Notes under the pieces: model-generated
Told to the model about the DNA's origin: nothing
The model's database searches: none
Seen by the model: the letters and a program-made list of their open reading frames with translations, nothing else
Program-made: the position numbers and the translations under genes
Assembly: GCA_964518135.1 (NCBI GenBank)
Contig: CAZFEY010000004.1
Coordinates: 1-33,389 of the forward strand
From: an uncultured Candidatus Saccharibacteria bacterium
GTDB lineage: Bacteria; Patescibacteriota; Minisyncoccia; Minisyncoccales; 2-12-FULL-40-12
Reading direction: 5' to 3'
Length of the DNA: 33,389 nucleotides
In this document: in pieces, positions 1 through 33,389 of the stretch
Numbering within the stretch: the first letter of the stretch is position 1
How the letters are laid out: every line of letters begins with the position of its first letter

Positions 1-1064
1 GTAAGCTGAACATCCGCTGTGCCAAACTTCGCCGATTCAAAGAGAAGAGAAATTATTTGTGTTTTTAAAGTAAAAAAAAGGAAGCTTAAAGGAATAACCA
101 AAAAAACAATATGGCGAAACGCCAAAGAAAATTGCTTCAAAAAAACCGTTTTATCTTCATCGAAAAAACTTAAAGACAACGCAGGAAAAACGGCTGACGT
201 AAGCGGAATAGCGACAATCCCTATCAATATGGCAATAATGTTATTGGCAAGAGTGAAAATAGCTATACTGCCCGCTGCCAACGTCGAAGCTATTGCTGTT
301 ATAACTATTAAATTAATTTGTGAAGCAGCTAGCCCTAAAGACCTGGGAAGCATTAATTTGATAACTTTTACAACTCCTTGATGAAAAAAGTTAAAGACTG
401 GTTTATATTTAAAACCAGCGTGAAAAAAAACTGGCAGCTGAATAATCAGATGAATAGCAGCTCCTAAAACAACCCCCCAAGCCAAGCCAGAAACGCCCAT
501 TAGCGGCACTAGGAATAAAATTCCTAAAATAATTCCGATATTATAGAAAATAGGAGCCAATGAAGTAACTAAAAAGCGCTGAAAAACCTGTAAAACTCCA
601 GAAATGACATTACTCACCCCCAAGATAATGGGACTTAAAAACATTATCCTAGTCAATAGTATAGCCACCTCTCTTTTTTCGCCATCGAATCCTGGCGCAA
701 TCAGCGAAATCAACAATGGAGCTATGATTGCCAAAGAAGCAGCGACTATGATTAGAACGACAAGGCAGATATTTAAAAACGCAGAAAGAAAATCCCATGC
801 TTCTTCTTTTGAGCGCGATAAATACTGGGTAAAAACAGGGATAATGGCGGCCGATATAGCCCCCATTATCAAAACTAAAGCGATAAAATCCGGAATCTTA
901 AAGGCGGCGTAATATACATCCAATTCGTCCCCTGCTCCAAATTGGCGCGCCAAAAGCAAATCGCGCGCCAATCCCAACAAAGCGCTAATTAAACTAGCTA
1001 CTCCCAAAATAAAAGCGGCGAAATTAACGCTTTTTGTTTCCGTGTTTAAAATTTTGTGGATCAT
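1..1064 (-). CDS. murJ: Lipid II flippase MurJ/MviN (3' end runs off the window)
   Basis: Not in the ORF track. Manual translation from ATG at 1064 gives MIHKILNTETKSVNFAAFILGVASLISALLGLARDLLLARQFGAGDELDVYYAAFKIPDF, the typical MviN N-terminus, followed by hydrophobic helices. Confidence 0.93.
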   Translation of the reverse strand, partial: MIHKILNTETKSVNFAAFILGVASLISALLGLARDLLLARQFGAGDELDVYYAAFKIPDFIALVLIMGAISAAIIPVFTQYLSRSKEEAWDFLSAFLNICLVVLIIVAASLAIIAPLLISLIAPGFDGEKREVAILLTRIMFLSPIILGVSNVISGVLQVFQRFLVTSLAPIFYNIGIILGILFLVPLMGVSGLAWGVVLGAAIHLIIQLPVFFHAGFKYKPVFNFFHQGVVKVIKLMLPRSLGLAASQINLIVITAIASTLAAGSIAIFTLANNIIAILIGIVAIPLTSAVFPALSLSFFDEDKTVFLKQFSLAFRHIVFLVIPLSFLFFTLKTQIISLLFESAKFGTADVQL

Positions 1065-1133
1065 TTGATATCGTACAATCATTTTAATCCGACGACCATC
1101 TTTTTACAAGATGGAGCTTTTCAGCCAAATAGG

Positions 1134-1162
1134 TTGACAGAAAAAATATAATATGCTAGGGT
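1134..1162 (+). promoter_or_regulatory. sigma70-type promoter for the 162-aa ORF
   Basis: TTGACA (1134-1139), 17 nt spacer, TAGGGT (1157-1162) with extended TGn; strong SD AAAGGAGG before ATG 1261. Confidence 0.55.
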
Positions 1163-1260
1163 TTAATTATCGAACATTAAAAATCCTGCTGGTAGTTGAC
1201 GGCTATCCGTAGGTTAATATAGACTTTTTAACCGATATTCTTAAGAAAGGAGGAAGTGCA

Positions 1261-1749
1261 ATGATAGACTTTTTGTCTCTATCGCTCATCTTTGCTTCTT
1301 ACTGGGCGGCGGTCATCATCGAAAAATCTATTAGGCGTTGGGACATCAGTAAAGACCTCAATGTGCCACTAATCTTTTTAGCGGTCATGCTTCTTGTTCT
1401 AGCTGTACATATTGCGACAGATTCCCTACCTACAGCGTACGAAAAAAGCATCCAAGGACAGCCGCTCTCGACGCCGCCAGTGCCTGGTGATTATTCGATT
1501 GTCAGTGCCGAGGAAAAAGACGGGTTCTGGTATATTGTTACAGATATCAATGACGCGACAAAACTTGGGTCGAGCAAGGTTTCTCCTTCTGTTCGTTTCT
1601 ACGAATTGCCGGCCGAATCGGTTCAGATAGCACAGGAACCATCCAGAGTCCCACTGCTTGTCGTTCATGGAGATGGCAAGATCAAATTATATCTTCCAAA
1701 AGGCACTTCGCCTAGCCCAGTAGGAACTCCAGTAGTTATTACAAATTAA
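1261..1749 (+). CDS. Hypothetical membrane-anchored protein (two N-terminal TM helices plus soluble domain)
   Basis: 162-aa ORF with AAAGGAGG SD, its own promoter and terminator; no recognisable family. Confidence 0.75.
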   Translation: MIDFLSLSLIFASYWAAVIIEKSIRRWDISKDLNVPLIFLAVMLLVLAVHIATDSLPTAYEKSIQGQPLSTPPVPGDYSIVSAEEKDGFWYIVTDINDATKLGSSKVSPSVRFYELPAESVQIAQEPSRVPLLVVHGDGKIKLYLPKGTSPSPVGTPVVITN

Positions 1750-1768
1750 TCTCCGTCTAATTTCGCCC

Positions 1769-1791
1769 AAAAGCCTCGTCGAGGCTTTTTT
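1769..1791 (+). terminator. Intrinsic terminator
   Basis: AAAAGCCTC-GTC-GAGGCTTTTTT directly after the 1749 stop. Confidence 0.75.
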
Positions 1792-1811
1792 CTTTTACGT
1801 AAAGGAATTGA

Positions 1812-1888
1812 CCCGGTAGTGAATTTTGGACTCGCTTTGTGAATAGATCCACTTTAGATAGCGAGATCTTCCAAAATCTACTACCGGG
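1812..1888. mobile_element. MITE-like element, CCCGGTAG family, copy 1
   Basis: Ends CCCGGTAGTGAATTTTGGA / TCCAAAATCTACTACCGGG; flanked by TTGA (1808-1811) and TTGA (1889-1892). Confidence 0.8.
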
Positions 1889-1917
1889 TTGACAAACCAA
1901 CTTCTTTACCATATAAT
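1889..1917 (+). promoter_or_regulatory. Consensus sigma70 promoter of rnpB
   Basis: TTGACA (1889-1894), 17 nt, TATAAT (1912-1917), 6 nt before the RNase P RNA 5' end. Confidence 0.85.
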
Positions 1918-1923
1918 CTTATT

Positions 1924-2312
1924 GTCTTGGCAAGCTGGGGGGTTGCTGAGCATATAAGAAATTATGTGCTTGGAGGAAAGTCCGAACATTCATTTCGTTC
2001 ATAAGATCTAAAACGCTCCGGGTAACGCCCGGCCGCTGAAAGGCGAGGGGTGCGAACAGTGACGCCCTAGATACCGAAAGGTATCGGGCGCCCGTCCATC
2101 GCAAGATGGAATAGGGCGAATCTGAAGAGAAATCTTCGGAGTGAAACGGCTAAATCCCTGCGGAATGCAAGAATAACCCAAAAAGTTGCAAGCATGTAAT
2201 TTTTTGGTGAAAAGTAGTTCGCTAGATCCTAAGGGTAACCGAGGGACCAGATAGATAATCGTCGCCCCGCCAATGGCGGGGTACAGAATTCGGCTTATAG
2301 GCTCGCCAAGAC
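1924..2312 (+). ncRNA. rnpB: RNase P RNA
   Basis: Conserved GAGGAAAGTCC and ACAGAATTCGGCTTA motifs; terminal helix GTCTTGGC.../...GCCAAGAC; flanked by promoter and terminator. Confidence 0.96.
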
Positions 2313-2315
2313 ATT

Positions 2316-2343
2316 AAAAACCCGCCCATTTGGGCGGATTTTT
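2316..2343. terminator. Bidirectional terminator between rnpB and rnhA
   Basis: AAAAA-CCCGCCCA-TT-TGGGCGGA-TTTTT hairpin between convergent genes. Confidence 0.75.
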
Positions 2344-2362
2344 AATTTATCTATTAATCTGA

Positions 2363-2806
2363 TTAAAACAATGGATGAGTAATTTTATGACTATCCAATG
2401 CTTCGTTGGCTAACTTATCAGCATCTGTGTTTTTATTGCGAGAAATAAGCTTAAATTTGATTTTTTTGAAATCCAGCCTAAGATTCCATACCTGAATAAA
2501 CAATTGCTGGATTTTTGGTTCAAGAATTTTATACTCTCCATTGAGCTGCTTAACCAACAATTCCGAATCAGATCTTAATTCAATCTCTGTTGATTGAGCA
2601 AGCTTTTTGCCAAACAGGGCTTTAAATTTTTTCATAGCGAAGATTACCGCCTCGTATTCAGCTTCATTATTTGTGAGATTGTTTCCAAAATACTCTGCAT
2701 ACTTTTTAATAATCTCTCCCTTCTCATTGCAAAAAACTATTCCCCCACCGGCAGACCCTGGATTCCCCCTTGATCCACCATCTGTATAAATAATAATTTT
2801 TTTCAC
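2363..2806 (-). CDS. rnhA: Ribonuclease HI family protein
   Basis: YTDGGSRGNPG, TNNEAEY, SDSELLVKQ and N.xAD.LANEALD motifs; the GTG start overlaps the end of the adjacent repeat. Confidence 0.92.
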   Translation of the reverse strand: MKKIIIYTDGGSRGNPGSAGGGIVFCNEKGEIIKKYAEYFGNNLTNNEAEYEAVIFAMKKFKALFGKKLAQSTEIELRSDSELLVKQLNGEYKILEPKIQQLFIQVWNLRLDFKKIKFKLISRNKNTDADKLANEALDSHKITHPLF

Positions 2807-2929
2807 CCCGTTAGAAATCTGTCTTATATAACACTACGTTATTTTCGAACAGACCATTATTTTTAATTTAATCCCCGCTATTATAAGACAGAAAAAATAT
2901 ATTTTTTCTGCTCAAGACTTCTAACGGGG
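2806..2929. mobile_element. MITE-like element, CCCCGTTAG family, copy A
   Basis: CCCCGTTAGAA...TTCTAACGGGG termini, internal hairpins (TCTGTCTTATA/TATAAGACAGA), flanks TTCA/CTCA. Confidence 0.8.
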
Positions 2930-2930
2930 C

Positions 2931-4094
2931 TCATATTTTCGCGAAATACTTAGCAAGACAAACTTTAAATTTTTCCAAGTTTCCTACTTCGATCGAGAAA
3001 CCGGCTGCGGCTGGATGCCCGCCAAAAGTTTTCAATAATTTTTTACAACTGGTCATTGCTTTTACCGCATCTACTCCTTTGGGCATCCTTACGGCTCCAG
3101 CACCCAAACCTTCTTTTTTGTTAAAATCTTTTTGCACTAAAAACGTAGGCTTTTTATATTTTCCGCAAATCCTTGAAGCAACAGATCCTAATAAAGAATA
3201 TTGCCATTTGTTTTTCGACTCAAAAATAATCGGATCTTTTATATTTTTAATAACAAGTCTTTCAACCTCATTAGTAATCTCTTTGACCCTCTTTTGTCGT
3301 TGAATTTTTTGCTTAATTAGACTTTTAGCCAAAGACGTTATGGTCTTTTTACTATCTGATACCAATAAAGAATATATGGCATTTATGTGATTTTTTGCAT
3401 CGCCCGAATTAAGAATAGCGACTATTTTCTGGGCAACTTCTCTTGGTGGCGCAGATTTTAGGCTTTTATCCAATTCAAAAAAGATTTTCAAACTAGGCCT
3501 TGTTGGTGTTTTTAATCCCTGTAAACCCTTTTCGATTATATCTTGATTGTCGTCAGTCTGAATCATCATATCGGCTATTGTCGCCAAAGCTGCAATTTCA
3601 AAAAAATTCCTTTCTTTAATGATTGAGGAATTCTCTCCCAATAACTCAAAAACAAGCTTAAGCGCTAATCCTCCGGCAGCCAATTCCTTAAATCGATACC
3701 TGTCTCCCGGTTGCTTTGGGTCTACTATTATATGGGCCGTTGGCAGTTTGCCCAAAATAATATGATGATCAATAATTATGATCTCAAAGCCCAATTTTCT
3801 GGCAAGCTTTATTTCCTGAAAATTACCAATACCGCAATCTAGCAAAATCAAGAGGGCGGGAGCTTTTGACTTAAGATTATTCACTGCCTGCTCGTTTAAA
3901 CCATGTCTTTCTTTATTCCTGTCTGGAAAATAAACAGCGTCTACCCTACCTCCCAAGGATTCTATACTTTCTTTTGTGATAACGGTGGCTGAAGCTCCAT
4001 CCAAGTCTGAATCTCCGTATAAAATTATCTTCTCGTTGTTTTTAATTGCCCTTTTTATCCTTAGGGCGGCTTTTTTAAGATTTTTTATCGGCAT
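2931..4094 (-). CDS. recJ: RecJ-like single-stranded DNA exonuclease (DHH/DHHA1), short form
   Basis: YGDSDLDG, LLDCG, IIDHH, ATIADM and FGGHPAAAGF motifs; ends without the C-terminal OB region of long RecJ proteins. Confidence 0.82.
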   Translation of the reverse strand: MPIKNLKKAALRIKRAIKNNEKIILYGDSDLDGASATVITKESIESLGGRVDAVYFPDRNKERHGLNEQAVNNLKSKAPALLILLDCGIGNFQEIKLARKLGFEIIIIDHHIILGKLPTAHIIVDPKQPGDRYRFKELAAGGLALKLVFELLGENSSIIKERNFFEIAALATIADMMIQTDDNQDIIEKGLQGLKTPTRPSLKIFFELDKSLKSAPPREVAQKIVAILNSGDAKNHINAIYSLLVSDSKKTITSLAKSLIKQKIQRQKRVKEITNEVERLVIKNIKDPIIFESKNKWQYSLLGSVASRICGKYKKPTFLVQKDFNKKEGLGAGAVRMPKGVDAVKAMTSCKKLLKTFGGHPAAAGFSIEVGNLEKFKVCLAKYFAKI

Positions 4095-4214
4095 AATTTT
4101 TCAATTCAAGATTATATACACATTACATATTAACGAATCTTCTCAATTCAAAATATATATTTATACACTAGCGAATCTTGTAATTTTACTATAAAGTATT
4201 GCAAAAATACAACA

Positions 4215-4246
4215 AAAAACCGTATTCCTTTAAAAAATACGGGTTT
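4215..4246 (-). terminator. Probable terminator after pgk
   Basis: AAAAAACCGTATT...AATACGGGTTT inverted repeat with a U-tract on the minus strand. Confidence 0.55.
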
Positions 4247-4261
4247 AATCATAAGAAATAT

Positions 4262-5428
4262 TTATTTATCAATAGCCTTAATCCCAGGCAAATTTTCACC
4301 AGACAAAAAATCCAGCATTGCTCCACCGCCGGTAGAAACATGATCAAACTTATCAACTAGCCCAAATTTAGAAATCGCATCTATTGTTTCGCCCCCTCCT
4401 ACAACTTTGAAAGCGGATTGATTCCTCGTAATAGCTTGGGCTATTTCCCTCGTTCCCCGTTCAAATCTTTTATCTTCAGATAATCCCATAGGGCCGTTCC
4501 AAACAATCATTTTTGCTTGCCCAATAATTTCTTTAAAAATCTTCACCGTTTCCGAACCTATATCCAGTACCGATTCTTCTTTTTTCGCCGTACCAATTGC
4601 TCCTTGGCGCACCGCATCTTTTTCCTTTTCCAAAACAATAGTGCCATCAACCGGCAAATGAATTTTAGGGTCAGTTAGATTTATTTTACCAATAGCAGCT
4701 AAAACATTTTCTTTTGGCAGAGGAAAACCAACCATTATGTCCTTGCCTATTAAAATAGTATTAGCTATGGCTCCGCCGATTAGTACATGGTCGGCTATTT
4801 TTAAAAATCTTTCAATCATTTTAACCTTGGTTTCAATTTTAACGCCGCCGACTATCACAACTAACGGATGCCAAGGATTTTCTAAAACATTTGAAAGCAC
4901 TTTAATCTCTTTTGCCAAAAGAAATCCGCTACCAGAAGGCAGATATTTTGGAATACCCACTACTGACGCATGACTTCTATGGCACACGCCAAAAGCATCA
5001 TTTATATAAATATCTCCTAATTGAGATAACTTTTGGGCAAATTCCTCATCGCTTGCCTCTTCTTCTTTATAAAATCTGATATTCTCCAACAACAACACTT
5101 CGCCTTCTTTCATTTTTTCAATTTCGCCCTCAACTCTTTCACCCAAACACTCGTTGGTTTTTGAAACCTCGACACTCAAACAAGAGGATAAACATTTTGC
5201 AATATTATTTAAACGCAGGTTTTCTACAACTTTACCGTCCGGATCTCCAAGATGAGTTATTATAATTACTCTCGCCTTGTTTTTGATCAAATACTCAATC
5301 GTAGGAACTGCTTGCTTTATTCTAAAATCATTCAGAATTTCACCATCATCAGCCAAAGGAACATTAAAATCACACCTTAGTAAAACTTTTTTGCCTCGAT
5401 ATTCAAAATCTTCCAGATTTTTTATCAT
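4262..5428 (-). CDS. pgk: Phosphoglycerate kinase
   Basis: RCDFNVP, LLENIRF, NDAFG, WNGPMG and HVSTGGGA motifs. Confidence 0.97.
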   Translation of the reverse strand: MIKNLEDFEYRGKKVLLRCDFNVPLADDGEILNDFRIKQAVPTIEYLIKNKARVIIITHLGDPDGKVVENLRLNNIAKCLSSCLSVEVSKTNECLGERVEGEIEKMKEGEVLLLENIRFYKEEEASDEEFAQKLSQLGDIYINDAFGVCHRSHASVVGIPKYLPSGSGFLLAKEIKVLSNVLENPWHPLVVIVGGVKIETKVKMIERFLKIADHVLIGGAIANTILIGKDIMVGFPLPKENVLAAIGKINLTDPKIHLPVDGTIVLEKEKDAVRQGAIGTAKKEESVLDIGSETVKIFKEIIGQAKMIVWNGPMGLSEDKRFERGTREIAQAITRNQSAFKVVGGGETIDAISKFGLVDKFDHVSTGGGAMLDFLSGENLPGIKAIDK

Positions 5429-5431
5429 AAA

Positions 5432-7102
5432 CTATTCCTTTTTGTCTGAACCAATATTGCCAAGCGTTTCATCTAGTAACTGTTTTAATTCTTGAACATT
5501 CACGTTCGGCTGTTTTTTTTCTTTTTCTTTCGGCAAAAAACGCGGTATAGACGCTTCAACATTTTTTCTAGAGGAAAAAGCAGAAGATTCCCTATTGATT
5601 GTTTCCGCTAAAGACATTGGCGCTGAATCTTGCTTGCTTTCCCGCTCCGCGTCTTGTTTTTTAATAAACTTATTCCTGCAAGATTTGCAGTATACCGGCT
5701 TTCTACCGTCGGGCTGAAAAACGACTTTCGTCCATTTACCACATGAAGAACATTTAGCATCGTAAAGAGTCGGACCGGCTGACGGCAATGGACCTTGCAA
5801 CGGAGTGCTTGATTCCGAAAGCCATCTGCTAATCTTTTCTTCTACGGCTTTAATCGGCGTTCCATATCTCTCGCGAGAAACATTAATAATTTTATCCCTG
5901 TTGGATTCTTCAAGCGGGGCTATGGGCGGCAGAGTTTGAGCCGAGAAAGGCTTGCCCGCTATACCATCAATCATCAATTTTAAAAAGATGCTGTATTTTC
6001 CTAAATCCACAATATCCGTAGCCATAACCTGGGGCATAAATTCTTTTTCCAAAAACTCTGCATCTTCAGCGCCAACCCGAAAAGTAATTAAAGTGCCCAC
6101 ATTTCCAAAAACAGCATCTCCAACTTCTTCTTCCATCTGCGCTATGTATTGATGCCCCAAAATTAAACAAAGGCGATACTTTCTTGCTTCAGACAAAATA
6201 TTGATAAAACTTCTTGTGGCGAAGTTTTGAAATTCATCAACGTATAAGAAGAAATCTTTTCTATCATCTTCGGGAATATCTACTCTGGACATTGCGGCCA
6301 ATTGCAATTTCGTAATCAAAAGGGCTCCCAATAACAAAGAATTATCTTCTCCAATTCTTCCTTTCGACAAATTAAGAATAAGAATTTTCCCTTGATCCAT
6401 CGCGTCTCTCATATTAATACTCGATCTTGTTTGCCCGATAATATTTCTAACTAAAGGCGCTGAAATAAACTGTCCCACCTTGTTCTGGATAGCGGCCGTA
6501 GCTTCTGTCTCGTATCGCTGGGAATAACGCGCGAATTCTGTTGTCCAGAAAGCTTTAACTACCGGATCTGTTATTCTTTCAACTACTTTTTTTCTATATT
6601 CAGGATCCCCTAACATTCTATTCACACCCAAAAGCGTAGAACCCGGATATTCTAAGAGAGCCAGTATAGAATTATTTAAAATATATTCCATACGGGGCGA
6701 CCAAACATCGGGCCAGATTTTTTTAAAAACGCCCATAAGACCTGAAGCCACTAAATGCCTATGTGCCGGATCTACTTTTTCCATTACATTAAAGGCAATC
6801 GGGCATTCTAGATCGGCCGGGTTGAAATAAATAACATCGTTAACCCTGCTGGATGGAATAAAATCAAGTAATTTTTCTGCCGCCTCTCCATGCGGATCAA
6901 CAAAACCGACACCGCGACCAGCCTGAATATCTTGCACCACCATATTTTCCAACATAGCGGTCTTTCCCATACCGGTCTTTCCAACAATATAAACATGTCT
7001 TCTCCTGTCATCAGTTTTAATGCCAAACTTACGTCTCTGATTCCGAAACGTTGTTATTCCAAAAAAATTTATATCGTTATTCTCGTCCATTTTTTCGTCC
7101 AT
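5432..7102 (-). CDS. VirD4/TrwB/HerA-like P-loop ATPase with C-terminal CxxC-x17-CxxC zinc ribbon
   Basis: Walker A GKTGMGKT, DPHGE, Walker B LYVDEFQNF, SEARKY; C-terminal CSSCGKWTKVVFQPDGRKPVYCKSC. Confidence 0.85.
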   Translation of the reverse strand: MDEKMDENNDINFFGITTFRNQRRKFGIKTDDRRRHVYIVGKTGMGKTAMLENMVVQDIQAGRGVGFVDPHGEAAEKLLDFIPSSRVNDVIYFNPADLECPIAFNVMEKVDPAHRHLVASGLMGVFKKIWPDVWSPRMEYILNNSILALLEYPGSTLLGVNRMLGDPEYRKKVVERITDPVVKAFWTTEFARYSQRYETEATAAIQNKVGQFISAPLVRNIIGQTRSSINMRDAMDQGKILILNLSKGRIGEDNSLLLGALLITKLQLAAMSRVDIPEDDRKDFFLYVDEFQNFATRSFINILSEARKYRLCLILGHQYIAQMEEEVGDAVFGNVGTLITFRVGAEDAEFLEKEFMPQVMATDIVDLGKYSIFLKLMIDGIAGKPFSAQTLPPIAPLEESNRDKIINVSRERYGTPIKAVEEKISRWLSESSTPLQGPLPSAGPTLYDAKCSSCGKWTKVVFQPDGRKPVYCKSCRNKFIKKQDAERESKQDSAPMSLAETINRESSAFSSRKNVEASIPRFLPKEKEKKQPNVNVQELKQLLDETLGNIGSDKKE

Positions 7103-7138
7103 TTTCTAAAAATTATTTGTTTCAACGATTCACTGCGT

Positions 7139-8449
7139 TTATTCTATTGGCAATCCGCTAGGAGCTTCTCTTTTTCTTGTTTCAACTCTTTCAACCGAAG
7201 ACGTTGGAGCAACGCCCGCACTCGGGAAATGATACAGGGTGGCTAATTCTTCCGTGTTTAAAATATATGTTCCTCCCGGGCGCGGAAAAAAAGGGGTCCA
7301 TCTACCTCGATAATACCTGATTAATTTTCTCTTCTTGAGGAAAGTTAATCTTTTATCCAAAAACCAAAGCCAAATTTCTTTTGACTTTGTCATTGTTATT
7401 TTCATTGGTTTTAAACCTCCTAAGTTTTCACTAGAAGTCGCTTTGAAAAAACCGTAGATAGCGCGCGACCTCGGCTTGAAAAAAGCGTCTTTTGTGCCAA
7501 GATATATTGTTCTAACGTGACAGCTGTAAGCAAACTTCGAAATCTTTTGCTCGATCGCCTGTACTATTTCTCTTTCTCCAGGGGTCAATTTCATTTCCGG
7601 AGGAATAACATCTTTCTCCGCCTCTTTCATCGCCGTTGGCTTCCCAGTCACAACTACCTGTACCGCTTCCGTAATCATTGGTGGGGGTGGCGGTGGGGCT
7701 TCTGGCCTTCTAACCAATCTATCTCTTTCCTTTATAGCTTCTTTGATCCAAGGAGTATCGCTCTCTCGAATGGGCCTACAAATAATTTGCAACCATGCCT
7801 GTTCGCCAGGATTTAAAGTCGCCAAGGCCTCTAATAATCCAGACAAAGGATCTACCATCTTTCCCTCCGTTCTCTCTGCTTCGTTTTCAAATGCAAGGTA
7901 TGTTTTTAATGGATATCCTGAATTCTTAGTATATTCCCAGCTCATTCCAAATAGATCCCAATCCCTATTTGGGATATCCATAGGCACTTGCTTTGTATAA
8001 TCTTCTACCTGTATAATTTCTACCTCTGGATACTGAGAATAAATATTGGACTCAATAACATCACGGAAAATTTCTGGCAGCCGAATAAAAAAATGAATTT
8101 TTCCATCAATGCTGGCTATTTCTAAAGAAATACTAAGCTGAAATTGCCCCTCTATGTATTTTTCCCGCCATACCGTAACGTCGTGTATGGCATGAAATCC
8201 AGCAAGAACATAATCCATTGCCTTTATGGGCTTTTCAATAATCTCTGGTAGTTTTATTTCTAGAATAATTTTCTTAACAGTAGAATCCCATACAACATTT
8301 CTCCAAAAGATATATTGATATTTAAAAGTTCCCCAAAGTAAAAATGGCGGGAAGACCCACCACCAAACCTCAAAAACTTTCCAGAATTCATTCAAGAATG
8401 GCAAAACTGGAGATATTAAGCTCAAAAATTCTGGCGGGAAAAAAGACAT
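7139..8449 (-). CDS. Conserved hypothetical membrane-anchored protein, partner of the adjacent ATPase
   Basis: 436 aa with aromatic N-terminal TM segment, SLEIAS, IYSQYP and LNTEELATLYHFP motifs; start overlaps the upstream stop (TAATG). Confidence 0.78.
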   Translation of the reverse strand: MSFFPPEFLSLISPVLPFLNEFWKVFEVWWWVFPPFLLWGTFKYQYIFWRNVVWDSTVKKIILEIKLPEIIEKPIKAMDYVLAGFHAIHDVTVWREKYIEGQFQLSISLEIASIDGKIHFFIRLPEIFRDVIESNIYSQYPEVEIIQVEDYTKQVPMDIPNRDWDLFGMSWEYTKNSGYPLKTYLAFENEAERTEGKMVDPLSGLLEALATLNPGEQAWLQIICRPIRESDTPWIKEAIKERDRLVRRPEAPPPPPPMITEAVQVVVTGKPTAMKEAEKDVIPPEMKLTPGEREIVQAIEQKISKFAYSCHVRTIYLGTKDAFFKPRSRAIYGFFKATSSENLGGLKPMKITMTKSKEIWLWFLDKRLTFLKKRKLIRYYRGRWTPFFPRPGGTYILNTEELATLYHFPSAGVAPTSSVERVETRKREAPSGLPIE

Positions 8450-9453
8450 TATATTGATCTCACCCCTTTGACGAAGCTATATTTCCCCTCCTGATTTCTT
8501 AAAAAGAATTTTTTATTGTTTAAATTAATAAGGATGGTATTCTCCTTCACAATCCTTTGTTTCGATACCTCTGCAACTATTTCTTGGGGAGTAAGGGGCT
8601 TTTGTGATTTCTTAAGAATATTCATTATAACATCTTTCACTACCCCGGGCATATACCCCATTTCTTTCAAAGCATAAAGACCCCTGCCAACCAATACAAA
8701 CCTTGCATCCCTAATTAGCTCATTGTGAACGCTTTGAATATTGGCGCTGTCTCCAATTAGCCTTGCCACCTCCTGAAAATGCAAAGGCCTTTGTTCTTTC
8801 TTGAAAGCCAGATAAGCCCTATCTTTAATCCCTCTTGGATTAATCTCTGGCCATTCCTTTAGCCCCCAAAGATTCTCCTGATTACTTTGGATATTCTTTG
8901 ATACTTCTAAGTAAGATTGTAAATGCTCGGTTTTCAAATTTTTACCGAAATCTTTCTTCACAGAAGTATCCTGCAAAGAAATTGGTTTCTTGTTTTTGTT
9001 TAAGAATTTATAAAAAGCGCTTACGGTTTTTTTCAAACCATCCATTGGCTTTTGCTCTGTGGTCCAAAAAGTATGGAAATCGTCTGATTCAGTAAATCTA
9101 GCAAAGGGTTTTCCCAGGGTTAGCAAAAAGAAAACTTGGTTTTGGTTATCTCCATCTCCAAGAATACCGAGCAAGATAGATTCTTTTTTTAGCCCGCCGT
9201 GGGAACGAATCTCTCTTTCAAAACCATCAAAAACCGATTGATATTTTTGCACCCCATCATCAATCTTTGACATTGCGACTTCTTGAATCTGACGGACTCT
9301 TTCTCTGGTAATACCATGGTCTTGCCCGATCGCATCTAGGGTTTCCCTATGTAATCCATCCAAGCCAAAACGCCTGACAATAACTTCTTTGCCCTTGTCA
9401 GGTAAATTCTTAATTAAATCCGAACAAATAGTTTGAAAATTTATTTTAGCCAT
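8449..9453 (-). CDS. Sigma-70 region-4 HTH fused to C-terminal winged-HTH (HARE-HTH / RNAP delta-like) domains
   Basis: RRFGL...ETLDAIGQDHGITRERVRQIQ at the N-terminus; KDRAYLAFKKEQRPLHFQEVA and KDVIMNILKKSQKPLTPQEI at the C-terminus. Start taken at MAKINF (9453) rather than 9498. Confidence 0.8.
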   Translation of the reverse strand: MAKINFQTICSDLIKNLPDKGKEVIVRRFGLDGLHRETLDAIGQDHGITRERVRQIQEVAMSKIDDGVQKYQSVFDGFEREIRSHGGLKKESILLGILGDGDNQNQVFFLLTLGKPFARFTESDDFHTFWTTEQKPMDGLKKTVSAFYKFLNKNKKPISLQDTSVKKDFGKNLKTEHLQSYLEVSKNIQSNQENLWGLKEWPEINPRGIKDRAYLAFKKEQRPLHFQEVARLIGDSANIQSVHNELIRDARFVLVGRGLYALKEMGYMPGVVKDVIMNILKKSQKPLTPQEIVAEVSKQRIVKENTILINLNNKKFFLRNQEGKYSFVKGVRSI

Positions 9454-9525
9454 AATACTTTTTTCTATAATATACTCATTTATACTCGTTAAACGCATTT
9501 AAGCATTTTATAAAGGAGTTGTCAA

Positions 9526-9639
9526 CCCCGTTAGAAGCCATCTGTGGAAATATGTTGATTTAAAGACAATAGCCGTTATGGCGGCTGAACGCCTTATGTC
9601 CTTTGTGTGCGCAACAGCTATCGCGGGATTCTAACGGGG
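9526..9639. mobile_element. MITE-like element, CCCCGTTAG family, copy B
   Basis: CCCCGTTAGAA...TTCTAACGGGG with exact TCAA duplication (9522-9525 and 9640-9643). Confidence 0.82.
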
Positions 9640-9643
9640 TCAA

Positions 9644-9705
9644 CCCCGTTAGAAGCCATCTGTGGAAATTTGTTTACCAAGCATAGAAGTCGCAAGGCGA
9701 CTCCG
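9644..9705. repeat. Truncated tandem copy C of the CCCCGTTAG element
   Basis: First 26 bp (CCCCGTTAGAAGCCATCTGTGGAAAT) identical to copy B; no right end before the secF stop; hairpin AGTCGC-AAG-GCGACT at 9688-9702. Confidence 0.7.
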
Positions 9706-9711
9706 CCCCAA

Positions 9712-10602
9712 CTACTTTCTTTTTCCCTCTTTGCTGTTCACCCAACTAAAAATCAAAGGACTGGCAATAAAGATAGACGAATAAGCACCTGAAACAATTC
9801 CTATGATTAGCGCCAAGGAAAAGTATTTTAAGCTTTCTCCGCCGAAAAAATAAATAGCGAATAGAACGAGAAGGGTTGTTAGGACGGTATTAATCGAGCG
9901 AACTAATGTCTGATTTAAGCTTTGATTGACAACGTCTCCAAAAGATACAGCTGTTCTTTTCAATAAATTTTCGCGAATACGATCAAAAACAACAATAGTA
10001 TCATGCACGGAAAAACCGAGAACTGTTAACAGGGCAGCAACGAAAGGAATGTTAATTTCTACATTGTAAAATTCCCCCAAGATCGCAAAAACTCCAAGAG
10101 GAATGATAATATCGTGGAAAAGAGCCACCAAAGTAGCCAAACCGTATTGCCAAGATTTAGCAGGATAAGAAACTCTTCTAAACGCGAAAGCAACATAAGA
10201 AGCTATCGCCAACAAAGCAAGGATAGTTGCCGTTCTTGTTTTACCTGTTAATTCTTTTCCAATCGTTGGCCCAATTGCCTCAAAGCTTTGCTCGGTTTCA
10301 CCTTCTATTTTTTTTAATATCTCCTGATGAGTTGATTCTTCAATATGCCCAAATCTTAAGATCAGTCTATTCTCACCAGCTGGCTGAATAATAATTTCTA
10401 CCAAATTAAGATCGGCCAAGCTACTTTCTATAGACTCATTGGACGGAACTTGGCCGTCAAATACTAATTCCATTATACTGCCGCCGGTAAAATCAATGCC
10501 CATCTTTAAACCAAAAACTAAAACGAGCGCCAAACTTGAAACAATCAAAACGCCAGAGAGAATATAATAGAGTGTTCGATATTTTAGAAAGTTTATATTC
10601 AT
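9712..10602 (-). CDS. secF: Protein translocase subunit SecF
   Basis: GIDFTGG, IGPTIGKEL, GFSVHDTIVVFDRIREN and GAYSSIFIASP motifs. Confidence 0.97.
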   Translation of the reverse strand: MNINFLKYRTLYYILSGVLIVSSLALVLVFGLKMGIDFTGGSIMELVFDGQVPSNESIESSLADLNLVEIIIQPAGENRLILRFGHIEESTHQEILKKIEGETEQSFEAIGPTIGKELTGKTRTATILALLAIASYVAFAFRRVSYPAKSWQYGLATLVALFHDIIIPLGVFAILGEFYNVEINIPFVAALLTVLGFSVHDTIVVFDRIRENLLKRTAVSFGDVVNQSLNQTLVRSINTVLTTLLVLFAIYFFGGESLKYFSLALIIGIVSGAYSSIFIASPLIFSWVNSKEGKRK

Positions 10603-10629
10603 AATTTTACCTCCAAAGCCATTTTAACT

Positions 10630-12024
10630 TTATTGCCAAAGCCATTTACTTTTTTCAATTTTGCTACCATCAAATAGTTTTAGAAAATATCTTGTAATAA
10701 AAACTGCCGAAAACATACTAATTAAAACTCCGATTATCAAAGTAAAAGCGAAACCCTTAACGAACCCCGTTCCAAAACCAAATAAAATCAATGAAGTAAT
10801 AATCGTTGTAATATTGCTATCTCGGATTGACGGCCAAGCGCGAGAAAAACCTTCCGCGAGAGAAATAGTGAAATTCTTTCCTTCAGCGAATTCCTCTTTC
10901 ATTCTGGCAAAAATAAGAATATTAGCATCAACCGCCATACCGATAGATAAAACGAAACCGGCTATACCTGCCAATGTTAAAGTAACAGGAATGAGCTTGA
11001 ATAAAGCAAGAATAATAGCAATATAAATAATCAGCGCTAAAGAAGCTAGGATACCAGGCAGGCGGTAAAAGATTACCATAAACATTATCACCGCTAGAAA
11101 TCCTATAAATCCAGACTTCAATGATTTCTCTAGGGAAATTTTACCCAAAACTGGACCAACGGATTCTTGAGAGATAAGAGTAATTGGCAATGGCAAAGCT
11201 CCCGCATTAAGATTTCTGGCCAGCTCTTGAGCTGATTTAATATCGAAATTACCTGTAATTTGCGCTTTACCGCCAACGATTTTGCTTTGTACTACTGGAG
11301 CCGAGATCAAAACTCCGTCTATATAAATAGCTATGGGCTTGCCAATGTTATTTTGGGTCAATTCTTCAAAAAGCTTCGATCCTTCGTCGTTGAATTCAAT
11401 CGAAATTAAGGGCTTTGGGGCATTTTGTTCGAAACCTATTTCTGCTTTTTTGAGATATCTCCCGGTCAACGAAGTGGATTTAAAATAAGGATCCTCAAGT
11501 GCCGATTCCCAATTCTCTATCTTCTGCGCTTCTTCAGGTGTTTTTCCCTCAAGCTCTTTGGCCTTATCTAGGATTTTTTGAGATTCTTCTTGGGATTTTT
11601 GCTCTTTAAATTCTAAAAATGGAGTCTGCCCTATTTGTTTTACAGCTTCAGCAGGATCAATCACGCCAGCTAATTCAACTATCAATCTGTATTTATCTCC
11701 GGCATTTTGCACTTGCACTAAAGGCTCTGCAACGCCAAAAAAGTTTACCCTTCTTTCAATGATATCTCTTAATCCTTCCATTGCTTGTCCTCTTTCTTTT
11801 TCTGCAATTTGCGACAAATCCGCCTCGTATAATAGATGAGAACCACCCTGCAAATCCAAACCTAATTTAAAAGGCACATTCCAGAAGTGCGGAACCTGCC
11901 AGTTAAATTTAGCATTTAAGAAGTCTACTGATTTGTTGAAGTAATTTGGATAGCTAAAATTCCCGACAAAAAATGCCAGGACTAAAATAAAAAAGACTAT
12001 TGTATAAACTCTTTGCTTCTGCAT
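10630..12024 (-). CDS. secD: Protein translocase subunit SecD
   Basis: LGLDLQGG, GVAEP, LNAGALP, IGMAVDANILIF and DSNITT motifs. Confidence 0.97.
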   Translation of the reverse strand: MQKQRVYTIVFFILVLAFFVGNFSYPNYFNKSVDFLNAKFNWQVPHFWNVPFKLGLDLQGGSHLLYEADLSQIAEKERGQAMEGLRDIIERRVNFFGVAEPLVQVQNAGDKYRLIVELAGVIDPAEAVKQIGQTPFLEFKEQKSQEESQKILDKAKELEGKTPEEAQKIENWESALEDPYFKSTSLTGRYLKKAEIGFEQNAPKPLISIEFNDEGSKLFEELTQNNIGKPIAIYIDGVLISAPVVQSKIVGGKAQITGNFDIKSAQELARNLNAGALPLPITLISQESVGPVLGKISLEKSLKSGFIGFLAVIMFMVIFYRLPGILASLALIIYIAIILALFKLIPVTLTLAGIAGFVLSIGMAVDANILIFARMKEEFAEGKNFTISLAEGFSRAWPSIRDSNITTIITSLILFGFGTGFVKGFAFTLIIGVLISMFSAVFITRYFLKLFDGSKIEKSKWLWQ

Positions 12025-12049
12025 TTTTTAAAAATTTTGACGATAAACA

Positions 12050-12078
12050 ATCATACAACAAAAAAAATAATAAATCCA
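12050..12078 (-). promoter_or_regulatory. Probable promoter of secD-secF
   Basis: TGGATT (12078-12073), 17 nt, TATGAT (12055-12050). Confidence 0.5.
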
Positions 12079-12162
12079 CCCGGGTAGTAGATTTTGGACA
12101 GCCCCGCCACTAAAAGCGGCGGGTTTCTGACGCGTGGCGCCGGTCCAAAATTCACTACCGGG
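12079..12162. mobile_element. MITE-like element, CCCGGTAG family, copy 2 (inverted relative to copy 1)
   Basis: CCCGGGTAGTAGATTTTGGAC...GTCCAAAATTCACTACCGGG with exact TCCA duplication (12075-12078 and 12163-12166). Confidence 0.8.
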
Positions 12163-12288
12163 TCCACCCTACCAATAACCACTATAGTACAAAATACACA
12201 CCTGCATATTTTGTACTATAGATTGATAGAAGTAAAAGAAATAAAAAAGACCGCCTTGTGGCAGTCCGAATTTTTGATTGACAATAAA

Positions 12289-12543
12289 TCATCCTCCGCT
12301 TCTTTTGAATCCCGATCGAAGACTGATCAATCCCAGTACGACAAGGATATATGCAAATATCATGATAACTTTTGCATACCATGCATATTTGATACCCATG
12401 TCTGCTCCGTACAAATCAACATAGATCGATTTTGACGGAATAACTAGGAAGTCCTGAATGATCCATCCCGGCGGAAGAGACAGAATGATTATTATCATCA
12501 GGCCCAGCAAAGCAATCATAGTTCCAAAAACTTGTACTTTCAT
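12289..12543 (-). CDS. Small hypothetical two-TM membrane protein
   Basis: 84 aa with two hydrophobic segments, GGAGG SD, dedicated promoter and downstream hairpin (12243-12275). Confidence 0.7.
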   Translation of the reverse strand: MKVQVFGTMIALLGLMIIIILSLPPGWIIQDFLVIPSKSIYVDLYGADMGIKYAWYAKVIMIFAYILVVLGLISLRSGFKRSGG

Positions 12544-12572
12544 AGCGAGCCTCCATTGTTTGTGCTATTTAC

Positions 12573-12601
12573 AGTATAACAAATAATACCAATCCTGTCA
12601 A
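12573..12601 (-). promoter_or_regulatory. sigma70 promoter for the 84-aa ORF
   Basis: TTGACA (12601-12596), 17 nt ending TGT, TATACT (12578-12573). Confidence 0.7.
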
Positions 12602-12622
12602 GCACTCCTATTTCAAAACTTG

Positions 12623-13165
12623 TTATATTTTTTCTATTTCAAATAACGCTATGCCAAAAACATAGAATCTTTCTAGTCTGCTAGATTTTATCTTAAATGT
12701 GCCAGATAACATCTGGCTTAATTTTTGGAAGCTTCTTATTTTCGCTCCTTTATCTATATAGAAAAAAGGATAAGCTAGAAAATTAAGAGATGGCGGCAAA
12801 ACAATATCCACTATCCAAATATGACCTTTATTTTTCGTAACGCGTAATATTTCTTTTAGCGCCACTAGAAGATCTCCGTCTTCTAAATGATGCAATACAG
12901 CAACAGAAAACACAAAATCAAAAGAGCTATCTAGTAAATCGATCTTTGTCATATCCATAATTTCAAATCGGGAATTATTATATTTTTTCCGGGCATAATT
13001 TATCGCTTTTGTATCTATGTCTATGCCAAGGTAATTATTATTTTTAAAAATATCTGAATATTGTCCCTGCCCGCAACCAACATCTAAAACATCTCCGCCC
13101 TGGAAATGTATTGATTCTAAATATTGCTTTAATTTTCTTTCGTAAATTCTTCTAAATCCTAGCAT
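12623..13165 (-). CDS. Class I SAM-dependent methyltransferase
   Basis: VLDVGCGQG, GIDID and SFDFVFSVAVLHHL motifs. Confidence 0.9.
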   Translation of the reverse strand: MLGFRRIYERKLKQYLESIHFQGGDVLDVGCGQGQYSDIFKNNNYLGIDIDTKAINYARKKYNNSRFEIMDMTKIDLLDSSFDFVFSVAVLHHLEDGDLLVALKEILRVTKNKGHIWIVDIVLPPSLNFLAYPFFYIDKGAKIRSFQKLSQMLSGTFKIKSSRLERFYVFGIALFEIEKI

Positions 13166-13212
13166 GGTTTAAATTACAATAATGAAGATTTAATAAAATT
13201 TATTGATACGCC

Positions 13213-13653
13213 CTACCACCCAAACTCGCAATAATTTGTTTTCTTCGAAAAATAACTTATTGCTTCCCGAATATATAAAACAGTGTTTTCTGGTAATTGA
13301 TTTAGAGGAAACCATGAAAAATCATCACATTTTTCTGGCTCCATATTTTTTAATTCGCCTTCCCAGTTTTTTACGACAAAAAATAAATCGATTCGTTCAT
13401 GATCTCCACACTGTCGGTGCATGGTTAAAACAAGATCTAAATCATTTTTATCAATCTCAACTCCCACCTCTTCATACATCTCTCTGGCCAAAGCGTCTCT
13501 CATCGTCTCTCCACCATCCACATGCCCAGATGGCAAACCATAATTACCGTCTTCGTATCCTGTCTGATACCTCCGAGATAATAAAATTTTTCCTTCCTTG
13601 ACAAAAAGAGCGTAAACAGACGGAATGAGCTTAAACCTTTCTATGTTTGCCAT
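13213..13653 (-). CDS. NUDIX hydrolase
   Basis: Nudix box GHVDGGETMRDALAREMYEEVG; NMEPEKCD motif. Confidence 0.92.
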   Translation of the reverse strand: MANIERFKLIPSVYALFVKEGKILLSRRYQTGYEDGNYGLPSGHVDGGETMRDALAREMYEEVGVEIDKNDLDLVLTMHRQCGDHERIDLFFVVKNWEGELKNMEPEKCDDFSWFPLNQLPENTVLYIREAISYFSKKTNYCEFGW

Positions 13654-13714
13654 AATGCTTTTTCTTTCCTGTCCAAAGGATATACCTTATTTTAAATTCT
13701 TTAAACAAAAATGC

Positions 13715-14749
13715 CTAATCCTTACCAAGACCAGAGACCAAATAAGGCTGGAATGACGGAGAAAAATTGATCCCTAGCTTTTCTATATTAATAATTTCCT
13801 TATCTTTTATTACCGCTTTCAAAATAAGGCCTTTTTTGGTTTCCGGAGAAAAATTTTGGTCAAAAACAAAATTACCCAGACTATACGCAATAAATCCTTC
13901 GTCATATTCTTCAACCGGTTGAACTACATGAGGGTGATGACCAATGACCAATTTAGCCCCACTATTTATTAACGCTTTTCCTATTTTCTCTTGATCGATG
14001 CTCTGAATCGTCTCGTATTCATTACCCCAATGTAAAATAATGACAACCAAATCAGCAGCTCTTTCGGCTTCTTTTATATCAGAAACAATTTGATCCACAT
14101 CCAAGAAAGCAATTGCTGGTTTTGAGGCGCTAAAAGTTGTTGACGGCGGCACTAAATTAGTATATCCCAAGAAAGCAATTCTGGTATCTTTCATTTCTTT
14201 TACAAAAGGCTGGTGTGCTTTTTCGTAATCCATACCTCCACCAACCACGCCGATACCAACATTATCAAGCAAAGATATTGTGTCTGTGGTAGCGTCCGCG
14301 CCATAATCCCAGATATGATTATTTGCGATCGAAAGCACATCAAAACCTGCATACAAAAGGCCTTCTATTGCCCGGGGATCCGCCCTAAAAGAATAAATAC
14401 TTCCCATCCTTGTTCCTCTTTCAGAAATAGGACTTTCCAAATTGCCAATCGTAATATCAGCACCATTCAAAAGATCAGCTATCTGTAAGAATGGGTGCCT
14501 CCAATCATTCTTCTTAACCATAATCTGACCAATTCCCCGGGATAACATAACGTCTCCGACAAATAATAAGGTAATTGGTTGACTATCATCAGATACTTCA
14601 GGCTCTGACTCGGCAATATCCTGAATAACCATGCTCGATTTTGAAATTTCTTCTTTGTGTATTTTTTGGGGCACAAACAAAAAAGCGCCCACAATCAACA
14701 AAATAGCGCCGAAAATATGAAAAAACTTACTACGGAAATTATTTTCCAT
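13715..14749 (-). CDS. CapA (PGA_cap) family metallophosphatase, membrane anchored
   Basis: VGDVML, GNLESP, ANNHIWDYG, HWGNEY, GHHPHV and YSLGNFVFDQ motifs; likely start MENNF overlapping the secA stop. Confidence 0.88.
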   Translation of the reverse strand: MENNFRSKFFHIFGAILLIVGAFLFVPQKIHKEEISKSSMVIQDIAESEPEVSDDSQPITLLFVGDVMLSRGIGQIMVKKNDWRHPFLQIADLLNGADITIGNLESPISERGTRMGSIYSFRADPRAIEGLLYAGFDVLSIANNHIWDYGADATTDTISLLDNVGIGVVGGGMDYEKAHQPFVKEMKDTRIAFLGYTNLVPPSTTFSASKPAIAFLDVDQIVSDIKEAERAADLVVIILHWGNEYETIQSIDQEKIGKALINSGAKLVIGHHPHVVQPVEEYDEGFIAYSLGNFVFDQNFSPETKKGLILKAVIKDKEIINIEKLGINFSPSFQPYLVSGLGKD

Positions 14750-17234
14750 GACACTTCTTGAATTTCTTTCCAGAACCGCACGGACAAGGATCATTGCGCC
14801 CTACTTTTTTCTCTCCGCCTTGTACAACCCTATTATGATTATATTCAGCATGTTGATGCGGCACCAAACTCACTCTTAACATCATATTCATGATGTTGTT
14901 ATCCATTACCGAAAGCAACTGCTTAAAAGATTTGTGTGATTCTGCTTTGTATTCAACCAAAGGATCTTGCTGTCCGTAAGCTCTTAGGCGAACTGAATCT
15001 CTAATGTAATCCATACCTTCCAAGTGTTCCAACCATAAAGCGTCAATTACTTTCAAACAAACGAATTTAGCCACTTCATTAAATTTTTCTCCCAATTCTT
15101 TTTCTTTTTCGGCAAAAGCTTTTTTCTCTTCTTCTGTTTTTAATAAATTTTCTAGTTTTAGTTTAAAATCTTTTGTTTCCAAAAACTCTAATCTCTTCTT
15201 GTAAATAATCTCTCTGTGTTTATTCAAGACATCGTCATAATCCAATAAATGTTTCCTCAAATCAAAGTTCATCCCTTCAATTTTTGCTTGAGCTGATTCA
15301 ATGGCGCCAGAAATCAGTTTTGCTTCAATCGGCTGGTCCTCGGGGATTTTTAATGTTTCCATCATTGCTTTTATTCTGTCCCCACCAAAAATTCTCATCA
15401 AATCATCATCCAAAGAAACGAAAAATCTAGAAGCGCCCGGATCTCCCTGTCTGCCAGCTCGACCTCGAAGCTGATTATCGATTCGTCTTGCCTCATGTCT
15501 TTCTGTTCCAACAATATACAAACCTCCGGTTTCGCGAACCTTGCTAGCTTCTTCCTCGAAAGAAGGATTTCCACCAAGCACTATGTCAACGCCACGGCCT
15601 GCCATATTAGTTGCTATAGTAACAGCGCCCGGTTTTCCAGCCTGAGCAATAATTTCTCCTTCTCTTTCGTGATTTTTGGCATTTAGAATTTGGTGAGGAA
15701 TTCCCTCTCTTTCCAAGAGTTTGCCGAGATATTCATTTTTTTCAACCGACCTAGTGCCAACCAATATTGGTTGTCCCTTTTGATGTCTTTCTTTTATTTC
15801 TTTTACGACAGCTTCTAACTTTCCTTGTGTTGTCTTGAAAATTAAATCTGCCATATCATTCCTTACCATTGGTTTATTTGACGGAACAACGATCACCTCT
15901 AATCCATAAACCTTATGGAACTCTTCGGCAGAGGTGGCGGCAGTACCGGTCATACCGGCTATTTTCTTATACATCCTGAAAAGGTTTTGAAAAGTAATAG
16001 AGGCTAAGGTTAAACTTTCTGGCTGCACCTGAACTCCTTCTTTTGCTTCAATGGCTTGATGTAAACCGCCAGACCACCTGCGTCCCGGCATCAATCTACC
16101 GGTAAATTCATCAATAATAATAATCTGTCCATTTTTTACGATATAATCTCTGTCTTTAGAAAACAAAGGTCTCCCATCTTTTGGATTAATGGCCTGCGCC
16201 CTCATGGCTTGTTCTAGATGATGTAAATATTTTATGCCCTTTTCTTCGTAAATACTCTGTACGCCCAAGATTTTTTCGATTTTTGCAATGCCGGACTCGC
16301 TTAAAGAAACTGCCCTGCTCTTTTCGTCTATTTCATAATCCACTTCTGAATTTAACTTTGGCACAATCCTGGCAAATTCTTGGTACCATTTTGAACTTTC
16401 TTGATCTGGAGCTGAAATTATCAAGGGAGTTCTGGCCTCATCAATAAGGATAGAATCAACCTCATCAACTATGGCAAAATGAGAATCTCTTTGAGATTTT
16501 TGTTCCAAGCTATAAACCATATTGTCTTTCAAGTAATCGAATCCGAATTCATTGTTGGTTCCGTAAGTGATATCGGCTTCGTATGCTTCTCTGCGCGAAA
16601 CCGGCCTTAAATAACTCTCAAATGCCTTAAAGCCTCCGATGGTATCTCGTTCTTTATCCTGAATCTTGGAGCTTGAAGCTTGAAGATCATTACCAATATT
16701 CTCTGTATCATGTTTTAAGTTTCGCGCTTCAAGATGTTCTGGATCATAAACAAAAGCCGTATCATGGACTATACATCCTGTTGATAATCCCAACGCATAA
16801 AATATCTGTCCCATCCAAACCGCATCTCTCTTTGCTAAATAATCATTAACTGTAACCAAATGACAACCTTTTCCATCAAGAGCATTTAAATACAAAGGCA
16901 AAGTAGCAGTTAGCGTTTTTCCTTCTCCTGTTTTCATTTCTGCGATTTTGCCTTGATGCAAAACAATACCACCAACCAACTGCACATCAAAGTGGCGCTG
17001 ATTTAACACTCTCTTGGCAGCTTCTCTTGTTAACGCAAAGGCTTCTGGCAAAATATCATCCAGATTCTCGCCTTTAGCAATTTTTTCCTTAAATTCTGCA
17101 GTTTTATTCTTTAATTGTTCCTCCGAAAAACTTTTGAATTCTTCCTCAAAAGAATTAATCCTTACAACAATCGGCCGCAGGTTTTTAAGATATTTTTCGT
17201 TGGCATCGCCAAAGATTTTATTTAGAAATCTCAT
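14739..17234 (-). CDS. secA: Preprotein translocase ATPase SecA
   Basis: MKTGEGKT, DEVDSILIDEARTPLIIS, TNMAGRG and RRIDNQLRGRAGRQGDPG motifs; C-terminal GRNDPCPCGSGKKFKKCH. Confidence 0.98.
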   Translation of the reverse strand: MRFLNKIFGDANEKYLKNLRPIVVRINSFEEEFKSFSEEQLKNKTAEFKEKIAKGENLDDILPEAFALTREAAKRVLNQRHFDVQLVGGIVLHQGKIAEMKTGEGKTLTATLPLYLNALDGKGCHLVTVNDYLAKRDAVWMGQIFYALGLSTGCIVHDTAFVYDPEHLEARNLKHDTENIGNDLQASSSKIQDKERDTIGGFKAFESYLRPVSRREAYEADITYGTNNEFGFDYLKDNMVYSLEQKSQRDSHFAIVDEVDSILIDEARTPLIISAPDQESSKWYQEFARIVPKLNSEVDYEIDEKSRAVSLSESGIAKIEKILGVQSIYEEKGIKYLHHLEQAMRAQAINPKDGRPLFSKDRDYIVKNGQIIIIDEFTGRLMPGRRWSGGLHQAIEAKEGVQVQPESLTLASITFQNLFRMYKKIAGMTGTAATSAEEFHKVYGLEVIVVPSNKPMVRNDMADLIFKTTQGKLEAVVKEIKERHQKGQPILVGTRSVEKNEYLGKLLEREGIPHQILNAKNHEREGEIIAQAGKPGAVTIATNMAGRGVDIVLGGNPSFEEEASKVRETGGLYIVGTERHEARRIDNQLRGRAGRQGDPGASRFFVSLDDDLMRIFGGDRIKAMMETLKIPEDQPIEAKLISGAIESAQAKIEGMNFDLRKHLLDYDDVLNKHREIIYKKRLEFLETKDFKLKLENLLKTEEEKKAFAEKEKELGEKFNEVAKFVCLKVIDALWLEHLEGMDYIRDSVRLRAYGQQDPLVEYKAESHKSFKQLLSVMDNNIMNMMLRVSLVPHQHAEYNHNRVVQGGEKKVGRNDPCPCGSGKKFKKCHGK

Positions 17235-17381
17235 ATTTAAATTTTGTTCAAAAAACTCATATTAAAATTTTAATTCAAAATTTCATTCTTAAATTTTGTT
17301 CAGCAAACTCATAATCAGTATTTTACTCTTTTGAGCATAAAAAGAAAGAGACGCATTTGCGCCCTTCCTCCATCTATCTTC

Positions 17382-17423
17382 TTCTATTTTCTACTTTCTA
17401 CTTTCTAAATTCTAACTTCTATT
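17382..17423. repeat. Six-unit heptamer tandem repeat (TTCTAnn)
   Basis: TTCTATT TTCTACT TTCTACT TTCTAAA TTCTAAC TTCTATT just beyond the stop of the 539-aa gene. Confidence 0.8.
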
Positions 17424-17425
17424 CC

Positions 17426-19045
17426 CTAGAATGGCGATATCTCTCTCCATTTAGGCAATGGCAAGCCGCCACCCGTCAGGGATTTAGTAAAACGACAACT
17501 GTAAAGACCGCTTTGGCCATTATCTTCTCCGACCCTCAAAGTAACATTTTGAGGCGAGACAAGAGCACCCACAGAAAATTTACCATAAGGATTCTTTGCT
17601 GTACTACCAGATCCAAAACCATATTGAAAATCATTGGCCGGATCGGGAATAAGCCATGACCAAATAGAGCATAAAGCACCATCTCCATTACCGCTAAGGT
17701 CATTGTAGCATTTGGTTACTTTGGTTGGATCGATCGGACAAGATTCGTTATAAGAATAATCTTCAGGTCCTGGGCCAACAGGCGGATTATCGATATTTAT
17801 ATTTATAACTTCTTGAACTGAACAAAATTGGACTACTTGACTTTCCACAACAGGATCTGGATCCCAATGAAAATCTACCGAAGGATAAGGGAATCTTGGA
17901 GTTCTAAAGCGCGTGCCCAATAAAGACCCTGCATCTATCAATTCGCCTCCTCCAAGACAAGTAGGCAAGCTCCATTCAGACTTATTCCCATCACCATCCC
18001 AGACTTCGACTCTCCAGCAATATTCGGCGTTATAACTTAATTCGTTCGCTCCTGGTGCGGTTTTAACATTAACGTTCGAGAAAGATGACGAATTGCCCGG
18101 TAAAGAAGTAATATCGACAGTTGAAGGAGAATTATCTGGATCTATCGAAACATCATATACCTGTAAATGATATTGATTCTGCGCACCACCAGAGCCAGGA
18201 GTATAAGTCCAATTAAATCTGGCATTCCCTGTTGGTGATTGAGCACAGAAATCTCCAGTTACCCCATTAGCAACAACTGTTGGTGGCGTACTAACGGTTG
18301 CTCCAAGATTGGTATATACGCCATAATCATTACCATCTTGTGTAATACCGCTAAATTTAATCCACCCTACAACTGCTTCGCTCAAAGAATCGTCCCCACC
18401 CCAAGCATAACCCCTAAAGCTCGCAGGGGTTGTAGCTGTGTCAATATAAACACCGTAATTATTACCGTCTTGGGTAGTGCCTCTAAATTTAATCCAACCA
18501 TCCCAACCGCCGAGCGTCTGCCCTTCAGGATTAACTGCGCGGTAAGCCCTTGCCCAGCCAGCAACTTCATAATCATTAAGGTCTTCGCATGGTTGCCCAC
18601 TTGCGCTTGGCAAATCTACACAAACCGAATAATTTGGCCCGGCTGGATACGGACCGCTTGGATTAAATTGAATCCAGCCAACACCCGTAGGATTGCCGCT
18701 AGCGTCAGGCCCTGTTGATGCCCATGCATATCCAGAAAACATTCCCGTATTAGTGTCTATACGAACACCGTATTTCGTTGGCTTACAATCGGTCAAAGAT
18801 TCGGGGGGACCAGGATTATGAATACGGCAATTATTGAAATTTATCCACCCAATCATAGAATCGGCTACATTATCACCATTATCATCTTCTCCCGACCAAG
18901 CAAAACCCCATACGTTATGCTCGTTAATAGGCCCGGCCTCAACCTTATTGGACGTTCTTTCATTGAAAAAGATAAAAATCGATAAAATAATTATACCGAC
19001 TATAGCTATCGAGAAAATTTTTCTGGGAAATTTATTGAAGATCAT
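17426..19045 (-). CDS. Secreted/surface protein with G[FYW]A[WR]...GWI.F repeats and FN3/Ig-like C-terminal domains
   Basis: N-terminal signal/TM; four repeats of the motif; FN3-like YCWRVEVWDGDGNKSEWS; many Cys; ends PKWREISPF. Confidence 0.8.
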   Translation of the reverse strand: MIFNKFPRKIFSIAIVGIIILSIFIFFNERTSNKVEAGPINEHNVWGFAWSGEDDNGDNVADSMIGWINFNNCRIHNPGPPESLTDCKPTKYGVRIDTNTGMFSGYAWASTGPDASGNPTGVGWIQFNPSGPYPAGPNYSVCVDLPSASGQPCEDLNDYEVAGWARAYRAVNPEGQTLGGWDGWIKFRGTTQDGNNYGVYIDTATTPASFRGYAWGGDDSLSEAVVGWIKFSGITQDGNDYGVYTNLGATVSTPPTVVANGVTGDFCAQSPTGNARFNWTYTPGSGGAQNQYHLQVYDVSIDPDNSPSTVDITSLPGNSSSFSNVNVKTAPGANELSYNAEYCWRVEVWDGDGNKSEWSLPTCLGGGELIDAGSLLGTRFRTPRFPYPSVDFHWDPDPVVESQVVQFCSVQEVININIDNPPVGPGPEDYSYNESCPIDPTKVTKCYNDLSGNGDGALCSIWSWLIPDPANDFQYGFGSGSTAKNPYGKFSVGALVSPQNVTLRVGEDNGQSGLYSCRFTKSLTGGGLPLPKWREISPF

Positions 19046-19088
19046 ACTAATAAATCCATTATAACAAAAATTGTGTCAATGGGTAATA

Positions 19089-19709
19089 TTAAAACGCGGC
19101 AAAACCCGTAATGGCTTTGAAAATAAAGTTGGTTGCTAAAATTATCCAATCAAAGAAAAGAAATAATACAACGAAGAAGATAACGAAGCTGTAGCGCGAA
19201 AGAAAATGTTTCGCATCGTTCATTGTGTCCGGCAGAACCGCAAAAAGAACATGCGAACCGTCTAATGGCGGTATGGGCACCAAATTAAAAACCGCCAGAA
19301 TAATATTTATAAAAACAATATAGGTCAATATAAAAAATAGGCTTGGGTTAAAAAAATTATCTGGCAAAAATCGCAAAATCAATCCAAACACTAAGGCCAA
19401 AGACAAATTAGATGCTGGGCCGGCCAATGCTACTTTTGCATAACCATATTTTTGGTCTCGCAGATTAAAAGGATTAACCGGCACTGGCTTTGCCCAACCA
19501 AACACAATTCCCGCATCGACCAGCACCAAAAACAAAGGCAGAAGAATCGACCCGAATAAATCTAAGTGTGGAATAGGATTTAGAGTAAGGCGGCCAAGGT
19601 TCTTAGCCGTAGAATCCCCGAGATGGTTTGCGATTACGCCATGAGAAACCTCATGCAAGACAACCGAGAACAGCAAAACCAAAATTATAAATACAAAACT
19701 AAAATCCAT
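19089..19709 (-). CDS. Site-2 protease (peptidase M50)
   Basis: HEVSH, GRLTLNP, GWAKPVP and FNLVPIPPLDGSH motifs. Confidence 0.94.
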   Translation of the reverse strand: MDFSFVFIILVLLFSVVLHEVSHGVIANHLGDSTAKNLGRLTLNPIPHLDLFGSILLPLFLVLVDAGIVFGWAKPVPVNPFNLRDQKYGYAKVALAGPASNLSLALVFGLILRFLPDNFFNPSLFFILTYIVFINIILAVFNLVPIPPLDGSHVLFAVLPDTMNDAKHFLSRYSFVIFFVVLFLFFDWIILATNFIFKAITGFAAF

Positions 19710-19737
19710 GATTTTATTGTCTTAGTATAATACATTC

Positions 19738-19766
19738 TTGAAAAAAAACGAAATTCCTGTTAAAGT
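19738..19766 (+). promoter_or_regulatory. Promoter upstream of the structured RNA, rpmB and pepA
   Basis: TTGAAA (19738-19743), 17 nt ending TGT, TAAAGT (19761-19766). Confidence 0.55.
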
Positions 19767-19800
19767 GTTATGGTAGTCGCAATTGAACAACTTACAAATC

Positions 19801-19957
19801 GAAGTTGTGATAATTCAGAAAGCACGTCGTCGGCTTAATTATCTTCTTGACGAAACATTCCAGCCGCGACTATTACTCCCCAGCAACAAATGTTTGGTGG
19901 AGTAAAATCTAACTTAGGCGGCTGGGTCCGTAATGCTTTCCTCGTCATCTCAACTTC
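19801..19957 (+). ncRNA. Unassigned structured RNA / leader upstream of rpmB
   Basis: Nested helices GAAGTTG/CAACTTC, GAAAGCA/TGCTTTC, TCGTCGG/TTGACGA, CCAGCCGC/GCGGCTGG and TTACTCC/GGAGTAA. Confidence 0.6.
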
Positions 19958-19973
19958 TAAATCGTTTATCATT

Positions 19974-20177
19974 ATGAGACAGTGCGCTATTTGTGGTAAA
20001 ACTTCGCAGGTGGTATGGCGAAGATCCAGGCTAAGGGCTGGGAAATATAACCCTACCGTCAAAAGGAGACAACATCCCAATCTCCAATGGGTCAAGTTAA
20101 AGACGAGCGAAAGAGTGAAGGCTTGTGCCCAATGTATTAAAAAAATACACAACAAAACAAAGTTGAAAGCTCAATAA
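19974..20177 (+). CDS. rpmB: 50S ribosomal protein L28 (Zn-ribbon type)
   Basis: MRQCAICGK...KRRQHPNLQW...KACAQCIK; true start at ATG 19974. Confidence 0.9.
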   Translation: MRQCAICGKTSQVVWRRSRLRAGKYNPTVKRRQHPNLQWVKLKTSERVKACAQCIKKIHNKTKLKAQ

Positions 20178-20180
20178 TTT

Positions 20181-21719
20181 ATGCAGATCAACTGCGTTTC
20201 AACAAAAGATATCAAAGCCGAAGGATTATTCTTTGGATTTTTCAAGGAGGATAAAATAGAGAAAGATGGTCTTTTCATGGATCTTCCTTCTGATATTAAA
20301 AAGCTGATATTGCAATTCTCTAAAGACGAATTCAAAAAAGAGGAAGGAGAAATAAAATCTCTCTGGCTATCCAGCAAAAACCCTTCAAAAGTGGTTCTAT
20401 TTGGCTTGGGAGACAAGGCAAAATGGAATGAAAGAAAAATTCATTTAATCCCCCGCTTATTCATACAATACGCCAAAAACAATAAGATAGAATCGTTTAC
20501 AACTTGTTTGGATAAAGATTTTGGAAGCAGCACAAAAGAAGCTGCTAAGAATTTTACAATCAATACCTTATTGGCAGATTTCGAATTTAATAAATATAAG
20601 GAAGAACCAAAAGGAGGATGGTCAAAAATCAAAAATGTAAATCTTGTCTCCAAACAATCAATTTCGGAAATACAAGCCGGTATAAAAGAAGGGATCATCA
20701 TCGGGGAGGAGACAAATCTTTGCAGAAATCTATCTAATACGCCAGGTGGAGACATGACGCCAGCTAGGCTCGCCGAAGCAGCAGCAAAGGCGGCAAAAAC
20801 TAACGGGTTTCACATAAAAACATTGAGACAAAAGGAAATGCGAAAATTAGGAATGGGAGGAATTTTAGGAGTTGCTAAAGGATCTCTGGAAAAACCTTAT
20901 TTTATCGTCATCGAATACAAGGGCATACCAAAAAAAGACCGCATCTTGAGGAGAGATTCGCTACGCGAATTGCGAAAACCACTTGTCTTGGTTGGCAAGG
21001 GAGTGACCTTTGATACTGGCGGTTTAAATTTGAAATCTGAACAAGGAATCTACGAAATGCATATGGATATGTCTGGAGGATCGGCGGTTATCCATGGAAT
21101 AGCGGCCATTGCCAGACTAAAACTTCCCATTAATGCGATAGGATTAATTCCGGCTGTTGAAAATATGCCTTCTGGTTCAAGTTATCACCCCGGCGATATA
21201 CTTAAAACGATGTCTGGCAAAACAATAGAGGTAATCAATACTGATGCCGAAGGCAGAATTATTTTGGCTGATGCGCTTTATTATGGAGCCAAAAAATACA
21301 ACCCCGGACTCATGGTTGATTTTGCAACTTTAACCGGAGCAGCTTTGGTTGCTTTAGGAAATTATTGCTCTGCCATATTCACCAATCAAAACAAGATACA
21401 AGATAAGCTTATTGATATTGGCGACAAGTGCGGAGATTATGTCTGGCCGTTGCCTCTCTGGGACGAATATTTATTGGATATAAAAGGAACTCTTGGAGAT
21501 GTTGCTAATCTTGGTAAAACCGGAAGAGCCGGGGGGGCTATTCATGGCGCTAAATTCTTAGAACAATTCATTGATAACGCTCCTTGGGCCCACATTGACA
21601 TTGCCCCAAGAATGACCACAGCCGAGGGAGAGTTTTTGGCGAAAGGTGCTGCCGGCACCGGAGTCCGCTATATCGTAGAACTTGCCAAGGAATATCCACA
21701 AATAATTAAAAAATTGTAA
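20181..21719 (+). CDS. pepA: Leucyl aminopeptidase (M17)
   Basis: VGKGVTFDTGG, MHMDMSGG, ENMPSG, NTDAEGRIILAD and ATLTGA motifs. Confidence 0.96.
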   Translation: MQINCVSTKDIKAEGLFFGFFKEDKIEKDGLFMDLPSDIKKLILQFSKDEFKKEEGEIKSLWLSSKNPSKVVLFGLGDKAKWNERKIHLIPRLFIQYAKNNKIESFTTCLDKDFGSSTKEAAKNFTINTLLADFEFNKYKEEPKGGWSKIKNVNLVSKQSISEIQAGIKEGIIIGEETNLCRNLSNTPGGDMTPARLAEAAAKAAKTNGFHIKTLRQKEMRKLGMGGILGVAKGSLEKPYFIVIEYKGIPKKDRILRRDSLRELRKPLVLVGKGVTFDTGGLNLKSEQGIYEMHMDMSGGSAVIHGIAAIARLKLPINAIGLIPAVENMPSGSSYHPGDILKTMSGKTIEVINTDAEGRIILADALYYGAKKYNPGLMVDFATLTGAALVALGNYCSAIFTNQNKIQDKLIDIGDKCGDYVWPLPLWDEYLLDIKGTLGDVANLGKTGRAGGAIHGAKFLEQFIDNAPWAHIDIAPRMTTAEGEFLAKGAAGTGVRYIVELAKEYPQIIKKL

Positions 21720-21735
21720 TTTTGTAAAAAATAAA

Positions 21736-21807
21736 CGGGCCATAGTGTAGCGGTAACATGCACCCTTGGGGTGGGTGTGACGGTGGGTTCAACTCCCACT
21801 GGCCCGA
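21736..21807 (+). tRNA. tRNA-Pro(GGG)
   Basis: Acceptor CGGGCCA/TGGCCCG, anticodon arm CACCC-TTGGGGT-GGGTG, T-arm GTGGG-TTCAACT-CCCAC; CCA not encoded. Confidence 0.95.
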
Positions 21808-21843
21808 CAAAAAGCAAATAAGAACTCCCGTCATCCCGACAAC

Positions 21844-21875
21844 AAAAATCCCCGAGCTATTGCTTAGGGATATTA
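21844..21875. terminator. Probable terminator between tRNA-Pro and the convergent dipeptidase gene
   Basis: AAAAATCCCCGAGC-TATT-GCTTAGGGAT imperfect hairpin. Confidence 0.5.
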
Positions 21876-21892
21876 TTCCAAGGATTTTGGCT

Positions 21893-22864
21893 TTAAAGAT
21901 TTTCTAGGAAAAATCTGCGAAGATTCTTCCCGCAAACCTTTTCAGCGATTGCAACAGAATACCTCTCTGAGATTGCCTCAAAAAGATATTCCATCCTCTT
22001 GGGAGAATTTAAGACCATTGGCTGATCTGGGAATCTCGCTCCCATCTCGCCGGCAGGATCCAACTTGTCTTTCATGAACCCAAACTGCTTTGCAGCAACT
22101 TCGGGATCCTGATAGACATAAACTCCGTCAGAACCAACCGCGACCGCGTTTTCGCCACACACACCGATCAGATGATCGAGGTGCTGAAAGAAGGGCTCAA
22201 TAGAATCATCCTCCGGATGGAGAGCGAAAGTAAGAGTATAGAGTCCTACTACTCCGCCCTTATCTACGATACCCCTCAACAGATCGTCGGGCAAATTTCG
22301 CAATCCTGCGGTAGGATGCGGATTCGGATAATGACGATACACATCATAGCATCCGGTATGAGAAACAAACACGCCTCTCCTTGCGACTTTCAACGCCGAT
22401 CGCACCGTCAAATGACTAGCATGCGACAGATCGACAATTATCTTGTTCTGTAAACAGAACAAGATAAATTCCCTACCAGTAGGCGAAAGATCTCTTTCGG
22501 GTTCCAGGAACCCCCCTCCGTAGGGAGAATTTTCCTGATACGCGAGCTGCATGATTCGCACGCCCGCATCGTAGAGACGTCTGATCGAAGCCTCACCGCC
22601 ATCGTATGGTGGCGATTGAAGTCCAAATATGACTCCTGTCCCCTCGTCACGGTTGAGATCTGCTGATCTCAACACGGGATAAAGCTGATCCTGGCTCAAA
22701 ATACACTCCTTAAAGCTATTGTGAGCTTTAAGGATATCCTCTGTGGTTTTGCACCATGGAGGAGCAGATGTGACATGAGCGAGATCCAGCTTTAGTCCTG
22801 CATCGGCTACGGGCGGTTTGCCCTGTAGGTTCAGGAAACCCAAACTATCAGCTAAGAAATGCAT
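21893..22864 (-). CDS. Membrane dipeptidase family (peptidase M19, amidohydrolase fold)
   Basis: GVRIMQLAY, IIVDLSHAS, VSHTG, RNLPD...GGVVG and VAVGSD motifs; first metal motif appears degenerate. Confidence 0.82.
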   Translation of the reverse strand: MHFLADSLGFLNLQGKPPVADAGLKLDLAHVTSAPPWCKTTEDILKAHNSFKECILSQDQLYPVLRSADLNRDEGTGVIFGLQSPPYDGGEASIRRLYDAGVRIMQLAYQENSPYGGGFLEPERDLSPTGREFILFCLQNKIIVDLSHASHLTVRSALKVARRGVFVSHTGCYDVYRHYPNPHPTAGLRNLPDDLLRGIVDKGGVVGLYTLTFALHPEDDSIEPFFQHLDHLIGVCGENAVAVGSDGVYVYQDPEVAAKQFGFMKDKLDPAGEMGARFPDQPMVLNSPKRMEYLFEAISERYSVAIAEKVCGKNLRRFFLENL

Positions 22865-22912
22865 TACGGACCTCCTTTTTCTGTTTTTTTTGTAATATTG
22901 GTCCTTATTTAA

Positions 22913-22960
22913 ATTTTAAGAGCATATATTAATTATAGCAAAGTATTGAGTTATTGTCAA
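22913..22960 (-). promoter_or_regulatory. Consensus sigma70 promoter plus boxA-like motif for the dipeptidase gene
   Basis: TTGACA (22960-22955), 17 nt ending TGC, TATAAT (22937-22932), then TGCTCTTAAAAT (22924-22913); SD AAAGGAGGT. Confidence 0.75.
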
Positions 22961-23063
22961 TAGAAATATAGTCATCCAAATTTAGGATATCCCGACAAAA
23001 TAATTTACGCCATCAAAAACAAAAGGCCGGACTATAATGCCCGGCGAGAGCGTAGAATTACGA

Positions 23064-23417
23064 TTACGTTCCCTTTTTCATTAGCGACCTCTCTATTTTA
23101 ATAATGATGTCTTCTTCTGTTAATTTGGTGTTGCTTACTGGATCGTATTTAAGATAACCCGCAGCCATCATCAAAAGAACAGAATCGATATCGAGAGCCG
23201 TCGCTAGCTTGAGTATAATTCTTGGCAATGGAGGGTTACGACGACCGTTTTCAATACGGCTTAAATAACCCGCATCGACCTTAGCGCTAAAAGCAAGATC
23301 CCTTTGAGACTTGCCCCTTATAAGACGCGCCTTTTTCAAGATGCGCCCGAAGAATTTTTTCCTTCTCTCTTCTTCTTCTTGACCTTCCGCTTCGAAATGA
23401 CTCTTGTTCATGTTCAT
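23064..23417 (-). CDS. XRE/Cro-family HTH transcriptional regulator
   Basis: FGRILKKARLIRGKSQRDLAFSAKVDAGYLSRIENGRRNPP; start placed at ATG 23417 behind AAGGAG. Confidence 0.88.
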   Translation of the reverse strand: MNMNKSHFEAEGQEEEERRKKFFGRILKKARLIRGKSQRDLAFSAKVDAGYLSRIENGRRNPPLPRIILKLATALDIDSVLLMMAAGYLKYDPVSNTKLTEEDIIIKIERSLMKKGT

Positions 23418-23638
23418 AGCGAAAGCTCCTTTGTAGAAACAAGATACCACAAGAAACCAAAGAAAACAATAATACCACCCTAAAAATGATAAGCAGCATG
23501 ACTGATGCCATGCTGCTCTTTAAGAGGAGGAAAGGGGGTTCTATTTAAAAAAACTATACACAACAATCTCTGTAATCCCCTAATCAAATTTCTAAATACA
23601 GCTTACACCATTAGTACATATTTTCAATCAAGCCATCA

Positions 23639-23708
23639 AAAAACCCCGCCCTCTAAGCCCAGCTCCAATAAACACATAAAGACGTTTGGCATAGAGGGCG
23701 GGGTTTTT
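23639..23708. terminator. Long inverted repeat / terminator downstream of the 6S-like RNA
   Basis: 17-bp perfect IR AAAAACCCCGCCCTCTA / TAGAGGGCGGGGTTTTT around a 36-nt spacer. Confidence 0.7.
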
Positions 23709-23710
23709 GT

Positions 23711-23931
23711 AGCCCCGCTTCACTTCTAGAAAGTTCTTCTGGAAAAATTCCAGGTGGGCGCTTTAGCCTATCGCCACGGCGACAGAACATTTCAAGCTCC
23801 CAAAAAATTATTTTATCCCAGAATTAACTAGAAATAAGCAGGGCCCCGTTAGAAATTATCATATTCAAACAACAGATAACTTCTAATGAGGCACCGCCCA
23901 CTTGTGACAATACTTCTAACGGGGCAGGGCT
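23711..23931 (-). ncRNA. ssrS: Probable 6S RNA (compact, ~135 nt core) with an inserted element in its 5' stem
   Basis: Closing stem AGCCCTGCTT-ATTTCTAG / CTAGAAGT-G-AAGCGGGGCT; TTCTGG/CCAGAA; AU-rich central bubble; GGGAGCTT/AAGCGCCC followed by ACCTG as in Bacillota-type 6S RNAs; own promoter and terminator. Confidence 0.7.
23844..23924. mobile_element. MITE-like element, CCCCGTTAG family, copy D
   Basis: CCCCGTTAGAA...TTCTAACGGGG with CAGGG duplicated (23839-23843 and 23925-23929). Confidence 0.82.
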
Positions 23932-23937
23932 ATTTAT

Positions 23938-23967
23938 ATTTTATCATTCGCCAAGAAAACGAGTCAA
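23938..23967 (-). promoter_or_regulatory. Promoter of the 6S-like RNA
   Basis: TTGACT (23967-23962), 18 nt ending TGA, TAAAAT (23943-23938), 6 nt before the predicted 5' end. Confidence 0.65.
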
Positions 23968-24046
23968 CCCGGTAGTGAATTTTTAACTGGCGTTGCCAAA
24001 AACACGCCACCTTAGGTGGCGTGGCTGTCAAAAATCTACTACCGGG
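23968..24046. mobile_element. MITE-like element, CCCGGTAG family, copy 3
   Basis: CCCGGTAGTGAATTTTT...AAAAATCTACTACCGGG, internal hairpin CACGCCAC-CTTAG-GTGGCGTG; flanks TCAA/CAAG (imperfect). Confidence 0.8.
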
Positions 24047-24063
24047 CAAGCCCCATTCAAAAA

Positions 24064-25155
24064 CTATAAACCCAACGCGTCAGACACCTGTCTGATCAAA
24101 GATACTACCACAGGAGCTGGTAACAAACTGTAAGAATCTATACCGTCGTCATCCTGAATAACCCAAGGACTTTCTTTAACAATCACTTTCCCCTCTTTCT
24201 CTTCCCACTCATAATCATATTGCGGCGTAATTTCATAATCATTAATCGCTTCTTTGGCTTCTTTCACGGGTATGGTATTTCTTAAAAGTACTTTTGGAAT
24301 TCCGTAGAGAGAGAAAGCCATTTCGATTAATTTTTTATCCAACGCCAGTCTCTCTTTTATTGGTTCGGTTCCTAATTCGTCTCCTTCTTTTTGCACCAAT
24401 GCAATTTCTTTGTCTCCCTTCGAGAGATCTCGCGAAGCGAGACAGTCTGCGTTATCGCACATTAAATGAAATTCATTTTTAGCCTTGTCAAAGCTCACTT
24501 TAGAGGTTGGTAATAATCTTAGATTGCGCGATGTTTTACAGAGCGGACAAATCCTTCTGTATTTTATCCTGGCGTCAATTACAGAAGTCGGCACATCGAT
24601 TAAGACAAAAATATCTGGATCGTCTCTGAAACCTATCAAGTCTCTAAAAAACAAAGAATAAGATATCTGGTCCAGTTCGCGCGGAAAACCATCTATAAAA
24701 ACAGCTCTTTTCTCTCCTTGCGCCAACTCCCTTTTAGTAAGAGCCAATATCAATTCTGTGGGTAAAAGTTTTTGAGTGCTTCTACTTTCTAAAGATGAAA
24801 TGATTTCCTCGAGTGGATATCTTCCTCGATAATTCTTCTCCAAAAAACTTATCAATTCTTTTCTTTTATTCTCGTCTTTTAATTCCTCATCTATGCCACG
24901 TACCATATCTCCAACTGAAAAATGCTCCACTTTATCTGGAGCAACTATACTTGCGAACATCTTTGAGTATGTCCCTTTGCCAGAGTTCTTCTTACCCAAA
25001 AGATATATTACAAAACCCGATTCTTTTAAATACTCTCTAATTTTTTCTATTTCCGGACCGGCTTTAAATTGAAAATAATCTTTCAATACCTCGGGATCGA
25101 TCAGATCGAACTTTCCCCCACCATCCATTTTTGTTTTAAAAATAGGAAACTGCAT
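24064..25155 (-). CDS. Adenylate/nucleoside-monophosphate kinase-like protein (long form)
   Basis: P-loop GKKNSGKGT, HFSVGDMVR, FIDGFPR and LID-like RRICPLC; start taken at MQFPIF. Confidence 0.8.
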   Translation of the reverse strand: MQFPIFKTKMDGGGKFDLIDPEVLKDYFQFKAGPEIEKIREYLKESGFVIYLLGKKNSGKGTYSKMFASIVAPDKVEHFSVGDMVRGIDEELKDENKRKELISFLEKNYRGRYPLEEIISSLESRSTQKLLPTELILALTKRELAQGEKRAVFIDGFPRELDQISYSLFFRDLIGFRDDPDIFVLIDVPTSVIDARIKYRRICPLCKTSRNLRLLPTSKVSFDKAKNEFHLMCDNADCLASRDLSKGDKEIALVQKEGDELGTEPIKERLALDKKLIEMAFSLYGIPKVLLRNTIPVKEAKEAINDYEITPQYDYEWEEKEGKVIVKESPWVIQDDDGIDSYSLLPAPVVVSLIRQVSDALGL

Positions 25156-26026
25156 ATTGTTTACCATCACTTATAATTTTTACACTTCCCGACTCATCTG
25201 TTCTCACAATATCTATACCAAATCTTTTCAATCTTTCCAAGGCGTCATTTGAAGGATGTCCGTAAGAATTTTTGCCAACTTGAATTATGGCTATTTCTGG
25301 CGTTACCGACTCAACAAAGGACTCACTAGTTGAAAACCTTGATCCGTGATGAGCGACCTTCAGAATGTCTGAATCTAAATCTATTTTTGATGATATTAAT
25401 TTTTGCTCCGTAGTATTTCCAATGTCGCCAGCAAATAAAAAAGTGTGGTCTTTAAAATTTAATTTAGCAACCACAGATGTTTCATTGCTATCTTCTAATT
25501 CCAATCCTTCTAACTCTTCGCTGGGATACAAAATATCGATTCGGACATAATTGAGATTGTTTTTCTTGGCAGAATTAATAACTTGGCCAGCTTGAGCTAT
25601 AAAAATATGCGCTCCTTCTTTTTCAAGCACACTCATCCAGGCTCTGTATTCTGGAGTATCTCTTACCACCCCATTCCATAAGATGTTCTTAGCGTCATAT
25701 CTTTTAAGAACATCTATTAATCCCGCCATATGATCTCTGTCGGGATGAGTCAAAATTATAAGGTCAATGTTTCTATCCCAAAAAGGTAATTGCTTAGCTA
25801 TCCCACTGGAGACCGTGGAATCAGGACCTCCGTCAATTAAGATTTTATGACCAGCTGGGGTTTTAAGAAGCGTAGCATCCCCTTGTCCTACATCGAAAAA
25901 ATCAACCTCTAGCAACGGCTGTTGATTAAGATTAAAAGCTACGCCATATGAAACAATATTTATAATTATTAAAAATCCCAATAAGGCGGGCTCTAGACTA
26001 TTTCTTGCCGAATGCATGTCTTTCAA
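25136..26026 (-). CDS. ComEC/Rec2-type MBL-fold hydrolase (stand-alone domain)
   Basis: FFDVGQGD, LIDGG, THPDRDH, LKVAHHGS and NSYGHP motifs; one N-terminal TM. Confidence 0.9.
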   Translation of the reverse strand: MKDMHSARNSLEPALLGFLIIINIVSYGVAFNLNQQPLLEVDFFDVGQGDATLLKTPAGHKILIDGGPDSTVSSGIAKQLPFWDRNIDLIILTHPDRDHMAGLIDVLKRYDAKNILWNGVVRDTPEYRAWMSVLEKEGAHIFIAQAGQVINSAKKNNLNYVRIDILYPSEELEGLELEDSNETSVVAKLNFKDHTFLFAGDIGNTTEQKLISSKIDLDSDILKVAHHGSRFSTSESFVESVTPEIAIIQVGKNSYGHPSNDALERLKRFGIDIVRTDESGSVKIISDGKQYAVSYF

Positions 26027-26064
26027 AACAGCTCAAAGTCAAAACTTTTAACTTTGAGCTGTTT
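26026..26064 (-). terminator. Hairpin terminator after the small Zn-ribbon gene
   Basis: AAACAGCTCAAAGT / ACTTTGAGCTGTTT 14-bp inverted repeat. Confidence 0.65.
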
Positions 26065-26090
26065 CGATTATTGTCCTTTATGATGGGTAC

Positions 26091-26246
26091 TTACTTGTTA
26101 CCCATGATCCTGAACATTTTTGTACCGCACTTTGGACAAGTTCCGGTCATTGCCCTTCTGGCTTTCCCTCCTTTCCCCTTCATTGCTACCTCTTTTGGAT
26201 CCGACATTTCTCTTTTGGCTTTACATTTTACACAATAAGCTTCCAT
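26091..26246 (-). CDS. Small basic zinc-ribbon protein (DUF5679-like)
   Basis: Below the ORF-track cutoff. Manual translation: MEAYCVKCKAKREMSDPKEVAMKGKGGKARRAMTGTCPKCGTKMFRIMGNK (51 aa, two CxxC). Confidence 0.88.
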   Translation of the reverse strand: MEAYCVKCKAKREMSDPKEVAMKGKGGKARRAMTGTCPKCGTKMFRIMGNK

Positions 26247-26373
26247 AGAATAGTATTGAAATGAATATTGAGCATAAAAATCACGACCTTTGCTTTTAAG
26301 TTAATCTCTTAGTCGTTTCCCCTTAATTTCTAGGCCGCATACGGGCCAAAGCCAAACGACCAAACATTATCTT

Positions 26374-26402
26374 AATTTAAGCTAAATAAAGACAAGAGTC
26401 AA
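26374..26402 (-). promoter_or_regulatory. Probable promoter for the Zn-ribbon gene
   Basis: TTGACT (26402-26397), 17 nt, TAAATT (26379-26374). Confidence 0.5.
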
Positions 26403-26479
26403 GCGAATTCAAGCTGATTCAGAACTCTTTTAGCGATCCCGCCAAAATGGGCTGCGTAATTACTATAAGGTCAACTTTA

Positions 26480-27031
26480 TTATTTCAACATCTCGACTAT
26501 TCTCTTCCCAAATTCTTCGGCGGCTGAAGGCCCCGAAGCGGTAACAATAAAGCCATCAACTACTACATCCTCATTTAAATAGGTAGCTCCCTTGTCGCGC
26601 AGTATTTTAACCGGATTTTTATCAATGCTAGAGGTCCAAACTGTAACTTTTTTGCCATCAAGCACACCTGCTTTCGCCAAAACAATCGGCGAAATACAAA
26701 TTGAAGCTAATAATTTTTTAGAATCAATAACATCTCGTACTATTTTATAAGAAATTTCATTATCGAGATACTTTAAGCAACCCGATCCTCCAACAAACAC
26801 AATCGCATCAAACTTATTTACATCTAAATTTTCCGACACCTCGTTAATTTCAGCCTCAAATCCATAAGCACCAATGGCTATGCCGGGTTTTGAACTTATT
26901 GTATCCACCTTAATACCATTTTCTTCCAAAATACTCTTTGGTATTAAGTATTCTACGTCTTGGAAATCACGAAAAGCAATAATAATTGCAGCTTTTTTGC
27001 TTTTTAAATCATTCTTCTGTTTCTTAATCAT
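26480..27031 (-). CDS. DJ-1/PfpI family protein
   Basis: FQDVEY, FDAIVFVGGSG, ASICISP and IVTASGP motifs. Confidence 0.92.
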   Translation of the reverse strand: MIKKQKNDLKSKKAAIIIAFRDFQDVEYLIPKSILEENGIKVDTISSKPGIAIGAYGFEAEINEVSENLDVNKFDAIVFVGGSGCLKYLDNEISYKIVRDVIDSKKLLASICISPIVLAKAGVLDGKKVTVWTSSIDKNPVKILRDKGATYLNEDVVVDGFIVTASGPSAAEEFGKRIVEMLK

Positions 27032-28137
27032 CTTAAGTACTTATTAATCGCCTCATTGTGTTCTTGTAAGGTTCTACTAAATACAGTCTCCCCTTCCGGG
27101 GTTGAAATATAATACCAAAAATCGCTTTGTCTTGGATATATAGCGGCTTTTATACTATCTAATCCCGGATTAGAAATTGGCCCCAAGGGCAATCCCCTAT
27201 ATTTGTAGGTATTGTATGAAGAATCAATCTGTCTCTCCTCTGCCGTTGGACCAGAATCCTTTCTGCCAGTAATATAGTTAACCGTAGCATCTACCTGTAG
27301 AGGCATTTTATTTGCCAATCTTTTCCATAAAATACCAGAGACAATCTTTTTGTCTTCGTAAGATTGGACCTCTTTTTCAAGCATTGAAGCCATAGTTATT
27401 AATACAAAAACAGATTTATCCTGGGCATCTATTTTATCTTTTAACCCTGTAAAGACTTTTTGATTAAAATTGTCGAGTATTTTGGGGATAATCGAATTTA
27501 ATGATTCTCCCTTATTGATCTCGTATGTGTCAGGAAAAAGATAACCTTCCAAATTATAGTAATCCGGTTTATCTTCTAAGAATACGTATTTTGAATCGAA
27601 AATATTATCTATTGAGTATGACAACTCGAGAGATCGCCTATGATCAACCGCAGGAAAACCGGTCAGCCTAAACAATTCTTTTGTCTGAGATATTCCTTTA
27701 TTTTCAAAATAGAACCCAATATCTCTCAAATCCCACCCTTCGATTATGGTAATTTTTTCTTTTACCACATCTCCTCTGACTAATTTATCTATCATTTCCT
27801 GGACAGACATTGATTGGGAAAATTCATAAGTTCCAGCTTTCAATTTTCCGAAAACCCATCCTTCCAAAACTAATAATTTAAATACAAAGGACGAACGGAT
27901 CAAATGCTGCTCCTCTAGTCTGTCTGAAATTTCTTTCATTCCATCTCCTTGTTTAACAATAAATTCTTTCGATTCATTTAATCGCGTATCAATCGGTGAA
28001 GAAAGATGCACCAAATAAGTCATAATCGAAATCACAATTATCATGAATACTAAAACGACCAATTGTCCTTTTATGCTTTTAAAAAAATCAGGCGGTAATT
28101 TAGGCTTTAAAAACTTAAACATCAAAACATTATTCAT
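27028..28137 (-). CDS. mltG: Endolytic transglycosylase MltG
   Basis: TIIEGW, LEGYLFPDTY, ASMLEKE, LQVDAT and YNTY..GLPLGPISNPG motifs. Confidence 0.95.
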   Translation of the reverse strand: MNNVLMFKFLKPKLPPDFFKSIKGQLVVLVFMIIVISIMTYLVHLSSPIDTRLNESKEFIVKQGDGMKEISDRLEEQHLIRSSFVFKLLVLEGWVFGKLKAGTYEFSQSMSVQEMIDKLVRGDVVKEKITIIEGWDLRDIGFYFENKGISQTKELFRLTGFPAVDHRRSLELSYSIDNIFDSKYVFLEDKPDYYNLEGYLFPDTYEINKGESLNSIIPKILDNFNQKVFTGLKDKIDAQDKSVFVLITMASMLEKEVQSYEDKKIVSGILWKRLANKMPLQVDATVNYITGRKDSGPTAEERQIDSSYNTYKYRGLPLGPISNPGLDSIKAAIYPRQSDFWYYISTPEGETVFSRTLQEHNEAINKYLR

Positions 28138-28146
28138 ATAAATAAT

Positions 28147-28788
28147 TTACTTGGATATCAATGGAACAAAAGTGAAGCCATGATATTCTTTTTCTTTGAA
28201 TTTGTCCTGGGCCATCTTTTCAAAAAGCCAAATGGAATCATTGATAGGAGTAACTATTCTACCACCAACTTTTAATTGTTGTTTCCAGGCAATCGGAACA
28301 CTATCAATGCTTTTACCATCTTCTTCTTGTATAGAAGCTGATGCCAAGATTCTATCGAAACCAGTTTTTAATTCCGGGTAACCGTCGGTAGCGTCTCGGC
28401 AATAACATTCAGCAATCCCCTTTTCTATAAAACCGTATTTGGTAATATTTTTTCTCCCGAATTCAGCCAGCTTTGGGACAATTTCGATAGAAATAACCTT
28501 TCCTTTGCTACCAACTATTTCAGACAACAGAGCTGTGGTCCAACCAGAACCAAAACCAATATCCATAATACTCTCTCCTTCTCTTGGTTGAAGAAGTTCC
28601 AACATAAAAGCCACCACTAACGGTTGAGATATTGTCTGCCCATACCCAATCGACAAAGCCTCATCTATCTCTGCCAAATTTTTACTGTCCTCCAATAGAA
28701 AATCCTTTCTTTCGATCTTTCTGAAGGCATCTATAATTGTCGAAGTCTTCAACCAATTGCTTTGTACCAACGAATCAATAAGTTCCAT
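28147..28788 (-). CDS. pcm: Protein-L-isoaspartate O-methyltransferase
   Basis: IGYGQTISQP, DIGFGSGWTTALL, QLKVGGRIV and FVPL motifs. Confidence 0.93.
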   Translation of the reverse strand: MELIDSLVQSNWLKTSTIIDAFRKIERKDFLLEDSKNLAEIDEALSIGYGQTISQPLVVAFMLELLQPREGESIMDIGFGSGWTTALLSEIVGSKGKVISIEIVPKLAEFGRKNITKYGFIEKGIAECYCRDATDGYPELKTGFDRILASASIQEEDGKSIDSVPIAWKQQLKVGGRIVTPINDSIWLFEKMAQDKFKEKEYHGFTFVPLISK

Positions 28789-29269
28789 TTTGTTTTGGTT
28801 TAGTTTGTTTTTTAATTTTTAATCTGCGCCAAAAACTGATTCTATCGATTATTAAAGCACCATTTAAATGATCTATTTCGTGCTGAAAAATTCTAGCAAC
28901 AAGACCCTTGACTTTGATATTAATTTTTTGTCCTTCCGAATTCAATGCTGAAACTTGAATCCCTGACGCTCTCTTTATATCTAAAAACATCTCGGGAATA
29001 CTTAAACATCCTTCTGTGTCTGTAGTTTTTCCAGCGCTCATCTTGGTTATCTTGGGATTGATAAATATTTCTGGCCCATTTTCCATATGAACAATAATTA
29101 TCCTTTTTAAAATTCCTACTTGATTTGCCGCCAAACCAACCCCTGAATTAGCTTTCATCGTCTCAATCATATCAATTCCAAGCTTCTTGATTTCTGCATC
29201 AATTTTTTTTATTCCTTTGGCTCTCTTTTTCAAAATCCTATCTGGATATTTTTTAATTTCTAGTATCAT
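28775..29269 (-). CDS. def: Peptide deformylase
   Basis: GVGLAANQVG, EGCLS and QHEIDHLNG motifs. Confidence 0.97.
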   Translation of the reverse strand: MILEIKKYPDRILKKRAKGIKKIDAEIKKLGIDMIETMKANSGVGLAANQVGILKRIIIVHMENGPEIFINPKITKMSAGKTTDTEGCLSIPEMFLDIKRASGIQVSALNSEGQKINIKVKGLVARIFQHEIDHLNGALIIDRISFWRRLKIKKQTKPKQNGTY

Positions 29270-29270
29270 A

Positions 29271-30503
29271 TTATTCGTATCTCAATGCTTCTACTGGTTT
29301 CAATTTTGCAGCGCTTCTGGCCGGAAAAAACCCCGACAGACAACCAACGCCCAAAGAGAACAACAGTCCGAACAGAACTATGCCCGGCGTGATAGACGCT
29401 TCTATATAAAATATTGGGTGAACTTGGCCATAAAGCTGAATTAGCTTTGACAATCCTAGTCCAGGGATCATCCCGCCTATTCCACCAACAAGACCAATGA
29501 TACCCGACTCTATAAGAAAAATTGCCGTAATGGCCGAGCTTCTAGCTCCAATTGCCTTTAAAATACCTATCTCTTTAGTCCTTTCCCTCACCGACATATA
29601 CATGGTATTCATAATACCAATACCTCCTACCAAAACAGCAATACTTCCGAATGCAAAAATTACAATCTGTATAACACCCATTATACCGCCCACGATATTG
29701 CCCATCGCCTCGCTAGTGAGTACTGAATACGTACTTCCTTCGTCTTGCCCAATCCTTCTTTTGGCGTTTTCCTCAAGATTACTTTTTATGTCCTTGGCCA
29801 CTTGATTAACAGAATAACCAGATGAAATTTTTGCAACTGCCTGAGGAGCCCCTTTCCTTTCGCCCGTGATATCCCTGTAAAAACTAAGGTCCACTCCAAG
29901 CATTGAATCGTCTTGCTTGCTCCCAAGCGACTGCAAGATACCTGTCACCTCAAACTTCTTGCCTTTTATATTTAGTGTATCTCCTATTTTTATATTTGGA
30001 AAAATATCTTTTGGAACTAAATTCCCTATCACGACCTCTCTTTTCCCTGGCAAAGGCCACCTACCTTTTTCTATTTTCATACCCATATCGTTCTGATATA
30101 TATCTAGATAATTTCTTATGTCTATACCATATAAAATTGCTGTTTTGGTTTTATTCTCTGATTTTACCAACACCGCCTTGAATACGTTCGGAATAACAGC
30201 TTCTACTCCTTTTGTTTTCTTTATGGTGCTCAAATCTTCTTCTGTCAGCTCCATTCCGCCAAAAATATTAGTCATCATATCTGAAATACTACCTGGCATA
30301 ATCATCACTATATCTGTGCCAACGGCTTTTAATTGTTTTAAAACCGTATCTTTTAATCCCTGACTCAATGAAAACAGCGACATTATCAAAAACACTCCTA
30401 TAACAATTCCCAAAATAGTAAGCCAACTCCTGAGTTGCCGTGTTCTCAAGTTCTTAACGGCTATTTTTAAATATTCTTTAAATATTTCTATTCGCTTTTC
30501 CAT
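29271..30503 (-). CDS. ABC transporter permease (MacB/FtsX family)
   Basis: RSWLTILGIVIGV, GGIGIMNTMYMSVRERTKEIGILKAIGA and PARSAAKLKPVEALRYE motifs. Confidence 0.93.
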   Translation of the reverse strand: MEKRIEIFKEYLKIAVKNLRTRQLRSWLTILGIVIGVFLIMSLFSLSQGLKDTVLKQLKAVGTDIVMIMPGSISDMMTNIFGGMELTEEDLSTIKKTKGVEAVIPNVFKAVLVKSENKTKTAILYGIDIRNYLDIYQNDMGMKIEKGRWPLPGKREVVIGNLVPKDIFPNIKIGDTLNIKGKKFEVTGILQSLGSKQDDSMLGVDLSFYRDITGERKGAPQAVAKISSGYSVNQVAKDIKSNLEENAKRRIGQDEGSTYSVLTSEAMGNIVGGIMGVIQIVIFAFGSIAVLVGGIGIMNTMYMSVRERTKEIGILKAIGARSSAITAIFLIESGIIGLVGGIGGMIPGLGLSKLIQLYGQVHPIFYIEASITPGIVLFGLLFSLGVGCLSGFFPARSAAKLKPVEALRYE

Positions 30504-31219
30504 AAAACACCATTTTCGGCAAGATGACTGGAAATTAATTGCCCATCTTTAATACGAACTAATTGATCGCTATACTGTGCGATTTGTGGATCGTGCGTAA
30601 CCACTATAATGGTTTTTTTCTTTTTTTTGTGCAAATCAATAAGAATCGTCATTATTTTTTTCCCCGTTGCAGAATCCAGGTTTCCGGTTGGCTCATCGGC
30701 CACGACTATTTCAGGATCATTAGATAATGCCCTTGCTATCGCAACTCTCTGTTGCTCACCGCCAGATAATTCCATTGGGGCATGGTTTACTCTATCTCCT
30801 AGCCCCAAATCATCTAAGAGAGACTTCGCTCTTTCAATCCTCTCCCGTTCTGGTTTTCCTTGAAATATCATTGGTACCATTACATTTTCTAAAGCGGTGA
30901 GGTTGGGAATCAAATTAAATTGTTGAAATATAAATCCTATCTTACTACCTCTGGCTACGGCTAATCGATCTTCAGACATTTCGGAAATATCTTGACCATC
31001 TAATAATACCTTGCCCTTTGTTGGTAAATCTAAACAACCCACCATATTAAGCATAGTTGATTTACCAGAACCAGAAGGCCCTAAAATTACAACAAAGCTG
31101 CCGGGCTGTATTTCCAAGCTTATCCCTTTTAAAACCGATATATCTATTTTGCCCAAATGATAAATCTTCCAAACATCATCCAGTTTGATAGCTGCCGGAG
31201 TTTTTGTTGTGTCTAGCAT
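30488..31219 (-). CDS. ABC transporter ATP-binding protein (MacB/LolD-like)
   Basis: GPSGSGKS, LSGGEQQRVAIARAL, ADEPTGNLD and VTHD motifs. Confidence 0.95.
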   Translation of the reverse strand: MLDTTKTPAAIKLDDVWKIYHLGKIDISVLKGISLEIQPGSFVVILGPSGSGKSTMLNMVGCLDLPTKGKVLLDGQDISEMSEDRLAVARGSKIGFIFQQFNLIPNLTALENVMVPMIFQGKPERERIERAKSLLDDLGLGDRVNHAPMELSGGEQQRVAIARALSNDPEIVVADEPTGNLDSATGKKIMTILIDLHKKKKKTIIVVTHDPQIAQYSDQLVRIKDGQLISSHLAENGVLWKSE

Positions 31220-31229
31220 AGAAATTTAC

Positions 31230-32762
31230 TTACTGCTCTATAACTACTTTTTCGCCTACTTGAAGCCCGGAAATAATTTCTACCATGCCGTCTGTACCTT
31301 CTAAACCAAGAATCACTTCTCTTTCTTGAATCCTGCCATTTTTAGAAACATTAACCGTAGATTTACCGTTATGTCTTGTTATCGCGTCCTCGGGAATAAT
31401 TATTACATCTTGCTTCGTTCCTGTTTTAATATTAACATCGGCCGTCATACCAGGTTTCAAACTTTCTGGAATTTCTTCTTCAAAAGCAATGTTTACTTCA
31501 TAATAAATAACTCCTTCTATTGCCTTTTCGGCAGGATCGATACTTACAACTTTACCCTTGAATATTTTTTCAGGGAAAGGAATCAAATAAATATCAACAT
31601 TATTACCAACACTCACCAATACCACGTCTTCTTCATAAATATCAGCATCGACTTCGAATGGAATTAACGGCAAAACAGAGACAACAGGATCCAGGCTTCC
31701 TGCTTGTGCTGTTTCGCCGGCTTTCTTGTTTACTCTTACCACCTTACCGTCAACAGGGCTTTTCAGCGTAACGTCCCTGATTTGCTCCATTAAAAGTTGT
31801 ACTTTTGCCCTAGCTTCTTTTACTTGCGCTTCATAAAGACCGTTTTGGCTTACATCTAACTGATTCTCTAGGTTAAATACCGTAGATCTTGCGCTATTGA
31901 TAGCGTCGTCTGCATTAGCTTTGGCCAAGGCAATATCTGCCTTAGCAGTAAGAAGATTAGAATAAGCTGTGTTTATGTTTAATTTATATGTATCAAGAGA
32001 GTTTTTATCTGTAGTAGAAACTATGTCCCTATATCCGCTTGTTTCAATAGTGATCCTTGCCTGCTCTAACTGATCCCTTATCGTAAGAACCTTACCTTCA
32101 AGCTCATTTAAAGCCAAATCAATATTTTCCTTGCTGGGATTAGCTTTAATTTTATCAACGTGAATTTTTATAACATCTAGCGCTTTGTCGATCTCGGTAC
32201 TATTGTCAAAAATTGCGCCGCTTTCTTGCGTGGGATGAGATGTAAAATAGGTACGCTTTAACAATTCTATAAAAGCAAATGCGTTATAGCCCTTGAGATA
32301 CGCATCATCAACCACTGCTATTGCATCTTTATACTCTTTATCAACTTTCTCATTGTTGGTAGTTATGGTATCTGCTAAATCTTGACGCGCAGCGCTTAAA
32401 GATAATTGCGCATCACCTCTTTGTGCTTCAATAACGTTTAGCGCAGCATTTGCTTGTTCTAGTTGGATCTGGAGTTGTCTAGCGTCAAGCCTAGCTAATT
32501 CCTGACCACTAACAACCTTGTCGCCTGCTTTTACCGCAACGCTTTCAATTCTACCAGTGGTTTTAAAATTAAGTCCAATTTCCTCTCCTTTTTGTACTTG
32601 GCCAGTTTCGGAAACCTCTTGTACAACATTTCCTTTTACAACATCAAATAAAACAAAACTCGACTTCTCTCTTTTTATAAAGATTTGGTATATCGCTATT
32701 ATCAGCACAATAACAATAATAACGATTACGATAATTCTCCTATTAAGAATAAGTTTCTTCAT
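31230..32762 (-). CDS. Efflux membrane-fusion (MacA/HlyD-like) adaptor with long coiled coil
   Basis: N-terminal TM, lipoyl half-motifs VKAGDKV..GQELARLD and KSPVDGKV, LKPGMTA, VEIISGLQVGEKV. Confidence 0.9.
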   Translation of the reverse strand: MKKLILNRRIIVIVIIVIVLIIAIYQIFIKREKSSFVLFDVVKGNVVQEVSETGQVQKGEEIGLNFKTTGRIESVAVKAGDKVVSGQELARLDARQLQIQLEQANAALNVIEAQRGDAQLSLSAARQDLADTITTNNEKVDKEYKDAIAVVDDAYLKGYNAFAFIELLKRTYFTSHPTQESGAIFDNSTEIDKALDVIKIHVDKIKANPSKENIDLALNELEGKVLTIRDQLEQARITIETSGYRDIVSTTDKNSLDTYKLNINTAYSNLLTAKADIALAKANADDAINSARSTVFNLENQLDVSQNGLYEAQVKEARAKVQLLMEQIRDVTLKSPVDGKVVRVNKKAGETAQAGSLDPVVSVLPLIPFEVDADIYEEDVVLVSVGNNVDIYLIPFPEKIFKGKVVSIDPAEKAIEGVIYYEVNIAFEEEIPESLKPGMTADVNIKTGTKQDVIIIPEDAITRHNGKSTVNVSKNGRIQEREVILGLEGTDGMVEIISGLQVGEKVVIEQ

Positions 32763-32805
32763 GATTTATTATTATAATTGTTTCAAAGGTAAATTTCAAT
32801 TAATG

Positions 32806-32831
32806 AAAAATCGCCCCGAAAGGGATTTTTT
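32806..32831 (-). terminator. Terminator of the tRNA-Thr/rpmG/tRNA-Trp unit
   Basis: AAAAATCGCCC-CGAA-AGGGATTTTTT hairpin with U-tracts on both strands. Confidence 0.6.
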
Positions 32832-32845
32832 GTCAGTTTTTAATG

Positions 32846-32899
32846 CAGGGGTGGAGGGAGTTATCCGATCAGGATCGGATGCCCACTCCAACGGTTTTG
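32846..32899 (-). pseudogene. 3' half of a degenerate tRNA-Trp with a palindrome replacing the T-loop
   Basis: Minus strand CAAAACCGTTGGAGTGGG-[CATCCGATCCTGATCGGATA]-ACTCCCTCCACCCCTG; compare intact copy CAAAACCGTTGATCAAGG-TTCG-AATCCTTGTGACCCTG. Confidence 0.7.
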
Positions 32900-32917
32900 C
32901 CTGCCCGCCGTATTTTG

Positions 32918-32988
32918 CAGGGTCACAAGGATTCGAACCTTGATCAACGGTTTTGGAGACCGCTATTCTGCCATTGAACTATGACCCT
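32918..32988 (-). tRNA. tRNA-Trp(CCA)
   Basis: AGGGTCATAGTTCAATGGCAGAATAGCGGTCTCCAAAACCGTTGATCAAGGTTCGAATCCTTGTGACCCTG forms a full cloverleaf. Confidence 0.95.
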
Positions 32989-33010
32989 ATATTCTCTCGG
33001 CAGCAGGCGG

Positions 33011-33045
33011 GGAGACCCGCTATTTTACCACTAAGCTAAGCCCCT
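33011..33045 (-). pseudogene. 5' half of a degenerate tRNA-Trp
   Basis: Minus strand AGGGGCTTAGCTTAGTGGTAAAATAGCGGGTCTCC aligns with the first ~34 nt of the intact tRNA-Trp and stops in the anticodon. Confidence 0.75.
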
Positions 33046-33060
33046 ATAGGCAGATTATAC

Positions 33061-33231
33061 CTACTTTTTGATCTCTTTGTGCGGTGTATGCTTTTTACAC
33101 CAACGGCAAAACTTTTTCATCTCTAATTTTTTCTCGCTTGCTACGGTTTTTCCTTTTGACTTGCGAGTAAAATAATTGATCCTTTTGCAATCAGCGCACT
33201 GGAGTTTAACGAATGGTTTTTTTGTTGCCAT
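33061..33231 (-). CDS. rpmG: 50S ribosomal protein L33 (Zn-binding type)
   Basis: Manual translation: MATKKPFVKLQCADCKRINYFTRKSKGKTVASEKKLEMKKFCRWCKKHTPHKEIKK. Confidence 0.95.
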   Translation of the reverse strand: MATKKPFVKLQCADCKRINYFTRKSKGKTVASEKKLEMKKFCRWCKKHTPHKEIKK

Positions 33232-33337
33232 GTAATTTGAATTATTTTATTTGGTTAATTATTGACTAATCCGATGTACTTATATATCCTTTTAAGATGC
33301 GCGAAACAAACTGTCTGGTTTTTTCTCCGCCTTGGTA

Positions 33338-33389
33338 AGCCGATGGGGAGAATTGAACTCCCGACTTCCATCTTACCAAGATGGCGTTC
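33338..33389 (-). tRNA. tRNA-Thr(GGT), 5' end outside the window
   Basis: Anticodon arm CCATC-TTGGTAA-GATGG, T-arm GGGAG-TTCAATT-CTCCC, acceptor 3' strand CATCGGC. Confidence 0.9.

Follow-up and report, generated by a model that had tools for sequence, protein, structure and literature searches.

Promoter-abutting MITE-like repeats in Patescibacteria share their termini with a minimal element whose sole gene encodes a GIY-YIG nuclease

Introduction

Bacterial MITEs, such as the Correia elements of Neisseria, are about 70-150 bp long, have TIRs and short TSDs and lie adjacent to promoters; the Correia elements duplicate TA and supply promoters of their own. The combination of TIRs and TSDs is the classical anatomy of DDE transposons, and the transposase classes known from prokaryotes are DDE, DEDD, HUH, serine, tyrosine and Cas1. 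Insertion of the IS200/IS605 type produces no duplication and uses a single target in one orientation. The GIY-YIG homing endonucleases, among them I-TevI and the T4 Seg proteins, are about 250 aa in length with a C-terminal DNA-binding domain; their genes reach a single cognate site through homologous repair and lack TIRs and TSDs. Slx1 partners Slx4 in DNA repair and has no known tie to repeats, and we know of no TIRs around UPF0213 genes. Finally, several transposons occupy safe harbours: Tn7 inserts at attTn7, group IIC introns at terminators and Ty3 at Pol III start sites.

As far as the entries 6seh and 7cq4 describe it, Slx1 cuts branched and stem-loop DNA, an activity that fits a hairpin or cruciform element as substrate. 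IS elements that target REPs are reported (PMC1525189), as are GIY-YIG insertions in the rRNA genes of Patescibacteria that are not introns (PMC11270868).

The repeats described here resemble Correia-type MITEs in being short and non-coding with a TIR and a TSD, in having many intergenic copies by promoters and in being capable of forming hairpins. Unlike Correia elements, they land on an existing -35 and duplicate its first four bases, and the protein encoded by their sole coding relatives is a GIY-YIG nuclease, not a DDE transposase. These relatives are like GIY-YIG homing genes in that a selfish unit has a GIY-YIG nuclease as its only gene, but they differ in the size of the protein (82-96 aa), in their TIRs and TSDs, in their many unrelated sites and in having MITE-like derivatives. 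As with the safe-harbour transposons, a recurrent genomic punctuation mark is occupied with minimal damage; here, however, the marks are the 5' edge of a sigma-70-type -35 or, for the long forms, start codons, and the duplication rebuilds the mark. The conserved ends and variable hairpin centre also recall integron attC sites, a comparison that was considered and dropped: those have conserved R and L boxes and lie in cassette arrays next to an integrase, and the present elements are single, dispersed and flanked by TSDs. Searches of the open-access literature found no prokaryotic element with a -35-edge or start-codon habit, and neither TIR/TSD-bounded GIY-YIG elements nor -35-specific MITEs (PMC12455944, PMC11270868, PMC11602168 and PMC13285730 included). 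Elements of about 310 bp, bounded by TIRs and with a GIY-YIG gene as their sole gene, are thus a kind of mobile element that was not found described.

Results

The window, by which is meant the whole stretch of 33,389 nucleotides that was analysed, contains three copies of the repeat (Table 1), 77-84 bp long and with shared asymmetric ends as an earlier note on this DNA had claimed. The ends, CCCGGTAGTGAATTTT and AAAATCTACTACCGGG, form an imperfect inverted repeat in which GA versus AG at positions 10-11 is the constant difference between them; copy 2 has one additional G (CCCGGGTAG). With three or fewer mismatches allowed, the terminus motif has six matches in the window, compared with a mean of 0.29 in shuffled sequences, none of 100 of which reached six. 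The exact 4-bp duplications noted at two of the copies (TTGA and TCCA) are present, and the third copy has CAA only.

Each copy adjoins a -35 hexamer with a correctly spaced -10, and this part of the earlier reading held at rnpB, at secD and at the third copy. At secD the TGGA of the -35 is the reverse complement of the TCCA TSD at 12075-12078. The third promoter likewise stood, while the "6S-like" label given to it has its sole basis in an Rfam match below threshold (E 2.8e-5 in a search of 801 bp). A terminator was called by the tool only in copy 3; as a general role it was rejected because the other copies, by eye, have no consistent T-tract or orientation. A tRNA-like origin was also considered, ARAGORN having called a tRNA-Leu(taa) at C2:47374-47460, and this was treated as a false positive, there being no Rfam tRNA at that position.

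Table 1. Repeat copies, target duplications and neighbouring promoters and genes in the window
Feature	Position	Strand	Remarks
Copy 1, 77 bp	1812-1888	+	GTGAA end left; single long hairpin, RNA MFE -35.4 kcal/mol
TTGA TSD of copy 1	1808-1811 (left); 1889-1892 (right, identical)	+	
rnpB -35, TTGACA	1889-1894	+	Bases 1-4 form the right TSD of copy 1
rnpB -10, TATAAT	1912-1917	+	17-bp spacer
RNase P RNA (rnpB), class A	1927-2313	+	Rfam RF00010, 108 bits, gathering score 100
secD gene	10630-12024	-	Downstream of promoter 2; ATG at 12024; SecDF_P1_head, SecD_1st, SecD_SecF_C
secD promoter (promoter 2)	12050-12078	-	TGGATT (12078-12073), 17 bp, TATGAT (12055-12050)
TCCA TSD of copy 2	12075-12078; 12163-12166		
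Copy 2, 84 bp	12079-12162	-	Reverse orientation; MFE -46.7
6S RNA match, sub-threshold	23708-23847	-	3' of promoter 3; RF00013, 34.8 bits vs gathering score 46.4
Promoter 3	23938-23967	-	TTGACT (23967-23962), 18 bp, TAAAAT (23943-23938); TG precedes -10
Duplication of copy 3, CAA only (3 bp)	23965-67; 24047-49		TCAA vs CAAG
Copy 3, 79 bp	23968-24046	+	MFE -39.9
Terminator-like hairpin with T5	24003-24023	-	Within copy 3; faces upstream minus-strand gene 24064-25170

The genome to which the window belongs (G000, a Patescibacteria MAG of 758 kb) is about 89% coding according to the crude ORF calls on which all gene assignments here are based. It contains 10 dispersed short copies of 66-84 bp, all non-coding and TIR-bounded; of the first 20 positions of their arms, 15-18 agree. 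Eight of them have an exact TSD of 4 bp (TTGA and TCAA three times each, TGGA and TCCA once each, in both orientations) and the other two have one of 3 bp. In all 10 the TSD is the start of a -35-like hexamer followed at 16-18 bp by a TA-type -10, and the end of the element that faces the promoter can be either one (6 vs 4). By -10 criteria that were set only after the data had been inspected, a TAnnnT -10 accompanies 9 of the 10 short copies; for intergenic T[TG]GA sites the figure is 230 of 1551 (14.8%; P 3e-7), and the difference persists (P 4e-4) against the narrower background of intergenic T[TG]GAC sites, where 102 of 302 (34%) have such a -10. The targets of the short subfamily in this genome are T(T/G)GA, usually TTGAC, and often have GG on the 5' side: GG directly precedes the TSD in 5 of the 10 copies compared with 4.7% of sites (P 5e-5), and GGG does so in 4 of the 10 compared with 1.6%. 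The GG-TTGA target resembles the element's own ...CCGGG/TSD junction.

The element family is found in Patescibacteria and is common in the order of the host, the terminus pattern giving 102 matches in 17 of the order's 41 genomes while the reversed-pattern control gave 6. A clean empty site, TTTTTGTCAACAAAACAGGC, is seen in a genome of the same genus (G001), its counterpart in G000 being TCAA-element-TCAA. Two more empty sites in G001 lie at C3:17828 and upstream of secD, where the element-free sequence TGTATT...TTGTATAAT aligns with the secD promoter of G000. Three further relatives (G002, G003 and G004) have TTGACA-17-TAnnnT, without an element, starting 38 nt before rnpB. Because element-free relatives have promoters with the same spacing, the TSD is the opening four bases of a -35 that was there before the insertion, and the promoter survives because the duplication regenerates the -35 hexamer beside its -10. 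The earlier proposal on both points is supported, and the empty sites that it suggested looking for in relatives were found in G001 with the promoters already in place. The TSDs, these empty sites and the nested insertions present in relatives also bear out the claim that the repeat is a non-autonomous mobile element; being short, TIR-bounded and non-coding, with a TSD, empty orthologous sites and multiple dispersed copies, it is MITE-like. Logan contigs of X1, X3 and X5 over positions 1-20000 of the window have the rnpB site filled in each case, and among the joints listed none skips copy 1 or copy 2, although contigs cannot reveal rare alleles.

A different TIR family (CCCCGTTAGA...) occupies the same TCAA/-35 in G001, where three of its four short copies, together with a variant on C13 of G000, abut TTGACA- or TTGATT-type promoters. 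In G001, four members of the CCCGGTAG family lack a 4-bp TSD: three are without any duplication of at least 3 bp, and one has AAA.

It could be argued that promoters are actively targeted, such that the machinery reads promoter DNA (bent, occupied by sigma or RNA polymerase, or as a composite -35/-10 signal) and integrates at the upstream edge of the -35, not simply at any TTGA-like site. The association in G000 covers all 10 copies and stays significant even against intergenic T[TG]GAC sites; -35 adjacency is seen in three TIR families, two unrelated ones sharing the same -35 in G000 and G001, and insertions into non-promoter intergenic TTGA sites, which should be no more harmful, do not occur in G000. 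In other genomes, however, a promoter-like arrangement is seen at no more than 7 of 18 TTG-type copies, compared with 3 of 18 for the control flank. This count leaves out elements with a TSD below 3 bp and includes one nested copy (L129:1528), and it does not differ from the 34% base rate of T[TG]GAC sites (P 0.41). The promoter enrichment that the earlier note proposed to measure is thus significant in G000 and not in the other genomes. Further, the excess of GG and GGG before the TSD suggests that a simple sequence is recognised, sister elements pick start codons instead, and a nuclease of 94 aa would have no known means of sensing polymerase occupancy. Active targeting of promoters is, on balance, unlikely.

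As claimed, there is no transposase in the window. The candidate autonomous partners, with the same termini as the short copies, are long elements encoding a GIY-YIG nuclease with a putative transposase role. Three such elements of 308-323 bp are present in G000, with the termini of the short copies and a sole ORF for a GIY-YIG nuclease of about 90 aa, which is intact in one (94 aa, C20:6512-6793 on the minus strand, Pfam GIY-YIG E 4e-16), an intact variant in another and broken in the third. Full-length elements are approximately 303-390 bp and consist of two TIRs of about 20 bp, CCNNGTAGTGAA... and ...TCTACTACNNGG, which here too always differ by GA versus AG, enclosing one ORF. A single protein query from C20, which reaches close relatives only, gave 80 related loci in many diverse Patescibacteria lineages. 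At 64 of these the GIY-YIG ORF is bounded by these TIRs with nothing else inside (median unit 314 bp); the remaining 16, in which the TIR regex found no pair, were left out, and some of them have variant cores by another scan.

A TSD of at least 3 bp (3-6 bp) flanks 50 of the 64 long elements and 14 have none of that length. Their targets are mostly TATG, ATGA or TGAA, with the host genes in the same orientation, and in 38 of the 64 the right edge carries an ATG that begins an ORF of at least 50 aa on the same strand and is exactly the start codon of the downstream gene. Only 8 of these 38 have an SD-like motif upstream of their left end. Taking all elements together, the insertion sites are T-rich and mostly contain TG, and the TSD is mostly 4 bp. 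With respect to the GA and AG ends, the ORF reads in one direction in 36 elements and in the other in 25, which would be odd if the asymmetry set the left and right ends for the protein. Among five other paralogs of the nuclease in G000, bracketing inverted repeats of their own are clear in three, weak in one and missing in one. PF01541 is matched by six of six paralogs (E 2e-14 to 3e-16), and Y, Y-x-G, R, H and E, which are residues of the catalytic type, are invariant in six.

Searches of Pfam with the 82-96-aa proteins gave no DNA-binding or unrelated domain; the only other matches, T5orf172, MUG113 and DUF1363, cover the same stretch. The closest solved proteins are UPF0213 1zg2 and 1ywl (E 3e-4 to 6e-4). 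In the structure model (pLDDT 87.7) the fold matches that of Slx1 with a TM of 0.60-0.67 (E 1.5e-3 to 1.3e-2); Foldseek against the PDB gave no match at E <=0.001, the top 11 matches all being to UPF0213, Slx1 or HIGLE with best values of 1.2e-3 to 2e-2. I-TevI and UvrC (E 1.5-2.7) are worse structural matches than Slx1, and the NCBIfam model of group I intron endonucleases, TIGR01453, is matched only weakly (E 2e-5 to 4e-4), far below its cut-off. By its nearest sequence and fold similarity, the element ORF appears to belong to the Slx1/UPF0213 branch.

Alternatively, the short and long elements may both be passengers of an unlinked conventional transposase recognising CCNNGTAG termini, with the GIY-YIG gene as cargo or as a nested selfish homing nuclease; such a transposase could sit in unassembled DNA, a plasmid, a phage or a host partner. 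Eight transposase Pfam families were searched for in five element-rich genomes, and none of these contains a DDE_Tnp_1, DDE_Tnp_4, IS110, TnpB or IS256-type gene (PF01609 and PF13359 are found in 0 of 5; the IS701 (PF13546) and IS1380 models are outside this search) or a DDE transposase gene between element termini, such as would mark the DDE families with a 4-bp TSD (IS5, IS1380, IS701 and Harbinger-like). An rve match occurs in G003 only, and IS1595 in G001 only, in a gene that is not flanked by element termini. Moreover, the 64 of 80 diverse loci hold the GIY-YIG ORF alone within their TIRs, and the G000 terminus and core lists, read by eye, show no two termini separated by more than 440 bp, the limit of the pair scan. 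What the passenger explanation has in its favour is the anatomy of TIRs and TSDs, the tendency of MAGs to lose repeats where contigs end (in run X1, contigs break at copy 2) and the fact that a small GIY-YIG gene was not found in 4 of the 17 terminus-positive genomes (G011, G021, G026 and G029, which are 79-100% complete). We regard it as rather improbable. The earlier note had suggested looking for a transposase between such termini; within the families and genomes covered this yielded no classical transposase, and instead the elements of about 310 bp with a GIY-YIG nuclease as sole ORF.

The repeats might also be REP/REPIN-like hairpins moved in single-stranded form by a Y1 (HUH, RAYT-like) transposase, as Y1_Tnp is present in four of the five element-rich genomes (G000, G003, G022 and G031) and is the sole transposase type among the eight families in G000 and G031, and as the hairpins are strong with a conserved mismatch, the interiors retaining two hairpins despite sequence turnover (mean z -2.56; 34 of 56 below -2). 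Mobilisation of the IS200/RAYT kind was rejected on account of the real duplications, which vary in sequence and occur in both orientations, and of the different palindromes (AAGGCTGTCCGACAGCCTT) that flank the Y1_Tnp gene on C62 of G000; G001 (82% complete) has elements and no Y1_Tnp match, and this explanation is very improbable. That the element is not mobile at all, and is a conserved regulatory palindrome (operator, insulator or terminator) or a small structured RNA gene upstream of strong promoters, is scarcely credible, for although identity between G000 and G001 is 97-98.5% over 66-bp copies and 69-77% over flanking genes, the terminator-like hairpin of copy 3 faces the upstream gene and the hairpin architecture outlasts sequence turnover, the target bases are duplicated, orthologous sites are empty, copies are nested, either end may face the promoter, no Rfam match to the element reaches the gathering score in the window and five other element-bearing loci, and the same termini bound a protein-coding unit. 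The mobile element may in addition have been exapted for such a role.

Discussion

The repeats are probably MITE-like derivatives of a minimal GIY-YIG element, with a preference for T-rich, TG-containing targets and survival where the duplication rebuilds a -35 or an ATG; overall, the interpretation given in the earlier note is supported. The GIY-YIG nuclease encoded by the long copies would act in trans on the short ones, making staggered cuts at the element/TSD junction and at look-alike targets, and host ligation or repair would follow the cleavage. The perfect adjacency to promoters may then reflect a sequence preference in a genome that is about 89% coding, where an insertion would persist only if its duplication recreated a functional motif. 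To our knowledge GIY-YIG nucleases are hydrolases, and we know of no strand-transfer activity among them.

A bolder possibility, which we advance tentatively, is that this is a new class of prokaryotic DNA transposon, an autonomous unit of about 310 bp in which an Slx1-like GIY-YIG nuclease of about 90 aa excises and inserts a hairpin element that has evolved to land on genomic punctuation. This length is below that of any insertion sequence known to us. Like a restriction enzyme, the nuclease of such a transposon would cut with a stagger, both at the CCC...GGG/TSD junctions of the element and at similar targets. Long forms would capture the start codon of a host gene and might sometimes be translated from the captured codon, while short forms would land on the 5' edge of a -35, the signal being rebuilt by the duplication; the rebuilt signals would let the elements persist in CPR genomes that are roughly 90% coding.

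Should the GIY-YIG nuclease prove to be what moves these elements, it would represent a further catalytic class of prokaryotic transposase and a minimal autonomous transposon would be defined. It would also account for the many small "GIY-YIG nuclease family" ORFs in Patescibacteria, as well as for the non-intron GIY-YIG insertions in their rRNA genes. As a compact enzyme that cuts with a defined stagger of 4 nt, it could also serve as a useful tool. Even if only a preference for TTGAC and selection are at work, the family would still be a clear natural case of safe-harbour insertion. Insertion at the edge of a -35 or at a start codon is a way for selfish DNA to live in extremely compact genomes, and the choice of site offers a free computational marker of promoters and of true start codons in uncultivated CPR bacteria.

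Short copies and their promoters

The three short copies in the window were found where the earlier note had placed them, and the two 4-bp target-site duplications (TSDs) that it had described for copies 1 and 2 are both exact. Allowing up to 3 mismatches, the 16-base terminus has six matches in the window; shuffled sequences gave a mean of 0.29, and none of 100 reached six. The ends of a copy are imperfect inverted repeats of each other, and positions 10-11 always differ (GA versus AG). The -35 and -10 hexamers claimed to adjoin the copies are present beside all three. For the third, which had been called 6S-like, the promoter pair stands, and the 6S identity has a sub-threshold match only (34.8 bits; gathering score, 46.4), which is full-length and lies some 85 nt 3' of the promoter. 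A terminator-like hairpin was seen in copy 3 only.

In the source genome (G000; 758,684 bp, 67 contigs, 38% GC; the window is its contig C4, and the sequencing runs containing it are labelled groundwater metagenome), 14 elements are complete and carry these termini: ten are short (66-84 bp), three are long (308-323 bp) and one is a variant of 120 bp. In all ten short copies a flank reading T[TG]GA outward is the start of a -35-like hexamer (TTGACA in three copies, TTGACC in two, and TTGACT, TTGAAA, TTGAGT, TGGACA and TGGATT in one each). By criteria set after the copies had been seen, a TA-type -10 with at least 4/6 matches lies 16-18 bp away in 10/10 and TAnnnT in 9/10. When the copies were compared with T[TG]GA sites, as the earlier note had proposed, this adjacency was enriched: TAnnnT stands at that spacing in 14.8% of 1551 intergenic sites outside elements (binomial P 3e-7) and, more strictly, in 33.8% of 302 intergenic T[TG]GAC sites (P 4e-4), where "intergenic" rests on crude ORF calls. 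Either end may face the promoter (6 vs 4), and tRNA-Ser lies downstream of one of the ten promoters.

Every one of the ten forms one long hairpin (RNA MFE -23 to -51 kcal/mol); interiors of short copies vary by subfamily, with two hairpins kept within the terminal stem. The mean folding z-score against dinucleotide shuffles was -2.56, with 34/56 below -2. Copies of 66 bp are 97-98.5% identical (92-98.5% in the L215 comparison) between the source genome and G001, a genome of the same genus, while flanking genes are 69-77% identical, which implies that the element is either constrained along its full length or has recently spread by horizontal transfer.

Coordinates of features in the window and in other contigs (C, contig; L, sampled stretch)
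Location	Feature	Details
Window 1812-1888	Copy 1	TSD TTGA; rnpB promoter TTGACA-17-TATAAT, ending 9 nt 5' of Rfam RNase P match
Window 12079-12162	Copy 2, reverse orientation	TSD TCCA; TGGATT-17-TATGAT, minus strand, upstream of secD
Window 23968-24046	Copy 3	TSD CAA (3 bp); TTGACT-18-TAAAAT, minus strand
Window 23708-23847 (-)	6S RNA match	
Window 1812-1823	Terminus	Example; each terminus has two consecutive in-frame stops (TAG TGA or TAG TAG, depending on the end)
Window 2363-2806 (-)	RNase H / RVT_3-like ORF	Directly 3' of rnpB
Window 12182-12196, 12207-12221	Perfect 15-bp inverted repeat	CTATAGTACAAAATA / TATTTTGTACTATAG; between terminator-like hairpin and copy 2
C1:3230-4759 (minus)	Host ORF	Terminates at TAG within repeat (C1:3230-3237)
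C2:47374-47460	Short copy	Called tRNA-Leu(taa) by ARAGORN; Rfam finds no tRNA; cloverleaf mimicked by two-hairpin interior in long stem
C22:4083-4390	Long element, 308 bp, decayed GIY-YIG	On start codon of murI-like gene beginning MIGIFDSGIGG
G001 C32, L205:14805-14915	Non-coding derivative, ~115 bp	Same murI-like start codon; termini as in C22 element
C1:17278-17502	GIY-YIG ORF, oriented as tRNAs	Between tRNA-Ala and tRNA-Pro; bracketed by 20-nt AT-rich inverted repeat
C7:16416-16637	GIY-YIG ORF, oriented as tRNAs	Between two tRNA-Met
C39:273-527	GIY-YIG ORF, oriented as tRNAs	Just before tRNA-Cys
C62:900-1660	IS200-like/RAYT-like Y1_Tnp ORF, 233 aa	Palindrome AAGGCTGTC(C/G)GACAGCCTT in three copies, which flank the ORF and interrupt its sequence
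L215:2663-2728, 407-468	66-bp copies compared between G000 and G001	

Empty sites and other genomes

The empty alleles that the earlier note had called for exist in G001 at three sites. At C5:33033 it reads TTTTTGTCAACAAAACAGGC where the source genome has TCAA[element]TCAA, and the minus-strand promoter TTGACA-16-TATAAT is kept in both; the others are C3:17828 (AATAAGTTGACCATTT) and the region upstream of secD. For rnpB, inside which the G001 contig begins, the comparison comes from G002, G003 and G004, where TTGACA-17-TAnnnT starts 38 nt upstream, as in the source genome, and no element is present. In G002 and G003 an ORF reaches right up to this promoter. At C2:41436 the same TCAA is occupied in G001 by another kind of element (terminal inverted repeat CCCCGTTAGAGTCC..., 113 bp by motif positions), an independent insertion on the same -35. 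Three of the four short G001 copies of this second family adjoin TTGACA- or TTGATT-type promoters, as does a C13 variant in the source genome. Since relatives have empty sites with promoters, and a second family occupies the same -35, the promoters are older than the insertions and the site type is recurrent.

Across the order, the terminus pattern gave 102 matches in 17/41 genomes (39 in G031 alone), against 6 for the reversed control. In stretches taken from eight of these, 48 complete, non-redundant elements had a TSD of at least 3 bp, nested insertions included; the duplications were TATG/CATA, TTGA/TCAA, TTTG/CAAA, CTTG/CAAG and TTTA/TAAA. Elements lie within elements in L120, L129, L134 and L165 (G031, G038), and in the L129 cases the first interior hairpin holds the inner copy in its loop (CGGCTTTGCCG), which makes the element itself a target. 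Among 18 short TTG-type copies in other genomes, 7 have TAnnnT 16-18 bp from the TTG hexamer (other flank, 3/18). This share is above the base rate of 14.8% (P 0.011) though not above that of T[TG]GAC sites (P 0.41), so the perfect score of the source genome carries over to other genomes only in weaker form.

Long elements encode a GIY-YIG nuclease

In the three long elements of the source genome a small ORF lies between the same termini. The frame is intact in C20 (94 aa, appearing to start at a GTG inside the left repeat) and as a 90-aa variant in C1, and is broken by stops in C22. All three are oriented like neighbouring genes, and the C20 element lies on the TATG of a gene other than that met by C22. 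The six paralogs of the genome all match Pfam GIY-YIG (E 2e-14 to 3e-16), with invariant catalytic-type Y, YxG, R, H and E residues. The closest structures to an AlphaFold model of the nuclease (pLDDT 87.7) are UPF0213 BH0048 and the structure-specific nuclease Slx1 (TM 0.60-0.67); I-TevI and UvrC rank far lower. Bracketing repeats of their own are clear for three of the five other paralogs (C6, CCCCGTTAGAAAC, TSD TATG; C12; C1:17278), weak for one and absent for one.

A scan that took a single genome for each species turned up 308 relatives. Among the best 80, the nearest locus comes from a Candidatus Wildermuthbacteria MAG, the remaining named ones belong to Patescibacteria, and a script placed the ORF between ~20-bp repeats (CCNNGTAGTGAA... 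and ...TCTACTACNNGG) in 64, in units of 303-390 bp (median 314). A TSD of at least 3 bp was present in 50/64 (TATG 18, ATGA 6, TGAA 5, plus others). In 38/64 the right boundary has an ATG from which an ORF of 50 aa or more begins on the same strand, and in 6 units the nuclease ORF shares its reading frame with the left copy of the duplicated ATG.

Mobilisation and site choice

Eight transposase Pfam families were sought in five element-rich genomes. DDE_Tnp_1, DDE_Tnp_4, IS110, TnpB and IS256-type gave zero matches there; rve was found in G003 only, IS1595 in G001 only, and Y1_Tnp in G000, G003, G022 and G031. The Y1 gene of the source genome is a poor candidate for the mover, its flanking palindromes being its own and unlike the element termini; HUH transposition makes no target duplication. 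This gene, on C62, and its palindromes are a separate REP-like system. Of a transposase bounded by the element termini no classical form was found in the five genomes, and what lies between these termini is the GIY-YIG ORF. Because the transposase families are absent or sporadic and Y1 goes with other palindromes, no gene other than the nuclease goes consistently with the termini, and we infer that it mobilises the elements. The small GIY-YIG gene is missing in four of the 17 terminus-positive genomes, its ORF runs in both orientations relative to the GA/AG ends (36 vs 25), and the fold is not known to carry out strand transfer.

Immediately 5' of the TSD, 5/10 copies of the source genome have GG (4.7% background, P 5e-5) and 4/10 have GGG (1.6%), and at most targets the base after the TSD is C. 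This preferred target, (G)GG-TTGA-C, looks like the junctions of the element itself, ...CCGGG|TTGA and TTGA|CCCGG..., which points to sequence recognition by an enzyme that also cuts the element ends. Strong selection must act too, since TTGAC alone is unsafe, 1054/1296 such sites lying inside ORFs. In short copies the duplication restores the -35 beside its -10, so that the promoter sequence survives; in long forms it restores the ATG beside its gene. Alternatively, promoter DNA itself may be recognised by the insertion machinery, as non-promoter intergenic sites go unused in the source genome. Sequence preference together with selection is the reading that we prefer.

Judged by anatomy the elements are MITEs; in coding partner and in site choice they differ from every family that is known to us or that a literature search returned. 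The mechanism of movement is in part deduced; the occurrence of these elements beside promoters is real and more general than was first stated.

Follow-up and report, generated by a model that had tools for sequence, protein, structure and literature searches.

The window, a stretch of 33,389 nucleotides from an uncultured Candidatus Saccharibacteria bacterium, an ultrasmall inhabitant of groundwater, carries on its minus strand two genes of DNA repair, a recJ-like gene and, behind it, rnhA (Table 1). The two genes are separated by an element of 124 bp, which occupies window positions 2806-2929 on the same strand and splits what is otherwise a stop/start overlap between the two. With a slash marking each border of the element, the minus strand reads ...GCG AAA ATA TGA G/CCCCGTTAGAAGTCTT...AAGACAGATTTCTAACGGGG/TGAAAAAAATTATT. 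A single base separates the TGA stop codon of the recJ-like gene from the element, and the sequence directly 3' of the element is TGAAAAAAATTATTATTTATACAGATGGTGGA. The termini, CCCCGTTAGAA and TTCTAACGGGG, are perfect 11-nt inverted repeats, and in the RNA fold the pairing of the ends extends over about 16 positions. The interior contains an A/T palindrome and a second palindrome (GTCTGT..ACAGA), and the end motif recurs there as TAGCGGGG.

The element, called type A below, is flanked by TGAG on the left and by TGAA on the right. These flanks are read as a 4-bp target duplication with one mismatch, because an exact 4-bp duplication is found in 79 of the 105 evaluable copies of the family among the matches listed (see below). 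The initial annotation had placed the element at 2802-2933, and had taken its target to be TGA next to an extra G. An element is indeed present in this interval, but the element proper ends at 2806 and 2929, the remainder being the two flanking 4-mers. Likewise, the proposed target has to be replaced by a 4-bp TGAA duplication, the left copy of which has drifted to TGAG. Removal in silico of the element and one target copy yields ATATGAAAAAAATT, with an ATGA-type overlap.

Taken by itself, the end motif is weakly above chance. With at most one mismatch allowed, its 9-mer matches the window 9 times, whereas shuffled sequences average 3.6 matches and 2 of 100 of them reach 9. The combination of paired inverted ends with duplications is beyond chance; 18 such pairs exist genome-wide, a number that includes nested pairs and elements whose ends can be paired in more than one way.

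Table 1. Features at the recJ-like/rnhA junction (window coordinates)
Feature	Position	Strand	Remarks
recJ-like DHH/DHHA1 phosphoesterase gene, 387 aa	2931..4094	-	Pfam DHH 6.7e-15, DHHA1 3.3e-9
Stranded original ATG (2932-2934), 17-codon mini-ORF entering the element	2881..2934	-	
Left target copy, now TGAG	2930..2933	-	TGA (2931-2933) is the stop codon of the recJ-like gene
Type A MITE, 124 bp, non-coding	2806..2929	-	Inverted ends, two palindromes and an internal copy of the end motif
Left inverted end CCCCGTTAGAAGTCTT	2914..2929	-	TAG in the frame AT GAx CCC CGT TAG
Inner palindrome CAGAAAAAA-TATA-TTTTTTCTG	2889..2910	-	Self-match, and compensatory pairs in 92 copies
Right inverted end AGATTTCTAACGGGG	2806..2821	-	Last G (2806) is base 1 of the rnhA GTG
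Right target copy TGAA	2802..2805	-	TG completes the GTG; AA opens codon 2
rnhA, RNase HI-like, 147 aa, GTG start	2363..2806	-	Pfam RNase_H 7e-12, RVT_3 1e-20

Empty orthologous sites and the start codon of rnhA

Comparison with related genomes supports the view that the element was inserted into an ancestral ATGA overlap. The rnhA loci of 29 relatives from the same order as this bacterium were collected, and the recJ-like and rnhA genes were located in each. At the orthologous junction, 14 of the 29 have an uninterrupted 4-nt stop/start overlap (ATGA in 13 and GTGA in one), in agreement with the ancestral state that the initial annotation had proposed. In these relatives rnhA opens with ATG AAA AAR AT, which is the product expected on excising the element and one TGAA. 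The overlap is longer in three relatives (-8, -26 and -26). Gaps of 10-19 nt separate the genes in five, gaps of 52 and 59 nt in two, and gaps of about 242 nt in another two, one of which includes a masked run of N. In four, recJ is distant or could not be located near rnhA. Residue 1 of the rnhA product falls on the orthologue's ATG at 25 of the 29 loci and on a GTG at one, and at three the orthologue starts 4-6 codons further upstream.

Relatives also carry insertions of their own at this position. One genome of the same genus (G001) has no type A copy here and has a different element at the identical nucleotide, in the arrangement ...ggtATGAA/...GGGGG/TGAAAAAAATC. The ends of that element are CCCCCACACC and GGTGTGGGGG, and it encodes a GIY-YIG protein. 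In a genome from another family (G037), a type A copy of its own has landed on the rnhA start and is flanked by a 5-bp TGAAA duplication, and in a public genome (L078) a type A copy precedes an rnhA that is 70% identical to the present one. Judged from these loci, the rnhA start has been struck separately in at least three other genomes. The occupied form of the present junction recurs, without differences, in contigs of three groundwater samples (X1, X3 and X5). No empty-site variant appeared in the contigs of four metagenome runs, a weak result given that contigs drop rare variants. No contig bridged the element; the joints at 2825-2914 and 2825-2916 derive from other repeat copies.

In frame upstream of the rnhA GTG stand GGG, AAC, TCT, ATT, CAG and AGA and then TAA, the stop lying 6 codons before the GTG. 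Downstream, no ATG, GTG or TTG occurs in frame before codon 58, and the catalytic YTDGG motif of RNase H begins at codon 7. On this reading of the frame, the GTG is the sole canonical start that would yield a functional RNase H. The ORF has its full length of 147 aa, is free of stops, and its product is 74-78% identical to relatives in the family; it is this integrity of the gene that suggests use of the GTG in vivo.

A family of insertions at start codons

The genome (758,684 bp in 67 contigs, 38% G+C) contains six type A copies of 124-132 bp, as found by BLAST and by a search for paired ends. The window copy is 69-80% identical to four of the others, and the sixth, at ssb, was detected through its ends. 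In all six the right junction reads G/TGAA and is followed by an ORF, the downstream genes encoding RNase H, Cpn10/GroES, a GFO/IDH/MocA oxidoreductase, a MurG-type GT28 protein, sigma-70 (region 1.1) and SSB. The genes rebuilt with a GTG are accordingly rnhA, groES, the oxidoreductase gene, murG, rpoD and ssb, and the Pfam models begin at residue 2-3 in Cpn10, GT28 and SSB. The right target copy is TGAA in each case, and the left copy has decayed in three of the six (to TGAG, GAAG and AAAA). Retention of the right copies with drift of the left ones is the expectation if selection acts on the right copy alone. The element illustrates how a transposon can occupy the start codons of genes as essential as rnhA, ssb, groES, rpoD and murG in a genome of 0.76 Mb with almost no spare DNA, by carrying the bases that repair its own damage. 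At such junctions, gene callers will misplace starts or report odd GTG starts.

A search of public genomes with the right-end pattern GACAGACTTCTAACGGGG, imposing no constraint on the flanks, matched at least 117 stretches, nearly all from Patescibacteria, and returned at least 122 distinct right junctions. The element belongs to a Patescibacteria-wide family. Among the matches listed, the flanks of the 122 junctions are TGAA (64), TATG (11), TGGA (8), TTGA (5), TAAA (5), TTCA (5), TGAG (4), CATA (3) and others (17); 11 of the 122 keep T/ATG. The initial annotation had read the terminal G of the element plus the duplicated TG as the GTG of rnhA, and the same construction gives a GTG in all six genome copies when starts rebuilt by the element are counted genome-wide, and G/TG in 79 of the 122 public junctions among the matches listed. 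Flank classes that are reverse complements (TTCA, CATA, CTCA) total 9 against about 90 forward in the same set, an orientation bias of roughly 10:1.

The junctions also tend to open genes. Among the matches listed, a start codon at the junction begins an ORF of at least 80 codons in 67 of the 105 evaluable cases, an ORF of 40-79 codons in 5 and one of fewer than 40 codons in 11, and 22 have no start codon. A strict test demanded a start codon in the rebuilt empty site, an ORF of at least 80 codons and an in-frame stop no more than 30 codons upstream. It was passed by 58 of the 105 in forward orientation and by 4 in reverse (again among the matches listed); in the bacterium's own genome, the pass rate is 4.1% for TGAA sites as a whole and 0.14% for positions drawn at random. 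Other subfamilies that share the ends of type A sit at TTGA, CAGGG or TCCA, and the TTGA-flanked copies fall in the -35-like TTGAC[AT].

Type A has the attributes of a MITE: terminal inverted repeats, a target duplication, a short sequence with no transposase gene, several copies, an empty orthologous site and an autonomous element with the same ends. We consider it highly probable that a non-autonomous MITE with a GIY-YIG partner element was inserted into the recJ-like/rnhA ATGA overlap, and that its terminal G rebuilds the GTG. The MITE would enter the 4-nt overlap and duplicate TGAA, the left copy of the duplication preserving the TGA stop of the recJ-like gene. The terminal G and the right copy would then give GTG AAA AAA ATT and leave the N-terminus encoded by rnhA complete. 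The autonomous form of the family would be an element of about 280 bp with the same ends, encoding only a GIY-YIG nuclease of about 86 aa that presumably mobilises both.

Three features of the ends would make insertion at a start codon tolerable. The terminal base would rebuild the start codon of the host gene, a G giving GTG and the A of a sister subfamily giving ATG; the left-end TAG would close an upstream gene in the frame left open by TGA, and the right-end TAA would close the nuclease ORF. Across ...ATGAA/CCCCGTTAG, the duplicated TGA supplies the stop of one frame, as for the recJ-like gene. In a second frame the stop is the left-end TAG, which all 92 aligned copies carry at element positions 7-9, and in the copy at C8:10522-10626 this TAG is now the stop codon of the upstream gene. 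The sister subfamily ends ...GGGA/TGAA and rebuilds ATG, not GTG. The idea in the initial annotation that G-ending termini and a TGA-containing target make such insertions self-repairing therefore holds, and it can be extended by the left-end TAG and by the A-ending subfamily. The third frame is that of the stranded ATG and contains a short ORF, with a median stop at nt 52 versus 53 in another frame. A functional mini-ORF starting from this orphan ATG was considered and rejected, as the frame is open no longer than another one; the mini-ORF probably arose as a by-product.

The target sites bear on how the element reaches a start codon. Of the 45 copies with an exact TGAA duplication (among the matches listed), 41 have A and 4 have G directly before it, and none has T or C; over all TGAA sites of the bacterium's own genome, A precedes in 27% and T is the commonest base at 41%. 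An ORF of at least 40 codons is opened by 42 of these 45 copies, against a null of 44% for those [AG]TGAA sites of this genome at which an insertion would be tolerated because it breaks no gene (binomial p ~4e-12, with the null taken from rough gene calls in one genome). One explanation would be a short motif preference ([A/G]TGAA, and also TTGAC) without any targeting of starts. Insertions within genes would be purged from a genome that is about 89% coding, and the survivors would gather where G-ending termini do no harm, at start codons and promoters. This explanation has substantial weight, even if we rate it clearly below an even chance. Beyond RTGAA, the target sites resemble ordinary gene starts, no position exceeding 0.26 bits relative to ordinary RTGAA starts, and 38% of the ATGAA sites outside genes coincide with a predicted start in any case. 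The TTGA-flanked copies in -35-like sequences also fit, as do the young copies: of 14 with at least 95% identity to another copy, a small sample, only 7 lie at a start codon with an ORF of at least 40 codons. However, motif preference with purging does not readily account for the two-fold excess of ORF-opening copies, or for the TATG and TGGA duplications, which lie on start codons despite their different 4-mers (11 and 8 of the matches listed). Nor do symmetric G-ending termini explain the roughly 90:9 orientation among those matches. Because of this excess, these further classes on starts and the orientation bias, more than passive filtering seems to be at work, and active targeting of start codons has about an even chance of being correct. 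A guide-like internal motif was rejected as the means of recognition. Alignment column 89, which lies in a conserved CTGAAAT, shows an association of 0.30 bits with the class of duplication, but TGGA-flanked copies retain CTGAAAT, so that no simple pairing rule applies.

The transcript fold and translation of rnhA

The transcript of the element is predicted to fold into a rod (-39.9 kcal/mol, z -4.4). In the predicted fold, the UGA of the recJ-like gene lies 1 nt before the stem and the GUG of rnhA at its last pair, so that the two codons form the two feet of one stem; a GUG in this position could hinder initiation. The spacer at this operon junction is 128 nt long. According to Huber et al. 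(2023, PMC10666635), a spacer of about 20 nt is enough to reduce termination-reinitiation coupling almost to nothing. With 128 nt, termination-reinitiation should therefore be lost, which favours the uncoupling of the two genes suggested in the initial annotation. From the model of the fold, with UGA and GUG at the feet of one stem, coupling by unmasking would be equally possible. Operon junctions that gain structured spacers of this length may change in product stoichiometry.

The palindromes are conserved with compensatory changes across 92 copies, one pair being AT in 50 and TA in 30. The counts give no G:U excess over A:C as a sign of selection on the sense RNA (10 vs 43 in the ends, 15 vs 26 in the inner stem and 79 vs 89 in the second hairpin). 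An Rfam search returned no family at threshold, the best match reaching 25.1 bits against a threshold of 55 bits. A promoter or terminator cassette was rejected, since a consensus scan of 2806-2929 found no sigma-70-like promoter and no intrinsic terminator. The absence of a Shine-Dalgarno-like 4-mer before the rnhA GTG is unremarkable, because only about 13% of the roughly called starts in the genome have one.

The hairpin may have been co-opted to govern translation of rnhA, with ribosomes at the UGA melting the stem and freeing the GUG, or with the stem throttling initiation; we regard this as unlikely, though it deserves some weight. The placing of UGA and GUG in the predicted fold is what such control would need, and the maintenance of the palindromes, the strong bias toward one orientation and the scarcity of Shine-Dalgarno-like starts, which makes start choice here probably dependent on structure, all point the same way. 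However, the palindromes are predicted equally by recognition by a transposase, the G:U and A:C counts carry no mark of sense-RNA selection, the mini-ORF is no longer than another frame, and the element has no promoter or terminator consensus. It is very improbable that the insertion has inactivated rnhA, or that the gene has its start elsewhere, and that it is now decaying. A GTG start is weaker than ATG and is here buried in a stem, but the intact and well-conserved reading frame argues against decay, as do the lack of another canonical start before codon 58 and the identical junction at five other essential-type genes of the genome. The least credible reading, to which we attach almost no probability, takes the sequence not for an insertion but for an artefact of assembly or an intergenic RNA element passed on by vertical descent. 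The stable fold is the one observation in its favour, and it is opposed by the empty orthologous sites, by copies with duplications at unrelated genes and by the identical occupied contigs from three samples.

A GIY-YIG element with type A ends and its relation to known systems

At C6:21597-21879 lies a 283-bp element that has the same ends as type A and a TATG duplication that leaves the ATG of the host gene intact. Its sole ORF encodes a protein of 86 aa with a Pfam GIY-YIG match (PF01541, 2.4e-15, 57 bits against a cut-off of 22.6 bits), and the stop codon of this ORF is the TAA within the right end of the element. The best solved relative is the UPF0213 protein 1zg2 (E 6e-5), with SLX1 as a weak match. 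The pattern CC(C)(C)GTTA...TAACGG(G)(G) borders 68 of the 80 closest homologues from public genomes, giving elements of 272-324 bp. The genome contains seven small GIY-YIG genes and one pseudogene, some of them with other end families and also on start codons; only one nuclease-coding copy in this genome has exactly type A ends. A GIY-YIG element of the CCCGGTAG... end family sits on the start codon of an L10-like gene, and one of the CCCCCACACC... end family lies at a glyA-like gene with a TGAA duplication and a G/TG junction (both genes identified by eye).

The 86-aa GIY-YIG nuclease is likely to be the mobiliser of type A. We know of no GIY-YIG protein that acts as a transposase, and a full-text search of main articles returned no GIY-YIG transposase and no GIY-YIG elements with inverted ends. 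As a tentative proposal, which we place a little short of an even chance, the elements of about 280 bp (a GIY-YIG protein of about 86 aa between CCCCGTTAG ends) may represent a new enzymatic class of autonomous transposons. They and their MITEs would actively seek out signals of gene expression, both -35 boxes (TTGACA) and start codons (RTGAA, TATG), their ends would have evolved to rebuild these signals, and they would colonise the essential genes of minimal genomes. To our knowledge, they would be the smallest autonomous transposons. If the GIY-YIG protein does mobilise these elements, it would constitute a transposase class outside current insertion-sequence classifications, and a compact system for sequence-targeted insertion.

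Several known repeat families share some of these properties. The Correia elements (CREE) of Neisseria duplicate TA, have 26-bp ends of their own and are tied to DDE-type transposases. In contrast, type A duplicates TGAA on the start codon, has CCCCGTTAG ends and does not show the defining Correia features; its end base joins a codon, and the partner with the same ends encodes a GIY-YIG nuclease. Elements of the IS200/IS605 type have neither inverted ends nor a duplication, whereas type A has both. Bacterial MITEs, as described in a review (Delihas 2011, PMC3184786), are similar to type A in their length of roughly 100-150 bp, inverted ends, short duplication, many copies, co-transcription and folded hairpin.

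The mycobacterial interspersed repetitive units (MIRU; Supply 1997, via PMC3184786) are one of the two closest functional parallels; in the passages of the review devoted to them they resemble type A in lying within polycistrons, in having tetranucleotide direct repeats and empty orthologous sites, and in having ends that overlap the signals of adjacent genes. They differ in being GC-rich, 40-100 bp long and often tandem, and those passages (PMC3184786) report no autonomous partner; the sequences of MIRU and type A are presumed unrelated, by lineage. The other parallel, Neisseria REP2 and the Borrelia upstream inverted repeats, is described in the same source (PMC3184786) as repeats that are fused to the translational start and supply the start codon, as type A does. 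However, they supply the entire ATG along with promoter and ribosome-binding site (PMC3184786), whereas type A contributes one base and no promoter consensus. For MIRU and the REP2 and Borrelia repeats alike, the passages concerned (PMC3184786) mention neither a GIY-YIG partner nor one-base repair of a codon. Our full-text search of main articles found no description of start-codon-seeking MITEs or of this family.

Small stand-alone GIY-YIG proteins are represented by UPF0213 (1zg2) and SLX1, the entries for which carry no mention of mobility; in the present element, inverted repeats and target duplications enclose the gene. GIY-YIG homing endonucleases have the catalytic domain in common with the 86-aa protein, which matches NCBIfam TIGR01453 with 25 bits against a cut-off of 56 bits. 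Unlike those enzymes, it has no DNA-binding domain, and its sites are unrelated genes that share about 5 nt (RTGAA). Homing, which spreads into homologous alleles only and relies on a long recognition site, fits poorly, because the insertion sites are unrelated genes with only these few nucleotides in common. As a minor observation, the left 45 nt of the MITE resemble the inverted right end of the nuclease element (75.6% over 45 nt), a weak likeness between highly palindromic sequences.

Target gene starts and subfamilies of the element

Judged from the MITE and nuclease-element loci among the matches listed, the starts of certain housekeeping genes are occupied in more than one genome, by inheritance or by independent insertion. 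The start of ssb is occupied in at least four public copies and also in the window's own genome, and that of pgk was found with both the MITE form and the GIY-YIG nuclease form among these matches. Other recurrent starts are those of putative secE, nusA, pyrG, pilC and T4SS ATPase genes, which are look-alikes recognized by eye, with the names assigned from the N-termini. Among the matches listed, the nuclease element also has a sister subfamily with a right end of ...CTAACGGGA, present at L249, L253 and L256 and at about 17 further loci; together with a TGAA duplication, this end rebuilds an ATG start codon rather than GTG.

GIY-YIG coding sequences also occur outside these families (see table). 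In a same-genus genome, an element with a different family of ends is located exactly at the rnhA start codon. Three small GIY-YIG genes of the own genome, on contigs C7, C39 and C1, lack the CCCCGTTAG ends; their neighbours, on one side or both, are tRNA genes or duplicated segments resembling tRNAs.

Related elements and GIY-YIG genes in the window, its own genome (G000) and a same-genus genome (G001)
Feature	Location	Ends	Duplication
Tandem pair of another subfamily, first copy	window 9526-9639	CCCCGTTAG	TCAA
Tandem pair, second copy (truncated)	window 9644 to ~9711	CCCCGTTAG	TCAA
81-bp element	window 23844-23924	CCCCGTTAG	CAGGG (5 bp)
105-bp copy	G000:C8:10522-10626		
GIY-YIG-coding element, different end family	L037 (G001:C38) 2056-2365	CCCCCACACC/GGTGTGGGGG	TGAA
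Small GIY-YIG gene	G000:C7:16416-16637	without CCCCGTTAG	
Small GIY-YIG gene	G000:C39:276-488	without CCCCGTTAG	
Small GIY-YIG gene	G000:C1:17290-17502	without CCCCGTTAG	

Copies at promoter-like and other sites

The right flank of the tandem pair reads, on the minus strand, TTGACA followed 17 nt further by TTAAAT, and the gene with its start at 9498 lies downstream of this flank. The context TTGAC[AT] was found at all five TTGA-flanked copies of the own genome, compared to 7% of all TTGA sites, and TAnnnT follows 16-17 nt downstream at four of the five, compared to 1.4% of all TTGA sites. Judging from these flanking sequences, -35 boxes are apparently a further landing site of the element family, with the box left intact. 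The 81-bp element is located between two convergent genes and does not occupy a start codon. The 105-bp copy lies within the last codons of a gene, whose stop codon is now a TAG provided by the element's end, and the insertion has changed the C-terminus from ..MKPK to ..MKPR.

Internal target word and local duplications

The conserved internal CTGAAAT of the type-A alignment (copies of the MITE family of the 124-bp element) includes the target word TGAA. Among the matches listed, column 89 is A in 47 of 48 TGAA-flanked copies, and 6 of 10 TATG-flanked copies have T there; the alignment yielded no simple rule relating the base in this column to flank class.

At the recJ-rnhA locus of a relative (L008, G004:C22), a second copy of roughly 60 nt from the 5' end of rnhA is present upstream of the real start, followed by a masked N run. 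The intergenic gap of 243 nt results from this duplication and the N run, and the duplication may reflect an assembly problem or another insertion. On contig C22 of the own genome, cttgttttcttgcgaaaataa, about 20 nt long, occurs twice in direct orientation roughly 60 nt upstream of position 8141, shortly before the murG type-A copy and adjoining a masked stretch.

What the first reader, a model, noticed from the sequence alone, without database searches (positions are those of the whole stretch)
32846..33045. A tRNA inside a tRNA: intact tRNA-Trp nested in the anticodon loop of a degenerate tRNA-Trp
Seen on the minus strand, in order: tRNA-Trp-like 5' half ending ...GGTCTCC (33045-33011); arm CCGCCTGCTGCCG (33010-32998); short spacer; complete tRNA-Trp (32988-32918); short spacer; complementary arm CGGCGGGCAGG (32910-32900); tRNA-Trp-like 3' half starting CAAAACCGTTG and ending CACCCCTG, with its T-loop replaced by the palindrome ATCCGATC-CT-GATCGGAT. 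The outer halves differ in sequence from the inner gene, so this is not a simple tandem duplication. Inference: a palindromic element split the resident tRNA at the anticodon while carrying, or later receiving, a replacement tRNA of the same identity, after which the outer copy decayed. The alternative is an intron-like precursor in which the arms pair and the inner tRNA is excised. I know of no described bacterial equivalent.
Basis: partly seen in the sequence, partly recalled or inferred. Interest (0 to 1): 0.85.

Follow-up and report, generated by a model that had tools for sequence, protein, structure and literature searches.

The report
Working tRNA nested in dead tRNA
A complete tryptophan tRNA gene sits inside the anticodon of an older, decayed tryptophan tRNA gene. 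It is one of many such "gene inside its own dead predecessor" replacements in this tiny bacterial genome, which points to a mobile cassette that overwrites tRNA genes.

Summary
Independent contigs from 3 samples in 2 studies and two JGI contigs reproduce it.

The outer halves are the resident rpmG-linked tRNA-Trp. They match the tRNA-Trp of relatives better than they match the inner gene. They carry about 6 lesions and never score as tRNA-Trp after in-silico excision.

The inner gene scores 68.5 bits against Rfam tRNA and is the only tRNA-Trp found in the genome. It belongs to another lineage, which elsewhere sits beside a small GIY-YIG nuclease gene.

The 112-bp insert splits the anticodon between nt 35 and 36. 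Its ends (CCTGCCCGCC...AGCAGGCGGG on the + strand) belong to a recurring GC-rich family. This family also bounds tRNA-bearing inserts in other tRNA genes of this genome and of another genome.

Nested tRNAs of the same identity recur at 6-11 of 45 tRNA genes here and in at least 4 other genomes. Two sister loci still carry a GIY-YIG ORF.

No EndA or RtcB gene and no group I core was found, so splicing is unlikely.

Best reading: a mobile, possibly nuclease-driven, tRNA replacement cassette. The driver is inferred. My literature searches found no description of this arrangement.

The parts
33061..33231 (-). rpmG (ribosomal protein L33, 56 aa), the conserved upstream neighbour of tRNA-Trp
   Evidence: ORF listing. 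rpmG matches were found in 46 of 61 related genomes. Tyr, Thr and Trp tRNAs are all present in 25 of 29 fetched loci.
33011..33045 (-). Outer (resident, decayed) tRNA-Trp, 5' half: acceptor, D arm and anticodon stem up to C35. It has a C11 mismatch and an extra G in the anticodon stem.
   Evidence: Sequence. nhmmer tRNA profile positions 4-31, E 0.59. Local score 29 of 35 against the tRNA-Trp of L010/L102. BLAST colinearity with rpmG plus tRNA-Trp of G034, G017, G003 and G046.
32998..33010 (-). Left arm of the insert (CCGCCTGCTGCCG). On the + strand it reads as the right end, AGCAGGCGGG.
32989..32997 (-). AT-rich 5' spacer (leader) of the inner tRNA
32917..32988 (-). Inner, intact tRNA-Trp(CCA). 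It is the only tRNA-Trp found in the assembly and has no encoded CCA.
   Evidence: ARAGORN. Rfam RF00005 at 68.5 bits. Closest to the GIY-YIG-linked tRNA-Trp of L104 and L005.
32911..32916 (-). AT-rich 3' spacer (trailer) AAAATA
32899..32910 (-). Right arm (CGGCGGGCAGGC). On the + strand it reads as the left end, CCTGCCCGCC. The same 12 nt follow the tRNA-Trp of same-family genome G004.
32846..32898 (-). Outer tRNA-Trp, 3' half: A36 onward, anticodon stem, T stem and acceptor 3' strand with 2 mismatches
32863..32880 (.). 18-nt palindrome ATCCGATCCTGATCGGAT occupying the T-loop of the outer gene. It belongs to a small family of ATCCG...CGGAT palindromes.
   Evidence: 22 matches in the genome against 10 expected; about 6 are 17-19-nt palindromes.
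33338..33389 (-). 3' part of a tRNA cut by the contig end. It is tRNA-Thr(GGT) in the longer contig L101.
   Evidence: Rfam 34.6 bits, model 21-71; L101.
32771..32799 (-). Promoter-like site (TTGAAA-17-TATAAT) for the downstream 510-aa membrane-fusion-like gene. It marks the end of the rpmG/tRNA unit.

Best explanation
The outer sequence is the original rpmG-linked tRNA-Trp gene of this lineage. A 112-bp cassette landed in its anticodon between C35 and A36. The cassette holds a complete tRNA-Trp of another lineage, short AT-rich spacers and GC-rich complementary ends. The cassette-borne tRNA became the working gene, and the split resident copy then decayed.

The whole unit is probably transcribed with rpmG. 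In the transcript the arms pair and close off the inner cloverleaf, which RNase P and a 3' nuclease plus the CCA-adding enzyme then release. The outer halves are waste.

The cassette belongs to a family of GC-armed insertions that sit in the anticodon loop or T-loop of tRNA genes. When they carry a tRNA, it has the same identity as the gene they split. Some members still carry a small GIY-YIG nuclease gene, so spread by nuclease-made breaks and repair (homing-like, a natural 'cleave and rescue') is the most likely driver. The Trp copy would then be a member without the ORF.

Shown: the anatomy, the different lineages of the two genes, the decay of the outer, the recurrence, the shared ends, and the GIY-YIG/tRNA linkage.
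Inferred: the order of events, transcription and processing, and the role of the nuclease.
For: 1. The structure is real and reproducible.

2. The outer is the resident gene. It is colinear with rpmG plus tRNA-Trp in 4 relatives. Its best similarity is to L010/L102 (48 of 68), L013 (45) and L030 of the same family (36), against 33 to the inner.

3. The inner is of another lineage (63 of 72 to L104, 62 to L005). In both of those genomes it is followed by GC-rich hairpins and a GIY-YIG ORF, in unrelated flanks. In G005 the site downstream of rpmG has no tRNA-Trp.

4. The outer is dead. It has 2 acceptor mismatches, a D-stem mismatch, an extra G in the anticodon stem and a T-stem mismatch, and its T-loop is replaced. 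Of 3976 in-silico excision variants, 0 give tRNA-Trp. Only one tRNA-Trp was found in the genome.

5. The pattern recurs.
- 11 of 42 tRNAs have flank pairing of -22 kcal/mol or stronger.
- 9 of 19 extra tRNA-like fragments lie within 30 nt of a tRNA gene.
- Deleting the inner gene gives a junction-spanning tRNA call at 6 loci, at one further locus that is an artefact of a neighbouring gene, and at 0 of the other 33 of the 40 tested.
- Where the outer anticodon can be read it equals the inner one, in 5 of 5 loci: Trp, Val-TAC, Ala-CGC, Arg-TCG, Pro-CGG.

6. The ends are shared. The Trp insert read on the + strand is CCTGCCCGCC...AGCAGGCGGG. The same ends bound the Arg-TCG insert (104 nt), a cargo-less hairpin in the T-loop of the dead Pro gene, and the Val-GAC insert of another genome (L110, 107 nt). 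These words mark 11 places in G000, 7 of them at tRNA loci, against 0-3 per shuffled genome.

7. Other genomes also hold nested tRNAs: L011, L110, L129 and L114.

8. There is a nuclease link.
- The Ala-CGC nesting holds a GIY-YIG ORF between the outer 5' half and the inner gene.
- Its G052 homologue has the same left end, TCCCGATTT, and the two proteins are sisters at 99/95 support.
- 16 of 40 and 22 of 30 sampled GIY-YIG loci have a same-strand tRNA within about 160 nt.

9. Same-family genomes G002 and G003 have the syntenic Val/Leu/Val cluster un-nested.
Against: - No empty-site allele of the Trp locus was found, so the insertion is inferred from comparison and was not observed.
- The Trp insert has no nuclease ORF or remnant of one.
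- The GIY-YIG proteins are catalytic domain only (77-84 aa) and are nearest to UPF0213, PDB 1zg2. They lack the DNA-binding domains of proven homing enzymes, and no cleavage has been shown.
- Most GIY-YIG genes lie beside tRNA genes rather than inside them. Outer fragments were seen in only 2 of 40 loci.
- The anticodon arms of inner and outer Trp are almost identical, so an 'immune rescue copy' is not evident there.
- Insertion points differ between loci: 35|36 in three G000 loci, 37|38 in L110 and L129, and T-loop or D-loop elsewhere.
- The arm words also occur in ordinary hairpins after tRNA genes (G004) and around non-tRNA DNA (L102). They may therefore be flank hairpins carried along rather than transposon ends.
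- The other G000 nestings were not checked against reads.
- No RNA data exist.
Confidence: 0.65

Rival explanations
1. Nuclease-free capture. A foreign DNA fragment carrying tRNA-Trp with halves of its native flanking hairpins was taken up, for example by natural transformation. It was then joined into a break in the resident anticodon by illegitimate or microhomology-based repair. On this reading the arms are flank hairpin pieces, not element ends, and nothing is mobile in itself.
For: The right arm plus spacer resembles the native 3' flank of the tRNA-Trp of G004: AAAA..CGGCGGGCAGGC, where it is the first half of a hairpin. The arm words occur in ordinary post-tRNA hairpins and leaders. There is no ORF in the insert. 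No target-site duplication is clear.
Against: One-off capture does not explain several observations. There are 6-11 nestings in one genome, always of the same identity where this can be read. Identical 10-11-nt ends occur on inserts with different cargo in two genomes. Insertion points recur within loops.
Confidence: 0.15
2. Local rearrangement. A tandem or partial duplication of tRNA-Trp followed by deletions and divergence produced the nested look, with no import of foreign DNA.
For: Outer and inner share short identical words: TAGCGG, GGTCTCC and CAAAACCGTTG. tRNA clusters are common in these genomes.
Against: The outer is closer to the tRNA-Trp of other genomes than to the inner (48 against 33). 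The inner is closest to cassette-borne genes of distant genomes. A tandem origin predicts 5'+3', 5'+3' order rather than 5'[5'+3']3' with complementary arms at both joints.
Confidence: 0.08
3. Intron-like element. The arms pair, the inner tRNA is excised, and the outer halves are ligated, or act as a split molecule, to give a second functional tRNA-Trp.
For: The arms pair in the minimum-energy fold, which has z -3.4 and no equal among 200 shuffles. In another genome (L110) the outer Val-GAC is nearly intact and the insert lies at the canonical 37|38 site.
Against: No EndA (PF01974) and no RtcB (PF01139) was found in a genome that is 97% complete. No group I core was found here, although the search does detect the group I intron in the contig C6 tRNA. 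There is no bulge-helix-bulge geometry. The outer has no T-loop and mismatched stems, and 0 of 3976 excision variants give tRNA-Trp. Some outer copies elsewhere lack the whole anticodon arm (Lys, Arg-GCG).
Confidence: 0.05
4. Assembly or binning artefact.
For: The genome is a metagenome-assembled genome of 67 contigs, and the site lies 340 nt from a contig end.
Against: Contigs with zero differences were found in 3 samples of 2 studies, and two JGI contigs also carry the structure, one spanning all of it. The words shared by inner and outer are at most 11 nt, too short to mislead an assembler.
Confidence: 0.01

Closest known systems
Group I introns, often with homing-endonuclease genes, in bacterial tRNA anticodon loops
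   Same: A mobile insertion in the anticodon loop of a tRNA gene that leaves the cell with a working tRNA. This genome has one in another tRNA (contig C6, Rfam 51.2 bits). They are frequent in unnamed-phylum metagenome genomes (passages read in bioRxiv 10.1101/2020.01.27.920355).
   Different: There is no ribozyme here and the insert is only 112 bp. Function is kept by carrying a whole replacement gene, not by splicing, and the interrupted gene is lost.
Free-standing GIY-YIG homing endonuclease SegB in the phage T4 tRNA gene cluster
   Same: A GIY-YIG gene sits among tRNA genes and promotes inheritance of itself and of neighbouring tRNA genes (abstract of PMC2330249 seen in the listing). The small GIY-YIG genes here sit beside tRNA genes in 16 of 40 and 22 of 30 sampled loci.
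   Different: SegB acts between phages and replaces alleles without leaving a nested remnant. The proteins here are catalytic domain only, their activity is untested, and the Trp locus has no such gene.
Insertion sequences in rRNA genes of CPR bacteria
   Same: The same bacterial radiation; structural RNA genes are interrupted by insertions that are neither group I nor group II introns; some encode GIY-YIG proteins (passages read in PMC11270868).
   Different: Those are in rRNA and carry no replacement gene. tRNA is not mentioned in that paper (0 occurrences).
Integrative elements that target tRNA genes (attL/attR)
   Same: They use tRNA loops as targets and keep a working tRNA by bringing tRNA sequence with them (passages read in PMC9897764).
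   Different: [quoted passage not shown] Here a whole gene lies between a 5' and a 3' remnant within 200 bp.
Disrupted archaeal tRNA genes (multiple introns, split and permuted genes)
   Same: Insertions occur at the anticodon loop, T-loop and D-loop, and GC-rich complementary sequences hold the pieces together.
   Different: The archaeal genes need the splicing endonuclease and a ligase, and their pieces make the functional tRNA. Neither enzyme gene was found here, and the pieces are decayed. The comparison rests partly on recall and on the abstracts listed.
Synthetic 'cleave and rescue' selfish elements (recalled; not from any call)
   Same: The logic is to destroy the resident essential gene and supply a rescue copy within the element.
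   Different: Those are engineered, Cas9-based and used in insects. Here the cleavage step is only inferred.

Membership tests
Functional bacterial tRNA (inner gene) | Cloverleaf scoring above the Rfam tRNA gathering score, with anticodon CCA and discriminator G73 | tested here: met
   68.5 bits against 29; ARAGORN calls tRNA-Trp(cca); the sequence ends ...GACCCT-G.
Functional bacterial tRNA (outer halves joined) | The joined halves are recognised as tRNA-Trp | tested here: not met
   0 of 3976 excision variants give tRNA-Trp. 8 of the 56 single-deletion variants give other anticodons. There was no Rfam hit at E<=1.
Outer halves homologous to tRNA-Trp | Sequence similarity to the tRNA-Trp of relatives, at the syntenic position | tested here: met
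   29 of 35 (5' half) and 48 of 68 overall against L010/L102; colinear BLAST with rpmG in 4 genomes.
Group I intron in tRNA | Group I catalytic core | tested here: not met
   No RF00028 match in the window or at E<=1 in L001. The same search finds the intron in the contig C6 tRNA.
Group I intron in tRNA | U before the 5' splice site and G as the last intron base | tested here: not met
   The 5' piece ends ...CTCC. A U/G pair would give anticodon CAA, not CCA.
Archaeal-type (bulge-helix-bulge) tRNA intron | Splicing endonuclease EndA and RNA ligase RtcB encoded in the genome | tested here: not met
   PF01974 and PF01139 each gave 0 matches in G000 (97% complete). The controls matched in 4 and 10 of the 14 control genomes.
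Archaeal-type (bulge-helix-bulge) tRNA intron | Two 3-nt bulges separated by a 4-bp helix at the exon-intron joints | tested here: not met
   The joints lie in a 6-nt/3-nt internal loop next to a 6-bp helix (reading).
Integrase-type island in a tRNA gene | Direct repeat of the tRNA 3' part at both ends, plus an integrase gene | tested here: not met
   A 5' remnant and a 3' remnant flank a whole gene. The insert is 112 bp with no ORF.
Homing-endonuclease element | Endonuclease gene within or next to the element | tested here: not met
   None at the Trp locus. Present in the sister nesting Ala-CGC (contig C1 17290-17502) and upstream of the tRNA-Met at C7 16666-16738, which has an outer 3' remnant downstream.
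Homing-endonuclease element | Site-specific cleavage of the element-free allele, and element-free alleles present in the population | not testable with these tools
   No empty site was found among the 3 metagenome contigs matched.
Miniature inverted-repeat element (MITE/REP-like) | Terminal inverted repeats shared by several copies | tested here: met
   The ends CCTGCCCGCC / GGCAGGCGGG (up to 2 changes each) mark 11 places in G000, against 0-3 per shuffled genome, and occur in other genomes. For the arm pairing, 1 of 1000 shuffles folds as low.
Miniature inverted-repeat element (MITE/REP-like) | Target-site duplication | tested here: inconclusive
   At most a single C is repeated at the joints.

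The most novel reading that the evidence does not exclude
CPR bacteria harbour a so far undescribed class of selfish tRNA replacement cassettes. These are short GC-armed elements, with or without a minimal GIY-YIG nuclease gene, that home into the anticodon loop or T-loop of the tRNA gene of the same identity. They kill that gene and substitute their own copy, a natural 'cleave and rescue' drive. Repeated rounds would explain the nested remnants, the very fast turnover of tRNA sequences between close relatives, and the tight linkage of minimal GIY-YIG genes to tRNA genes across the class.
Probability: 0.35. Interest if true: 0.9.

Novelty: new variant of a known kind. Interest (0 to 1): 0.8.

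Why it matters
Mobile DNA that lands in an essential single-copy RNA gene normally survives in one of two ways. It splices itself out, as group I introns do, or it brings along the displaced 3' part, as integrative islands do. This locus shows a third solution: the insert carries a whole new gene and lets the old one rot.

If the linked minimal GIY-YIG proteins drive this, it would be a natural cleave-and-rescue system acting on tRNA genes. It would also give a testable function to a very common, uncharacterised family, the UPF0213-like GIY-YIG proteins next to tRNA genes.

There are practical consequences too. tRNA finders run in intron mode make chimeric calls at these loci. tRNA fragments are common in these genomes. 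And tRNA genes in this radiation may be exchanged horizontally far more often than assumed.

Tried and rejected
- Archaeal-type splicing was rejected: no EndA or RtcB gene was found.
- A group I intron was rejected: there is no core, and the splice-site bases are wrong.
- ARAGORN intron mode gave mostly chimeric calls, such as 'tRNA-Leu(caa)' for the Trp locus. I did not use it as evidence.
- A BLAST of all tRNA flanks against the genome found no long repeated flank element. The family only became visible through its short end words.
- A search for the same nestings in same-family genomes failed because the flanks are too diverged. Only the inner tRNAs matched.
- An alignment of the Trp insert flanks with the L104/L105 cassettes gave only a weak, unconvincing match.
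- An Rfam search of the conserved leader between tRNA and GIY-YIG genes found no family.
- The leader profile does not reach significance on the Trp arms themselves.
- No RNA holder was listed among the sequencing runs, so nothing can be said about expression.
- Parts of the window without contig cover in X3, X5 and X7 are not evidence of anything.
- G001 (same genus) has a run of N right after rpmG, so it gives no information about the site.
- Supplementary files of papers were not opened. The tables of bioRxiv 10.1101/2020.01.27.920355 and of PMC11270868 might list tRNA interruptions that I could not see.
- Literature searches for nested or interrupted bacterial tRNA genes and for GIY-YIG genes next to tRNA genes found no description of this arrangement. 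This is a limited full-text search, not proof that none exists.
Full report
WHAT IS THERE. On the minus strand of the window, 15 nt after the stop of rpmG (33231-33061), the following lie in order:
- a 35-nt tRNA-Trp-like 5' half (33045-33011)
- CCGCCTGCTGCCG (33010-32998)
- AGAGAATAT
- a complete tRNA-Trp(CCA) (32988-32917)
- AAAATA
- CGGCGGGCAGGC (32910-32899)
- a 53-nt 3' half (32898-32846), whose T-loop is replaced by the 18-nt palindrome ATCCGATCCTGATCGGAT

ARAGORN and Rfam call only the inner gene, at 68.5 bits against a gathering score of 29. The two arms pair at -20.4 kcal/mol, and 1 of 1000 shuffles folds as low. The 200-nt stretch folds with the arms paired around the inner cloverleaf, with z -3.4 and no equal among 200 shuffles.

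IS IT REAL DNA. The window is a whole contig of a 758,684-base, 67-contig genome (97% complete, 38% G+C). It has a bacterial RNase P RNA and a tmRNA, and its relatives carry Patescibacteria names. Logan contigs of four runs were laid on 32500-33389.
- In X1 (the possible source) and in X3 (another sample), two contigs with 0 differences cover 32500-32962 and 32971 onward.
- In X5 (another study), one contig covers 32899-33158, that is right arm, inner gene, left arm and outer 5' half. Another covers 32500-32897.
- The only break is inside the inner tRNA, where words shared with other organisms pile up.

A pattern scan of JGI metagenome contigs returned two further contigs with the identical structure. 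L101 spans all of it, and L103 runs to its contig end. An assembly chimera is excluded for practical purposes.

THE OUTER HALVES ARE THE RESIDENT GENE. In relatives the order is tRNA-Tyr, tRNA-Thr, rpmG, tRNA-Trp; all three tRNAs are present in 25 of 29 fetched loci. In four genomes (G034, G017, G003, G046) the BLAST alignment runs from rpmG into the tRNA and stops exactly at the end of the outer 5' half, query position 240.

Scored piece by piece, the outer is most like the tRNA-Trp of L010/L102 (48 of 68), L013 (45), L029 (39) and the same-family L030 (36). It is less like the inner gene (33). Against that type the outer carries these lesions: C11 unpaired, an extra G in the anticodon stem, a T-stem mismatch, two acceptor mismatches and no T-loop. 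I removed the insert in silico at 56 boundary combinations, and the insert plus the palindrome at 3920 more. ARAGORN never called tRNA-Trp. It made eight calls with other anticodons among the 56, and none among the 3920. The joined halves do not pass a tRNA finder as tRNA-Trp. Their homology to tRNA-Trp and their position are nevertheless beyond chance. The outer is a pseudogene.

THE INNER GENE IS OF ANOTHER LINEAGE. It is the only tRNA-Trp among the 45 tRNAs found in the genome. Its closest relatives are the tRNA-Trp of L104 (a Candidatus Staskawiczbacteria record, 63 of 72) and of L005/L105 (G005, 62 of 72). In both, the tRNA is followed by GC-rich hairpins and a 76-77-aa GIY-YIG ORF, and the surrounding genes are unrelated. 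In G005 the ancestral site after rpmG holds no tRNA-Trp. The tRNA-Trp of the same genus (G001) and of the same family (G003, G004) are all of different types, so this gene turns over quickly.

THE SAME LAYOUT RECURS.
- In G000, 11 of 42 tRNA genes with usable flanks have leader-trailer pairing of -22 kcal/mol or stronger. The median for 81 tRNAs of relatives is -9.3, and 3 of those 81 reach -20.
- A tRNA profile run on the genome with the called tRNAs masked finds 19 fragments, 9 of them within 30 nt of a called tRNA.
- I deleted each tRNA plus 0-46 nt on either side. This gives a junction-spanning tRNA call at Trp, Val-GAC, Val-TAC, Ala-TGC (contig C26), Ala-CGC and Pro-CGG. It gives one artefact from a neighbouring gene, and none at the other 33 of the 40 loci tested.
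- Read by eye, the outer anticodon can be recovered in five loci, and it always equals the inner one: Trp CTCC|AAAA, Val-TAC TTTA|CAAG, Ala-CGC TTCG|CATT, Arg-TCG (intact loop CTTCGGA, with the inner gene in the T-loop) and Pro-CGG.
- In the first three loci the split lies between anticodon nt 35 and 36.
- Other outer copies are reduced to an acceptor stem and part of the D arm (Lys-CTT, Arg-GCG). That fits decay and does not fit function.
- Same-family genomes G002 and G003 have the syntenic Val-GAC ... Leu-GAG, Val-TAC cluster without nesting.
- These other G000 loci were not checked against reads.

Nested tRNAs also occur in other genomes of the class:
- L011 (G051): tRNA-Thr inside an outer tRNA.
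- L110 (G269): Val-GAC inside a nearly intact Val-GAC, after nt 37.
- L129 (G199): Val-GAC in Val-GAC, with ends TCCCGTT/AACGGGA.
- L114 (G428): Arg-GCG in the T-loop of an outer gene that keeps an anticodon arm.

These came from 172 tRNAs in 107 loci that had been fetched for other reasons, so the numbers give no frequency.

THE ARMS BELONG TO A FAMILY. Read on the + strand, the Trp insert is CCTGCCCGCC...AGCAGGCGGG (112 nt). The same ends bound several other inserts:
- the Arg-TCG insert (CCTGCCCGCCA...GGCAGGCGGG, 104 nt)
- a cargo-less 42-nt hairpin in the T-loop of the dead Pro gene
- a 42-nt hairpin after tRNA-Leu-CAA
- with two changes per end, the Val-TAC insert (111 nt)
- in another genome, the Val-GAC insert of L110 (CCTACCCGCCA...GGCAGGCGGG, 107 nt)

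With up to two changes per end there are 11 places in G000, 7 of them at tRNA loci. Five shuffled genomes gave 0-3.

The words also occur in ordinary places. The 12 nt of the right arm follow the tRNA-Trp of G004 as the first half of a hairpin. One 107-nt copy in L102 encloses non-tRNA DNA. A copy at contig C1 114-182 matches a profile of the leaders described below, at E 1.2e-6. Two other end families recur in the same way. TCCCGA.../...TCGGGA occurs on the Ala inserts of G000 and G052 and on L129. CTCTTT/AAAGRG occurs on G000 Val-GAC and on G051 Thr.

THE NUCLEASE LINK. G000 has seven small GIY-YIG genes.
- One lies inside the Ala-CGC nesting, between the outer 5' half and the inner gene.
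- One lies just upstream of a tRNA-Met that has an outer 3' remnant downstream.
- One lies just upstream of tRNA-Cys.

Across the order I took the 40 best small GIY-YIG loci. In 16 of them there is a same-strand tRNA within about 160 nt. The L104 type has matches at E <= 1e-10 in 157 of 401 genomes of the class. In 22 of the 30 fetched loci a tRNA lies within 160 nt upstream (17 Ser, 4 Trp, 1 Glu). Three loci show rpmG, tRNA-Trp, GIY-YIG in that order.

In a tree of 52 proteins, the Ala-linked genes of G000 and G052 are sisters (99/95). So are the Trp-linked genes of L104 and L005 (100/100), and three Gln-linked genes group together (97/85). Kin share labels, so this is suggestive only.

Between the tRNA 3' end (...CCGCC) and the ORF lies a conserved GC-rich leader with two hairpins. 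Of its 17 pairs, 6 show compensatory changes. It has no Rfam match.

The proteins are catalytic domain only and are nearest to the UPF0213 protein of PDB 1zg2. No activity is known to me.

HOW IT MOST LIKELY WORKS. Shown: a foreign-type tRNA-Trp with GC-rich ends lies in the anticodon of the decayed resident gene, and the same thing has happened repeatedly, always to the gene of the same identity. Inferred steps follow.
- The resident gene was broken in a loop.
- The cassette was copied or joined in. The outer halves that flank a cassette in a donor would serve as homology for transfer into the same tRNA gene of a recipient.
- The cassette tRNA took over.
- The outer halves, and in this copy any nuclease gene, were lost to decay.
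- At the RNA level the arms probably close off the inner cloverleaf from the similar outer sequence. RNase P and 3' processing plus CCA addition then release it.

I put 0.65 on this reading as a whole and about 0.35-0.45 on the nuclease as the driver. Against the nuclease: there is no ORF in this copy; the proteins have a single domain; most GIY-YIG genes lie beside tRNA genes rather than inside them; the anticodon arms of inner and outer are nearly identical; and insertion points vary.

RIVALS.
- Nuclease-free capture of a foreign fragment with its flank hairpins (0.15).
- Local duplication and decay (0.08). This is disfavoured and by the order of the pieces.
- An intron-like element that restores the outer tRNA (0.05). 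This is disfavoured.
- Artefact (0.01).

COMPARISON WITH WHAT IS KNOWN. The nearest known things are:
- group I introns in bacterial tRNA anticodon loops
- the free-standing GIY-YIG enzyme SegB in the T4 tRNA cluster
- the non-intron insertions, some with GIY-YIG genes, in CPR rRNA genes
- integrative islands at tRNA genes
- archaeal disrupted tRNAs

The locus fails the defining tests of each (see the membership table). What it shares with them is the problem they solve, namely how an insertion in an essential RNA gene stays harmless. The solution here, carrying a full replacement gene, did not turn up in five full-text searches or in the passages read. Supplements were closed.

VERDICT. It is part of a wider and apparently undescribed pattern. 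Interest is 0.8, and I class it as a new variant of a known kind (mobile insertions in tRNA genes).

Noticed in passing
G000 contig C6:1580-1849 (L031 281-550): A tRNA (ARAGORN suggests Thr-TGT) is interrupted after U33 by a group I intron of about 200 nt (Rfam RF00028, 51.2 bits against a gathering score of 50).
   Followed up: partly
window 1812-1888 and 23968-24046; also G000 C2:41436, C2:47375, C3:2488, C3:17828, C5:33033, C48:126: A MITE-like repeat of about 66-84 nt with ends CCCGGTAG tgaattttgac ... gtcaaaaatcta CTACCGGG occurs about 9 times in the genome. One copy lies just upstream of the RNase P RNA gene (1927-2313). ARAGORN calls the C2:47374-47460 copy 'tRNA-Leu(taa)', which may be a false call.
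   Followed up: no
window 32863-32880; G000 C1:341, C1:57202, C5:5011, C20:3691, C23:2491: A family of 17-19-nt palindromes ATCCGnn...nnCGGAT: 22 pattern matches against 10 expected, about 6 of them true palindromes. One fills the T-loop of the dead tRNA-Trp. Their function is unknown; they may be a protein-binding site.
   Followed up: partly
L107-L136 (e.g. L117 1737-1807, L134 1385-1497); G000 C1:114-182: A conserved GC-rich structured leader lies between the 3' end (...CCGCC) of tRNA-Ser or tRNA-Trp and a GIY-YIG ORF. It has two hairpins with compensatory changes (6 of 17 pairs) and no Rfam family. Its first helix strand includes the last bases of the tRNA.
   Followed up: partly
G000 contig C1:178-394 (L044): tRNA-Gly(TCC) is followed, about 125 nt later, by an exact 18-nt repeat of its own 3' end plus CCA, with palindromes in between. 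This looks like a very small att-type insertion at the tRNA 3' end.
   Followed up: no
G000 contig C3:10092-10056 (L040): A tRNA-His-like 5' two-thirds (through an anticodon loop with GTG) lies about 560 nt upstream of the intact tRNA-His gene (9493-9421). It may be a long-range version of the same nesting.
   Followed up: no
G000 contig C17:3080-3152: ARAGORN calls a tRNA-Ile with anticodon TAT, which is uncommon in bacteria.
   Followed up: no
L101 1422-1506 versus relatives: In the longer contig of this organism, tRNA-Tyr lies on the opposite strand to tRNA-Thr/rpmG/tRNA-Trp. In 25 related loci all lie on one strand, so this is a local inversion.
   Followed up: no
L129 (G199) 230-470: The outer Val-GAC gene of this genome carries a second insertion of about 230 nt in its variable/T-arm region, besides the nested tRNA.
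   Followed up: no
L098 (G052 contig C15) 789-1511: Two identical GIY-YIG genes lie in tandem directly after a second tRNA-Trp gene. The same genome also has an rpmG-linked tRNA-Trp (L023).
   Followed up: no
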